Shown: positions 1 through 64,000 of the stretch, piece by piece | Position numbering within the stretch: position 1 is the first letter of the stretch | How the letters are laid out: each line of letters begins with the position of its first letter | Source: Macrostomum lignano | Taxonomy: Eukaryota | Reading direction: 5' to 3' | NCBI GenBank assembly: GCA_002269645.1 | Contig: NIVC01003051.1 | Span: 1-64,000, forward strand | DNA: 64,000 nucleotides | Program-made: the position numbers and the translations under genes | The notes under the pieces: generated by a model | Databases searched by the model: none | What the model saw: the letters and a program-made list of their open reading frames with translations, nothing else | What the model was told of the DNA's origin: nothing

Positions 1-310
1 ATGATACTGCCGCACTAGCACTGGCGAGATAGGCGGCAATGCAAATGTATAGGGAAAAACACTGCGGAGATATGAGCCCTATCTCTGTGCATTGGGGACG
101 GCTAAGCACTGCAGAGATATGAGCTCTATCTCTGTGCATTGGGGACGGCTAAGCACTGCAGAGATATGAGCTCTATCTCTGTGCATTGGGGACGGCTAAG
201 CACTGCAGAGATATGAGCTCTATCTCTGTGCATTGGGGACGGCTAAGCACTGCAGAGATATATGAGCTCTATCTCTGTGCATTGGGGACGGCTAAGCACT
301 GCGGAGATAG
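1..310 (+). repeat. E1 left TIR (partial) with ~5 copies of a 47-bp hairpin-forming unit
   Basis: Unit CACTGCAGAGATATGAGCTCTATCTCTGTGCATTGGGGACGGCTAAG recurs at ~60, 107, 154, 201 and 248. A degenerate second copy of the TIR start lies at 319-432. Confidence 0.93.
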
Positions 311-761
311 AGGCGATTCATGATACTGCCGCACTAGCGCTGGCGAGATAGGCGGCAAAAAGGATATAGGAAAAATACACTGCGGAGAGGATCCTATCTC
401 TGTGCATTGGGAACGGCTAAACATTGCAGAGATAAGAGGGGTGGCCAATCTCTGTGCTCTGTGTTAGGGTAAGGTTATAAAGTTTTACAACTGCACAGAG
501 GACGGCTGGTGTTGCTTACCTGGATAAGGGGACGGGGGGGATACACTAATTACAGCCAGTGGCCTCTATAACGGTAAAGTAATTATTACCTGAGCATGGC
601 TGGATGTTCATATACGATATGATAAGGAGAGGGCATGCATGTACAAATTACTATATAAGCAGCCACGCAAGTACAAATAAACAAATAGACAAAAACAAAT
701 TGTATAAAAGGATTTTTAAAAACCTTACTACTTCTAAAAACAACTCTTTCTCTTTCAAAAT

Positions 762-1005
762 GAAAACTTTTAAAAGTTGTCATAGAGACCTCTATGAGGT
801 CTGTATAAGCTGCGAAGTGTGCCTGCTTGGAGGCGTGTCCCCAAGACACCACGAGAATGAGAACTGTCTGGTCTCATGCTGGTTGGCATGCGACCAGTGC
901 GGCACCGTCGAAGCTCTGCAGGAGGGAAAAATTCCAGCATATCATCGAGGACACAAGATCGTCAGCGATGACAAGAAAAGCAAGAAAGTAACCGCTGGAA
1001 AGTAA
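762..1005 (+). CDS. Small Cys/His-rich protein, possible zinc-binding domain
   Basis: ATG at 762 within ORF 604-1005. Motif CISCEVC...HH...C...C..ACDQCGTV. TATA-like CTATATAAG at 651-659. Confidence 0.45.
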
Positions 1006-1121
1006 TCCGCGCCATCAAAAAGAGCAACGAGAGAGAAAAGAAGAGCCAGCAGAAAAAGGGAGCCAGCAGGAGTCTGCTATCAGCTCACTTGAGTCAAGTA
1101 ATTGACTCTACATTGAAGAGG

Positions 1122-2172
1122 ATGAGGCCAAGCGGGTCTTCAGCAGCTGCAGAATTTGAAGTTGAGCTGTCTGCTGGAGTCGAGGCTGCTGGAGTCGAGG
1201 CTGCTGGAGTCGAGGCCGCTGGAGTCGGAGTCGAGGCTGCCGCTGGAGTCGAGGCTGCTGGAGTCGAGGCTGCTGGAGTCGAGGCTGCTGCTGTCATAAA
1301 CTTCATAGAGGAAGATGTCCTGGATCAGTTCCTCAGGGAATTCAACGCTGGTCAGCAGCAGCAGCAGCAGCAACCTGTCTCTTCGGTTCCGGTGATTGCT
1401 GGAAAACAACTTCATCTAATTGAAGACGACCACGAAATGGAAATCCTAGAAGAGGAGGGCAGCGACAATGAGTCGCATAATGCAATTGTGCCACCTGCAG
1501 CTCCAGCCGCCCCAGCTGCTCTGGCCGCCCCAGCTGCTCTGGCCGCCCCAGCTGCTCTGGCCGCCCCAGCTGCTCTGGCCGCCCCAGCTGCTCTGGCCGC
1601 CCCAGCTGCTCCAGCCGCCCCAGCTGCTCTGGCCGCCCCAGCTGCTCCAGCCGCCCCAGCTGCTCTGGCCGCCCCAGCTGCTCCAGCCGCCCAGCTGCTC
1701 TGGCCGCCCCAGCTGCTCTGGCCGCCCCAGCTGCTCTGTCCGCCCCAGCTGCTCTGTCCGCCCAGCTGCTCTGGCCGCCCCAGCTGCTCTGCCGCCCCAG
1801 CTGCTCTGGCCGCCCAGCTGCTCCAGCCGCCCCAGCTGCTCTGGCCGCCCCAGCTGCTCTGGCCGCCCCAGCTGCTCTGGCCGCCCAGCTGCTCTGGCCG
1901 CCCCAGCTGCTCTGGCTGCCCCAGCTGCTCCAGCCGCCCCAGCTGCTCTGGCCGCCCCAGCTGCTCCAGCCGCCCCAGCTGCTCTGGCCGCCCCAGCTGC
2001 TCTGGCTGCCCCAGCTGCTCCAGCCGCCCCAGCTGCAGCCTCTACAATTCCAGCTTCTCAATCCGAAACTCCACCCGTGCCAGCTGGAGTTGCCTTCTTT
2101 CTGCCTCCTGTCGGCGGGGCTGGGTACGAGGTAACGATTTTCGAAAATCGTATTAGAATTGTGCCGCTGTGA
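1122..2172 (+). CDS. Low-complexity Ala/Pro/Glu repeat protein, frameshifted within an 18-bp repeat array
   Basis: ATG 1122 (MRPSGSS). GVEAA repeats, a poly-Q/acidic stretch and APAALA repeats, with a unique C-terminus (STIPASQ...ENRIRIVPL*) in another frame ending at 2172. Confidence 0.5.
1500..2038 (+). repeat. 18-bp coding tandem repeat (CCAGCTGCTCTGGCCGCC)n
   Basis: Roughly 30 copies visible, with 1-bp indels. Confidence 0.9.
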
Positions 2173-3054
2173 CTAAGCAATTTTTGTACTTTTTTGCTTT
2201 CTGTGTGGAGTGAGAAATCTACCCATTTATTGCAATTATTGCTAAAACTTTATTTCAACTAGCTTTTTAAAGTTGAAAGTAGGTACATTAATTAATGATT
2301 TGATCATCTCATAACTCTGTATTCGCTTCTAGGAATCTTGCTTATAAGTTTTCAGTTTTCATTTCCAAATTAGTTTTAAAAAAAGCTCGTAGCTCGTAGT
2401 GGCAACCAATATTTTTTTGGTATCCGAGGTAAAAAAAAATTATTTGAAAAGTAGGTGAAACATTATACAGTTGAATTTAACAAATTAAAATCAACATAAC
2501 ATACTTTCAATAAATTGGTGATGGTTTCGTATGCTTGGTGCGATTGATTAGGTATAATTTTCTTTCTACTGCTTTGACGCGGTGTTTCCTCATTCTTTAA
2601 TTATTGAACTTTTCAGCTATATTTCTGCTTCTAAACTCTCGTCTGTATTTGTAATTCATTGTTCCATGCATTGTTTATTGACTATGATTGCACCATGTGA
2701 ATTCGATATTTTTTTAAAAAATATATATATAATGTCAGCATTTTTCCACTCGGTGATTGGTTTGTTAATTAACTATTGGCTTCATTTTGCATTTTTTACC
2801 GATTGAGTCTGCGTAGGAGGCAAATAGAAACGAACTTTTACGAATAGGGATCAATAGAATATGCATGCAGAGAGCTAGCTTAAGGGAGAACCAAAAAAAT
2901 ATAACCAGCATCTACTAGCTTGTAAGTGTGGATATTGTACCAGTATTGCAGCAATAAAGACTTACGAAAAAGATTTCAATATTCACTCCCAGTTGCTTAT
3001 GACACTCAGTTGCAGCCAGTAAACACTGTCAGCTTTTAACTGCTTGCCTTTTCT

Positions 3055-3451
3055 ATGGTTGAGCACTCCTGGATGGAGCAGGAGAATGACCACTCATGGA
3101 TGGAGAATGACCACTCATGGATGGAGAATGACCACTCATGGATGGAGAATGACCACTCATGGATGGAGAATGGCCACTCGTGGATGGAGGATGACCACTC
3201 GTGGATCGAGTATGACCACCCTTGGGTGGACCATGACGTCAGCAGCGAGTCAGCAGCCAGCAGCGAGTCGGCAGCCAGCAGCGAGTCGGCAGCCAGCAGC
3301 GAGTCGGCAGCCAGCAGCGAGTCAGCAGCCAGCAGCGAGTCAGCAGCCAGCAGCGAGTCAGCAGCCAGCAGCGAGTCAGCAGCCAGCAGCGAGTCAGCAG
3401 CCAGCAGCGAGTCAGCAGCCAACAGCGAGTCGGTGACTGATGCACACCAAG
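3055..3451 (+). CDS. Repeat-rich exon (MENDHSW and SSESAA repeats), probable first exon of pPolB
   Basis: ATG 3055. Consensus donor AG|GTAAGT at 3452, in phase 1 with AG acceptors at 3683 and 3692 in the pPolB frame. Confidence 0.55.
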
Positions 3452-3683
3452 GTAAGTGCCTTTATTTATCCTTTTCAACTTACTTAAAAATTTTCTTATC
3501 AATGCGATGTATATTATGCAGTCTAAAATTTTAGTCCAAAGAATGGGAGAAGGGGAGATAAAAGACTTTATACCGGTAGGGTTGTACATGTATGCTTGGG
3601 TACAGACGTTTAGTTTAGTATCTTTGATATTTGAAACTATAGGCAGCAAAAAACAAAAATATTATCCTAAAACCACAAACCAG

Positions 3684-6600
3684 GTTCAACAGTCAGCTTC
3701 AGCAGAGTTGCCCAAGCCTATGATCAATCACTGGAAATACTGAGGCTCAGATCGAGTCACCCAGACACGCTTCCGTCAGAATTTTTTGTCCAAGCTGGAG
3801 ACAAAATTATTGAGGCAGTTCAGCAAAGAATTTCAAGACATCATTACAAAGTTCAGCTAAAGGCGAATATTCGAATGGTCCGAATAAGAGATGGGGAGAT
3901 GCTTGCCGAAGAGGACAGATGGATAAGCTGTAAAATGCAGGCCCTAGACCTAGGTGGTGAAGCAGGCCGTTTAAACAACTGGTTGATTGAGCAGGAGCAG
4001 GAGTTGGAGAGGATCTGTAGTATGATTAATACGAACGGCAGTGGCTGGACAATTAAACAAATTAATTTTCTAGACATCAACCTTGCCAGGTACAATCCAA
4101 TTCGATTTCGCCAGGGCAGAGCCGTTAGATTCAATCTTCCTGCCAGTTTGAAGAACAAAAAGGCTGTTATCAATCCACCGAGCACAGGCAAAGACTGTTT
4201 CCTGTACGCCTGTCTCGCTGCACTGCACAGCGCCGATCCGAAAGTTCAGAAATCGCCCAACAGAATATCCTCTTACGATGAATGGTTGCGTGAGCTGGAC
4301 TTTGCAGAAATCTCCATGCCAGTGAGTGTCGCTGATATCGATCGCGTCGAGTCTAACAATCCAGGAATTTGCATTTCTGCGTTCTCTTGGCAGCAGGGCA
4401 GTGTGACTCTTCTCCGTCGCCGCAAGCATGAGTCAGATGACCGAAGACACCTCATGCTTTTGCTAGTTAAAGACAGCTACGGATCGGAGCACTGGTGTGC
4501 AATTACTAATTTTGACAGGTTAATGAACAGTCGTAATGGTCCCGCCATGAGGAAGTGGTGCACGAAATGTTTAACATCATTTTATAGCAACGAGAGGCTT
4601 CAAGAGCACAGGAACGAATGCAGCATTACTGCAGAAAATCCTGTCAAAGAAACGCTTCCAGTTCCAGGACAGAATGAAATAAAGTTCCGAAACTGTCAAA
4701 ACACTGTCAGTCCACCATTCGTTGCCTATGCCGACCTGGAAGCCATTTTGCGAGCGAACACAGACCCTGCTAACCTGATCTCAAAGCATGAACCATGTGC
4801 AGCAGCTTTTCTTGCAGTGCCTCGTGAAGGCATGACAGGACCTCCGCTTAGGCCAGAAGGAGACATGTACAAGGTCTTTTGCAATGCGGACCCTGATGAG
4901 TGTATCCTTGGTTTTCTCAAATCTCTTGAAAGCCTGGCTCAGGATATATTTCACTGGAACCAGAAGCATAGCCACCAGCCGGCTGACCGATCATCCGCGA
5001 CCGTCATGGATGATTTCAATTCTGCTGAGGTATGTCACTACTGCAAGAAGAACTTTAAAAGTTCTACAGATAAACATTTTGACCACGATCATTTAAATGG
5101 ACAGTACAAAGGTGCAGCATGTCAAGAATGCAACCTGCGAGCACAGCTCCGACGCCGGTTTCTGCCCCTGGTTTTTCACAACTTAGGCGGCTACGACCTT
5201 CATCTTCTACTTTCCACTGCGCTTGGGAGCATGAAAAATTGGAAACTTAGTGTTGTTCCGCAATCATCCGAGCGATACTTGTCACTAAGGGCGGAATTCC
5301 CTGTTGCAAGTTACGTAAAGAACGGAAAAGTTGTGCCAATCATGTTTACAATTCAGTTCATCGACTCGCTCTGCTTTTTGAAGGGAAGTTTGTCCAATTT
5401 GTTTGCTAATCTTCCCGAAGCTGAATGCAAGCTGACAATGCAAATGCTTGAGTCAAGACCACATCTTTCAAGAGAGCTACTTCGAAAAAAAGGGATTTTC
5501 CCATATGATTACCTCACAGGATTTGAGATTCTCGAGCAGTCGGTTTTGCCGCCTAAAGATGCTTTTTTTAATCGACTTTCCGATCGGGGAATTTCCGACG
5601 ACGACTACAATAGAGCAAGAGCGGCATGGGCGGCATTTCAATGCAAAAGTTTGAAGGATTATATGCTCGCCTATCTTGAAATGGATGTAAGGCAGCTGGC
5701 TGACATTTTCGAGACATTCCGACAGGCCAGTCTGAAAGAGGACGGATTGGATCCGGTACACTACTTTACTACTCCTGGTTTGTCTTACGACTCAGCTCTA
5801 AAGTCGACTGGAGTGGTTCTAGAGCAGCTGACTGATGCTGACATGTATCATCTGTTTGAGAAGGGAATACGAGGAGGCATGTCCTTCATTAATGTGCATT
5901 GCGTCAAAGGTAATAATCCTAGCTTGCCAGGTTATGATGATCAGCAAGAGAGTGTAAGCCTCATGCCGATCGATATGAACAACTTGTATGGCTTTGCCCT
6001 GTCGCTTCCGCTTCCATGCAGGGAATTCAGGTGGGTACCGGAACAGGAAATCCAGTTCTGGGACTCCAATCGGTTTCTGTCACTCAATCCAGAAGCCGAG
6101 ATCGCCTACCTTGTTCAACTCGATCTAGAATACCCAGCTGAGATTCACGATTCGACTCAGGAGTTACCGTTTGCACCTGAAAAATCAAAACCACAGCCAG
6201 ATCAATTCTCGCCGTACATGGCCGAACTATGGAAAGAGATTGCTGAACAGCGAACTGGCAATGCTGAAGCTAAGTTTCAAGCAACGGAGAAGCTTCTACT
6301 CACCTGTACCGACAAGGATTCTTACGTAGTTCACAGCACCGTTTTAAGATTTTACCTGCAACACGGAATGCGGATCAAGTGCGTCAAAAAAATGATTTCG
6401 TTCAAGCAGGAAAATATTTTCGCGCCGTACATTGCCAGCAACAATGAAAAAAGAGCTTTGGCAACTTCCGAGTTTGCTAAGGATTTTTACAAATTGAAAA
6501 ACAATTCTCTCTTTGGAAAAACTATGGAGAACGTTCGAAAAAGATGCGATGTTCGAATTTGCACTAACCAGACTCAAGCAGAAACTTGCGCCTCTCGACC

Positions 6601-7333
6601 AAACTGTGCCGCATTCTCGATTATCAATGAGTCGTTGAGCATTTTTCAGCTCAAAAAAGATAAAGTCACGCTTGACAAGGCCATTTTCGTTGGCCAGGCA
6701 GTTCTCGATCTCTCTAAGATGGCCATGTACAGCCTACTATATGACAGGCTCCGACCGCTGTTCTGTCATTCAGACGGTTCCAGAGACATGATGCTTTGCG
6801 GAGGTGATACTGACTCATTTTTTCTAGCTTTCAAGAATCATGATTTAACATCGGAGGTAATCCCGAAGCTTAGAGAGGAAAAAATACTTGACACATCCAA
6901 CTATTCTCGAGACCATCCGCATTTCTCTGAAGAGTTAAAAGGAAAGCTGGGCTGCGTTAAAGATGAATCTGCTGGTGGAATTTACCAGGAGTGGATTCTT
7001 TTGCGTCCAAAACTTTATTCGTTTCTCCCTGCCGAGAATTCGAGTGCAAAGATCAAGAAAACTGCCAAAGGCGTGAAGCAGTCAGTAGTAAGACAGCAAA
7101 TTTCGCATGCGAACTATGTCGACGCGTTCGAGTCCAAGCAAGAGCAGATGGTTGCCATGACAGCGATTGTTTCCAAGAAACACGAAATCTTCACGTCGGT
7201 CATGGAGAAAAGAAGCCTATCGGTGTGGGAGGATAAGCGAGTGTGGCTTAGCAGTAATCGAAGCCTGCCCTACGGACACTATGCGCTGACGCCCGCATCC
7301 CACGATCAGCTGAAGCGCATCCGACTGGTCTAG
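3684..7333 (+). CDS. polB: Protein-primed family B DNA polymerase (pPolB) with an endonuclease VII-like Zn/HNH insertion
   Basis: Frame open 3671-7333. Motifs: ExoI ADLE, FHNLGGYD, FIDSL, KGIFPYDY, YLEMDV, KGIRGG, DMNNLYG (A), KLKNNSLFGK (B), GGDTDS (C), and CHYC..FDHDHLNGQYKGAACQECN. Confidence 0.97.
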
Positions 7334-7915
7334 TGCGGGTGTTTAACAGACTGTTTAGTACTTTTTCTTGCTTTTAGAGTTGTTTAAATTGCCAAATTCT
7401 GTTTTAAATGTAGTGACTTGCATGTAGTAACTTTTACAAATTTGTATGCTTGGCTAATTGCGCTAGATTTAGCTGTCAATTTGTTTTTGCGGCGTGAAAT
7501 ATTGATATCAATTTAAGTTTTACTTTTTATAAAGCTGTGTGGCAAGTGCGCTCATACAATATTAATTCATTTTTGTTTGCTTTGTGTACTACTTGTTTAA
7601 AATGTGTTTTTGGTTTTTATCTGACACAAATTGTTCCTGTAAATTCAATCAGCGTTTTAATCATATTTTCTCTATCACTTTTCTATTTCTCTTCTCTCGG
7701 TGCACATCGTTTGTTATAACGATGGTAGTATTGTTTACTTTCGGATTTGATATGCGTTTTGCGATACTTTTGGTGATGGGCTAAATACGTTTTTGAAGTG
7801 TTCCATAGCTGTCTGCCTGGGAAAATGAATGTAAAGAATACCAAGTTTATCCTTTTATTCACTTTTCACTAATCATTGAAATATTTGCGGCAAATTGCTT
7901 GACTTGACTTTATTT

Positions 7916-8488
7916 TTATTCAATGGAAAGAACTACATTGAGTAGACGCATGCTATCGGTATGCAACTGATTCAAGGACCGAGCTCCACTGAGAACAAAA
8001 GAGCCGCTGTGAAAAAGCAGACATTTACAAAAGTTTAAATTGAAAATTAAAGCAGAAAAGGATTCTGGTTCATATTCGGCGTTTGGGATAATTGATTTTA
8101 ACATTAATAAGGAAAGTGCGGAATGAACTGGGAGCTGTCCATGAGCAGTAATAGTTTTAATTCGAACACAAATTGTTTGATGAGGCAGCAGTTGAGCCGG
8201 CACTCTCCGATGCAGCATAGCCACGAAGCGACGGGCAGCCCTTTTGGCGTCTGCGTGGGTCTTGGCACCGCAGATGCTCAGTTGCCCAGTAGGGTAGAGT
8301 AGGAGAGTCACTCTGGGAATCCGCATCCGCTTGATGAGCACCCGGGGCCAGACGGGCCGGTAGATCACATGAGCCATGCTGAGAGCCAGTTCCCGTAGAG
8401 GCAGCTGAGCGCCCCTGCCACCATCCAGTCTCAGATCTACTCCGCCAACCAGATTGGTCACTCTTAGGGCTGTAGCTGGTGGGCTCAT
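7916..8488 (-). CDS. Divergent TATA-box-binding protein (TBP)-like protein
   Basis: Two TBP half-repeats. First: TNLVG..., LLLYPTGQLSICGAKTHADAKRAARRF. Second: YEPESFSALIF...LLFHSGSFVLSGARS. These align with TBP NIVS, [37 protein letters not shown] and LIFVSGKVVLTGAK. ATG at 8488. Confidence 0.88.
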   Translation of the reverse strand: MSPPATALRVTNLVGGVDLRLDGGRGAQLPLRELALSMAHVIYRPVWPRVLIKRMRIPRVTLLLYPTGQLSICGAKTHADAKRAARRFVAMLHRRVPAQLLPHQTICVRIKTITAHGQLPVHSALSLLMLKSIIPNAEYEPESFSALIFNLNFCKCLLFHSGSFVLSGARSLNQLHTDSMRLLNVVLSIE

Positions 8489-9007
8489 TTCGATCGTCAA
8501 CTTCTTCACCAAATCTGCTTCTGCCAACTTTACTGCTCGTGTGCCACGGACACTGCTCGCTTCTTAAGTTGATGCAGAACTTTGGCTTAAGCCAACTGTA
8601 GTGCAGCAACGAATTTCTCACTGCACAGCCAGTATCTGAATCTTCAGTCGAGGGTGCTCCCAAATCTTCTAGGTTATAAACCTGTCTTCCAAGCAGCTCA
8701 GTCAGAAAAATCGACTTCCTTTCCCCATTTGACCAGATCGGACCACTGGCAATGCTCAGAATGTCTTCCGCCAGTTCCATGTACGGACGGGTTCCATCAT
8801 TCCACTTAAACTGGTGCAGACTCTTAGATAGCTGTCTGTAGTAAACTCGCATGTCAGGTGAGACTCTCTCCCATGGATACGGAGGTGCGTACACATGGTG
8901 AGCAATGTGGTAGCTCCCCGCTCTGATTTGAACAACTGCCAACTCCTTCACAACAAATTTTTTGCTTGTGCTGTTGCACGGAATCCTTGGAAGTCAATGT
9001 AGTTCAT
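8157..9007 (-). CDS. Polinton accessory DEDD-like exonuclease-fold protein (frameshifted; true 3' end probably ~8550)
   Basis: MNYIDFQGF (ATG 9007) joins KFVVKELAV across a 1-bp loss in T6 at 8958-8963. Later motifs LH.F.W..G, VYNLEDLGAPS and CAVRN. Confidence 0.5.
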
Positions 9008-9107
9008 GATGCAGCTTTCCTTCGAAAATTTCGGAGTCAGTCCACCTTCTTATATACTTTTCTGGCAGGCAATTTCAGCCAGGCTGTGTTGCTCCCGTAC
9101 CCCTTGA

Positions 9108-9728
9108 CTAGACTCTCCTGTTCTTTCTCCAGTTCACCCCTCTGCTGGTTGCCATTTTCTTCTTAACTGATTTACCAACAGCGGAAAGCGGAACATTAAG
9201 CTTTTTCTGCTGCAGAAAATCGATGAACTCGTTCCACCCAACTGGTTCACGCTCACATGGCGAATCCCTCACTGTGTGCTGAATCAAGTCCAGTATGTTT
9301 GAGGAAGGGATTGACGTGCCTGCGATTTCCACCTCCCCGTTTTCACAAACTCGAATCAGCTCTGGATTGGTGGACAGGATCGTCCACAGACTGCGAGCCC
9401 TGGTTTTGAATTTCTGTGGCACCGACTTGCTGATCTTCTCTTCCCAGGTGCTTATCTGGGGTGTCTCTGTTTTCATCAACTTGGCTTCAGTATTGCGTGC
9501 TCCTTCTTTTCCAGCGTGCTTGCGCTTGGCCAGCAAACTTTGCATTGCACTTTGGTACATGGCGGTTTTCACATCTTCTGGACAATCCTCGGCATACAAG
9601 ATGTCATCGCATTTCTTCTGAGCCTGCTTCAAGTCAGCTTCAGTGGTAGTCTCATTTGGCTTCAAATTCTGCATCAACATCTCATACTCTGCTTTAGGAA
9701 TCAGAACCATTTCTGAAAATTTGTTCAT
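9108..9728 (-). CDS. Conserved Polinton hypothetical protein (homolog of E2 45356-46006)
   Basis: MNKFSEMVLIP..EY start and GEVEIAGTSIPSSNILDLI motif; E2 copy has MNKYVVVP and GKTWPGSNIFDLL. Confidence 0.7.
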   Translation of the reverse strand: MNKFSEMVLIPKAEYEMLMQNLKPNETTTEADLKQAQKKCDDILYAEDCPEDVKTAMYQSAMQSLLAKRKHAGKEGARNTEAKLMKTETPQISTWEEKISKSVPQKFKTRARSLWTILSTNPELIRVCENGEVEIAGTSIPSSNILDLIQHTVRDSPCEREPVGWNEFIDFLQQKKLNVPLSAVGKSVKKKMATSRGVNWRKNRRV

Positions 9729-10032
9729 TTTGCTTCTTCTTCTTTACCAGCTTAAGCAGAATCGGGAGTATTTTGATGAAGCCAGCCTTCAACAAGTCTG
9801 TCTTTCTTCTTTTGTGAGTAATTTTTCGAATTATCTCTTTTGACTTTGCAAGAACAGCTTTTTCATCGAGCGAAAACGATAGATTGTTTTGTAAGAGATT
9901 ATGGCAGGCCTCGACAAGAAAATAACGCACTTCTTTTGGACAATTTTTTATCAACAGCCGCTTGAAGCGCACGGTATATTTAGGTGACGCAAGAACCGCA
10001 AAAAGACTTGCATATGAATCAAGCACTTCCAT
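9694..10032 (-). CDS. Small basic virion core/membrane-active protein (homolog of E2 46008-46364)
   Basis: LVEACHNLLQNNL resembles E2 LCELSHNVLRGNI. C-terminal AG|FIKILPILLKL hydrophobic helix. ATG 10032. Confidence 0.65.
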   Translation of the reverse strand: MEVLDSYASLFAVLASPKYTVRFKRLLIKNCPKEVRYFLVEACHNLLQNNLSFSLDEKAVLAKSKEIIRKITHKRRKTDLLKAGFIKILPILLKLVKKKKQNEQIFRNGSDS

Positions 10033-10073
10033 TGCGATGAAAACAATAGCTGATAAAAACAAGCTTCACTTTC

Positions 10074-10719
10074 TTAAGCAAATACAAGATGGGGTCGCTG
10101 GTTGGGCAGAATTCTGGCCCGCACTCGCAGCTCATCGGGAGTTGATGGTGAAAGTCTAGGAACAGGTAGGCTCCCCTGCCCTGCGCGGTCACGTGCTTGA
10201 ACACTGACAGCAGAAAGCCGGGCTTCTCTGTAAAGCACTGCCTGCCCAGTGCTGCAATCTGCAGCTGGTCTCGGGGTTTTTCAAGATAGCTAAGTACATT
10301 ACATTCAAGCTCATTGTTCGCGACTCTTTTCCCTTGAAAAATATATTCTGAGTCAGCATCACCAAAAAGCACGGCAAGTGATGTGCGATTCCTGTGAAAA
10401 AATTTCGCATTGAAGCAGAGTTTGAAGTTTCCTCTATTAAGTCATCGAAAACAACCAGGTCATTGGGCCTAAGTGCTGCCTCGATGTTGGTGGGAAATCC
10501 CTGGCGCAGCTGCACACCTAGGCTGTTCAGTTCTGCATGGCCTGCCTGTGAGATCCCATAGTACCACAGAACTCTGCCAGGCTTCACATCAAACATGACG
10601 TCTCTGTACTGGATCAGGTGTTCGACAAAGGTTGTTTTTCCTGCATTGGTGGGCCCGCAGACAATCATGCAGCTTCCCTGCCTGAGGCGGATATCGTAGC
10701 AAACTTGCTTTTCTCCCAT
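10074..10719 (-). CDS. A32/FtsK-like packaging ATPase (two 1-bp frameshifts)
   Basis: Walker A GPTNAGKT, Walker B VVFDD, LTQNIF..GK.SRTMSLN. Frames rejoin as KNPRD.LQI and HPSTPDELRVRARILP; stop at 10074-10076. Confidence 0.92.
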
Positions 10720-10742
10720 GTTTAATGCATAAATATTAGAAA

Positions 10743-11255
10743 TCACGGACATCTTTTTCTTAAGTTGGCTTCAAACCTCTGTAAGATTCTATCATTCAAA
10801 TGATTTTTCTCATTAGCATGCAAATGCTTCAAAATCCCCTCAAATGACCGATTGAACAGAAACTTTTGATAAGCAAAATAGATGCAAAACATTCCGCATT
10901 TATTAGAGTTAGCACATTGAACTCTGTTTATATTGCTTCGGAGCCAAAAGCCAGTTGTTTTAATCTCTCGAAACAAATTATAAACCAAAGATAAAATTTC
11001 AGGTTCCCAGCCGAGGGAGTTGAACAACTCAATGCGATTTCCTTGCCCAACATAGCACACCACCCAGTGACCAAATGAGCCATTGTGCTGAAGTAGGACA
11101 AAAACAAACTTGTTTTCAAAGGAAATTGATGATCTAAATTTTCTTTTTACATTCAAGGGCAGAGAATTTTTATAGCGCAAATGTAAAGTAACTATGAGAA
11201 ATTTTTGGTAAGGCAAAAATTTTCTGGCGAGATTAAGTAGTTGAATTGCATCCAT
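10743..11255 (-). CDS. Adenain-like (Ulp1/C5 clan) maturation cysteine protease
   Basis: GHWV (His), FNSLG, VQ...SNKCG (Gln, Cys). Confidence 0.88.
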   Translation of the reverse strand: MDAIQLLNLARKFLPYQKFLIVTLHLRYKNSLPLNVKRKFRSSISFENKFVFVLLQHNGSFGHWVVCYVGQGNRIELFNSLGWEPEILSLVYNLFREIKTTGFWLRSNINRVQCANSNKCGMFCIYFAYQKFLFNRSFEGILKHLHANEKNHLNDRILQRFEANLRKRCP

Positions 11256-11260
11256 GTCAA

Positions 11261-12542
11261 TTAAGAGGAATAGTCCAGCAAAAGCTCTCGGTGCTTGGTG
11301 ACCTCAATCAGCGAGTCATACAGGCACATAGCAATCAGGGACACCGCTTCATTCAGAGCCTGTTGGAAGCGAATCTCCAGCCGCAGGTTGCCCTCCTTCT
11401 GTCCGTACCACAGAGCCGCTCCCTCGGGTGTGAGATCGAATGCAAACACCGTGGTGTTGTTGGAGAAGAGCTGGTAGGGGATCCACGGACCGAGTTTGTG
11501 TGGCTTGCAGATTGACAGCTTTTCAGGTAGTGCAAGTATTCTCTTACGAAGGAATTGTTTTCAGGTGTGAAGGCGCCGTGGCACACGGTTTCCCCACCTT
11601 TCTTTAGAGCCAATCGGCTAAGGTTGAAGCTCTGGAACTGTAACGGGCTCGCGTGATGATGACCGTTGAATGCTCGGTGGCTCACGAAGGCCAGCATGAT
11701 GAACTTCGGCAATTTTCCATGAGTGAATCCTTCAATGTTTTTTGACTGAATACCCTGGGGTAGGATGAAGTTCTGCATTTCAGTTCGCTCGATGGGATAC
11801 AGTGCATTTTGGTTTGTCAGCCCCTGCTCATGGGCCAGGCTGATGTGGGGCATCACTTTGACTCGGCGAAGATGCAGAATGCTGTGAGAGATTTCCATTC
11901 GGTATGCCGCGTTGTTTGCATTCGGGGTTCTGATGGCAAAGGCCCCATCGCTGGGACCAGTTTGATGTGCAGGTGCAGATTGCTTAGCAGAAACACTGGG
12001 CACTGGAAAACATCGCTGAAGAGCGGCCCCGCATACTCCATCCATTGGGATTCCCTGTGGCTCTCCGTGTGCTCTTCAGCTGCCGAGTTCGGCTCCAGGA
12101 AGCCAGCAGGGTAAAGTTTTAGTTGCTGGGCATCGGATGAGCTCATTAGTGCTTTGAAGTACGCATGGTAGGGATAGAGCTGGTCTCCACCAGACACCAC
12201 TCGCTGGTTAATGCTCACAATTACATCTGAGAAGGCTGTAGACAGAACAAAATTTTCTGGGTGCACGTCACTGTCTCTGCGCTCGGTGATGATGCCATCT
12301 CCATCTCGAACATCCTCCCTCAGCAAACCCCCATCCAGTCTCACAAGGCGGCAGCGAATATAAAGAAAAGAATTAAGCAGATCTGTATATTCATCGGCAG
12401 ATTGGTGGCAGTCAAATTCAATGGGAGAGTTTGCAACAATGGAATTAACTGGGTGAATATCAACATAAGTAGCTTTTTCAATGCAGGTTTGTAGAACGGG
12501 CGTCTTAAATAAATCAAGTCTGGGATTGAATCCGTAAGCCAT
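11261..12542 (-). CDS. Double jelly-roll major capsid protein (Polinton PY), two frameshifts
   Basis: LDLFKTP, DIHPVNS..SPIEF, LHLRRVKV, ALYPIERT, FNG....PLQFQ, FAFDLTP...GNLRLEIRF, spread over ORFs 11853-12542, 11353-12045 and 11261-11449. Confidence 0.92.
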
Positions 12543-12544
12543 GT

Positions 12545-12922
12545 CTATGACAGAGAGTCGAGCACGCGTTTCACAGTTTTCTTGCTGACTTTTTGCTTTC
12601 GCTTTCCTCCGCCTGCTCTATTCTTCTTTGCTTTCGTCTTCCTATTCTTAAGCTTTTTCCCACTAGCCTTGCTCGACCTCTTACTGCGATTTCCACCAGT
12701 TGCCTTTCGGGTGCCCTTCTTTTTCTTCAATCGTTTCGGACTTGCTTCAGTATTTCTTTTGCGCCTGACGTTGCTAAGCGTCGAGGCTGATGATGATGAT
12801 ATAGCCGCTGGCGGAGGCTGGTATGTCATGATCCCTGGGAAGCTCCCACAGCCATAGAGTGCAGGCTTTTCGTGTCCTGTCCTCACCCCCGAATATTGCT
12901 GGATTAGCTGCTGGTAGTTCAT
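12545..12922 (-). CDS. Lys/Arg-rich core (DNA-condensing) protein with a GxG putative protease site
   Basis: ATG 12922. LYGCGSF followed by a very basic tail. Lies between mCP and MCP, as in E2. Confidence 0.65.
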   Translation of the reverse strand: MNYQQLIQQYSGVRTGHEKPALYGCGSFPGIMTYQPPPAAISSSSASTLSNVRRKRNTEASPKRLKKKKGTRKATGGNRSKRSSKASGKKLKNRKTKAKKNRAGGGKRKQKVSKKTVKRVLDSLS

Positions 12923-13727
12923 TGAATGCGTTTCTCCTGAATTTGAACTGTAAGCAGAACAGGGCTGTGAGTCTGTGCAATCAGTGGGCAACCATAGATG
13001 TCCGCAGCTGAACTCGAATGCTGTGAAGAAGACTGATTCGTTGAATCGGGAAGAATATTGTTTTCTTAAATATTTTTGTTTGATAGTTGCCCCATTCAAT
13101 GCCAGCTTTCATTCCAACTGTTCTCAACAAGGAGCTCCAGTTGCAATTAGTTGACTCAACGATACTGCAGTGCACATTGATTAAGCTGGTGCGCGGGCAG
13201 CCAATGCAATGCTCGGATACGCGGCTCCCTGGCTGGATTTTCACAGCCTGGTTTCCAAATCCCAGCCAATGCAGAATTTTACTAGATGGAAGAAACAGCT
13301 CTGCTCTCGCAGTGTTGTTGTGCACCACAGTTCGTGAGTTGCGGATTTCGAACTTCATACCAAATTCCCTGTTGCCACTACGCCCCATCAGGCCGGACTC
13401 ATCAGCCTCCATCTCAGACTCCCTGTCACTCATTGCATCAAAGAACAGCGAATCAGAGTTGGCCAGCAGCTCATTCAGGCGCTCCACCAGCTCCTCCACT
13501 CTAGCAAAGCGTCCGGGTTGAAGAACCAGGGCCTCATGCTCTCTTCCATCTGAGACAGTGAAGCAGTAAGGCTCGTCAACATTGAACCATGCAGCAGGCA
13601 GATGGATTTCAGCCAGACCTGCCTCATAGTCCACATTTCGATCCAAGTAAATAGGTGAAGGCAGGTAAAAATTAAAGTCACTAGGAGTACCTTCAGCATG
13701 CTCACTGTTAATCAAAATAGTTCGCAT
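12919..13727 (-). CDS. Minor capsid (penton, PX) protein; frameshift near 13010
   Basis: NS...SDFNFYLPSPIYL..YEAGLAEI..P, INVHCSIVES..LLR, HSIRVQL. The alternative frame ADIYGCPL...RIQ* ends at 12919. Confidence 0.85.
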
Positions 13728-13764
13728 TATAATCATAAACTACATGATGAGGGCTGTGCCAAAG

Positions 13765-14835
13765 CTAAACCTTTCTTAAGTCTTTTTCATCCACCCAGCC
13801 AGTCGAGTCGTAGCCCGCCCATTTCACCAGATAGCGAATTTTTCCCTTCCGCTTCTCCGTTTTCAGGATCTTCTCAATCACATACAGCCGCTGTGAGTCC
13901 GGGACAGCCTGCAGCTCGTGCTCATGGAAGAGTCCTCGAATCTCTTGCCCCCGCATGTCTTTAATCTTGTACATGTAGGGATAATGTTTTGGGGCTCTGC
14001 TCACCACGGTGTACACTTCCTCACTCCAGCTCGCTTTGTATCCCTTTTTGAATATCCGTGGAGCATTGGAAATTCTCACTGACTGGTTTTCAGCGAACTT
14101 AGGCTTCTTTAATTTTTCTAGAGTCTCGACTGCTTTTCCATCGTACAGGTTCATCCACACTTCAGATTCATTCTCTTTGCAGACACTAGTGGGTGCCATT
14201 TTGATGCTTCTGTGGTAGGTATTGTTGTAGGATTTTACCAGCTTAGGCAGCACATCAAGCCAGTGCAGTGTGCTCTTGTAGGTGAAGTAGCGCCACATTC
14301 TACTTTTCAGAGTTCGATTCCATCGCTCAATGACAGCTGCCTTCTGCTCGCTGTTAGTTGGGAAAGCCAGAATCCCTCTGTCAATGCAGTATTGACGGAA
14401 AGTGGAGTTGATAAATTCCTTCCCCTGATCTGTGCGAACTGTGCGTGGCTGGCGCTTTGAACTTCTCAGTATGCTCTCGAATGCTGACTTCACTTCTGCA
14501 GCAGATTTATTTTTCAGTGCCTTGGCCCAAGCACATTTTGAGAGCACGTCAATGCATGTGAGAATATATTTGTAGCCTTTATTATGCTTTGCGAATGGAA
14601 TCATTTCCACTAAGTCAAGTTCCCACTGATCATCGATTGCGCGCACTATGATTGGGGCCCTTGGATATCGCCTCCTAGCTGGCTTGTGCAGAGTGTGCAC
14701 TGGCTGCTCGCTGAGCCACTGCTCAATGCTCTTTGCAGATATTCGATCACCTCTTTGCCTCACTTCATGCAGCAACTTTGAGGCACAAGAAAAACTAGCC
14801 GGTTGCTCAGGTTTCAAATAAATTTTCTCCATCAT
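13765..14835 (-). CDS. Retroviral-like (rve) integrase with C-terminal chromodomain
   Basis: DDE triad WELD / TDQGKEF / IERWNRTLK; YVIEKILK...YLVKWAGY. ORF intact. Confidence 0.96.
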   Translation of the reverse strand: MMEKIYLKPEQPASFSCASKLLHEVRQRGDRISAKSIEQWLSEQPVHTLHKPARRRYPRAPIIVRAIDDQWELDLVEMIPFAKHNKGYKYILTCIDVLSKCAWAKALKNKSAAEVKSAFESILRSSKRQPRTVRTDQGKEFINSTFRQYCIDRGILAFPTNSEQKAAVIERWNRTLKSRMWRYFTYKSTLHWLDVLPKLVKSYNNTYHRSIKMAPTSVCKENESEVWMNLYDGKAVETLEKLKKPKFAENQSVRISNAPRIFKKGYKASWSEEVYTVVSRAPKHYPYMYKIKDMRGQEIRGLFHEHELQAVPDSQRLYVIEKILKTEKRKGKIRYLVKWAGYDSTGWVDEKDLRKV

Positions 14836-15155
14836 GGGTTTATCAAGATACGTGCCTATCCACCTGCTCTAGCTGTACAGTATTTTTTCTTAAGTAGAAA
14901 TTTATATTCCAATTAAATGATAGAGAAACGAGTGGCAAATTAATTTATTACTGTCAGATTGAAACCTCTAACATCGTAACAGTCGGTGTATTTTCCGAAA
15001 GCAAACAATCCATAAAAACGAACACTAAAACACTCGCACACCAGCATTTCAGAAATAGCAGAGATAAAAAACAGCATAGTGCCGTCAGGCTGGATAATCA
15101 TGTGCAAGCTAAAAGTAATTTAGTTAGTCCAATGCATTCAAAGCATTCTAGCTGT

Positions 15156-15932
15156 TCAGTTATCAAAGCGAACATTGGGCTGCAGCCTCATCGCGTCCTG
15201 CCGACGAAGTTGAAATGGCAGCTTTCGCTTCCTGCTGCTGCTGCTCACCGTCGAAGCCGCTGCATGCGCCCTGAACTGATACCACACCGGATCTTCCTCA
15301 AGGTTGGTGTCCCGCTGCGGAAGCAGTCCAGCATCAGAATCAACCGAAGGTATCGGTGTGGATGTGATTGGCTCAGTCACAATGCGCGGCCTTGTGGGCG
15401 AGCTAACGTCCTCGTCATCAGCATGATCTCCGCCCTCATCAGTCTCCATTATGGGCTTCGTGTCCTGGTCAGCCTCCAACTTGAGCTTCTTGTCCTCTTC
15501 CTCCTCTTCCTCATCAGACTCCAGCTCGTACTGCATTGTGTTCCTCAAGGGAGCCACCAGCTGACCGTCGATCCAGGAGGCGATTTTCCAGAGCTTCTGC
15601 CACAGCGGCGGAGTCAGTGGTACGGCGTTTCGTCTCAAAAACTCCTCGCAGCAATCTTCCGGCAGCCGTTTGAGCCAAATGATGCCGCCTTTGACTTCCA
15701 CAAACTTATCGAAGCCGAGTTTCACGACCTTGGGCTCGTTGTTGCGTGCAGAAATCACAAGTGAGCGTTTCACCTCCTTCAATTTCTTCCATTGGTGAAC
15801 ATTCAGGTTGAATCCTGGGACGCCTGGCTTCAGACTTGCCGTGCTGCCGTGTCGGTAAAATTTGCGAATAGCGATAAATTTTTGTCCTTCAAACTCCTGG
15901 ACTTGTGCCTTATAGCCTTCACAGATGTCCAT
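15156..15932 (-). CDS. PC4/Sub1-like ssDNA-binding/coactivator protein with two PC4-like units and an acidic/basic tail
   Basis: VQEFEGQKFIAIRKFY...LKPGVPGFNLNVHQWKKL resembles PC4 VRDFKGKVLIDIREYW..MKPGRKGISLNPEQWSQL. A degenerate second unit ends AVPLTPPLWQKL. Confidence 0.8.
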   Translation of the reverse strand: MDICEGYKAQVQEFEGQKFIAIRKFYRHGSTASLKPGVPGFNLNVHQWKKLKEVKRSLVISARNNEPKVVKLGFDKFVEVKGGIIWLKRLPEDCCEEFLRRNAVPLTPPLWQKLWKIASWIDGQLVAPLRNTMQYELESDEEEEEEDKKLKLEADQDTKPIMETDEGGDHADDEDVSSPTRPRIVTEPITSTPIPSVDSDAGLLPQRDTNLEEDPVWYQFRAHAAASTVSSSSRKRKLPFQLRRQDAMRLQPNVRFDN

Positions 15933-16134
15933 TTTCCTTTCGCAATTGAAAACTCACAAAAGTTAAAAGCTGAGGAAAATTTCGGATGAAATTTTGGATT
16001 TGAAAAATTGAGAATTCTTCCTTGTCAATTTCGGGGCTTATATACCCTCGACCGAACCACCCCAAACCACCCATCCCACTCCGGGCTCTGTGATTGGCTC
16101 TTTCGCAAACATTATTTCCAATTACATAGATTAA

Positions 16135-16372
16135 CATCTTATCTCTGCAGTGTTAACCACCCCCAATGCAAAGAGATAGGCCGCCTCTCCTCCTATCTCT
16201 GCAGTGTTAACCACCCCAATGCAAAGAGATAGGCCGCCTCTCCTCCTATCTCTGCAGTGTTAACCACCCCCAATGCAAAGAGATAGGCCGCCTCTCCTCC
16301 TATCTCTGCAGTGTTAACCATCTCCAGTGTAAAGAAATAGGCCGCCTCTTCTCCTATCACTCCTGTGTTAAG
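16135..16372 (+). repeat. E1 right subterminal ~53-bp repeats (variants of the TIR unit)
   Basis: ATCTCTGCAGTGTTAACCACCCC(C)AATGCAAAGAGATAGGCCGCCTCTCCTCCT, about 4 copies. Confidence 0.85.
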
Positions 16373-16389
16373 CAGAGATAGAGCTCATA

Positions 16390-16712
16390 TCTCTGCAGTG
16401 CTTAGCCGTCCCCAATGCACAGAGATAGAGCTCATATCTCTGCAGTGCTTAGCCGTCCCCAATGCACAGAGATAGAGCTCATATCTCTGCAGTGCTTAGC
16501 CGTCCCCAATGCACAGAGATAGAGCTCATATCTCTGCAGTGCTTAGCCGTCCCCAATGCACAGAGATAGAGCTCATATCTCTGCAGTGCTTAGCCGTCCC
16601 CAATGCACAGAGATAGGGCTCATATCTCCGCAGTGTATTTTTCCCTATACATTTGCATTGCCGCCTATCTCGCCAGTGCTAGTGCGGCAGTATCATAATT
16701 CGCCCTACTACT
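16390..16712 (-). repeat. E1 right TIR
   Basis: Reverse complement of 1-310 plus terminal AATTCGCCCTACTACT. Confidence 0.93.
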
Positions 16713-17090
16713 TCAGTGGGTTGTCAGTCAGCATCAAACTTGGGTTGTCAGTGGGTTGTCAGTCAGCATCAAACTTGGGTTGTCAGTGGGTTGTCAGTCA
16801 GCATCAAACTTGGGTTGTCAGTGGGTTGTCAGTCAGCATCAAACTTGGGTTGTCAGTGGGTTGTCAGTCAGCATCAAACTTGAGTTGTCAGTTAGCATCA
16901 AACTTGGGTTGTCAGTCAGCATCACATTTGAGTTGTCAGTCAGCATCAAATTTGAGTTGTCAGTTAGCATCAAACTTGGGCTGTCACTGTCAGTAAGCAT
17001 CAAACTGAGCTGTCAGTGGGTTGTCAGTCCGCATCAAATTGGGCTGTCAGTAAGGGTCCCGCTTCCGTGTCAGTGGGGTGTCAAACGCGG
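16713..17090 (+). repeat. 35-bp minisatellite flanking E1 (probable insertion target)
   Basis: TCAGTGGGTTGTCAGTCAGCATCAAACTTGGGTTG repeats, degenerating rightwards. Confidence 0.9.
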
Positions 17091-18269
17091 GTTGTCAGGC
17101 TTGCATGTGACGCTAGTTTAAAATACACAATGGCACCAAAAATATTGTTTCTTTTCGCCCATCTGCTTAAAAAATGATGGATGCTTGAGCTGATTATAAA
17201 TCTAGCAAATTAATTAACTTAATACTTAATCTTCAAGTTAAAGGCTTATTTTTTGCTTAATTTCGCATTGTTATTAAACATATTTTGATGGAATATTTCT
17301 GCTATATTAATAATAATCTGATTCCATAACGGAAATCCTTGGGAATTGGCGTTTAGCTAAAGTATATAGATCCATTTAATTGCAGTCATCAATCTTACAG
17401 CTGTCGATTCAATCAAGGCTTAGATGGGGAAAAATTCATTTTCGAAAACTGACACATTCGACTCGCACTCAAACCTCTCCCGCCTCTAGCGCTTTAATTG
17501 CCTTTCCATCAAAATTTGGCGCAAATCTTCTTCTTATAGAATTGAGCGGAGGCTCTCAAGTGCGTCAAACCTACAGGAGCCGCACTGAGTATGAAAACAT
17601 GCGGCATGTATGCAGGGGATGTTGATGATTAAATTACAGTAATTCGTCTTTATGAAGTAGACAGAGGGGTAGATGATGAGCAGTAGATGTGTCAGATACA
17701 CACGCAGATTTGATTGAATGATAAGCAATCCCTGTTATCGGCATTGATGCAAGTTTAGTTAACAGTCTCCATGCTCGAAATAGACAGAGAGATGACACAC
17801 GCGTTACGCGGGTTAAATACACAGTTTATATGTTGAACACATTTTCTCCATGCTTTTATAATAAGATATTTACGCAACTAAGGCCTTTATTTAAACAAGA
17901 ATTGAACCCCCCCCCGATCAGCGCCCGTAGCGTAGCCTAGTAACAACACGGCGCAACACACAAAAACAAATATGACGCGGCCGCTAAAAGGTGTTTGAAA
18001 TGAGGCTAGCGGAATATCAATATACAATTTTGTATCTTATGGGCTACAGGTGTCAAGTCTAATTATTATAGAGCGCACATGTAAACTAATTAACGTGTTA
18101 AATTAATTTTACGTTGCTATACAACTAATAGACTTGTATAGAATTTGTTTGTGGCTTTTTATATAGAATTATTGTTTTAATTACAATTGATATGTAAATA
18201 TATAACTTATAGTAGCAATCTAATAAACATGTATCTTAAGAAGCCCAAATGGCATTATTAGTGGGAGGC

Positions 18270-18686
18270 CAAATGGCATTAGTGAGAGCCAAAATGACAT
18301 TAGAGAGAGCCAGAATGGCATTAGAGAGAGCCAGAATGGCATTAGAGAGAGCCAGAATGGCATTAGAAAGAGCCAGAATGGCATTAGAGAGAGCCAGAAT
18401 GGCATTAGAGAGCCAGAATGGCATTAGAGAGCCAGAATGGCATTAGAGAGCCAGAATGGCATTAGAGAGCCAGAATGGCATTAGAGAGCCAGAATGGCAT
18501 TAGAGGGAGCCAGAATGGCATTAGAGGGAGCCAAAATGGCATTAGAGGGAGCCAGAATGGCATTAGAGAGCCAGAATGGCATTAGAGGGAGCCAGAATGG
18601 CATTAGAGGGAGCCAAAATGTCATTAGAGGAAGCCAAAATGGCAGAGAGCCAAAATGGCATTAGATTAGAGAGAGCCAAAATGGCA
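18270..18686 (+). repeat. 14-16-bp minisatellite GAGCCAGAATGGCATTA(GA)
   Basis: Direct observation. Confidence 0.92.
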
Positions 18687-19584
18687 CTTGATATGCTAAA
18701 CTGCAGTCTAGTGTAAATGATAGGTTAAAGATGCTGCTATTTTGATGATTTTTAAAATTTTTAAAAGTTCACTTACTTTTGACGCAGTTAAACTACAAAT
18801 GCATTGTTAACTCTTCATCTTGGGGTCTTTTTTAAATGAAATAACTAAGACAATCAATCCACCATTCCTCCAAATATTTTAACGCGTTAAACAAAAGCTA
18901 CAATTACAAAGCAACAACTTTGTTACTACTGATGACACGGGACTAATGAGTAGTGTAACAGATTTATTAAACTAAAAATGTTTGAAATTTAAGTGCACAA
19001 TAGTCATTTAGTTATGAAACGAACTTAAAGAAATTAAATTAGAGAAAAAAGAGAAATTCATTGCAATGTACATTAGAAAGGTAATTAGAATATTGTAGTT
19101 ACTGTACATTACATTATATAGGATACGCAATTAACAAGTTTATAGCATAGTAGGTAAAACAACACTGAATTTGGATTCGCTACAGAGGGGATAACAAAAA
19201 TATGACAGATTATTACTAATATGTACATAATCTCTGGAACAGAATTAAGCAGAGTCGGTCGGGTTTAACGTGTCAGTGGTGGGGATACAGAGAAACGCGC
19301 GCGCATATTGATACAATGTGAGAACAAGGCGATGAAGGCTTTTAAAAAATAATTAATATATTTATATGACAGAATATGAACTATGAACATTGCCCAGAAG
19401 CTTATAGCAGTCAAATAATTAACATTAGAACGCATTTAAGTAGTATAATATATGCAGCTGGGTTATGCAGGAATGGGAAGGGGATTTAGAGATCGGATTT
19501 AGATTATTAGAGATTAGATAGAAGAAAAAAGAAATGAAAGATATTGAACAGATTAAACGAGTTTACAGACAGAGTGGGAGATTT

Positions 19585-20070
19585 GAGATGGGGAGGTCGG
19601 ATATGGGGAGTTTAGATATAAAGAGATTATATATGGCGACAGAGATTGGAGATTTGGGTGAGAAATTAGATATGGAAAGAGAGATTGGATGAAGAGAGAT
19701 TAGATATAGGAAGAGAAATTAAGTATGGGGATAGAGATTAGATATGGGGAGAGATTAGATATGGGAGAGATTAGATATGGGGAGAGATTAGATATGGGAG
19801 AGATTAGATATGGGGAGAGATTAGATATGGGAGAGATTAGATATGGGGAGAGATTAGATATGGGGAGAAAGATTAGATATGGAGAGATTAAATATAGGGA
19901 GAGAAATTAGATACGGAAAGAGAGATTAGATATGGGGAGAGAGATTAGATATGGGGAGCGAGATTAGATGTGGGGAGAGAGATTAGATATGGAGAGATTA
20001 GATATAGGGAGAGAAATTAGATATGGAAAGAGAGATTAGATGTACGCGAAGAGAGATTAGAGATGGGGAG
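19585..20070 (+). repeat. Purine-rich ~16-17-bp repeat GAGAGATTAGATATGG(GG)
   Basis: Direct observation. Confidence 0.9.
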
Positions 20071-20197
20071 AGATGAGAGTTAACATTTGAGCGCAAAAAG
20101 CCGAGGCGATAAGATAAGTGATAAGAGCAATTAACAGACAACACCAAAGCGTTCACCTCAAGTAAAACATTCCCGCGAAAATTTCGCGCAGCCGCCA

Positions 20198-20742
20198 TCA
20201 ACCAAGGATGACCTCCTCGTCAGCCTCGGGCACCTCGACTGTTTCTAAGAAATGTTCGCGCACCTGCCGACCATGATCGAACCCAGGGTCCAGCATGCCG
20301 ACCGGTGCCCGTCCGAGTTGATTTCGGAGTTTCCTTGGCCTACCAACCGATCGAGTGGTGGCAGCGGCGGACGAGATGATGGCCGTTGGGGACACCCCAA
20401 CAGGCAGCTGCTGGCTTGGCTTGGTGTGGGTCAGAGCGTGGGTCCGCAGGTTCGTTCTCTGGCCAAACCGCCGGTCGCAGACCTTGCTCGGGGTAGAATA
20501 GTAGAACAATGATTCTTTAATAATTAAACATGGCCTTTAATAGTATTATTAATTTAAATACATCCTTTTTACAAAATATTAAAAATAATCTCTCCCTACT
20601 TCTAATTTCCATCTAATTTCGAATCTATCCCCAATTCTCTCCCTATCTCTAATCTCTCTTCATATCCAATCATCTCTCATGCAAATCTCTAATCTCTATA
20701 AACAAATATAATCTCCCCACATCTAATCTTTCTCCCTATCTC

Positions 20743-20805
<63 letters not shown>

Positions 20806-23800
20806 TCTAATCTCTCTCTTCATATCTCTAACCTCTATCTCTATCTCTAATCTCCATCTTCATATCTAATCTCTCTCTCCCTATCTCTAATCTCTATCTC
20901 CATACCTAATCTCTCCACCAATCTATATCTCTCTCCACATATCTAATCTTTCTCTTTATATCTAATCTCTGACCCCATGTTTTATCTCTCTTCCTATAGT
21001 TAATTCTCTCTCATACCTAATCTCTCTCCCAATCTCTAATCTCTGTACCTGTGTCCAATGCCTCACTCTGCACAAAGCTATCTAAATCATGAAACCCCAA
21101 TAAAATTATGCAATCACCTGACACTTGAACGGCTTCACTCCCGTATGCGTCACCATATGCTTGTTAACGTCTCCCTTGTCAGCGAATCGTTTCTGACAGA
21201 TCGGACAGGGGAACTGCCTCTGACCGGTGTGGCAGGTCAGGTGTCGGCGCAGATTAGTGTGCTGGTGAAAGCACTTGGCGCAGTAGGCGCACTGGTAGCA
21301 TCTCTGATCCCCTCTGCCGCCTGTCTTCCTCAGCCGATGCACCGACTTGACGTGGTTGGCCAGCAGATGGGATTCAGCGAACGCCGACTGGCAAATGGCA
21401 CAGATGCACGGCCGAGAGAACGACGAGCCGGAGCCGACTCCGACATCATCAGCCATCGGATCGTCGCCATCCTCGTCGCTGGCATCATTCTCGTCGTAGC
21501 CGTCGTCTTCATCGGAATCATCTTGAGCAGACTGGTGCGCGTCCTCTGAGTGTCGTTTGAGTCCAGCCAGGCTGGGGAACCACCGACCACAGCGGGGGCA
21601 CTCGTAACTGCCCGGATGGCTCAACAGGTGCCGGCGTAGTTCAGCTTCATCAACAAACCGACGATCGCACAGGGTGCAACGAGGACCGCTAATATTTTTA
21701 TTACTATTACTATTAGTAGTAGTATTATTATTAAGACTTCTAAGCCGACGCTGCTTCTTTGGAGACGAGCCAGCCTCTTCTCCGTCATCTCCTTGGTCAG
21801 GCCGATCAGTAGTCTCAACTTCGACATCGTCAGCCGACTGTCCGCGGCTGCTGAATTGCAGCAGACGAGAGTCGCGCAGATGGGCCTGACGAACGTGCCG
21901 GCTCAGGTATTCAACACGAGCGTAGCAGTTTCCGCATAGACGGCACTGGAATCGCTTGCGACTGCCTTCGGGTAGAAGCACCAGAGCGCTCTGCAGTGCG
22001 TCGTGTACTGACAGAGGCTCCTGATTAGAATTAGCTTCATCACCTGGTTCCTCATCAACCAGTTCCGTTGGAGCTTTTCTAGGCGAACTGGACATTGCGG
22101 TGAAGCCTTCTTGGGCCGCTACCAGAGCGCGAACCTTGAGAAAAAGAAGACAAAATATTGTTTTTATTATTGTGGTATGTGGCATTAATTTCTTAGCTCA
22201 CGGATTTAGCTTCAGATGTGGCGCAAAATATACCCTACTCTGTATTGTAGCATCAGATTTGGCGCTAAAAATACCCTACTCTCTCTTTCGTAGCTTCAGA
22301 TGTGGCGCCAAAATACCCTACTCTCTCAGTTAGCTGCAGATATGACAGCAAAAATACCCTACACTCTCTCTTGTAGCTTCAGGTGTGGCGCCAAAAATAC
22401 CCTTCTCTCTCTTGCAGCTTCAGATGTGGCGCCAAAATACCCTACTCTCTCTTGCAGCTTCAGATGTGGCGCTTAAAGATACCCTACTCTCTCTTTTAGC
22501 TTCAGATGTGGCGCCAAAAAATACCCTACTCTCTCTTGTAGCTTCTGATGTGGCGCCAAAAAAATACCCTACTCTCTCTTGTAGCTTCAGATGTGACGCC
22601 AAAAATACCCTACTCTCTCTTGTAGCTTCAGATGTGGCGCCAAAAAGTACCCTACTCTCTCTCTTGTAGCTTCAGATGTGGCGCCAAAGATTACCCTTCA
22701 CTTTCTTGTAGTTTTAGATATGGCGCCAAAAATACCCTACTCTCTCTTGTAGCTTCAGATGTGGCGCCAAAAATACCCTACTCTCTCTTGTAGCTTTAGA
22801 TGTGGCGCCAAAAATACCCTACTCTCTCTTGTAGCTTCAGATGTGGCGCCAAAAATACCCTACTCTTTCTTGTAGCTTTAGATGTGGCGCCAAAAATACC
22901 CTACTCTCTCTTGTAGCTTCAGATGTGGCGCCAAAATACCCTACTCTCTCAGTTAGCTTCAGATGTGGCGCCAAAATACCCTACTCTCTCTTGTAGCTTC
23001 AGACTTGACGCTAAAAATATTCTACCTTTCTTGTAGCTTCAGTTGTGGCACCAAGATGTCTTGAAACTTCAGATGTGGCGCCAGATGTGGCTTATGTCTT
23101 TCTTGTAGCTTCAGATCTGACGCCAAAAATACCCTACTCTCTCTTGTAGCTTCAGATGTGGCAGCAAAAATACCCTACTCTCTCTTGTAGCTTCAGATGT
23201 GGCGCCAAAATACCCTACTCTCTCTTATAGCTTCAGATGTGGCGCCAAAAATACCCTACTCTCTCTTGTAGCTTCAGATGTGGCAGCAAAAATACCCTAC
23301 TCTCTCTTGTGGCTTCAGATGTGGCAGCAAAAATACCCTACTCTCTCTTGTGGCTTCAGATGTGGCAGCAAAAATACCCTACTCTCTCTTGTAGCTTCTG
23401 ATGTGGCGCCAAAAATACCCTACTCTCTCTTGTAGCTTCAGATCGGACGCCAAAATCACGGGTCCTCTATAGCTTCAGCCTGATGTCAGAAAAGCAATTA
23501 GAATTGGAAAACTGGCATAGCTAAATTAAAAGACAGGACAAACCGCTAACCTGACTGCCAACGCTATCCGACAATCTTTTAGAAGCGGTTGCAACCCGAA
23601 TAGTCGATATTGGCGCAGTGGAGCTAACGGCAGTTGAATTAGTTGACATTGACACCGGTTTCACAGCCGATCTGGGTATGCTGATAACACAGCAATTATT
23701 TCTTCGTTCCACTGTAATACCACTAGACGAAGTTGTAGCTGTATTGTTAGTAGAACCTACTATGCTACTAACAGTAGCTGGAGTCACTGCACCAACAGAT

Positions 23801-24006
23801 TTTGACACTGTAGAACCGGAGGCATCGGACAGTCGAGTAATTTTAGTTCCAACACTATCATTTGATGGTTCAATTTTCACTTGGACTACAACTGGTTTAG
23901 AGGTGCCACCGCCCACGCTGGAGGCAGTGCTAAAGTGGCGAACCAATGGAGGCGATGCAGAAGAAGAGACAATTTCAACTCTTCTTGCTGCTGCTGTTGA
24001 AAACAT
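20198..24006 (-). CDS. Host C2H2 zinc-finger transcription factor, join(24006..23551, 22134..21118, 20482..20198), 7 fingers
   Basis: GT-AG phase-0 introns. The splice PFKCQ|VCDRRFGQRTNLRTH completes a finger. TGQRQF/TGVKPF linkers. Further upstream exons cannot be excluded. Confidence 0.85.
20600..21050 (+). repeat. Pyrimidine-rich ATCTAATCTCTC repeat with (CT)n, in intron 2
   Basis: Inverted counterpart of the 19585-20070 repeat. Confidence 0.8.
22205..23452 (+). repeat. ~41-bp minisatellite in intron 1
   Basis: CTACTCTCTCTTGTAGCTTCAGATGTGGCGCCAAAAATACC, about 30 copies. Confidence 0.95.
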
Positions 24007-27000
24007 TCTTTTTGGTTTGCTTCTGTAGACTGTAGAATTATCGAGTCAATTTAGCATGAAATTACAAAAAGTACAAATTCTACACTATCATTAACTGAGT
24101 TTGTCTTATTATAGATTAACTACAAATTTTAACTATAGCTATTGAATATTTCAGTGATAAGTTAATAAGTTATTTTTCAATTCCACAGAGTACAAAGTTT
24201 TCTAGAAGTACAAACTTTTTTGCTCAAACTTTTGCTTTAGATAAATTCTCAAAATTATTAAAACCTGCAAACAAGAATCTAACTTGAACATTCTGGAAAC
24301 TATGTACATTAAGGCCAACGAAAACAAACTTAAATAATTAATTTGCAGGGAATAGTAGAAGCCAACAACTGAATATATTCTGAGGTATGAAGGTACTTAT
24401 GTGTAATATTAAAGGGCCTTGCTTTTTTGTTAAAAAACTTCTATCTAAGTGGTATCTTCACTAGTTACTTTAGTTCTATTTTGTTTTTTATGCCTATATT
24501 CTATCAACTTTTGATATTGTATTGAATTTTTATGCAAAATATTTTGATTCTTTTTTAATCAAATCTTATAATATGTATCTAGTTTTGTGGTTGGCAATTT
24601 TTTATATATTATATATTTTTATATTACTTGCTAAACCACCTACTTTTAGAACCATAACCATGGTGACCAAGTCCCCATAGTCAGGATGATGTATATTACG
24701 CGGGAAATTTCTGGTGTACAATTGAAAATTTTACTTTTTTTGGTGCACAATTGGCGTAAAAAATGAGGCAAAATAAATTTGGCATACCTTTTGGCGTGAG
24801 GCCGTGGCATAAATATGCCAAGCAGTGTACGCCAACTCCAACCTTCACGCCAAAGTTAATATTAACAATTGTTGGCATAACGCCGTAACCTCAGAATCTT
24901 ATTATAAAATCATAAAAACCGTAAAACTCGTAAGATGAAAGTTCATAACTATTCCTGATCTATAAAAATTTAAAATTCCACATAAACTAATTGTGTTAAT
25001 TTTCTAAAAAAACTTCAACAAAAAAATTGATTTTTGTTGGCATTATTTGTAAGCCAATTTACTTTAAATGAAAACCACACATTTGTTAAATTTTTATTGT
25101 TAAAAAAATGTGTAACACACAAAAAAGGTCATTTATTGTCGCATAGCCTAGAAAACCTGGCGTAAGTTCCTAGGAACTTGGCATACATTTCAGTATGAAG
25201 TGGCATAGATTTTTTAAGGGACTTTTTATTCTAGCATATACCATGGCATAATCCTAACTATGGCCAAGTCCCATTGGTACTTGTCCTCTTATATTAGTCA
25301 ATAGAATAGAAACACCATAACCTGAACAATGATACTAACTATTTCATGTTTAACTTTGAGGTCCTAGGTCTTAGCCCTTAAATTTTAGCTACCTGCCTGT
25401 TTCCCGTACCTTATTTGTATACACATGATCATATATATAAGATCCTTTCAAGTTTTTTGCTTTTTTTCTATCTTAAATCTATATATTATAATTTTATTTT
25501 TACATTTTTAAGTTTTTAAAAAATGAAATATTAATTGCAATTATAATATACAAAAAATCAATTCATATTATTTAAAAAACTAGAGGCTTTTATTTGTAAA
25601 AAATAGTTTTAAATATTTTCTTTTGTCTAGCCTAACAATTGTATAATAATTAGGCTAGTTGTCTATTACAATGTAACTAGATAACACTTGCACTTTTTAT
25701 AGATTTGAATAGAATTTTATTTAGGTAAGACCAAAAATTAGTTTTTTGGCAAAACATATATTTTTATTGTCTAACCTTCTTAGGCTAGTCTTTACTCTAA
25801 GTTGTGTTTATTCAAAATCTAGGCTACTTTATAAAATCTTAGGACTAGTACTAATAATGCTAGTTGTAAGCCTTTTAATTATTAAATATGATGTGTTAAA
25901 ATTTATTAAATGATTTACATTATAACAAAATTAATTTTTTTACTTTCTATACTTGAAAAAAGTTTTCCAATTTAATATTAACTTAAATATTATTTTTTTT
26001 TATTCATAAACCTATACTCTAGGTTTTTTAAGGTAGGAAATCCAGATGCCAACTGGCCTTTCGCTCGAGACTGAAAATCCAGTTGTTAATGCCCATAGTC
26101 GGGAAGGTGGCACAGTGTGCGCCGGAACTATTTTGATGGCTTTTGAGCACTGTGCGCCGTGCGCCATAAAGAAAAGATTTTGTGCGCCGCAGCGCACCAT
26201 GATAAGGTAAGTCTAAGGTAAGGTAAGGAAAGGTAAGGTATTTATTCTACCGTAAGGAATTTACGGTAGACAAATTTGAATTTCATTTATGTATTGTATA
26301 TCGTGATTTACGTAATTTACATAATTTTATTTTACGAATTATGGAATTAGGCCTGACACTATATATTTTGCAAAGTATAACAATGTGTAACTATATATTT
26401 TTTTCAGCGCCATGCGCCATGTGCGCCGCCAGAGCATTTCCAATTTTTCCTTGTACGCCGTGTGCGCCATATATGCCAAAAAAGGGCCAATTTGCGCCGG
26501 AAAATTCACCAAAAACTGCCACCTAAGCTATGGCCATGGGTTAATGCCAATGGCTATTTTAGTATTTTTGGTTAGTTAGACTAGCCAAATTAGCCAAATT
26601 CTTGAGGATAGATATTTCTAAAGCTTATTAAAAATGTATAGGCCTACACTGTATGACTCTGGGAATGAGATTGTCTGGGACTTGTTATTGACATTGTTGA
26701 TTTTTGTAACTTAGCTTCGTATTTAAGCTAGTTTAGGCCTAATAAATATCAATATCTCTTATACCTATAACTCAAATTGGCAACTGGCAAAGGAAAAATA
26801 AAGTTGCCAGATAGGCCTCTAATGCCAAAAATCCAGATTGCAAATGAGATTTTCAAAAGGCCAAAAATGCAAAAACATTGCATAGCCTAAAAAACTAGCT
26901 TATAATTATAATTAATGTAATAATCAAAAACCTTTTAAACTATAATAATTAGCAAGAGTCAATTGAAAGGCTTATCTTTTAAGGAAAGTTATTGCTTAAT

Positions 27001-27986
27001 TAGACTTTCTCTTTAGTAACAACGACACAAGTAATCTGACCAAGTTAGTAATTTTAAGGATATTTAGAATTCTTACACTTACACTGCCTTAGGCATTCAC
27101 TTAACTACTTTAGGAAAATTGGTAGGCCTAAAATTTAACAATTTTCGAAATTTGTAGCCTAGGGGTGTAAGGTCTAAAAGCCTACTCATTTGACTTTTGT
27201 TTAGGTTCTTTTTCATGTTATTGACCTTAACAAAGACAATATTTTTAAAGTAGGTCTCTAAATTAAGATTTTAAATACTTGTTTAATAATATAAATCTAA
27301 TCTTAGTCTAAGACTGCGCCTACATAACGATTGTTTATACACTCCTATGTTATTTGGTGTAATCATCATCTAAAAACTTTGACAATACAAAGATAAAGAT
27401 GATTAGGATAATATAATACAGAAATAAGACTGGGTTTTGCATGGTAGATTTTTTCCGCGAAACAGTGTTCTTCCGTTAATTGTAAAATATGTTCACTATA
27501 ACAAATCTTACCATACTGTAAAGCATAGGCCTAGTTTAGTAAAAAGAATTTTTTGTTTCTTTTAAGCAAATATTTAATATTTTAAAAAATGTTACAGGCT
27601 TGTGTTTTTTGCTTTATGTGTAATATTTAAATAATTTACAAGACTTGCAGGCTAAAAGCAGGCCTGGACTCTGTGCATTCCCGTCTTTGGTCAACATTTT
27701 TCATTGCTGCTATCAAATTCTAAAATGCGCTGTGAAGGCTCTTGTATCAATGCTTGAAATCATATATAACTTGCAAATCAGTAATTTTCAAAATTTCTCA
27801 GAAGTCAGTTTATAGTTTGAAATAAAATAAAACAAAAATAATCAAATATCTACGCAGCCCGGCTCTTTCTCTCATATTATCGGTAGCTAGTAGTAGCTTT
27901 GATATTATGTCAAATCAATCTATACAGTTTGGTTTAAAACCATTATAAAATTTATTGGAGCAATCTTTGGCCAGCCGAGTTAATGG

Positions 27987-29046
27987 TGAAGTACAATGGG
28001 GTTTTCTCGGGGTGGCCTGGTAGGTCTTTGAATCCCACCGCTGCCACCAGTGAAGTACAATGGGGTTTCTTCCCGGTTTAGGCCCTTGCGGATTACCTTC
28101 AGACTCGGGCCTCTTCAGTGGGAAGTTCTCTCAACTCTCTCAGTAGCGTAGGTAGTGCTGCCACCAGTTCCTTCAGGTCTCGGCCTTCGGTGAGGTGAGC
28201 TTCCCGTCGGAACGAAATAATGAAGTCAACGAACACAGCACGACGTGCAGATTTGCAGCTCAACGTATAAGGCGTCTCGTCAGCAGTACCTGCCGGGCTA
28301 GGATGGTAGAGGGAGGGCTGAGTTAGCCTCTCGTAGACTTGGATTGGTTTGGTCGGGTCTCAGTCGGAGCAACAGGAACAGAATCAATGTGCGCAAAGAC
28401 TCGGACACTCGGGACTCAGTCACACGCGGACGTAGAACTCGAGGTTGAACAGAAGGAAGACCCCTTGACGGAAACAAGGGGGAGAGGGCTCCTATTTATA
28501 GCCGGGAAATTCCCACGCTCCAGACCTCGTGACTTGTTCTATTTTTAGAACTGACGTCACTCGAGAGTCTTGGGCAGGGTACAAGCGCGCGGAAGACCTC
28601 GTGACTTGTTCTATTTTTAGAACTGACGTCACTTGAGGTCCCCGGCCAGAGTACACGCGGCTGTGACTCAGTTGCTATTTTTAGCAACATGAGTCACTCC
28701 TCTCCTTAGAGAAGGGAGGGGTCCGAAAGCACGTGACTCACCCGGTAAACAGGGCCAACGAGTGCAGTAAACATGTTTACTGCACTTTAAGACTCAAAGA
28801 ACGCAAGAACTGTCATGTGACTTGCTCACAAGACAGGGAAAACGGGACGGGAGCGAAACAGAGACAGCCCACAGTCGAGAGACTGAGGGCTGAGAACGGA
28901 AACGCAGCAGGGCGGAAAGGACACGGGGGCAACAGGCAAGCGAAAGGAGGGCGGGAAGCTGACCAGCGGCAGACAGCAACCCAAAGGGAGGGCGAGGGAA
29001 CGGCTGACAAGGGTGACGCCTAGCCATAAACTAGCGGCTCACTACA
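27987..29046 (-). repeat. 3' LTR
   Basis: Matches 37483-38541; the only difference I noticed is one C in a homopolymer. Preceded on the sense strand by a PPT (GAACGGGGAGAG). Confidence 0.96.
28493..28740 (-). promoter_or_regulatory. LTR U3 promoter/enhancer: TATA, kB-like palindrome, two CRE, AP-1-like sites
   Basis: CTATAAATA (28493-28501), GGGAAATTCCC (28504-28514), TGACGTCA (28552 and 28624, in 40-bp direct repeats), TGA(C/G)TCA at about 28666, 28690 and 28733. Confidence 0.6.
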
Positions 29047-29689
29047 CTCTCCCCGTTCAAATAAAGAGGCGGAGTGAAGGCGGAGCGCGCCTTTATTTAA
29101 AAAGGTAAACTGCAGAAAATAAAATTTTGATTGGCAAAAAGGTGGTAACTTTGGCAGAATAGCAGAGAAGGGGCTGGGTTAGGCCCATGATTGGAACCCT
29201 AAACGCGTGTGCGGGGGCGCCTGCCCGCTTGAAGTCAGCGCCTAAATACCGGGTTGCACAAATAACTGCAGCGCCCGTAAAAAGGATGGCAAATACCGGT
29301 AATGGGACAAAAGAAGCCACAGTGGGCTATAAAAGCGCGGCTGGGCGAGGCCGTAGCTCGTACTACCGCCCCATACGGTATTAATGGAGTCACACCAAAG
29401 CATGAAGGGGGGCGCCAGCCCCATGATACGCAAGAGGCGCCTAAATATGGGGGATGCGGGAGTTCATGCAGAGCCCCGGGGGAAAAGGCAAAAGACTGGC
29501 CACAAGGGCACAAATGGTTGATGCCGAAAATGAGCACAAAGGACAAATGCCGCTCATATACGAAGAGGGGAAGTCAACGGCGCGACTGCGCAAAAATTCG
29601 CACGTGCAGCGCAGGGCTGCTGAGGGCGCTAGCAAAAGGGCGCGACGAAAATTGGAGTCACCTGGGGTTTGTCAGTCCAGGGTTTAAAG

Positions 29690-32600
29690 TTACTCTTGCC
29701 GGTCACAGTGGCGCACGAGATCCGGGACCTCCGGCGTCCGACCCGCCATCTGGGCCGCAATTAGCCGGGCGACGACGCGGGCCGTCTCGGGATGCGGCGG
29801 ACGTCTGAGCGTCGGTGCCGCGAGCTGGGCGGCCTCGTCCATTAGTCGCTGCCGATCCTCATCCGTAAGGGCGCGGAGACAGGCCCATCGCGGCCAGTCC
29901 GCGAGGGTTGGCAGTCGGTTCAATTGGGCGGCAGCAGTCAGCTGTTGGGCGATAAAATACACCGCCTCAATATAGCGGTTAACGGCAGCTTGAACAGCTG
30001 GCGAAAGGCCCGGTGGCGACGATCCGTTGTCCTCGGACTCATTGTCTGATGAGTCTGGGTCGCGTGGCTCCGGCGAGTTGGGCGGTGCCGGAGGGACTGC
30101 GTTGTTTGTAGGCAGGGCCTGTCGCAGCTCGGTGGTTAGCTCCTGCAGGGTGGTCGCCTCCGAATTGTTGCCGTCAGTCTGGCAGGCGGCCTCTACTCTG
30201 CCTGGGGCCACGGGGTTCTCCGGCTCGGGAACAGTTGGCAGCCAGACTTGGTCGTCGCGGGGCGGTGAAGCCGGTTCCAGTCGGAGCTCTGGCCCCGCTA
30301 TTCTGCAAAGAAAAACTAAGTTGGGGGCGGGCTGCGCCGACGGTTTGCTGGCGTCATCCGACGACTCTGGCCGGGCGTCCCGAGTTTCGATCTTAGTCGA
30401 TGTTGGAATCGGCTGCCGGGGCGCGAGCTGTTGTCGAAGCTCCGCTAGGCCTTCGGCGACGACTTCGGCGGCCGACCCACCGGCCGGTCGGTACTTAGTA
30501 GTCGGGCTTAGCCCCGGGGAGTCCGGCTCCGTCAAGTCAATGAAGACGGGCGTCGGCGGTCGGGGACGCTGGCGTCTCGATCCTTGAGCCTGATCAGCCG
30601 TCGCTGCGGGCTTAGGTCTCTCGCTGCTGTGGCCCGCGGCCTCTCTAGCCTGATCCTGCTCGACTTGCCAACGGATCTCAGCGATTCCTTGAGAGATTCC
30701 GTCGGTCGATGCAGTGGCTGCCAGGCTCGATGATGGGGCGGCCGCAATACGGCGAACAACGGGCGGGTTCTCCGAGGGCGTCCCCTCGGCACCGGCGGTC
30801 CGGTTGTGCCCCGGCCGCTGTCGCCTGCGGCGCCTAGGACGTGGCCGGAGTACCTCTAGTGGCGGTGACGGGGCTCTCTCCTCCTGAGGAAGGGTGAGCC
30901 GTAGCCGGGGAGGGATTCGGGCAACCTCCCGGTGTTCGCCCGACTCAAATTGGCCGCCGGCTGCCCCAATGGGCGGACCTGCTTCGGCCTCGTGCCGCGA
31001 GCGGCGATGGCGATTCTCCGCCGACGGCGTGCGCTCAGTGCGCTTGGCGGTACGGCGAGAGTGCATTTCTGCGCTGAAATGCGTTTCGATTTGTGCGCGG
31101 ATGCGGGCGGTGCGGCTAACATAAGTCTTAGCCTTAGGATTAATAATCAGCCTCTCAGGCTGCCTACGATTCCTAGCCGGCCTACCGGCATCTACAATTC
31201 CTACTGACGCTTCCACCGGAGTGGTGCATAGCGACGGCCCAGGGGTCTGGACCACAGATAAAGCAGCACTGGGGGCGGGAGCAGAAACGGGCGGAAAGGA
31301 AACGGCAGGCATAGACGCATCAAGAACAGGCTCATGCAAATGACATTCACCATACGGCACTGGCTCACGCCGAAGTGCACTTGCCTGGTTCGCTGGTGTC
31401 GTGACCGGTCCACCTCCTGGCTGCACCTCCGGGATCGCCAAAGGCCGGAAGTGCCATCGGAAGGCCGGCCTTGCGTCGTAGCCGTCATCATCATCATCAT
31501 CGTCGGGGTCGTCCTGGTCGTCCTCGGGAATCGGCGTCAGGGTCGCGGGTCCTGCGCTGTCGGGGACGTCGGGCGGTCGCCGACGCTTCTTCGGTTTGTC
31601 GACTTCAGGATCGGAAGTCCTCGTGTAGTCAGCGTCGGGCACGAGCAGAAGGTTCCGGCGATGGACGACTAGTTCGTCTCGTCTAGCTCTCGGGTTGGGC
31701 AGTCTCCGTCGTATCTTGTAGACGACCTCGCCCTTGGGCTCGACGACTTCGTATAAGGCTTTGCGAGGTCGATGAAATTTCGCCGCTTCGTCCGGTTTGA
31801 GCACCGGGTTGTTGAGGAAGACCAGATCGCCGGGTTGGAGCTTCTTGGCGGCGGGCAGGTTCGAGTAGTGCTCGTCTCGCAGTTGTTGGTGCAGGTGCAG
31901 GCGCTCCTTGGCCAGCTCAGTCGCCTCGTCCAGGCGACACTGGAAGTCTTTGACGTAGTCGGGCAGATCGGCGTACTCAGGCAGCTTCTTCAGCGCGTTG
32001 TCGATCGGGAGTCGGAAGTCACGGCCGAACACCAGGTAGTGAGGCGTGAAACCTGTCACCGGGTGGACGCTGGAGCGGAGAGCCATCAGGCAGGCTGGGA
32101 GGTAGGTATCCCAGTCGTTGTGGTTGCGCTCAAGCAGACAGGTGAGGACCTTCTTCAGTTGTTTGTTCAGATTCTCGACTTGTCCATTGGAAGCTGGGTT
32201 GTATGGTGTTGTTGTCGTATGCCGAATGCCAAACAGGTCGCAGAACTTCTTGAAGGCCGAACCGGTGAAGTTGGTGCCTTGGTCGGTGTGGATCCAGCAT
32301 GGTACACCGAACTCGGGGATGAAGCGCTCCTGCAGAAGCTTGATGACTGTTTTGGCTTTCTGGTTTCTCATCGGGTAGGCGAATGGATACTTCGACGTCG
32401 CATCGCACAAGGTCAGGATGTAGCGGTTGCCGCTCTTGCTCTTCTGCGCGATTGGTCCTACTACATCACAGTGTATTCTACCCAGAACTTCGCAAACTGG
32501 AAAGCTCTGGACCGGAACTCTCTCTCGCCGTCGCGATTTACTTTCAAGGCAGGTGCGGCACTTACTGATGAAGGTCTTGGTAGTACGGGCTAATCCGGGT

Positions 32601-33793
32601 CTCCAGAACCGTTCTCGTAGCCGCAGTAACGTCTTCGTCTCGCCGAGGTGTCCACACAGTGGGGAACTGTGGAGCTCCTGGAGCACCTGGGCGTCAAGGG
32701 CCTCAGGCAGAACAACCTTGGGCGGCTGCTGTCCATCAGTCAGATCAATCAGCAGCAGGCCGTTGTCCTCCTGCAGGTTCTCGTAGTATCCGAGCAGATT
32801 CCGCTGCTCCTTAGTCAGTCGCAACCGGGCGTCGAACTCAGGCTTCGGGGCTTCGTTCTCGACCAGGTTGAGCACGTAGCTGATGGCTCGGTCAGCGCGT
32901 TGGGCGTCAACGAACTGTTGGCGAGTCATCGGCAGCTTCAGAAAATCAGTGAGCACAGCGCGGCATGGCTGAGGGGTCATGACTCCCGCAGTCTCCGCTT
33001 TAATGGCTCCAGGTCGATCACACGGCACCGTCTTGTCGGCGTCAGGATTAGGTCGCTCCGAGGGACTTTGTCTCACAACGTCGGCGTACGTCCGTTGATC
33101 TAGAATCGAAGTTCTCTTCATCGCTCTCATGACAGAAAAATCCGCAGATGGAGCAGCGCGCATGCCTCCACTGCATAGCCCAGGCGACTCTTGGCTGTAG
33201 GGCGGGACGCAACACGTGAAGCACGCCTCGTCGCTGGCAGCCGTAGCCGTCGGCTCAATCGTAGTCAAAATTGGGTGAGTCTTCTCCTGCACTGGGCGGT
33301 GTCGCAAAGGGGGACTCGACTTTCCGCACAGGCGATGAGCAGCTGTCTGTCGGCCCGGGGGACAGAGCTTCGACCTTGCAGCTGGCGCGAGATTCTGGCC
33401 TCTGTCAACACGGCGAGAAATCTCAGCGAAAGGCTCGGCGGGGTTGTAGTTAAATTGCTTGCCTGGAGTTGCGTTGCGGGCCGTCATCAGAAGGGCTGCT
33501 GGTGCGGTGGCCTTTGAATCTTGGTCCGTGGGCGTCTCCAGAGTCCGAGACCTGTAGTCTTGGGCGTCGTCAAGGAGGTCTGTGTCCACAGTGGCCTCAA
33601 GGTCTTCGTCCAGGTTGGTCTCCAAGTAGCGGCAGTCGGCGTGGGCATCGTTGCAGAGGGCTGTTGTCACAGTGGCCTCTGAGTTGTCGTCCAGGCCGAA
33701 CTCCAGGCGTTGACTGCATCGGTGGGCGTCGTGCTGGAAGGCTGCTGGCGCGGTGGCTTCCAGGTCTTCGTCCAGGTCAGTCTCGGCCTCCAA
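29690..33793 (-). CDS. pol: pol C-terminal part: repeat linker, integrase (HHCC + DDE) and long extension
   Basis: HSSPLCGH...CRTC, IHCDVVGP, HTDQGTNF, SNGQVENLN. Confidence 0.93.
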   Translation of the reverse strand: MEAETDLDEDLEATAPAAFQHDAHRCSQRLEFGLDDNSEATVTTALCNDAHADCRYLETNLDEDLEATVDTDLLDDAQDYRSRTLETPTDQDSKATAPAALLMTARNATPGKQFNYNPAEPFAEISRRVDRGQNLAPAARSKLCPPGRQTAAHRLCGKSSPPLRHRPVQEKTHPILTTIEPTATAASDEACFTCCVPPYSQESPGLCSGGMRAAPSADFSVMRAMKRTSILDQRTYADVVRQSPSERPNPDADKTVPCDRPGAIKAETAGVMTPQPCRAVLTDFLKLPMTRQQFVDAQRADRAISYVLNLVENEAPKPEFDARLRLTKEQRNLLGYYENLQEDNGLLLIDLTDGQQPPKVVLPEALDAQVLQELHSSPLCGHLGETKTLLRLRERFWRPGLARTTKTFISKCRTCLESKSRRRERVPVQSFPVCEVLGRIHCDVVGPIAQKSKSGNRYILTLCDATSKYPFAYPMRNQKAKTVIKLLQERFIPEFGVPCWIHTDQGTNFTGSAFKKFCDLFGIRHTTTTPYNPASNGQVENLNKQLKKVLTCLLERNHNDWDTYLPACLMALRSSVHPVTGFTPHYLVFGRDFRLPIDNALKKLPEYADLPDYVKDFQCRLDEATELAKERLHLHQQLRDEHYSNLPAAKKLQPGDLVFLNNPVLKPDEAAKFHRPRKALYEVVEPKGEVVYKIRRRLPNPRARRDELVVHRRNLLLVPDADYTRTSDPEVDKPKKRRRPPDVPDSAGPATLTPIPEDDQDDPDDDDDDDGYDARPAFRWHFRPLAIPEVQPGGGPVTTPANQASALRREPVPYGECHLHEPVLDASMPAVSFPPVSAPAPSAALSVVQTPGPSLCTTPVEASVGIVDAGRPARNRRQPERLIINPKAKTYVSRTARIRAQIETHFSAEMHSRRTAKRTERTPSAENRHRRSRHEAEAGPPIGAAGGQFESGEHREVARIPPRLRLTLPQEERAPSPPLEVLRPRPRRRRRQRPGHNRTAGAEGTPSENPPVVRRIAAAPSSSLAATASTDGISQGIAEIRWQVEQDQAREAAGHSSERPKPAATADQAQGSRRQRPRPPTPVFIDLTEPDSPGLSPTTKYRPAGGSAAEVVAEGLAELRQQLAPRQPIPTSTKIETRDARPESSDDASKPSAQPAPNLVFLCRIAGPELRLEPASPPRDDQVWLPTVPEPENPVAPGRVEAACQTDGNNSEATTLQELTTELRQALPTNNAVPPAPPNSPEPRDPDSSDNESEDNGSSPPGLSPAVQAAVNRYIEAVYFIAQQLTAAAQLNRLPTLADWPRWACLRALTDEDRQRLMDEAAQLAAPTLRRPPHPETARVVARLIAAQMAGRTPEVPDLVRHCDRQE

Positions 33794-36386
33794 GGAGCGA
33801 GAGTGGACAGTCTTCGGAGGGCTGCTCTGGCAGTGGCCTCGGGTGTCGCGTCCAAGTCCGTTTCCAGGAAACGTCGGCGCTCAGTCTTGGGGCTGTCGCC
33901 GGCACCGGGTTGGGCTGCAGAACCGGGTGGTTCAAGGAGTCGGCCATGCTCGAAGGTGATCGGTGGTGTCTCCGGTCTTCTTGACAGGGCGTCGGCGTTG
34001 ACGTGGTCCTTGCCTTTGCGGTGGTTGAGCTGGAAGCGGAACTCGCTTAGGCGTTCGATCCAGCGGCCTAAAATACCTGTGGCCTGAGTCTGGTTCAGTA
34101 ACCACAGTAAGGCCCGATGATCGGATCGAACTTCAAACTTCTTGCCAATTAAATAATGACGGAAATGTCGCATAGCGTCCACAATTGCAAGCAGCTCTTT
34201 CTTCGTGACCGTGTAGCGCTTCTCAGGATCGCGAAGTTTACGGCTAAAGAATGCAATTGGACGTTCGACGCCGTCGGATTGCAGTTGTCCAAGGCAAGCG
34301 CCTATTCGAATATCAGAGGCATCCGTGTCGAGGACAAACTTCACAGCAGGATCAGAATTAAATTCAGGCAGAGCGAGAACTTCAGTAGAACACAATTTCT
34401 TCTTCAAAGTGTCGAACGCTACCTGATGCTCGGGAGTCCAATGCTGCCGCAGGCTGCCAATGTCCTTTCGCGTCAGGGCATGCAGCGGCGCAGCCACTCC
34501 AGCGTAGCCGTCGACAAACTTGTGGTAGTAATTGGCGAGGCCTAGGAATTGTCTCAGTTGAGTAACGGACTGTGGCACGGGCCAATCACGGATCTGCGCA
34601 ATCTTGTCCTCACAGGTCTTCAGGCCGTCGGGAGTCACGACGTGACCTAAATAATGCAGCTCCTTGAGGAACAAATGACACTTCTTCGGTTTCACTTTGA
34701 GGTTGGCTGCGATGATGCGCTGGAGTACAGTTCGCAAGTTATCCAGCTGTTCCTCGAAAGTCACTGAGTGCACCACGATGTCGTCCATGTAGCCAAGCGC
34801 AGTTTTGGCGTCAGGCCGTCCAGGAGCTTATTGATGCAACGCTGAAAGCTGCCGGGACTATCGTGGAGACCCATCGGTAGAACGTTAAAACAGAATTGGC
34901 CGCGGTCGATTACTGAGAACGCCGTCAGGTGCTGGTCGCAGTCCGCAGCGGGATCTGCCAGAATCCTTGAGCAAGGTCCAGGCTGGAATACCACTGAGCA
35001 CCACGAAGCTTCGCGAAGGTTTCCTGGATGTGCGGCAGCGGATACGGGTGATACACACACCTGTCGTTGAGAGCTCTGAAGTCGTGGACTAGTCGGATGT
35101 TGCCGTCCTTCTTGGGCACGATGAGCATTGGCGAATTGTAGCTCGAGTAGGCAGGGCGAATGATGTGCTTCGCCAGCATCTCGTCTAGCAGGGCGTCGAG
35201 CTTGTCCTTCAGATGAGGCGGGATTCGGCGCGGTGGTAGCGCAACTGGTGTCCGGTCCTTCAAGATGATCTCGTGGGTCACCAGGTGAGTCAGGCCGGCG
35301 TCTAGCGGTGCTTGGAGAAGGCCGCTTGACATTCGACTAGTAGATCTCGCACTCTTTGATGTTGTTCTTTGGACAATTCGCTGTTGATCTCGACTTCATC
35401 TAGCCATGCTGTGCTGGACTCTTCAGAGTTCTTCGGGAGATGTCGCACTTCAGGTTCTGGCGTCTCGCTCAAGTACATCAGGTCGGCAGTTCGGAGTGGC
35501 GTCGCGACACCAACACGGATACCGGCTTGCAGAAACACTTCGCTGTCAGCGGTGTTGACGACCTCAATGTAGCCGCGACCTTCAGGCATCGTCATCAGAG
35601 CAGGCGCTGCTCCAGAGCGTTGCAGCTGGGATGCAGCCTCGACTTAACCAGCTCGACAATTGATGGCGATCCTCGATTCTCGGAATGGCCGTCATCCAAT
35701 CTGACGGGAAGCAGCGCTGAACTTCTAGGCGGCAGGGTGCACTTCTCGGAGGTGTACACTCGGCAGGTTTGAAGCTCACGACGCGAATAACGAACAGGGA
35801 TACACGTGCCATTGTTGAACGTTAGCATTCCTTGAGCGAAGTCCAAGTTCTGGCAGTGCTCTCGCATAAACGATACGCCAAGCAAATTTTCACAATCGGA
35901 GACCGTGACGAGGAATTCGGTGTCCGCGACGACATCACCAAACTCCACGGGGATGGTCACCTTACAAGCAAGTGGGAGCTGCGTCCCATCATACATAGTT
36001 ACGCAATCGGGAATAGCATGCGATATAATACAACGAGGCATCCGACGTCTAATAGCGGCCCAGGTTGACGAACCAAGAAAGTTTTTCCGGCTGCCGCTGT
36101 CTAGCAAGAAAGGGACCTCTCGACTCGCAACTCGACCTGTGACGTACGGATCGGCCTCACGCGCATGGATTTTTTGATTCGGGGAGGTGTCCACGAAACC
36201 TCCGCACTCCGCGTCACTTACTGACGAGCGACTGTCGGACTGGGCATTGGCGCCTGCACAGCCGACATCCTCTTCTTCTGGTGACCTCTCGGAGTCTGCC
36301 AAGTAGCCTGGGCTTGGACCTCGCGGAGGGCGGTGCCGTTGTCGCTCTCCGCCTGGCCGTTTCCCTGGTTCTGGCGCATCGGGCAC
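33667..36386 (-). CDS. pol: pol N-terminal part: aspartic protease, RT, RNase H (about 5 frameshifts)
   Basis: FLLDSGS; LVHDFRALN, SLDLAQGFWQI, YMDD; LDTDASD, KELLAI, SDHRAL, NADALSR. Confidence 0.93.
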
Positions 36387-37543
36387 TGGGTGTTGCGATG
36401 ACCGGGCTGTCCGCAGCTATAGCAGATTATAGCTCTCTTTGGCGGGCTGGCTACCTGCTGTTGGTCACGCTGCACCAGGTGATCCAGCATTCGCTGCTGC
36501 TTCTCAATCAAGTCGGTTAGAGTCAGTAAGGCTTGGGCGGTGACGTCGGGTTTCGGGTCGCCGTCCTCCTCCCCGTCCAACATCCTAACCGGGGGTTGAG
36601 CAGATCGGTGCGCCAATTCTTTGGCGCCTTCTAGTCGTCGTAGCTCTCGAATCGCAGCAAGAAGATTGTTCGGGCGAACCCAGTACAGCCGTTCGCGCAG
36701 ATCTGGAGTCGTCCGGATACCAGCAAGAAATTGATCAGTAATCTCCTTCTCGCGGTCTTCAGGATGCATTCGAGGATATGCACGTTCACCCAGAGTTCTC
36801 AGGGCGTCAGCGAACTCTTCTGCTGACTCATTCTTGCCTTGTTGACGACGTCGCAACAGTTCTCGATACTCATCAGCACCACCATGACGGGCAAATCGCT
36901 CAATCAGACGTTGCTTGACCTCCTCGTAGCTGGCGAAACGCGGAAGATTCATACCAAGCAAGGCTGGATACGCAGTAGCCAAATCGAGACTCGCGATGAG
37001 GTGTTGCTTCATCTCGAACGGGTCGACGATGCGCTCCATCTCGCAACGCTGCTCGAACGCGGCAAGCCAGACATGAATGTCCTGACTTGGAGTAAACTTC
37101 ACAATTTTAACTTGTTTACTCACGGGCCGCTCCATCTGCTGCTGCAGAGCTGCCATCATGGTCCTCACGTCCTGGTGCGTGATGTTCCGGCCGATGTTGT
37201 CCAGGCCTTTCAGAAGCTCGTCTGGCGGGTCGTCGGACACGTCGCTTCTCGCACCTTGCCTCGGCGTTGGCTGCTGACCAAAGTCGTTGATCGCTGCTGC
37301 TGCTGCGGCGTCCGTGGCCGCAGGCCTCGAACTGCTGATGTGCTGATCCAGCCGGCTGCTGCACCGGCTCTCGTCTCGTTCGTTGAACATGTTGAACTCG
37401 TCGTAGTCGCTGGCCGATGTCGTTCTCGAAAGAGCGGTTGGCTTGGGTGTGTCGTAGTCGGATCTCACCGCTGCGTCACCAGTGAAGTACAATGGGGTTT
37501 TCTCGGGGTGGCCTGGTAGGTCTTTGAATCCCACCGCTGCCAC
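36218..37543 (-). CDS. gag: Gag with CCHC zinc knuckle
   Basis: CYSCGQPGHRNTQC and capsid-like helical region. ORF call starts at GTG inside the LTR; first ATG is codon ~52. Confidence 0.9.
   Translation of the reverse strand: MAAVGFKDLPGHPEKTPLYFTGDAAVRSDYDTPKPTALSRTTSASDYDEFNMFNERDESRCSSRLDQHISSSRPAATDAAAAAAINDFGQQPTPRQGARSDVSDDPPDELLKGLDNIGRNITHQDVRTMMAALQQQMERPVSKQVKIVKFTPSQDIHVWLAAFEQRCEMERIVDPFEMKQHLIASLDLATAYPALLGMNLPRFASYEEVKQRLIERFARHGGADEYRELLRRRQQGKNESAEEFADALRTLGERAYPRMHPEDREKEITDQFLAGIRTTPDLRERLYWVRPNNLLAAIRELRRLEGAKELAHRSAQPPVRMLDGEEDGDPKPDVTAQALLTLTDLIEKQQRMLDHLVQRDQQQVASPPKRAIICYSCGQPGHRNTQCPMRQNQGNGQAESDNGTALREVQAQATWQTPRGHQKKRMSAVQAPMPSPTVARQ
37461..37482 (-). other. Primer-binding site (degenerate tRNA-Leu-like)
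   Basis: Sense TGGTGACGCAGCGGTG immediately after the 5' LTR. Confidence 0.65.
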
Positions 37544-38541
37544 CAGTGAAGTACAATGGGGTTTCTTCCCGGTTTAGGCCCTTGCGGATTACCTTCAGAC
37601 TCGGGCCTCTTCAGTGGGAAGTTCTCTCAACTCTCTCAGTAGCGTAGGTAGTGCTGCCACCAGTTCCTTCAGGTCTCGGCCTTCGGTGAGGTGAGCTTCC
37701 CGTCGGAACGAAATAATGAAGTCAACGAACACAGCACGACGTGCAGATTTGCAGCTCAACGTATAAGGCGTCTCGTCAGCAGTACCTGCCGGGCTAGGAT
37801 GGTAGAGGGAGGGCTGAGTTAGCCTCTCGTAGACTTGGATTGGTTTGGTCGGGTCTCAGTCGGAGCAACAGGAACAGAATCAATGTGCGCAAAGACTCGG
37901 ACACTCGGGACTCAGTCACACGCGGACGTAGAACTCGAGGTTGAACAGAAGGAAGACCCTTGACGGAAACAAGGGGGAGAGGGCTCCTATTTATAGCCGG
38001 GAAATTCCCACGCTCCAGACCTCGTGACTTGTTCTATTTTTAGAACTGACGTCACTCGAGAGTCTTGGGCAGGGTACAAGCGCGCGGAAGACCTCGTGAC
38101 TTGTTCTATTTTTAGAACTGACGTCACTTGAGGTCCCCGGCCAGAGTACACGCGGCTGTGACTCAGTTGCTATTTTTAGCAACATGAGTCACTCCTCTCC
38201 TTAGAGAAGGGAGGGGTCCGAAAGCACGTGACTCACCCGGTAAACAGGGCCAACGAGTGCAGTAAACATGTTTACTGCACTTTAAGACTCAAAGAACGCA
38301 AGAACTGTCATGTGACTTGCTCACAAGACAGGGAAAACGGGACGGGAGCGAAACAGAGACAGCCCACAGTCGAGAGACTGAGGGCTGAGAACGGAAACGC
38401 AGCAGGGCGGAAAGGACACGGGGGCAACAGGCAAGCGAAAGGAGGGCGGGAAGCTGACCAGCGGCAGACAGCAACCCAAAGGGAGGGCGAGGGAACGGCT
38501 GACAAGGGTGACGCCTAGCCATAAACTAGCGGCTCACTACA
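37483..38541 (-). repeat. 5' LTR
   Basis: See 3' LTR. Confidence 0.96.
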
Positions 38542-38799
38542 ATGGCATCGATAATCTAAAAAATCAGCCTTAAGGCCAGTCGTAAATACATGTAAATAGA
38601 CGGAAGTTGAGAGAGAAAAATGTCGAGGGTTCAGACAATACATGTACGTATAAATATTGTCTGACTGCTAACAGATGTACCACGGACTACTTGAGATGTA
38701 CACCGTTCGGTGCAAGTGTACAAATACGTTACATAGCAGAGAGAATGCAAATTCACAGCATCATCTCCGTGTAATGCATTTGCGGTGCCGCTTCTGGTT

Positions 38800-39282
38800 T
38801 GCCTGCCGTCTGGCGGTCGTAGTGTAGTTTATCTAGAATTCATCGGCTGATGTTTCAACGGCTGCCATCGGACAGATTGGACAGAGTGTTGCTCTCGCGA
38901 CTGACGACTGTCTGCACTTCGGAGACACCATTCACTGCTCAGCTTTAATTTGTGCGCCTCGTCGGCCGGCAGACGCGCACACGGCACTCGACAGTCAGCA
39001 CTGCGTCCTTCCGCAGCTGCCTCCGCTTGCACGTCCGGCGGAGGCTTCTGGCCTGCTGCTTTTGCTTCCGTGACGCTGCGCCATGGGTCCGTCGCTGAAT
39101 CAGTACTTGTTGCGTGGTAATTGAAAACGACCCTCGAAGCAGACGGAGAGCCCTTCGTCCCAGCATCAGTTCAGTCGGCGACTTCTTAGTCAGTACGTGA
39201 TGGATGACCAATACATCAGCAGCAGCTTCTGAAGCACGGCCACCTGCTGCACCGGCACGCCAGTATGCAGAGTGGTCTTGAT
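38800..39282 (-). pseudogene. Decayed gypsy integrase 3' part (interrupted by E2)
   Basis: IKTTL..LQKLLLMY..KKSPTELMLGR continues directly from NGLIK at 49476-49500. Confidence 0.7.
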
Positions 39283-39960
39283 ACTACGTAATGCGCAGAT
39301 AACGGTTGATTTTGGAGGTGAGGTGGGTGTCAGAGCCAATGCAAATTCAACGCCTATCTAAATGCATTAGACCTCTTCTAATTGGTCCAGACCCTCATTA
39401 TGATTCATGTAAGTCATTATGTGAGATATTCATGCATGTAACTCTCATGTAAATCTAATTATACATGTAATCAGTGTACATTCCCATTAGTACATTGTGT
39501 CGTACAGAAGCGACGACCAGTACAATATAGTACGCATAATTAGCGCTTCACCGTAGCAGTTGTTGTACGCAGAAGCGCGCGCGCGCCCAGCCCAGCACAA
39601 TGCAGCATTGGTGTACGCAGAATTAACTGTCCATATACCAAAAATTGGCAGAATTAACGTGCGCCGACCCACCCCATAACTGTCCATATTATTACTTGTC
39701 CATATTTACTGTCCATCCCAAAATTGGTGTACGCGCAGAATTGTAGCGCCCGCCCACCCCATAGCTGTTCGATCATACCCAAAATTGGTGCACGCGCAGA
39801 ATTAGAGCCCACCCATCCAAGAAAATATTTTGTCGCCCCTCACAATTAATTGGCGGCCCCACGCGGAGACATGATGAGTCAGCCGCTGTAAATCGCTGCT
39901 GTCCACACTGTTATATCCACCCCTTCCAAACTTCACTCTCTAGAATTCTGCCCTCGTCGA
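39283..39960 (+). repeat. E2 left TIR (with insertions relative to the right TIR)
   Basis: Reverse complement of ~48972-49475 with indels of about 14-55 bp. Confidence 0.9.
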
Positions 39961-40073
39961 CACTCCGAGACAATTACGTCATCCCCCAACCCCCTCTCCC
40001 AAATAAGTTTTCAAAAGGCGTATAGCTATATATATTTACACAAAAAGCCGGCCGAGCTTTGATACGTATATAT

Positions 40074-40724
40074 TTATTTAGCATACACAATTGGGTGACG
40101 ACCCAAAACGTTTGAATAATAGCGAGCAGGAGCATTTTGCAAACAGTTTACAATCAAGTATGAGTAGGGGTCGCGAGTAGCATCCTCATACGTTTTGACA
40201 AAACTTTTTGGATTAGTGGGGACCAGCTGCCTTGCAATATGAGACACTGTGCTGGCATCCCGTATATTGCGGAATAAAACAAGGTAGTTCGAATTGAGCG
40301 ACTGAGTTCGGTGCTCCTTACCCTTTGCAAACAGGTTTTGCACAAGATACCAAAGTCGGAACCCCACGTGGGAGACTTTGCGCGTGAAAAAAGTTGTAAA
40401 AGCGCCACTCTTTTCCATGGCATGCATTTGGTCGTCGACGACAAGCAGAATATTTGGTTCAGGGACATATTGTTCAGGATCAAATGTACACGAACGAAAA
40501 TTTACAGGGTCCGGCAATTCAAACAGTTCAGGATCCGGATAGTGGCCAAACCAGTCTACGCGAATCGGCTTCGGATCTTGAAAAAATTCTTGTCTCAATA
40601 GGTTTTTCACAAGTGTGGTCTTACCGCTTTGAGCCACCCCAGGAAAAATTGCCGACGTTTTGGGGGCAAATTTTAAAGAGTCGGGGTCTATTGTTTGATA
40701 CATTTTGATAGGCAGCCCAATCAT
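40074..40724 (-). CDS. Packaging ATPase
   Basis: GVAQSGKT, LLVVDDQM, QNLFAKGKEHRTQSLNSNYLVLFRNIRD. Confidence 0.93.
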   Translation of the reverse strand: MIGLPIKMYQTIDPDSLKFAPKTSAIFPGVAQSGKTTLVKNLLRQEFFQDPKPIRVDWFGHYPDPELFELPDPVNFRSCTFDPEQYVPEPNILLVVDDQMHAMEKSGAFTTFFTRKVSHVGFRLWYLVQNLFAKGKEHRTQSLNSNYLVLFRNIRDASTVSHIARQLVPTNPKSFVKTYEDATRDPYSYLIVNCLQNAPARYYSNVLGRHPIVYAK

Positions 40725-40726
40725 AT

Positions 40727-41178
40727 TTATAGATGATGCTGCTTTATTTGTAGACAGTGATTCTGCACCATCAAGTCGTTCTCGTAAAGATTTGTGCTAT
40801 AACAGTCGCGCAATATTTTTTCAATTGACAGACCCTCCAAAAAGTGTTTTTCAGCCACAAATATTACATGAGCCCCGCAGGTCACACTTAGCTGATGCTG
40901 TACAGGATGCCGGTTCATGGCCACCTCCACAGGGACACATACTTTGCGATCCACAACTTTAATAAATCTGGCACAGGATCGATACACAAGGGGTCAAAAA
41001 ATGTCACGCTCTCATCGGCATGAAGACAAATTAAAGCCCAGTGAGTGCCTGGTAGATTGCCAGTGTCAAAGTTAATCACGTATGCAGCAGGATAAACAGG
41101 CTGCGGAATCCTGTCAACTGGTGTTACTCGAACAGGGACAGGTAGTATTAGACGTTCTAATATATCTAGACTATTCAT
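40727..41178 (-). CDS. Adenain-like cysteine protease (frameshift ~40930)
   Basis: VINFD..PGTHW, FFDP, VQ...SVTCG. Confidence 0.88.
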
Positions 41179-41226
41179 ATCGGCATGAATATGGTCGTTA
41201 TTCGAGAATAAAAAAGATGTTTGTTT

Positions 41227-42509
41227 CTACACGTAGTCTAGAATAACCTGACGACCGCGAGTGATTTGCACAGTATTGTCAAAGTAGCCAAACACCAACA
41301 CGTTGATTCCTGCGGCCAAGGCAGCAGAAAACTTTATTTGTAGCGTCAGATTCCCTCGCTCGCGAGGCATGCTATGCCCGCCCAGCTCCATGTCGGGCAT
41401 GAGATTCCAGGCGAAGAAGCAGTAGCCAGCTCCATAGTCGGAATATGATACGTCAATATCAGGTCCCGATTCATCTTTCCTAGGCTTTTTAGTAGCATGG
41501 CATACTCGCGAGCATAGTTATGAACACCGAATCGAGGAGTAAACGGTTGTCCACACAGACTGACTCCGTCCTTATACAGAGCGACACTGTCTTCCCCAAA
41601 CGGTTCAAAATTAAACGGGTTATGTGTAGCCACACCGTTGTATGCGCCGCTGTTCACCATGCCAACAACCACTAGTTTAGGCTTTTGTTCAGGAAATATA
41701 TTATTGATTGACATGTCCCGAACACCGCCAGCCACTGAAGTATTGTGCACAACAAGTCGCTCAATCGGATAGATTGCATTCTGTTTGCCTAGTTGTTCTT
41801 CAATCTCCAATGCCAATTGGGGGTTTGCCTTGACGCGGCGCACATGTAGTTTGGCACTCTCGAGCACCAGCCGCGCATCAACCCCGTCCGCTTGGTTTTC
41901 CAGAACGAAGCCGGAATTGTGCATGGTCAGCGTAATTACCATATCAGTGTATGGCAGTAGCATTCGGTCGTTGGTAACAAAAAAGTCTAAACTAAGAGGT
42001 CCATAAAGGTGAAAGGTGCGTGAGTTTGCCGCCATCGCCTTGCGGGCTACAAAGCCAGGATTTCCAACCACAGCCATTTGACCTCCAGCGTCCTTTGCGT
42101 AGCCCATCATTCTCAGTTGGTTGGTTTTTGAATCGTGTCCGTAATTCAAACACGTGCGAATGTAGGCCTTGTAAGCGTGGTTGTTATTGCTCGACTCTAC
42201 GTGTGTCCCGTTGATTGTCAACGTGACGTTTTTAAACATGCTTTCAAGGACGTAATTGACCGGCGCAACATTCGAATCAGCAGCAAGATTTGTGCCATTA
42301 GACTGCCTAACGCGGGCCTTAATCTCGAGGTCAATGTCGTTAAGATCGATAAACGTCTCACCACCAACAATCCTAAATTCGACCACGCTGGCATTTTCAA
42401 CACTGGCAACAGGGTGAACTTCTTCAGTGGTTGCGCTAATTGCAGCAATTTGGTGTGCGCGAGGAGCAAACAGCTCGAATTCCGACTTTGTACACAGGCA
42501 CTCAGTCAT
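41227..42509 (-). CDS. Major capsid protein (frameshift ~41440)
   Basis: KSEFELF..P, HPVAS..VEF, DLNDI, LHVRRVK, YPIER, NPFNF. C-terminus GNLTLQIKF...VILDYV* in the next frame. Confidence 0.92.
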
Positions 42510-42632
42510 TTTTCTTTCAACAGCGGCTTAGTGTGGTGTTCTAATAGACAGATCAGTTATTGGCACGGGTTTTTTTATTTATAGAGTCGAAAATATCAGA
42601 ATGCTGCAGTCTTTTTCTCGTTTTTTTGTTAG

Positions 42633-42920
42633 TCATTTTCTTCGTCTTTGTCTGCCGCTACCTCGTTGTGCGACTGTGTCCTTGAAAGCATCTTTAGCTG
42701 CCTGGACAGAGTTACGCAATGCCGCTTCTTTCAAGTTCCCGCCTTGATCGAGTGTGTCGCTAACTGTTGTAGCTAGGGCTCGTGTTCCGTGGCGAAGAAT
42801 ATTTTTGCCAAAACTCTTTAAAATTGGCAGGGCAAATCGGGCAATGCTGCCAAACAGGCCGTTGCCGCGCTGTGCACCGGAAAATACCGGTAAAGCTCCT
42901 CCGATCAAGATTGAAGGCAT
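42633..42920 (-). CDS. Small basic core protein with GxG protease sites
   Basis: QRGNGLFGSIARFALP...QRGSGRQRRRK. Confidence 0.75.
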   Translation of the reverse strand: MPSILIGGALPVFSGAQRGNGLFGSIARFALPILKSFGKNILRHGTRALATTVSDTLDQGGNLKEAALRNSVQAAKDAFKDTVAQRGSGRQRRRK

Positions 42921-42964
42921 ATTGTCGATCAGTTGCCACCCTTTATTCGTGAAAACTTCTTTAT

Positions 42965-53665: not shown

Positions 53666-55289
53666 AACTCGAACCGCGCTCGAGACACTTGTTGTTTTCT
53701 CACGGGACTTTTGCGAACTGTTCTGTTACTCACTGGCCTTTGATGCCCGGTTTTTGTCCCTGCCAAGGCCTTCTGGGGCGCTCGACTTGGCCGGATACTG
53801 CCTTCAGGCTCTTCCCCCTTGCGATCCTGCCGACCTGATCCTCCTTCCCCTGGCAGTTTCGGCTTCAACAGCTAAGTTCCCCCTGAGAAGCATCATCAAT
53901 ATCTCCCGGCAGTGATCTAAGAACAGCAACGACAACCGGCAAGTGAAGAGCAACAGCGTCACGCGTCAGTTAAGATCAGCAGCAGCATACCATCTGAGTG
54001 CTTCGGTCTCTGTGGATTCCTTGGCCACCGGCAGATAGGTCCTCTGATTGGTTTGGTGAGAGGCTCTCTTGACCTGCTTAACTGAGTGCACCCTTTGTCT
54101 GACCCCTTCCTAGGTAGTCTGATAGGATTTGCACTTTTGGTTACTTGCTTTTGTGTGCCAATCTCGAGGCAGAAGTGTCAGTTAATATTAAAAGTAGCCA
54201 TTTGCTCTAACTCAATCTAAAGTGTCTAGGATTGCGGATTAAGTGAGAAAGTTAAATCTGGAAGTTAAAGACAGCATTTTCTTTCTTTTTCGCAATGCCA
54301 GCTGAAATGAGCGGCTAAATCTAGAGGCAGAGGTCACGGTGGACCGGAAGCGGCACAGTTCCCAGTCAATCAGTCGATCTAAGAAATCATTATGTTAAGC
54401 ATGCAAATTAAGTGCCAGACTGGCGCTTTGGCGCGGTCACAGGCAGTCAAGCGGCTAAAGTAAGTTAAATATTAGTCTAAAGATCTCCGAAAGTGACAAT
54501 GCATCTACATCATCGCTATCTGTCGACGTGTTAACACATTTAGTGCCATTAGAGTGCAGTTACGTGTACTTTTACATGTACTTCTGGGAATTTGGTAAAG
54601 AAATAGTACATTTAGTAGTGTATAGAGGCCCGCCAGCGCAAGAACCCCCTGCAGAAGTCCTCTCTGTCCCTGCATGGCCAATGCGATCTTAGTCCCAGCA
54701 GCGTCCCTTCTATTCGGCTATGACTTCGAGATAGACAGCTAAAAGACACTAGAGGCAGGTAAGTGCAGTGCCCCTCTAGTCGCAAGTCCGATTTCGATAG
54801 CTCCGGTTTGGTGAGCCGGGGCGCACGGGCTGGTGGCAGCGGGTTAGTTAATCTGCGGATTAGCTAATCTCTACCTTTCAAATTCTCCCTGCTTGTCTCT
54901 CGCTGTCTTCTCCTAGCTATAGGACCTTGGTGCTCGCCCACAATCTAGCTACCATGGGGCTGACCATCTGACAGGAGTGAGAGGCCAGAGTTCTAAGTGA
55001 TTCATTTCTGAATTCTGAGGCCCGAAGCCATGGGCTTAAAAAGGCCGAACCCATCAATGGGAACAGGAATGCATTCAGATAATGAGTGAAAGCAAAGTAC
55101 AACGATGGCAGAGGGAAGGCAAATCCCGAGATAAAGGGATAGACGATGAGAGGGAGATAGGTGAATGGCGAGTGAGAGCCTGAAACGGGAGAGACAGAAA
55201 AGAAGTGGAGAGTAGAAGGGAGGGAAAGAGGGAGAGTAGATTAAGGAGTGGAGAACGATTTCAGAGGTTAAAGAGGGAGAGGGTTGGGA

Positions 55290-55640
55290 GATGGGGAGGA
55301 AGAGTGGGCGAGAAAAGGGGAGAGGGGGAGAGAGGGGAAGAGAGAGGGAGAGAAGGAGAAAGGGGAAGAGAGAGAAAAGAGGGAGGGAGAGGAGAGGGAG
55401 AGAGGGGAGGGAGAGAGAGGAGGGAGAGAGGGGAGGGAGAGAGGGGAGGGAGAGAGGGGAGGGAGAGAGGGGAGGGAGAGAGGGGAGGGAGAGAGGGGAG
55501 GGAGAGAGGGGAGGGAGAGAGGGAGGGAGAGAGGGGAGGGAGAGAGGGGAGGGAGAGAGGGGAGGGAGAGAGGGAAGGGAGAGAGGGGAGGGAGAGGGGA
55601 GGGAGAGAGGGGAGGGAGAGAGGGGAGGGAGAGGGGGCAG
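55290..55640 (+). repeat. GA-rich low-complexity tandem repeat
   Basis: (GAGAGAGGGGAGG)n. Confidence 0.95.
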
Positions 55641-56081
55641 GAGATGAAGCCAATCAGAGGTCGCAGTCTGCACATCAATGAATCACAGTCCCAGCGGTGG
55701 CAGCCAAAATCTACCATTTCTAGTTTCTATGGGAGTTTCTATGCTGTTGTATACGTCGTATGCAGCATATTTTTCTCAATGTTGATGGCACAGCACTGTG
55801 GTTATAATTACAGAGCACGGCTGTCATCGAAGATATCTAATTAGAGCAGTGGCTCATTCTTCACTGAAGCTACCGAGGCTCAATGAAAAAATAGTTTTGC
55901 AGAGAGCAGGGCAGAGAACGCACTCTGCAATATAGAGTGCTCTGAGCTGGGAGCTGACCGAGTGACCAGCGATTCGCTGCTTTTAGTTTCAGCTGCTGCT
56001 AAAAATTGGCTGCGGATTGCCTCGCTGTACAGGGCTGCGTCAGCATCAGGGTTGAAACTTCTCGCTCCCTCATACCCCAAC

Positions 56082-56160
56082 CGTGTAGTGGCCTAGTGGC
56101 TACCGTATTCGCTTTTGTGTGGGCGCGACCTGGGTTCGATTTCGCTGGTTGAGATGTGGG
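56082..56160 (+). other. tRNA-derived sequence (Pol III A/B boxes); pseudo-tRNA or SINE head
   Basis: TGGCCTAGTGG (A box) and GGTTCGATT (B box) at tRNA spacing; resembles the Glu/Gly/Asp class; acceptor stem not intact. Confidence 0.5.
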
Positions 56161-56401
56161 TGAGAGAGTTGGAGAGGCTAGGTGAGGGGTAGGGCCTCAC
56201 GCCCGATATGTGGTAGAGGGTGCCTGCGGGGTACGTATCGTTGACTACATATCGGTGTACACACATATCGGGGGAGTGTACCTTTGGCTCGGGAGGGGGC
56301 GCCTACGGCATGGGCGCCTGCGGCATGACCGGCGCCTGAATGGCGCTTGGCGCCACGCGCCTGCGGCGCGCGCGCGCCAGCCAATGAGAGGCGAGGAGGG
56401 T

Positions 56402-56451
56402 TGACACCCACCCCACCTCCAAAATCGACGGATACGCAAGTCCTTAGTAGT
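56402..56451 (+). mobile_element. Orphan terminus related to the E2 TIR
   Basis: 24/25 match to 49426-49450, followed 25 bp later by TAGTAGT, the same spacing as the E2 terminus. Confidence 0.65.
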
Positions 56452-56639
56452 GCTGACCCCACTCAGACTGAGACATCTCTTCCTGGCAGAGACAATAATT
56501 GAGAGTGACAATCATCTGCATGTCACTACGAGAGTGACATTCAGAAAGCTGCTATGCAGTGCGAGCCTGAACTCAGTGTGTTGTATTGCAGTCCTTGTCC
56601 GTTCGTCGTGAACTCAATTTACTTTGCTGAAGTGTTGTG

Positions 56640-58000
56640 CTGGAAATAAAGATTACCAGATGGCCTTCCTGCGTCATTTTTCAAGCTCTCGAAAGCTCTC
56701 TTGTACAGTCCTCCGACCAGATAAAAGGAGTGGTGGGCTTCCGCAGACGGTTCAATGGTGCATTAACTTTGGAAGAAAATTCAGGAATGAGACGTCCAAA
56801 AAAATGACTAGCCCCAAAAACTGCTCGACCTCCGAAGAAAGTGATCTCATTGCATGAGTCAGAGTACTTTCTCGTTGACACTGACTTTCTTCTCTGCCAG
56901 CCTCGACTCGTCTTAACCGAGGTCTGCAGTCGCTTACTAAGCCAGTCGGCATTCTCAGCAAGATAAGATCTAGAACATCATCTTGATAAAATAAGTGACA
57001 TGGAACCCACACAATCTCTTTGAATCCACTGCACCAGATGCCAGTCCAGTGGAATACATGTACACTATAGTAACTTGTCATACTATGAGTAGTGCCATAG
57101 GCGCACTTGTGTATGTTTATTACATTTCGTGCGGGGAGTCAACGGATTGCAACTGCAGAGAATTGAGCAATCGTGCAGAAAATCTTTTTTCTCAATTGAG
57201 CAAAAGAGAAGAAACGTTGTTGCAAAGAGGGCTTTTTATGAAGAATATCTTTCAGTAAGCAAGCAGTGAGACAGCTGCAGATGTGCTAGCTGGTAGTTGG
57301 AGTCTATACTGATAATCCACGCGAGGGACGCCTGCGGGAAGTGCCGGCATGAGGGCAGGGAGCTGAGTCTGCCGATACTGTGGGTGAGTGAGCTGAGTTT
57401 TGAGTCTTTAGTCTCTGACTGCTGCATTACCTTGTCGATCTCTTGAACGGCATATCAAGGAGCCCTGAGACCTCCTGGAGGACTTCCAGCGCAGAGTCGA
57501 CGGCTCCATCTGCAGCTTCAACCGTGGCTGGTCGGAGTACATGAACGTCAGCGGATTCGTTGAGAGCGAGAGAGTCTCAACTACTGGATGGGGCTGAAGC
57601 AGCTGCACCAGCTCACCGCCGCTGCAGTGTGGAGAGTCCACTGGGAGTCAGCGACTGAAACGGCACCTGGTACTGGGCTGAGAATGCTCCGTTTTCTGTT
57701 GGCCCAGCGGCTAACAAAAGTACAGCTGTGCTCAATGGGATCGCTGGACGCGAGCAGGTTGAGTGTCAGACTGCAAACTGATTGGTGCTGGTCTCTGGTC
57801 GAGAGAGGTCCGCCGGCTGGTGGTACGATCAATGCACTTTTATCAGCTCCAACGGAGTGTTCCGGCCTGCTTCTAAGCGTAGGAATGTACTATCATCTGC
57901 CCTGATGCTGGCCTTGGAGCTGACGCTATACTTCTCGATGAAGATCGAACTTCGAATGCTTGATTCGCCAGTGATGACGGAGAGCCAATCCGTGTAGCTA
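56640..58000 (-). pseudogene. Degenerate gypsy-like pol fragment
   Basis: CNEITFFG..FFGRLIPEFSSKVNAPLNRLRK..FIWSEDC resembles the RT C-terminus. Confidence 0.55.
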
Positions 58001-58282
58001 AAAAACTGCAATTGATTGATAAAACTTAACAGTCTTAACTGTTATTCTAGACAGCTGACGGCTGCCTACATGTAGTATGTCAGGTCGAGAGCTCTGATGC
58101 CTATTATGAACTTTCGGTTAGGTTAGTCAATAATGCCCATAGGAGCTGGCCTTGTGAAGGATTATAATTTCGGCAATGAGAAATTTCGGTCTAGAACTGC
58201 CCATTTTTATCAACAAAAGCGCTCTAAATCACGAATTTTTTTGTAAAAAGATATTATAAATGAAAAATATATTAGTTATACT

Positions 58283-58950
58283 CTAATTTGTTTTAATGTG
58301 TAGCGCTGCGGGGGCGCCCGGAGCGGTGTTCTCCCTAAAACACGCACCGCACCGCCCCGAACCGCTACACATTATAGCATTTTTTGTCAATGCAGTTTTT
58401 GATTGCAAGAAAACTATTTTTTGTAATAGTAATGGAATCAATAACTTTAGTTAATATTTAAAATATTATTATTAGTTTCATTATTCTCGCTTTCATTATT
58501 AAATTATATTATTAACATTATTAATAATATCAATTATTGTTGACCAAATTTTATATTTCAAAGTAAAAACTAAATTTAATAAAAACTTGAAGCTTAACAG
58601 GAAAACGCATTTTGAAATGCTTCAGTTATAGTCCAATTTGTTTTAATGTGTAGCGCTGTGAGGCGGTGCGGTGGGTAGTGGGTCTCCCTAAAACACGCAC
58701 CGCACCGTCCCGAACCGCTACACATTATAACATCTTTTATCAATGCAGTATTTGATTGCAGATAAAACTATTTGTTGTAAGAGTAATGTAACAAATAAAT
58801 TTAGCTACCATTTTAAGTATTTATTAGTTATCATACTCTTGTTTTCATTAAAAAAATTTATTAATATTGTTTTATTAATATTACTATTAATAACACTTAT
58901 TATTCACCGAATTTTATATTTCAAAGTAAAAAACTAAATTTAATAAAAAC
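58283..58950 (+). repeat. Two tandem ~350-bp copies, each with 12-bp inverted arms TAATGTGTAGCG/CGCTACACATTA
   Basis: Copies begin at ~58283 and ~58633. Confidence 0.8.
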
Positions 58951-59391
58951 TTTATTAGTGCGCTGAGTCTTTTGCTAGGCCCTATCTCTGCACTCATGCA
59001 CTGCACTCTACACTGCACAGCACAGCAGGCATCAGGCATCAGCGTTTTTCAATTCGAAGAGCTTGCGTGCACGGCAGCCGTTCACGTAAGCTCAGAATTG
59101 CGTGCACGGCGGCTATCTACCTAGTGCTTTATTTGCATGTATGCAGCCGTACACCTAGTGTTGTAATTGCGTGCACGGCAGCCGGCAATTGGCCGGGACT
59201 GGGGCCCTTAAATCCACGCATTGGCATTGCAAACCTAATTAAAAAATATTTTTACTACATTGTTTTATAATGTTTTATCCCCCGTACACCATGGACTGCA
59301 AATGTAATCTTAATTCATTGTTTTTTTGTTAACTTGAATATTAATTCGAATAGTATATGACTTACTGTATAAGCCTATAAGATATGGTTGA

Positions 59392-60092
59392 CGGTCATTT
59401 CGTCTGCCGCCTTTTCGTCTGCCGCCTTTTCGTCTGCCAATATACGATATAGTCGTTTCGTCTGCCAATATATATAATATATAAATCGGAATAACTATGT
59501 CATCAAGCTTCGCATGGAAGTGTAATGTAAATGTCTTATTAATTGTAATTTATTATAATGCTAGGATTTTTCTGAAAGTTCCGGAGCTAATATGTTGCAT
59601 ATAAATACACAAAGCCAGAAGCAAGTATCTCCAACCGTTTAGTTTCCTTCCAACTTTATTTTTACAAATAATTGCAAATTTTTTAAAATTGTAAAATTTT
59701 GTAAATTGTAAATTGTAAAATTGTAAAATTGTAAAATTGTAAAATTTGTAAAAATATTTGTTTTTACAAATTACGCATCAAGGACCACTAGAAGTTACGT
59801 TGTAACGGTAACTTCTAGTGGTCCTTGTTACGCATGCGTCCATGGTGAAAAAATTATCGATAACACCACTTTCTCAGAAAATAACTTCGCATCGATGCGT
59901 CGTAGAAAATGAAGAAAAACAAAATGTATCAATATAAATAAGAAAACATACTTAAAACTTGCTTATACTAATTTATTTTAATTCCCTACATAAAAAATAC
60001 TAAATAAGTGAACCAAAATAAACATAAATATAAAAGTCGTTTCGTCTGCTAAAATTCTTTGGCAGACGAAAAGGCGGCAGACGAAATGACCG
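59392..60092. mobile_element. Inner MITE-like element with (TTTCGTCTGCCGCC)n inverted ends
   Basis: CGGTCATTTCGTCTGCC...GGCAGACGAAATGACCG; no clear TSD. Confidence 0.6.
59779..59827. mobile_element. 49-bp TIR-only mini-element with 8-bp TSD
   Basis: 20-bp perfect arms CAAGGACCACTAGAAGTTAC, 9-bp spacer, TTACGCAT on both sides. Confidence 0.8.
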
Positions 60093-62029
60093 CAGACCTA
60101 AGATATAGCTCTGCCGTGCACGCAATTCTGAGCTTATGTGAACGGCGGCCGTGCACGCAAGCTCTTCGTTTTCAATTTTCACAGTTTATTTTTTTTTCTA
60201 TGGCCAACTACAAATATCAGGCGAGGGTATTGCTGGTAAGTTAGGCTGTGCCTAAAGATTGCTACATTGAGTTGTTTGTCTAAACATTAACTGCTTTATA
60301 CAGCAGTTAGTTAGTTAGTTTTTTAGCAGTATCAAACTTAAGTTAGACCTAAAATTTAGGAAGATGCTTTTTTTTTCAATTTTTCTCTGTTTTATTATAA
60401 TTTGATAAATAAATAATCTTCAACAAGACATACACATTTATTTGAATTTGAAATCAAAAAATTAATTATCAATTACTACTTTTTTAATGTTTTCTTTTGT
60501 TAAGCAAAAGTCTATTCTAAACAAAGGCCTATAGATAGTCAATAAATGTAGGCCCAACTAGCCTATGGTTAGCTTATATAGGATTAAACTTCATATAATG
60601 TCAAAATCTAAAAACTAAGGGCAATTTTTGGCAATCTTCAAGTTTCGTTCGTTAAATTATTTTTTCAATGATTCCTAAACTATCTTGCTCTGAGATGATT
60701 ATTTTCGAGCTCTCCAGTATACCCAGCCCTTTCCTAGCTGAGAAAGTAGCAGCTTTGTTAATATTAACCTCTAAGGTACCATAAAGCCGAAAATATAAGA
60801 TGCAAACAAGCAAAGCTAACATGTAACGCTAAGTACAAACAGACAGATGCAAAGTAAATGCAAAGTAAAACAACAGATAGGGTAAAGCATCATCAACCGA
60901 ACATAAAAGTATCATTTTTCAACCTTCTTTCTTGCATAGCAAAAAAAATTTTATATGTAGTGAAATAAAACTACCCAGAAGTTGTTTAGAACATTTTTTT
61001 CTTTTAAATGAATGGTCGCTTTACTTTATTGCACAAGTAGAAAAAAAGTTATTGATGATTTTATTTCAAAACCGAACGATGATTCTAGGGTATCTTCAAA
61101 CGGAACAGGGTATCTGACGTTCAGTTTTTGTGTTTGAACACTAATAACTTTTTTATTTCTTGTTCGTTTTTTCTGAAATATATATCATTGTAAAGATTAA
61201 TTCATACTCTTTCTAAAAAGTATAACTTTTGCACAGATAGATGTAGAAAAATATTGTTTATCTGCATTTGAATATAGTACCCCCCATTGAACAGAAAAAT
61301 CGTGAATTTTTACTTTTTTGCCATTTCCTTTAACTCTCTCATGCTAAATTGATAAAATGCTATGTTTTCTACTTATTTTAGATTGTCGAATCGGAAAAGC
61401 AATAAAGAATTTTAAAAAACCACAAGTTCTTTAAAGCAGAGCTGATACTTTGCCCATTTCGGAGTTCTTCTGAAGGACCTACTAATGTTTCAGCTTTAAA
61501 CATAGGCATTTATTTTGCCATTATTACCTTGTTTTTGAAAGAAAAAAGTACCTCTAGTATACTTTTAACCTTTTTTTACCATAAAGGTAATATTTTTTCA
61601 AAAGTTAAAGAAGAAGAAGAAAGAAAAGTAAAAAAATGGTAAAAAACGATTTTTTTGCAAACAAATTCTCGTAATTTTTTATTTTATTTCTTCTCATCAT
61701 ACTCGTATATTTTTACTTCAAGTAGTTGCATGCAAGATGTCAAGAAAAAATGCTGTAAAATCTTAAAATTTTCCGATAAACCATCACCTCGTTCTCAGAC
61801 TGCAATCACTTGGCCCTCTTGATGTAACAACAGGGGGGCCGCCAAAACCATAGGCTCATTGGGTTCATCTGTTTACCCCAGCCTTGTATACATGTAGATT
61901 TTTTGCAAATACAAGAAAGAAAAAGCTCGCAAAAATATTCAAAATCTACTTATATACGCTCGTATATATAAAGTAAAAATTATACATGTATATGTACATG
62001 TAGATTGCTATCTGATAATAACCAGCATG

Positions 62030-64000
62030 AAGTCGACAGACAGGCGGCTGATAGAAAGGAGACAGAAAGACGGCTGATAAAGAGAAGATAGACAGGCCAC
62101 TGATAGAGAGGAGACAGGCAGGCCGCCAATAGAGAGGAGACGGGCGGCTGATAAAGAGGAGAAAGACAGGCCGCTGATAGAGAGGAGATAGACAGGCCGC
62201 TGATAGAGAGGAGACAGGCCGCTGATAGAGAGGAGACAGGCAGGCCGCCGATAGAGAGGAGATAGACAGGCCGCTGATAGAGAGGAGACAGGCAGGCCGC
62301 CAATAGAGAGGAGACGGGCGGCTGATAAAGAGGAGAAAGACAGGCCGCTGATAGAGAGGAGATAGACAGGCCGCTGATAGAGAGGAGACAGGCCGCTGAT
62401 AGAGAGGAGACAGGCAGGCCGCCGATAGAGAGGAGATAGACAGGCCGCTGATAGAGAGGAGACAGGCAGGCCGCCGATAGAGAGGAGATAGACAGGCCGC
62501 TGATAGAGAGGAGACAGGCAGGCCGCCGATAGAGGAGATAGACAGGCCGCTGATAGAGAGGAGACAGGCCGCTGATAGAGAGGAGATAGACAGGCCGCTG
62601 ATAGAGAGGAGATAGACAGGCCGCTGATAGAGAGGAGATAGACAGGCCGCTGATAGAGAGGAGATAGACAGGCCGCTGATAGAGAGGAGATAGACAGGCC
62701 GCTGATAGAGAGGAGATAGACAGGCCGCTGATAGAGAGGAGACAGGCAGGCCGCCGATAGAGGAGATAGACAGGCCGCTGATAGAGAGGAGACAGGCCGC
62801 TGATAGAGAGGAGACAGGCCGCTGATAGTGAGGAGATAGACAGGCCGCTGATAGAGAGGAGACAGGCAGGCCGCTGATAGAGAGGAGATAGACAGGCCGC
62901 TGATAGAGAGGAGATAGACAGGCCGCTGATAGTGAGGAGACAGGCAGGCCGCCGATAGAGAGGAGACAGGCCGCTGATAGAGAGGAGACAGGCCGCTGAT
63001 AGAGAGGAGACAGGCAGGCCGCCGATAGAGAGGAGATAGACAGGCCGCTGATAGAGAGGAGACAGGCAGGCCGCCAATAGAGAGGAGACGGGCGGCTGAT
63101 AAAGAGGAGAAAGACAGGCCGCTGATAGAGAGGAGATAGACAGGCCGCTGATAGAGAGGAGACAGGCCGCTGATAGAGAGGAGACAGGCAGGCCGCCGAT
63201 AGAGAGGAGATAGACAGGCCGCTGATAGAGAGGAGACAGGCAGGCCGCCGATAGAGAGGAGATAGACAGGCCGCTGATAGAGAGGAGACAGGCAGGCCGC
63301 CGATAGAGGAGATAGACAGGCCGCTGATAGAGAGGAGACAGGCCGCTGATAGAGAGGAGATAGACAGGCCGCTGATAGAGAGGAGATAGACAGGCCGCTG
63401 ATAGAGAGGAGATAGACAGGCCGCTGATAGAGAGGAGATAGACAGGCCGCTGATAGAGAGGAGTTAGACAGGCCGCTGATAGAGAGGAGATAGACAGGCC
63501 GCTGATAGAGAGGAGACAGGCAGGCCGCCGATAGAGGAGATAGACAGGCCGCTGATAGAGAGGAGACAGGCCGCTGATAGAGAGGAGACAGGCCGCTGAT
63601 AGTGAGGAGATAGACAGGCCGCTGATAGAGAGGAGACAGGCAGGCCGCCGATAGAGAGGAGATAGACAGGCCGCTGATAGAGAGGAGACAGGCAGGCCGC
63701 CGATAGAGGAGATAGACAGGCCGCTGATAGAGAGGAGACAGGCCGCTGATAGAGAGGAGATAGACAGGCCGCTGATAGAGAGGAGATAGACAGGCCGCTG
63801 ATAGAGAGGAGATAGACAGGCCGCTGATAGAGAGGAGACAGGCAGGCGGCTGATGGAGAGGAGACAGGCAGGCCTCCGATAGAGAGGAGATAGACAGGCC
63901 GCTGATAGAGAGGAGACGGGCGGCTGATAGAGAGGAGATAGACAGGCCGCCGATAGAGAGGAGATAGACAGGCCGCTGATAGAGAGGAGACGGGCCGCTG
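62030..64000 (+). repeat. 22-26-bp satellite GATAGAGAGGAGA(TAGA)CAGGCCGCT running to the window end
   Basis: Direct observation. Confidence 0.98.

What the first reader, a model, noticed from the sequence alone, without database searches (positions are those of the whole stretch)
7916..8488. A Polinton/adintovirus encodes its own divergent TATA-binding protein
Seen: an intact, intronless ~190-aa ORF inside the TIRs with both TBP half-repeats. The second repeat keeps the two DNA-intercalating Phe (ESF, LLF); the first has W/Y at the corresponding positions, and the second contact Asn appears replaced by Thr. Established: TBP-like genes occur in giant viruses, and beta/gamma herpesviruses use a TBP mimic (ORF24/BcRF1/UL87) for late genes. 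I do not recall TBP as a recognised Polinton gene. Inference: a dedicated late-transcription factor with altered DNA specificity that redirects host Pol II.
Basis: partly seen in the sequence, partly recalled or inferred. Interest (0 to 1): 0.95.

Follow-up and report, generated by a model that had tools for sequence, protein, structure and literature searches.

The report
Polinton viruses carry their own TBP
A virus-like jumping element in a flatworm genome carries its own altered TATA-binding protein, and its capsid and packaging genes sit behind a matching altered TATA-like box, which points to a built-in switch for late viral genes that has not yet been shown by experiment.

Summary
Confirmed: window 7916-8488(-) is an intact, intronless 190-aa TBP-fold gene (Pfam E 8e-25; model pLDDT 96, TM 0.82-0.84 to TBP) inside a young, multi-copy Polinton of Macrostomum lignano. 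It is not a one-off capture: 152 matches in the genome, dN/dS 0.15-0.41, a grouping with host TBP rejected (AU p 2e-6). All four Polinton lineages examined carry TBP-like genes (lineage D in 2 of 4 loci), as do 5 of 20 metagenome loci. Each lineage has its own sense-strand box before structural genes: CTTAAGAA (6 vs 0.2 shuffled), YATAAGAA, TATAAGY, TATAAATA; early-type genes have GTATATAAG. Positions made polar (V122, T124, V161) are those changed in herpesvirus ORF24, but the acidic TFIIB stirrup is kept. Best reading (0.65): an element-encoded late-gene TBP. One correction: alignments put Pro48, not Trp47, at the first Phe. Against: no expression or binding data; host TBP may tolerate the box; a residue-to-box rule failed on a held-out locus. 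Prior art: one figure-legend label (Starrett 2021); this scan noted Polinton TBPs before on other DNA (2 notes).

The parts
7916..8488 (-). Element-encoded TBP-like protein (vTBP, lineage A), 190 aa
8561..8568 (-). CTTAAGAA box, 80 nt before the vTBP start, inside the upstream ORF
   Evidence: kept in 30 of 30 close copies and 13 of 13 lineage-A subfamily loci
10071..10078 (-). CTTAAGAA box, 46 nt before the 112-aa gene
10757..10764 (-). CTTAAGAA box before the packaging ATPase (12 nt to the first ATG, 45 nt to the ATG that matches the start in a sister subfamily)
12645..12652 (-). CTTAAGAA box, 110 nt before the major capsid gene, inside the upstream basic ORF
13773..13780 (-). CTTAAGAA box, 44 nt before the putative minor capsid gene, inside the last integrase codons
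14887..14894 (-). CTTAAGAA box, 59 nt before the integrase, non-coding
13063..13070 (-). Variant box TTTAAGAA before the basic (core-protein-like) ORF
16037..16044 (-). Canonical TATATAAG before the PC4 gene (early-type promoter, inferred)
9049..9056 (-). Canonical TATATAAG before the ORF directly upstream of vTBP (early-type promoter, inferred)
8157..9007 (-). ORF upstream of vTBP, in pieces in this copy; a relative has predicted-structure neighbours among unnamed arthropod and Preplasmiviricota proteins and, more weakly, DEDD exonucleases
3875..7333 (+). Protein-primed DNA polymerase B
   Evidence: PF03175 E 2e-12
9108..10032 (-). Two conserved unnamed Polinton genes (206 and 112 aa)
10189..10752 (-). 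Packaging ATPase (P-loop; broken in this copy)
   Evidence: only weak P-loop Pfam hits; 85% to the sister subfamily
10743..11255 (-). Adenovirus-type C5 maturation protease
   Evidence: PF00770 E 7e-5
11353..12542 (-). Major capsid protein, in pieces in this copy
   Evidence: homologous to the lineage-B protein whose model matches double-jelly-roll capsids, Foldseek E 1.5e-17
12545..13736 (-). Basic core-protein-like ORF and putative minor capsid gene (by position only; no Pfam hit)
13765..14835 (-). rve integrase with chromodomain
   Evidence: PF00665 E 3e-13, PF00385 E 1e-5
15156..15932 (-). PC4-domain protein
   Evidence: PF02229 E 5.5e-8
1..309 (.). Left terminal inverted repeat, cut by the contig start
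16373..16712 (.). Right terminal inverted repeat, ending in ACTACT
39283..49474 (-). Second Polinton (lineage B, no PolB in this copy) with 8 sense-strand TATAAATA boxes
46505..46995 (-). Far-diverged TBP-like gene of lineage B, broken in this copy

Best explanation
The gene is a long-standing Polinton (adintovirus-type) gene for a minimal TBP that runs an early-to-late switch in the nucleus. Shown: fold, copy number, selection, separate ancestry, and a lineage-specific box before the structural genes. Inferred: (1) host TBP fires the genes with canonical GTATATAAG (PC4, and the ORF upstream of vTBP, whose transcript may carry vTBP); (2) vTBP binds CTTAAGAA, a TATA variant changed at positions 1, 2 and 6, through a more polar minor-groove face (V122S, T124C, N159T, V161T, P191S); (3) it recruits host TFIIB through the kept acidic stirrup (E140/E142) and so Pol II, starting about 25-30 nt downstream; (4) this drives integrase, capsid, ATPase and, in lineage A, vTBP itself as a positive loop.
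For: TBP fold. 152 matches in the genome; 29 of 30 fetched close copies sit beside the PolB end. dN/dS 0.15-0.41 in 12 of 12 subfamily pairs; 22 of 28 DNA-facing positions invariant against 85 of 149 others. Polinton TBPs lie outside the eukaryotic TBP/TRF2 clade (94/91) and a grouping with host TBP is rejected, p-AU 2e-6. Boxes, sense/antisense/shuffle mean: A CTTAAGAA 6/0/0.2 and 5/0/0.1; C [CT]ATAAGAA 5/0/0.2; D TATAAG[CT] 5/0, 7/1, 5/0, 6/0 against 0.5-0.9; B TATAAATA 8/0/0.1 and 5/1/0.3; 0 of 200 shuffles reach these, and no lineage is enriched for another's box. The six A sites lie 44-110 nt before starts and fall in non-coding DNA and three reading frames, so codons do not explain them; two lie well inside upstream ORFs, unlike poly(A) signals. 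KSHV ORF24, a proven late-gene TBP mimic, also has polar residues at V122, T124 and V161. The stirrup EPE is kept in 17 of 17 rows of A1. P191, reported to restrict position 1 to T, is lost, and position 1 is C.
Against: No expression, start-site or binding data. Single-position rules allow wild-type TBP to take C1, T2 and G6, so host TBP is not excluded. Lineage B has the most diverged vTBP yet a canonical-looking box, and its gene has no ATG near the start of the domain in one subfamily. In lineage D a TBP-like gene was found in 2 of 4 loci although all 4 have the box. Of 5 metagenome Polinton loci with a TBP only L071 shows an enriched box (ATAAGAG 6 vs 0.83), and it has F116/L122, against my rule that G6 goes with Y116 and S/T122. 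The motif was first picked by eye from this sequence, and my positional test used hand-chosen starts. The first Phe is replaced by Pro, which may weaken DNA bending. The protease gene has no box of its own.
Confidence: 0.65

Rival explanations
1. The boxes are weak promoters read by host TBP or TRF2; vTBP has another job, such as a decoy that titrates TFIIB/TFIIA/NC2/Mot1 or dampens host transcription.
For: Wild-type TBP accommodates G6 and any base at 1; lineage B uses TATAAATA; vTBP lacks one intercalating Phe and N159, as host TRF2 lacks several.
Against: Four different boxes under one host TBP, each lineage with its own diverged TBP gene; DNA-facing positions are more conserved than the rest; early-type genes keep the canonical TATA while structural genes do not.
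Confidence: 0.17
2. The boxes are late promoters for the RNA polymerase of a helper virus (as virophages share promoter motifs with giant viruses); vTBP serves early genes or shut-off.
For: Boxes of A, C, D and L071 contain (A/T)TAAG, the baculovirus late core (recalled, not checked in a paper); shared regulatory elements between virophages and giant viruses are stated in the abstract opening of PMC11464507 (search listing).
Against: Lineage B lacks TAAG; the bare TTAAG/ATAAG is not strand-biased in A (12 sense, 14 antisense), only the full box is; four boxes would need several helpers; the TBP-fold gene travels with the cassette.
Confidence: 0.08
3. vTBP is a general booster: it binds all element promoters, canonical and variant, to make the element independent of limiting or repressed host TFIID (for instance in the germ line), with no temporal switch.
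For: In lineage C the vTBP gene itself and one cassette gene have canonical TATAAAA; integrase, not a classic late gene, has the box; a second Pol II cofactor homologue (PC4) is on the element.
Against: Two promoter classes are kept apart in A and B (GTATATAA versus the lineage box).
Confidence: 0.08
4. The gene is a hitch-hiking, recently captured host TBP/TRF copy without function, and the motif is chance.
For: Whole-window count of CTTAAGAA is not significant; the present family is very young (99-100% identity).
Against: 29% identity to host TBP, AU rejection, dN/dS well under 1, homologues in four lineages and in unrelated contigs.
Confidence: 0.02

Closest known systems
Beta/gamma-herpesvirus vTBP (KSHV ORF24; EBV BcRF1 and HCMV UL87 recalled)
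   Same: Viral TBP-fold protein tied to a variant TATA box of late genes; polar changes at V122, T124, V161 (PMC12529657 Table 1).
   Different: ORF24 is 752 aa with Pol II-binding and DNA-binding extra domains, works in a six-protein complex, keeps all four Phe, N159 and P191, and lacks the acidic TFIIB residues. This protein is a bare 190-aa core, keeps the stirrup, loses F99, N159, P191, and is recognisable by sequence as TBP. ORF24's function is proven; this one's is not.
Cellular TBP / TRF2 (PF00352)
   Same: Two-repeat saddle, N69, V71, L114, F190, F207, stirrup EPE, basic helix 2.
   Different: 14 of 31 checked host positions kept; 5-6 residue insertions in both linkers; outside the eukaryotic TBP/TRF2 clade.
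TBP-labelled gene in a MELD virus with adintovirus-like PolB (Starrett et al. 2021, PMC8502044, Fig. 5 legend)
   Same: A TBP-like gene in a Polinton-related element is already in print as a label.
   Different: A legend entry only, in the section on non-animal datasets; the main text has one TBP mention, no promoter motif, no function; the section on adintovirus genes does not list it. The figure is not held, so I could not see which element bears it.
TBP-like proteins of Nucleocytoviricota and mirusviruses
   Same: Virus-encoded TBP fold (BFVD hits, TM 0.6-0.73; listing).
   Different: Those viruses mostly bring their own RNA polymerase (recalled); identity is 8-20%, lower than to cellular TBP (23-27%); this element has no polymerase for RNA.
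Polintons/Mavericks (adintoviruses)
   Same: PolB, rve integrase, ATPase, C5 protease, double-jelly-roll capsid, TIRs, 6-bp target duplication in sister copies.
   Different: TBP and a late box are not among the described genes in the papers I searched (0 hits for TBP/TATA in PMC8097293 and the 2026 PLV framework preprint).

Membership tests
TBP family (PF00352) | Two TBP repeats above the Pfam cut-off | tested here: met
   2 stretches, 87 bits vs 22.9
TBP family (PF00352) | Saddle fold | tested here: met
   pLDDT 96.3; TM 0.82-0.84
Canonical eukaryotic TBP (TATA-reading) | Four intercalating Phe, both Asn, P191 | tested here: not met
   F99 aligns with Pro48, F116 is Tyr, N159 Thr, P191 Ser; F190, F207, N69 kept
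Canonical eukaryotic TBP / TRF2 | Descent within the eukaryotic TBP/TRF clade | tested here: not met
   Outside the 94/91 clade; grouping with host TBP rejected, p-AU 2e-6; grouping with TRF2 not put to the AU test
Canonical eukaryotic TBP | Acidic TFIIB-binding stirrup | tested here: met
   E140-P141-E142 invariant in 17 of 17 rows; binding itself not tested
Herpesvirus vTBP (ORF24 family) | Large multi-domain protein with Pol II-binding N-terminus and C-terminal DNA-binding domain | tested here: not met
   190 aa core only against 752 aa
Herpesvirus vTBP (works like) | Variant TATA box before structural genes | tested here: met
Herpesvirus vTBP (works like) | Binds the box and is needed for late transcription | not testable with these tools
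   needs binding assays and knock-down
Polinton/Maverick (adintovirus) | Protein-primed PolB and rve integrase | tested here: met
Polinton/Maverick (adintovirus) | Packaging ATPase, C5 protease, double-jelly-roll capsid | tested here: met
   protease; ATPase weak P-loop hits only; capsid through a lineage-B homologue
Polinton/Maverick (adintovirus) | Terminal inverted repeats and 6-bp target duplication | tested here: inconclusive
   TIRs present; duplication not testable for this copy (left end cut); seen for the lineage B and C copies checked
Alpha versus Beta adintovirus class | PolB and capsid clade | not tested
   no reference set in hand

The most novel reading that the evidence does not exclude
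A large part of animal Polintons are autonomous nuclear viruses with the smallest known late-transcription switch: one 18-21 kDa TBP that replaces host TBP, keeps TFIIB, and has co-evolved with its box into mutually orthogonal pairs (CTTAAGAA, YATAAGAA, TATAAGY, TATAAATA, TATAAGAG), so that several families in one genome do not fire each other. This would be a second, independent origin of the herpesvirus late-gene strategy and a natural code for TBP specificity.
Probability: 0.35. Interest if true: 0.92.

Novelty: new variant of a known kind. Interest (0 to 1): 0.8.

Why it matters
How Polintons time and drive their capsid genes, and whether they need a helper virus, is open. A self-encoded TBP with a matching box gives named parts to test: promoter positions, a protein, and four natural protein-box pairs in one laboratory flatworm. 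If true, it argues for a helper-free viral cycle, shows that TBP mimicry for late genes arose outside herpesviruses in a much simpler form, and offers natural altered-specificity TBPs for studying TATA recognition and for orthogonal promoters.

Tried and rejected
1) Lineage B as a TBP-less control: rejected; my profile found a far-diverged TBP-like gene in it (74 matches; Pfam 22.6 bits, just under the cut-off, for one subfamily and no hit for the other). No TBP-less lineage was found, so that control is missing. 2) Rule 'G6 box goes with Y116 and S/T122': fits A, C, D against B and host, but fails on L071 and is untestable on L072-L074/L087. 3) 'Proline swap between repeats': depends on placing Trp47 at F99, which the alignments do not support; dropped. 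4) Expression: no RNA holder on record; four runs guessed to be RNA are contigs that cover all 30 bins with no joints and no start sites; no evidence either way. 5) viral contigs: 4 scans (A1, P0040, P0084, A6) confirmed nothing; two broader alignments had no usable pattern. 6) Word-index searches found only Macrostomum-like relatives (5 of 256 candidates; 10 of 2199); wider relatives came from the HMMER scan and A4, without names or hosts. 7) Monophyly of all Polinton TBPs: not resolved; A+C+L071 group had SH 83 in the quick 73-row tree and is an open fork in the careful 34-row tree; B and D are long branches that meet. 8) No TBP hit in the stretches fetched for two of four D loci nor in L056. 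9) Print searches that gave no description of a Polinton TBP with a promoter box; supplement search of PMC8502044 had 0 hits in 1 file. Subscription papers, Repbase reports, figures and bioRxiv supplements could not be seen and may hold more. 10) Patikoglou 1999 was not held; its rules are cited through PMC13566119 and PMC1636458. 11) No complex prediction with TFIIB was sent: a textbook pair would pass by likeness. 12) The second structural alignment to settle the Trp47/Pro48 register did not complete.

Full report
What is there. Window 7916-8488(-) encodes 190 aa without stop or intron. It matches Pfam TBP twice (E 7.9e-25) and solved TBPs by sequence (35 of 36 hits). The AlphaFold2 model, made with a 79-row alignment that included cellular TBPs, has pLDDT 96.3 and pTM 0.87 and overlays TBP with TM 0.82-0.84. 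The gene lies in a 16.7-kb Polinton: PolB, C5 protease, rve-chromo integrase and a PC4-domain gene by Pfam, a weakly scoring P-loop ATPase, a capsid gene whose lineage-B homologue folds like PBCV-1, mavirus and Sputnik capsids, and inverted repeats. The left end is cut by the contig start. Several genes of this copy are in pieces; the TBP gene is not. A near-identical protein is labelled Macrostomum lignano by its source.

Not a one-off. The genome gives 152 matches (231 candidates, 150 scored, so a lower bound), in subfamilies at 100, 89, 80, 77 and 75% and a separate group at 38%. Of 30 close copies fetched, 29 include the PolB end and 28 the upstream cassette, at 99-100% DNA identity. Among 11 subfamily representatives dN/dS is 0.15-0.41 in 12 of 12 pairs computed (pairs are not independent), and 22 of 28 DNA-facing positions are invariant against 85 of 149 others. 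Host TBP and a TRF2-like gene were fetched; vTBP is 29% identical to host TBP. In a careful 34-row tree the host genes sit in a eukaryotic clade (94/91) without any Polinton protein, and forcing lineage A with host TBP is rejected (p-AU 2e-6). Whether all Polinton TBPs have one origin is unresolved, although all share loss of N159 with Thr/Ser at V161.

Four lineages, four boxes. I first took the second Polinton in the window (39283-49474, lineage B) for a TBP-less control; it is not. A profile from 113 fetched TBP-like proteins found a far-diverged gene at about 46505-46995, with 74 matches in the genome and open frames of 178-197 aa in many. Lineage C (38%) has one beside PC4, lineage D in 2 of 4 loci fetched. 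On the coding strand of each cassette one TATA-like word is enriched (sense/antisense/shuffle mean, 200 shuffles, none reaching the count): A CTTAAGAA 6/0/0.2 and 5/0/0.1; C [CT]ATAAGAA 5/0/0.2; D TATAAG[CT] 5/0/0.5, 7/1/0.9, 5/0/0.5, 6/0/0.7; B TATAAATA 8/0/0.1 and 5/1/0.3. CTTAAGAA and TATAAATA were the top 8-mers of an unbiased count in A and B. Over the whole window CTTAAGAA is not significant (7 vs 3.74). The six A sites lie 59, 44, 110, 45, 46 and 80 nt before gene starts; about 13% of the strand is so placed (P about 4e-6, with hand-chosen starts). They fall in non-coding DNA and three frames, and TTA is the rarest Leu codon of the element (28 of 320). The site before vTBP is kept in 30 of 30 close copies and 13 of 13 subfamily loci whose upstream DNA is 74-98% alike. 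PC4 and the ORF upstream of vTBP have canonical GTATATAAG instead, as does the first gene in B.

Beyond this genome. A HMMER scan of 1.84 billion proteins gave, among the best 150, unnamed proteins with the same N159/V161 signature. A metagenome scan with their alignment confirmed 20 loci; in 5 of 20 (L071-L074, L087, perhaps three independent elements) the TBP gene stands among integrase, ATPase, capsid and protease homologues; L086 has one beside a homologue of the upstream ORF; the other 14 look cellular or have no labelled neighbour. Only L071 shows a box (ATAAGAG 6 vs 0.83); the others are 3-5 kb fragments with none. Hosts are unknown. Two earlier notes of this scan report Polinton TBPs in other genomes, one with a TATAAAC box; they are unchecked and came after my reading was recorded.

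The DNA face. With yeast numbering from Table 1 of PMC12529657 (section read): kept N69, V71, L114, F190, L205, F207, V213; changed F99 to Pro48 (Trp47 next to it), F116 to Tyr, V122 to Ser, T124 to Cys, N159 and V161 to Thr, P191 to Ser, T215 to Ser. KSHV ORF24 has Asn at V122, T124 and V161, the same central positions, but lacks the acidic TFIIB residues, which vTBP keeps. So C1 fits the loss of P191, but CTTAAGAA is a poor, not a forbidden, site for host TBP (the 'poor' is inference from three combined changes). A neat rule tying G6 to Y116 and S/T122 held for A, C, D against B and failed on L071.

Mechanism. Most likely (0.65): host TBP starts the GTATATAAG genes; vTBP is made, possibly from the upstream ORF's transcript (its stop abuts the vTBP ATG in five subfamily loci); vTBP binds the box, recruits TFIIB and Pol II, and turns on integrase, capsid and packaging genes and, in lineage A, itself. 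Every step from expression on is inferred; sequencing runs gave no usable RNA evidence. Rivals: host-read boxes with a decoy vTBP (0.17), helper-virus promoters (0.08), a general booster without timing (0.08), functionless capture (0.02).

What is known. It works like herpesvirus vTBP but is not a member of that family (bare core, stirrup kept). It is a TBP-family protein but not a canonical TBP. [quoted passage not shown] PMC8097293 and 10.64898/2026.06.19.733378 have no TBP or TATA in the main text (term search); PMC12220804 had none relevant. Seven searches showed no paper on a conserved Polinton TBP or its promoter box; subscription papers and Repbase were out of reach.

Verdict. Observation confirmed with one residue correction; interpretation partly supported and widened from one gene to a recurring protein-plus-box pair. 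New variant of a known kind; interest 0.8.

Noticed in passing
window 7916-8488 against L031-L046: The vTBP gene is a mosaic: codons 8-117 differ little between close subfamilies (dS 0.07-0.09) while codons 118-184 are saturated, and the 290 nt past the stop do not align in 13 of 13 lineage-A loci. With PolB at about 52% but ATPase at 85% to a sister subfamily, the polymerase and capsid modules seem to be exchanged at a point inside this gene.
   Followed up: partly
window 15156-15932; L047 7864-8298: A PC4-domain gene (a second Pol II cofactor homologue) in lineages A and C, behind a canonical TATA; PC4 has 0 mentions in PMC8502044.
   Followed up: partly
window 39283-49474; L047/L048: Copies of lineages B and C with both ends and 6-bp target duplications but no PolB gene, so probably moved in trans.
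   Followed up: partly
L065 115-705, L066 299-832, L062 4471-5025: TBP-like frames of lineages B and D lack an ATG at the start of the domain and in B overlap the end of the upstream gene; splicing, frameshifting or a non-ATG start would be needed.
   Followed up: no
window 8157-9007: ORF upstream of vTBP belongs to an unnamed family common in arthropods and Preplasmiviricota, with a weak DEDD-exonuclease/Maelstrom likeness; a homologue also flanks the TBP gene in L086.
   Followed up: partly
L061-L064, L069: Lineage D carries a dUTPase-like gene, a parvovirus-VP1-type phospholipase-like ORF and, in L069, a nucleoside-kinase-like ORF (labels by eye from motifs, recalled; no family search).
   Followed up: no
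L056 422-1198: A Fic-domain gene (Pfam E 6.6e-14) just beyond a lineage-B cassette; whether it is inside the element was not settled.
   Followed up: no
L050: A lineage-A copy in which integrase is followed directly by the protease: the capsid genes between them are missing.
   Followed up: no
window 27986-38256: LTR-retrotransposon-like element: long direct repeats 9.5 kb apart with gag- and integrase-like ORFs on the minus strand.
   Followed up: no
window 21106-22185: Host C2H2 zinc-finger gene.
   Followed up: no
G000 C70, C713, C1301; C350, C3090, C3513: Host TBP and TRF2-like genes each appear in three identical-scoring copies with intron-free cores.
   Followed up: no

Follow-up and report, generated by a model that had tools for sequence, protein, structure and literature searches.

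Late promoters of beta- and gamma-herpesviruses are among the closest described parallels to the locus reported here. According to the available text of PMC4893493, a viral TBP-fold protein (BcRF1/ORF24) of the six-protein vPIC binds a non-canonical TATA box, TATT, and expression needs DNA replication; in vitro, EBV BcRF1 bound TATA and TATT equally. Large dsDNA viruses also encode divergent two-lobe TBPs, which have been proposed to act on the genes of the virus itself, have diverged at the TFIIB contacts, and often occur with a viral TFIIB (Ravarani 2020, available text of PMC7221094). Virophages and Polinton-like viruses such as PgVV have taken over from a polymerase-bearing helper virus a short motif, either AAAATTGA or the late motif of that helper, which many of their genes carry in the 150 nt upstream (available part of 10.1101/2022.07.28.501842); its presence before many genes of a small Polinton-related genome points to separate transcripts. 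The yeast mutant TBPm3 and its TGTA box illustrate that few DNA-face substitutions shift the box that a TBP accepts, and Pro191 has been linked to T at position 1 (available text of PMC1636458).

We analyzed a 64,000-nt stretch of the Macrostomum lignano genome (contig NIVC01003051.1; hereafter the window) that begins within a Polinton, E1. With Polintons, Mavericks, and adintoviruses, E1 shares terminal inverted repeats, pPolB, an rve integrase, adenain, and, as candidates, a packaging ATPase and capsid genes (Starrett 2021, available text of PMC8502044). The Fig. 5 legend of that paper uses "TBP" as a gene label in related MELD viruses, and the word "promoter" is absent from its available text. 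Neither TATA nor a promoter motif is mentioned in the available portions of further Polinton literature (main texts) and of a 2026 preprint.

A sequence-only reading of E1 had noted a recurrent 8-mer, CTTAAGAA, and likened it to the herpesvirus TATT box. The analogy stands as to how the parts would work: there is likewise a viral TBP-fold protein, capsid and assembly genes are preceded by a non-canonical TATA box that seems to be their only cis element, and the polymerase is taken to be host Pol II. It fails as to membership, because the Polinton box is YTTAAGAA rather than TATT and varies between families within one genome, the element TBP is a stand-alone protein of 190 aa, and E1 is an integrating Polinton. 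No herpesvirus family for the vPIC partners occurred among Pfam matches of the E1 ORFs scanned, where remote homologues are possible. Unlike the TBPs of large dsDNA viruses, element TBPs keep both acidic TFIIB-contact residues, and no TFIIB was matched among the E1 ORFs (Pfam). In contrast to PgVV, the E1 motif is TATA-derived and its candidate reader is encoded on the element; and whereas TBPm3 is a laboratory product, the Polintons would hold naturally occurring pairs that concern positions 1, 6, and 7.

Gene content of E1

E1 is a Polinton/Maverick, with terminal inverted repeats (arms 1-309 and about 16373-16696, complementarity 96-98%), a protein-primed DNA polymerase B, and an rve integrase. 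Its virion set consists of a protease recognized by PF00770, an ATPase with Walker A and a weak Pfam match, and capsid genes that match no Pfam family.

1..309, plus strand: left terminal inverted repeat; the window begins within the repeat, and the partner arm is at about 16373-16696
3875..7333, plus strand: protein-primed DNA polymerase B (PF03175, E 2e-12)
7916..8488, minus strand: divergent TBP, 190 aa (PF00352, E 7.9e-25)
8157..9007, minus strand: DEDD-like ORF overlapping the TBP start, frameshifted in the E1 copy; no Pfam match
9108..10032, minus strand: 206-aa and 112-aa ORFs of no known family
10074..10752, minus strand: packaging ATPase, frameshifted in the E1 copy; Walker A, weak Pfam AAA match (E 0.02-0.03)
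10743..11255, minus strand: adenain-type protease (PF00770, E 7e-5)
11261..12542 (3' end approximate), minus strand: major capsid protein (MCP), frameshifted in E1, named from gene order and by the sequence-only reading; no Pfam match
12545-12922, minus strand: basic core gene, named from position and composition; no Pfam match
12981-13736, minus strand: putative minor capsid gene (mCP), named from position and composition; no Pfam match
13765..14835, minus strand: rve integrase with chromodomain (PF00665, E 3e-13; PF00385)
15156..15932, minus strand: PC4-like gene, without a family box (PF02229, E 5.5e-8)
16037-16044 and 16093-16097, minus strand: TATATAAG and CCAAT, candidate host-type promoter of the PC4-like gene, read from sequence

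The MCP is open at 427 aa in four sister copies, and homologues of it were found. The DEDD-like ORF, so labeled from our reading of an N-terminal motif, is open in sister copies as well (281-283 aa). Among the 23 ORFs scanned with Pfam, none matched an RNA polymerase subunit.

Family boxes in E1 and other Polintons

The six reported CTTAAGAA sites are confirmed as exact matches at 8561, 10071, 10757, 12645, 13773, and 14887 on the minus (coding) strand, each 36-102 nt upstream of an ATG. With two variant sites, one of them (GTTAAGAA) overlooked by the sequence-only reading, the boxes are, in order of transcription:

14887..14894, minus strand: CTTAAGAA, non-coding, 51 nt before the integrase ATG
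13773..13780, minus strand: CTTAAGAA in the last integrase codons, in the frame read as Leu-Arg, 36 nt upstream of the mCP ATG
13063..13070, minus strand: TTTAAGAA within the 3' end of the minor capsid gene and 140 nt upstream of the basic core gene
12645..12652, minus strand: CTTAAGAA inside the core gene, in the frame read as Leu-Lys, 102 nt upstream of the MCP ATG
10757..10764, minus strand: CTTAAGAA within the 3' end of the protease gene, 37 nt upstream of the second Met of the ATPase (10719)
10071..10078, minus strand: CTTAAGAA, 38 nt before the 112-aa ORF
9160..9167, minus strand: GTTAAGAA, about 150 nt before the DEDD-like ORF
8561..8568, minus strand: CTTAAGAA, about 400 nt into the DEDD-like ORF and 72 nt before the TBP ATG

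Distances run from the motif end. The gaps first given needed correction mainly at mCP, where the claimed 46 nt fits a Met three codons later and the first Met is 36 nt away; the others measure 72, 38, 37, 102, and 51 nt from the TBP gene to the integrase gene, the 37 nt applying to the second ATPase Met (the first is merely 4 nt off). Sites 100-140 nt upstream require longer leaders. The protease and 206-aa genes have no upstream site, and the motif count in the window gave no plus-strand family box at the DNA polymerase B gene.

That such recurrence is unlikely by chance proved right for position and strand, but not for the raw count. The window holds seven occurrences of CTTAAGAA, six on the minus strand in E1 and one on the plus strand at 18235, outside E1; this count lacks significance, as shuffles average 3.74 and seven or more turn up in 7 of 100. 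By position, in contrast, CTTAAGAA is the best 8-mer in the 150 nt upstream of E1 genes, present at 6 of 10, and 0 of 5000 random window sets reached six genes with any 8-mer. The same test gave 5 of 10 genes in each of two further family copies, L032 (p 0.0008) and L036 (p 0.0002). Across five E1-family copies (identity down to 74%), 34 of 35 sense matches to YTTAAGAA lie within 150 nt of a start, the shortest distance to an assigned ATG is 31 nt, and there are no antisense matches. These counts cover five of six stretches (in L033, which was omitted, other DNA replaces the integrase and minor capsid region), and the motif patterns were set post hoc from the same data.

The conservation check proposed by the sequence-only reading came out in favor of the motif: TTAAGAA is identical across the five copies at five of eight sites, versus 12.8% of all 7-mers. 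It is unchanged in 5/5 copies at 8561, 10757, and 13773, and a weaker variant suggested at 13063 keeps TTAAGAA in 5/5 aligned copies; family 2 (L031) has TATAAGAA at the orthologous position. A second weaker variant, CTTAAGCT at 9750, was discarded: L032 and L036, the most distant of the copies, do not have it. These two also lack GTTAAGAA and have instead TTTAAGAA 50 nt upstream of the DEDD-like ORF; their MCP-upstream site is CCTAAGAA, outside the box rule for wild-type TBP given below. The integrase-upstream site lies ~260 nt past the previous stop codon, and TTAAGAA recurs there 31-34 nt before the ATG in L032, L034, L035, and L036 with unalignable flanks, a reappearance in non-coding DNA too diverged to align. 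Five of the six CTTAAGAA sites fall within or at the end of coding DNA, and the motif occurs in three reading frames plus non-coding DNA. At 10071, the TAA within the box is the ATPase stop codon in L035 and L036. TTA-AGA encodes 3 of the 17 Leu-Arg pairs in E1 (0.52 expected), and all three are box sites.

Equivalent places in other Polinton families carry TATAAATA (E2), YATAAGAR, TATAAG[CTG]A, or TATAAACR, and the table of family by motif is almost diagonal. The motif is better called family-specific than "element-specific." Within the window, E2 contributes:

40724..46424, minus strand: E2 comparison set of TATAAATA sites, at about 46417, 46121, 45353, 44167, 42962, 42576, and 40724
46505..46983, minus strand: very divergent TBP-like gene, frameshifted in the E2 copy and open in L038 and L039

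TATAAATA stands upstream of 7/8 E2 genes and 6/8 in L038, and some sites extend into AATAAA. In the fourth family, fetched after the motif had been seen in others, the best 1-mismatch 8-mer precedes 8/9 genes (p 0.023); the exact word is borderline in C424 (p 0.064) and not significant in L058, and L059 was left out as too decayed. Family 2 (L031) gave no significant motif in the same test (exact 8-mer p 1.0, 1-mismatch p 0.95). The metagenome contig L044 has TATAAACR before 4/5 genes, plus a TBP gene. In the wider metagenome set, CTATAAAC lies upstream of 12/16 starts on 6/14 contigs, a test that is illustrative only because these six were picked for showing the motif and are partly interrelated; a TBP-like frame occurs in 2/14 of these short contigs. 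Some boxes in other families are 13-21 nt from the first ATG, and in families 3 and 4 the TBP gene has no family box upstream.

Element-encoded TBPs and the reading of the box

All four Polinton families found in the Macrostomum lignano genome encode a divergent TBP. The E1 protein is a genuine TBP, as judged from Pfam (E 8e-25) and from a predicted model that resembles solved TBPs: PF00352 matches in two stretches, and the two-repeat saddle of the model (pLDDT 78) matches 1mp9, 1ytb, and 1cdw (TM about 0.75-0.8). It has 152 matches in the genome, 25 of them full-length at 100%. The E2 TBP-like gene has 73, with a Pfam TBP match in L038 (E 6.7e-5) and none in a Pfam scan of the L039 protein; the family 4 TBP matches at E 2e-11. 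A tree joins families 1 and 2 (99/98) and brings long branches together, and it neither shows nor excludes a single origin of all element TBPs. A homologue search with E1 TBP returned five close proteins, two labeled Macrostomum lignano, and viral contigs scanned with the TBP and MCP alignments yielded nothing. Because a profile search passed from a few element-like proteins (P0004, P0032, P0035, P0037) directly to cellular TBPs, the range of element TBPs beyond this genome is traced through L044, L049, and further proteins.

The host TBP is fully canonical. By alignment, the E1 TBP is divergent and not a canonical TATA-binding TBP: of the canonical DNA-contact set it keeps F190, F207, and N69, has Tyr for F116 and Thr for N159 and V161, and is unalignable at F99, which is probably changed. 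With Asn159, Val161, and probably Phe99 altered, the element TBP may therefore be a poor DNA binder or bind in another way. Across five families, two of them sisters, changes at three DNA-contact residues track those in the box, a pattern that is suggestive only. Pro191 is kept solely in two families whose box starts with T (one T-only family lacks it), Ser/Thr stands in for Val122 in the three families whose box has G as its sixth base (a pairing drawn by symmetry), and the three families whose seventh base is not A have another residue for Leu114. The idea that a Pro191 swap to the Ala100 position reverses TBP orientation was dropped, since the stretch aligns unreliably. Glu186 and Glu188, which contact TFIIB (available text of PMC7221094), are both present in E1 TBP; across families Glu188 never changes, and Glu186 is at most exchanged for Asp.

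YTTAAGAA is very probably a TATA-box variant with a Pol II promoter role. The non-canonical TATA interpretation made at the outset is upheld by strand specificity, by a spacing of at least 31 nt from the ATG, and by placement like the TATA variants of other families. Four sequencing runs tentatively taken for RNA proved to be contigs that cover genes and spacers evenly, show neither joints nor clustered ends, and are uninformative about starts or expression. Chance combined with coding constraint, by which basic Leu-Arg or Leu-Lys C-termini and TAA stops make the word, would agree with the window-wide count and with the five of six sites that are coding or coding-end, and the integrase-end site of family 2, just 4 nt before the next first ATG, is probably protein-driven. 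We nevertheless consider it extremely improbable and largely refuted by the clustering (best-of-any-8-mer) null, copy conservation, the codon test, and the 34/35 placement; nor does it account for three frames plus non-coding sites, or for integrase-upstream recurrence with unrelated flanks in 5/5 copies. Macrostomum lignano trans-splices, and the motif might be an RNA signal, marking where the preceding gene's transcript ends or serving as a trans-splicing branch or acceptor. Several sites are no more than 15 nt away from the preceding gene's stop codon, a pyrimidine run and AG precede the next ATG in some copies (integrase in L035, 112-aa ORF), and some TATAAATA sites enter AATAAA. Yet the TBP and MCP sites lie ~400 and ~100 nt ahead of the stop of the gene that contains them, the integrase site ~260 nt beyond the previous stop, 3' flanks are mostly purine-rich, and the equivalent motifs are TATA boxes, which makes this very improbable. 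In baculovirus late promoters, TAAG is the initiator and a viral RNA polymerase reads it, and TAAG inside the motif had been remarked on. We reject the baculovirus reading because the equivalent boxes of two families, TATAAATA and TATAAACR, lack TAAG and no polymerase subunit was matched in the 23 ORFs scanned. An initiator, or a site for the PC4-like protein that E1 encodes or for a DEDD-like protein, whose ORF is found ahead of the TBP gene in L031 and L044 as well, retains some room in the other-family boxes 13-21 nt from the first ATG; it is quite improbable, given that 0/35 matches lie nearer than 31 nt to the assigned ATG, consistent with about -30.

If the boxes are true promoters, host TBP/TFIID could read them as deliberately weak TATA variants, the element TBP serving otherwise, for example as a decoy, in host-gene shut-off, or as a booster of any TATA box. 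CTTAAGAA differs from the strict consensus TATAWAWR at positions 1, 2, and 6, but it conforms to the structure-based rule N[AT][ATC][AT][AT]NNN describing the boxes open to wild-type TBP (PMC13566119), and a cavity accommodates G at position 6 (PMC13566119; available text of PMC1636458). Host TBP may suffice because of this fit and because E2 uses ordinary TATAAATA; moreover, host TBP is canonical and in families 3 and 4 no family box precedes the TBP gene. We think it unlikely, as it leaves unexplained that each family has 4-7 separate sites, several coding, of one private variant, that new non-coding sites take the family form and not the TATA consensus, and the contact-residue pattern. Reading by the element TBP is plausible and gains from the presence of a TBP in four families and from residue-base covariation; we lean toward the view that this protein reads the family box in preference to host TBP.

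A possible late-gene switch

On balance we favor a model in which family TATA box and element TBP form a late-gene switch. Each gene of the integration and virion block would have a minimal Pol II promoter buried in the 3' end of the preceding gene, and the two box-less genes would be transcribed from a promoter upstream. At an early stage, the host-type promoter (TATATAAG with CCAAT) would drive the PC4-like gene, and weak reading of CTTAAGAA by host TBP would make the first element TBP. The element TBP gene being itself behind a CTTAAGAA box, positive feedback would follow, and the element TBP would then outdo host TBP in binding the family box. TBP and TFIIB are a textbook pair; since the two acidic contact residues are kept, the element TBP would recruit host TFIIB and Pol II, with a start about 25-30 nt downstream. 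The outcome would be a switch to late genes.

More tentatively, and at somewhat less than even chances, each animal Polinton family may have its own co-evolved TBP-TATA pair, so that families in one genome are insulated from cross-activation. The pairs would then center on YTTAAGAA, YATAAGAR, TATAAATA, TATAAG[CTG]A, and TATAAACR. Given the other box variants in related families, the elements may run their own late-gene programme.

We found no description of an animal Polinton promoter in the available portions of the literature searched (main texts). The locus offers, in a laboratory flatworm, precisely placed candidate promoters together with a candidate regulator and a model in two tiers (host-type early, family-type late). 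If the model is true, the element TBP would favor YTTAAGAA over TATAAATA or TATAAACA, relative to host TBP, and its natural variants could be used to study TATA-box positions 1, 6, and 7. The viral-TBP late-promoter strategy would then reach a virus group unrelated to herpesviruses, in the form of a minimal, helper-free late-gene switch with a natural series of altered-specificity TBPs. One small viral protein would steer host TFIIB and Pol II to the virion and integrase genes of its family, in E1 with self-amplification, which bears on the timing of capsid and integrase expression and on whether animal Polintons are self-sufficient viruses.

The motif in E1 and its family copies

The first Polinton of the window, E1, spans bases 1 to about 16,700 and has inverted repeats. 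Several of its genes carry frameshifts in this copy, and the same genes are open in the sister copies. It shares the window with the following features.

E1, plus strand: pPolB
E1, minus-strand block: PC4-like gene, integrase, putative minor capsid, basic core gene, major capsid, adenain, ATPase, two unknown ORFs, DEDD-like ORF, TBP
21106-22185, minus strand: host C2H2 zinc-finger ORF, between E1 and E2
about 27986-38256: LTR retrotransposon; minus-strand ORFs for gag, protease, RT and integrase
39283-49475: E2; inverted repeats; integrase, capsid, protease and ATPase genes

The E1 termini (55-309 and 16137-16640) hold arrays of 47-nt and 54-nt repeats, possibly origin or protein-binding sites. 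The LTR retrotransposon is apparently recent; its direct repeats are identical and separated by about 9.5 kb. PolB is missing from the roughly 10 kb of E2, the second element (about 39,280-49,480), which is possibly non-autonomous; a block is duplicated in its upstream region (about 47750-47990 and 48440-48710).

The sequence-only reading had located six copies of CTTAAGAA upstream of E1 genes and proposed them as sites for the viral TBP; all six were found at exactly those positions. Its argument that such recurrence at promoter distance is unlikely by chance was borne out, although the raw count by itself is not unusual. The 64-kb window contains seven copies, a number reached in 7 of 100 shuffles; within 150 nt upstream, however, the word precedes 6 of the 10 E1 genes, a score that no 8-mer attained in any of 5000 random window sets. 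Coding constraint was rejected as the source of the motif, because the word falls in Leu-Arg, Leu-Lys and stop-codon frames as well as in non-coding DNA, and because TTA-AGA is used by 3 of 17 Leu-Arg pairs against 0.52 expected.

Searching the 764-Mb assembly with the E1 TBP gave 152 matches: subfamilies ranging in identity from 100% down to about 75%, and a further family at 38%. Five more E1-family stretches were fetched and four used, L033 being left out as disrupted. Across the resulting five rows, whose nucleotide identity is 74-92%, five of the eight TTAAGAA words of E1 are identical throughout, versus 12.8% of all 7-mers. Upstream of the integrase the flanks are unalignable, yet TTAAGAA lies 31-51 nt from the ATG in every copy. 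Ahead of the DEDD-like ORF the word has shifted place between copies, and ahead of the major capsid gene two distant copies have CCTAAGAA, which counts against a strict model. In the same rows, 34 of 35 sense matches to YTTAAGAA are found no more than 150 nt from an annotated start (the sole exception belongs to a gene whose start was not entered), none closer than 31 nt with the ATPase start taken as the second Met, and there are none antisense. Conservation in family copies, and scarcity on the other strand and away from promoters, had been named beforehand as checks on the motif, and both came out in its favor.

By eye, the PC4-like gene (15156-16097 with its promoter candidate, minus strand), whose product has an acidic tail and is possibly an early co-activator or a protein that binds single-stranded DNA, is preceded by TATATAAG plus CCAAT as promoter candidate in place of the family box, and upstream ORFs of E2 by TATATAA boxes. 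These sequences suggest a host-type early class. E1 (8157-9007, minus strand), L031 of the 38% family and the metagenome contig L044 all have a DEDD-like ORF immediately ahead of the TBP gene. In the protein atlas this ORF scored 0.91-0.93 with unnamed eukaryotic clusters and 0.88 with Maelstrom, below the threshold for recognition; a piRNA-pathway-like nuclease is a weak lead.

Boxes in other Polinton families

Equivalent boxes occur in other families. TATAAATA lies ahead of 7 of 8 genes in E2 (p 0.0002) and 6 of 8 in its relative L038 (p 0.0002). At the 3′ end of the minor capsid gene, L031 reads TATAAGAA at the site orthologous to TTTAAGAA of E1, which fixes the register between the two boxes; the L031 sites are degenerate and reach no significance by themselves in motif tests. 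A distant capsid query led to a fourth family, which was fetched later and carries TATAAG[CTG]A ahead of 6 of 9 virion-block genes (p 0.023 with one mismatch; p 0.064 for the exact test over 13 genes); its member L058 did not reach significance. Several metagenome Polinton-like contigs carry CTATAAAC[AG] at equivalent places (6 of 14 contigs, chosen for this test). Tabulated family by motif, the hits fall almost entirely on the diagonal, with motifs defined from these same sequences. The TATA-like boxes at equivalent sites argue that CTTAAGAA belongs to a series of TATA variants, each specific to a family.

The fourth-family element L060 (G000:C424:416700-425500) has a dUTPase-like ORF, a gene order unlike that of E1 and a small ORF resembling the phospholipase A2 core protein, recognized by eye. 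At the major capsid 3′ end of L043, L044, L045, L046, L047, L048 and L051, a conserved peptide xINV is encoded as TATAAA[CT]G, about 70-100 nt ahead of the next gene; this is possibly a dual-coded promoter for the protease.

The element TBP as candidate reader

The E1 protein has a true TBP fold, and each of the four families in the genome has a TBP gene (E1; L031, E 6e-19; L038, E 7e-5; L060, profile E 2e-11), as does L044 (E 1.5e-15); L039, related to E2, has a TBP-like frame without a Pfam match. The host TBP and TRF2-like gene are separate from the element genes and ordinary. In yeast numbering, N159 and V161 are altered, and F190, E188 and an acidic residue at 186 retained, in all element TBPs compared. 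PMC7221094 links two acidic stirrup residues to TFIIB; as both positions stay acidic, it is a fair inference that the element TBP would recruit host TFIIB.

Three TBP contact columns vary together with the family box. Pro191 is described in PMC1636458 as permitting only T at box position 1. E1 and L031, with boxes that often begin with C, lack it; family 4 and L044 retain it; family 3 (E2, L038, L039) lacks it too, despite a T-initial box. The structural account in PMC13566119 has Leu-72 (yeast 114) clashing with a C or G at position 7; families with A there retain it, and the other three have a different residue. Val122 becomes Ser or Thr in exactly those three families whose box has G at position 6, to which we infer it is tied from the two-fold symmetry of TBP. 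This covariation, across five families of which two are sisters, is suggestive.

The TBP-like frames of E2 (46505-46983, minus strand), L038, L039 and L060 (about 3742-4296, minus strand) lack an ATG upstream of the first strand; in L044 (about 3960-4512) the first strand seems to sit in a different frame. A splice, non-ATG start or frameshift may be used.

Among known systems, the beta/gamma-herpesvirus late system works similarly, but its TATT box and vPIC partners (Pfam) are both missing in E1; the herpesvirus analogy drawn by the sequence-only reading thus survives as a way of working and not as membership. Virophage promoters differ in being borrowed from the helper virus. Baculovirus late promoters use a TAAG initiator read by the viral RNA polymerase; likening the TAAG within the E1 motif to them fails, and the baculovirus reading was rejected. 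Trans-splicing is known from the host. The main text of the Polinton papers searched contained no promoter motif for animal Polintons, and TBP came up there only as the label 'TBP' in a figure legend of the adintovirus paper (PMC8502044); supplements or figures may well annotate it.

Three points count against a preference of the element TBP for its box: the structural rule for wild-type TBP given in PMC13566119 admits CTTAAGAA, the E2 box is plain TATA, and the EBV TBP-like protein, according to PMC4893493, shows no preference between TATA and TATT in vitro. Weighing these points, we consider it very probable that the family box in E1 is a promoter, and moderately probable that the element TBP reads it preferentially. 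The boxes are real, conserved and family-specific, and very probably form a set of TATA-variant promoters in a Polinton that encodes a TBP; they would amount to a version of the viral-TBP late-promoter strategy in which the element TBP is the candidate cognate reader.
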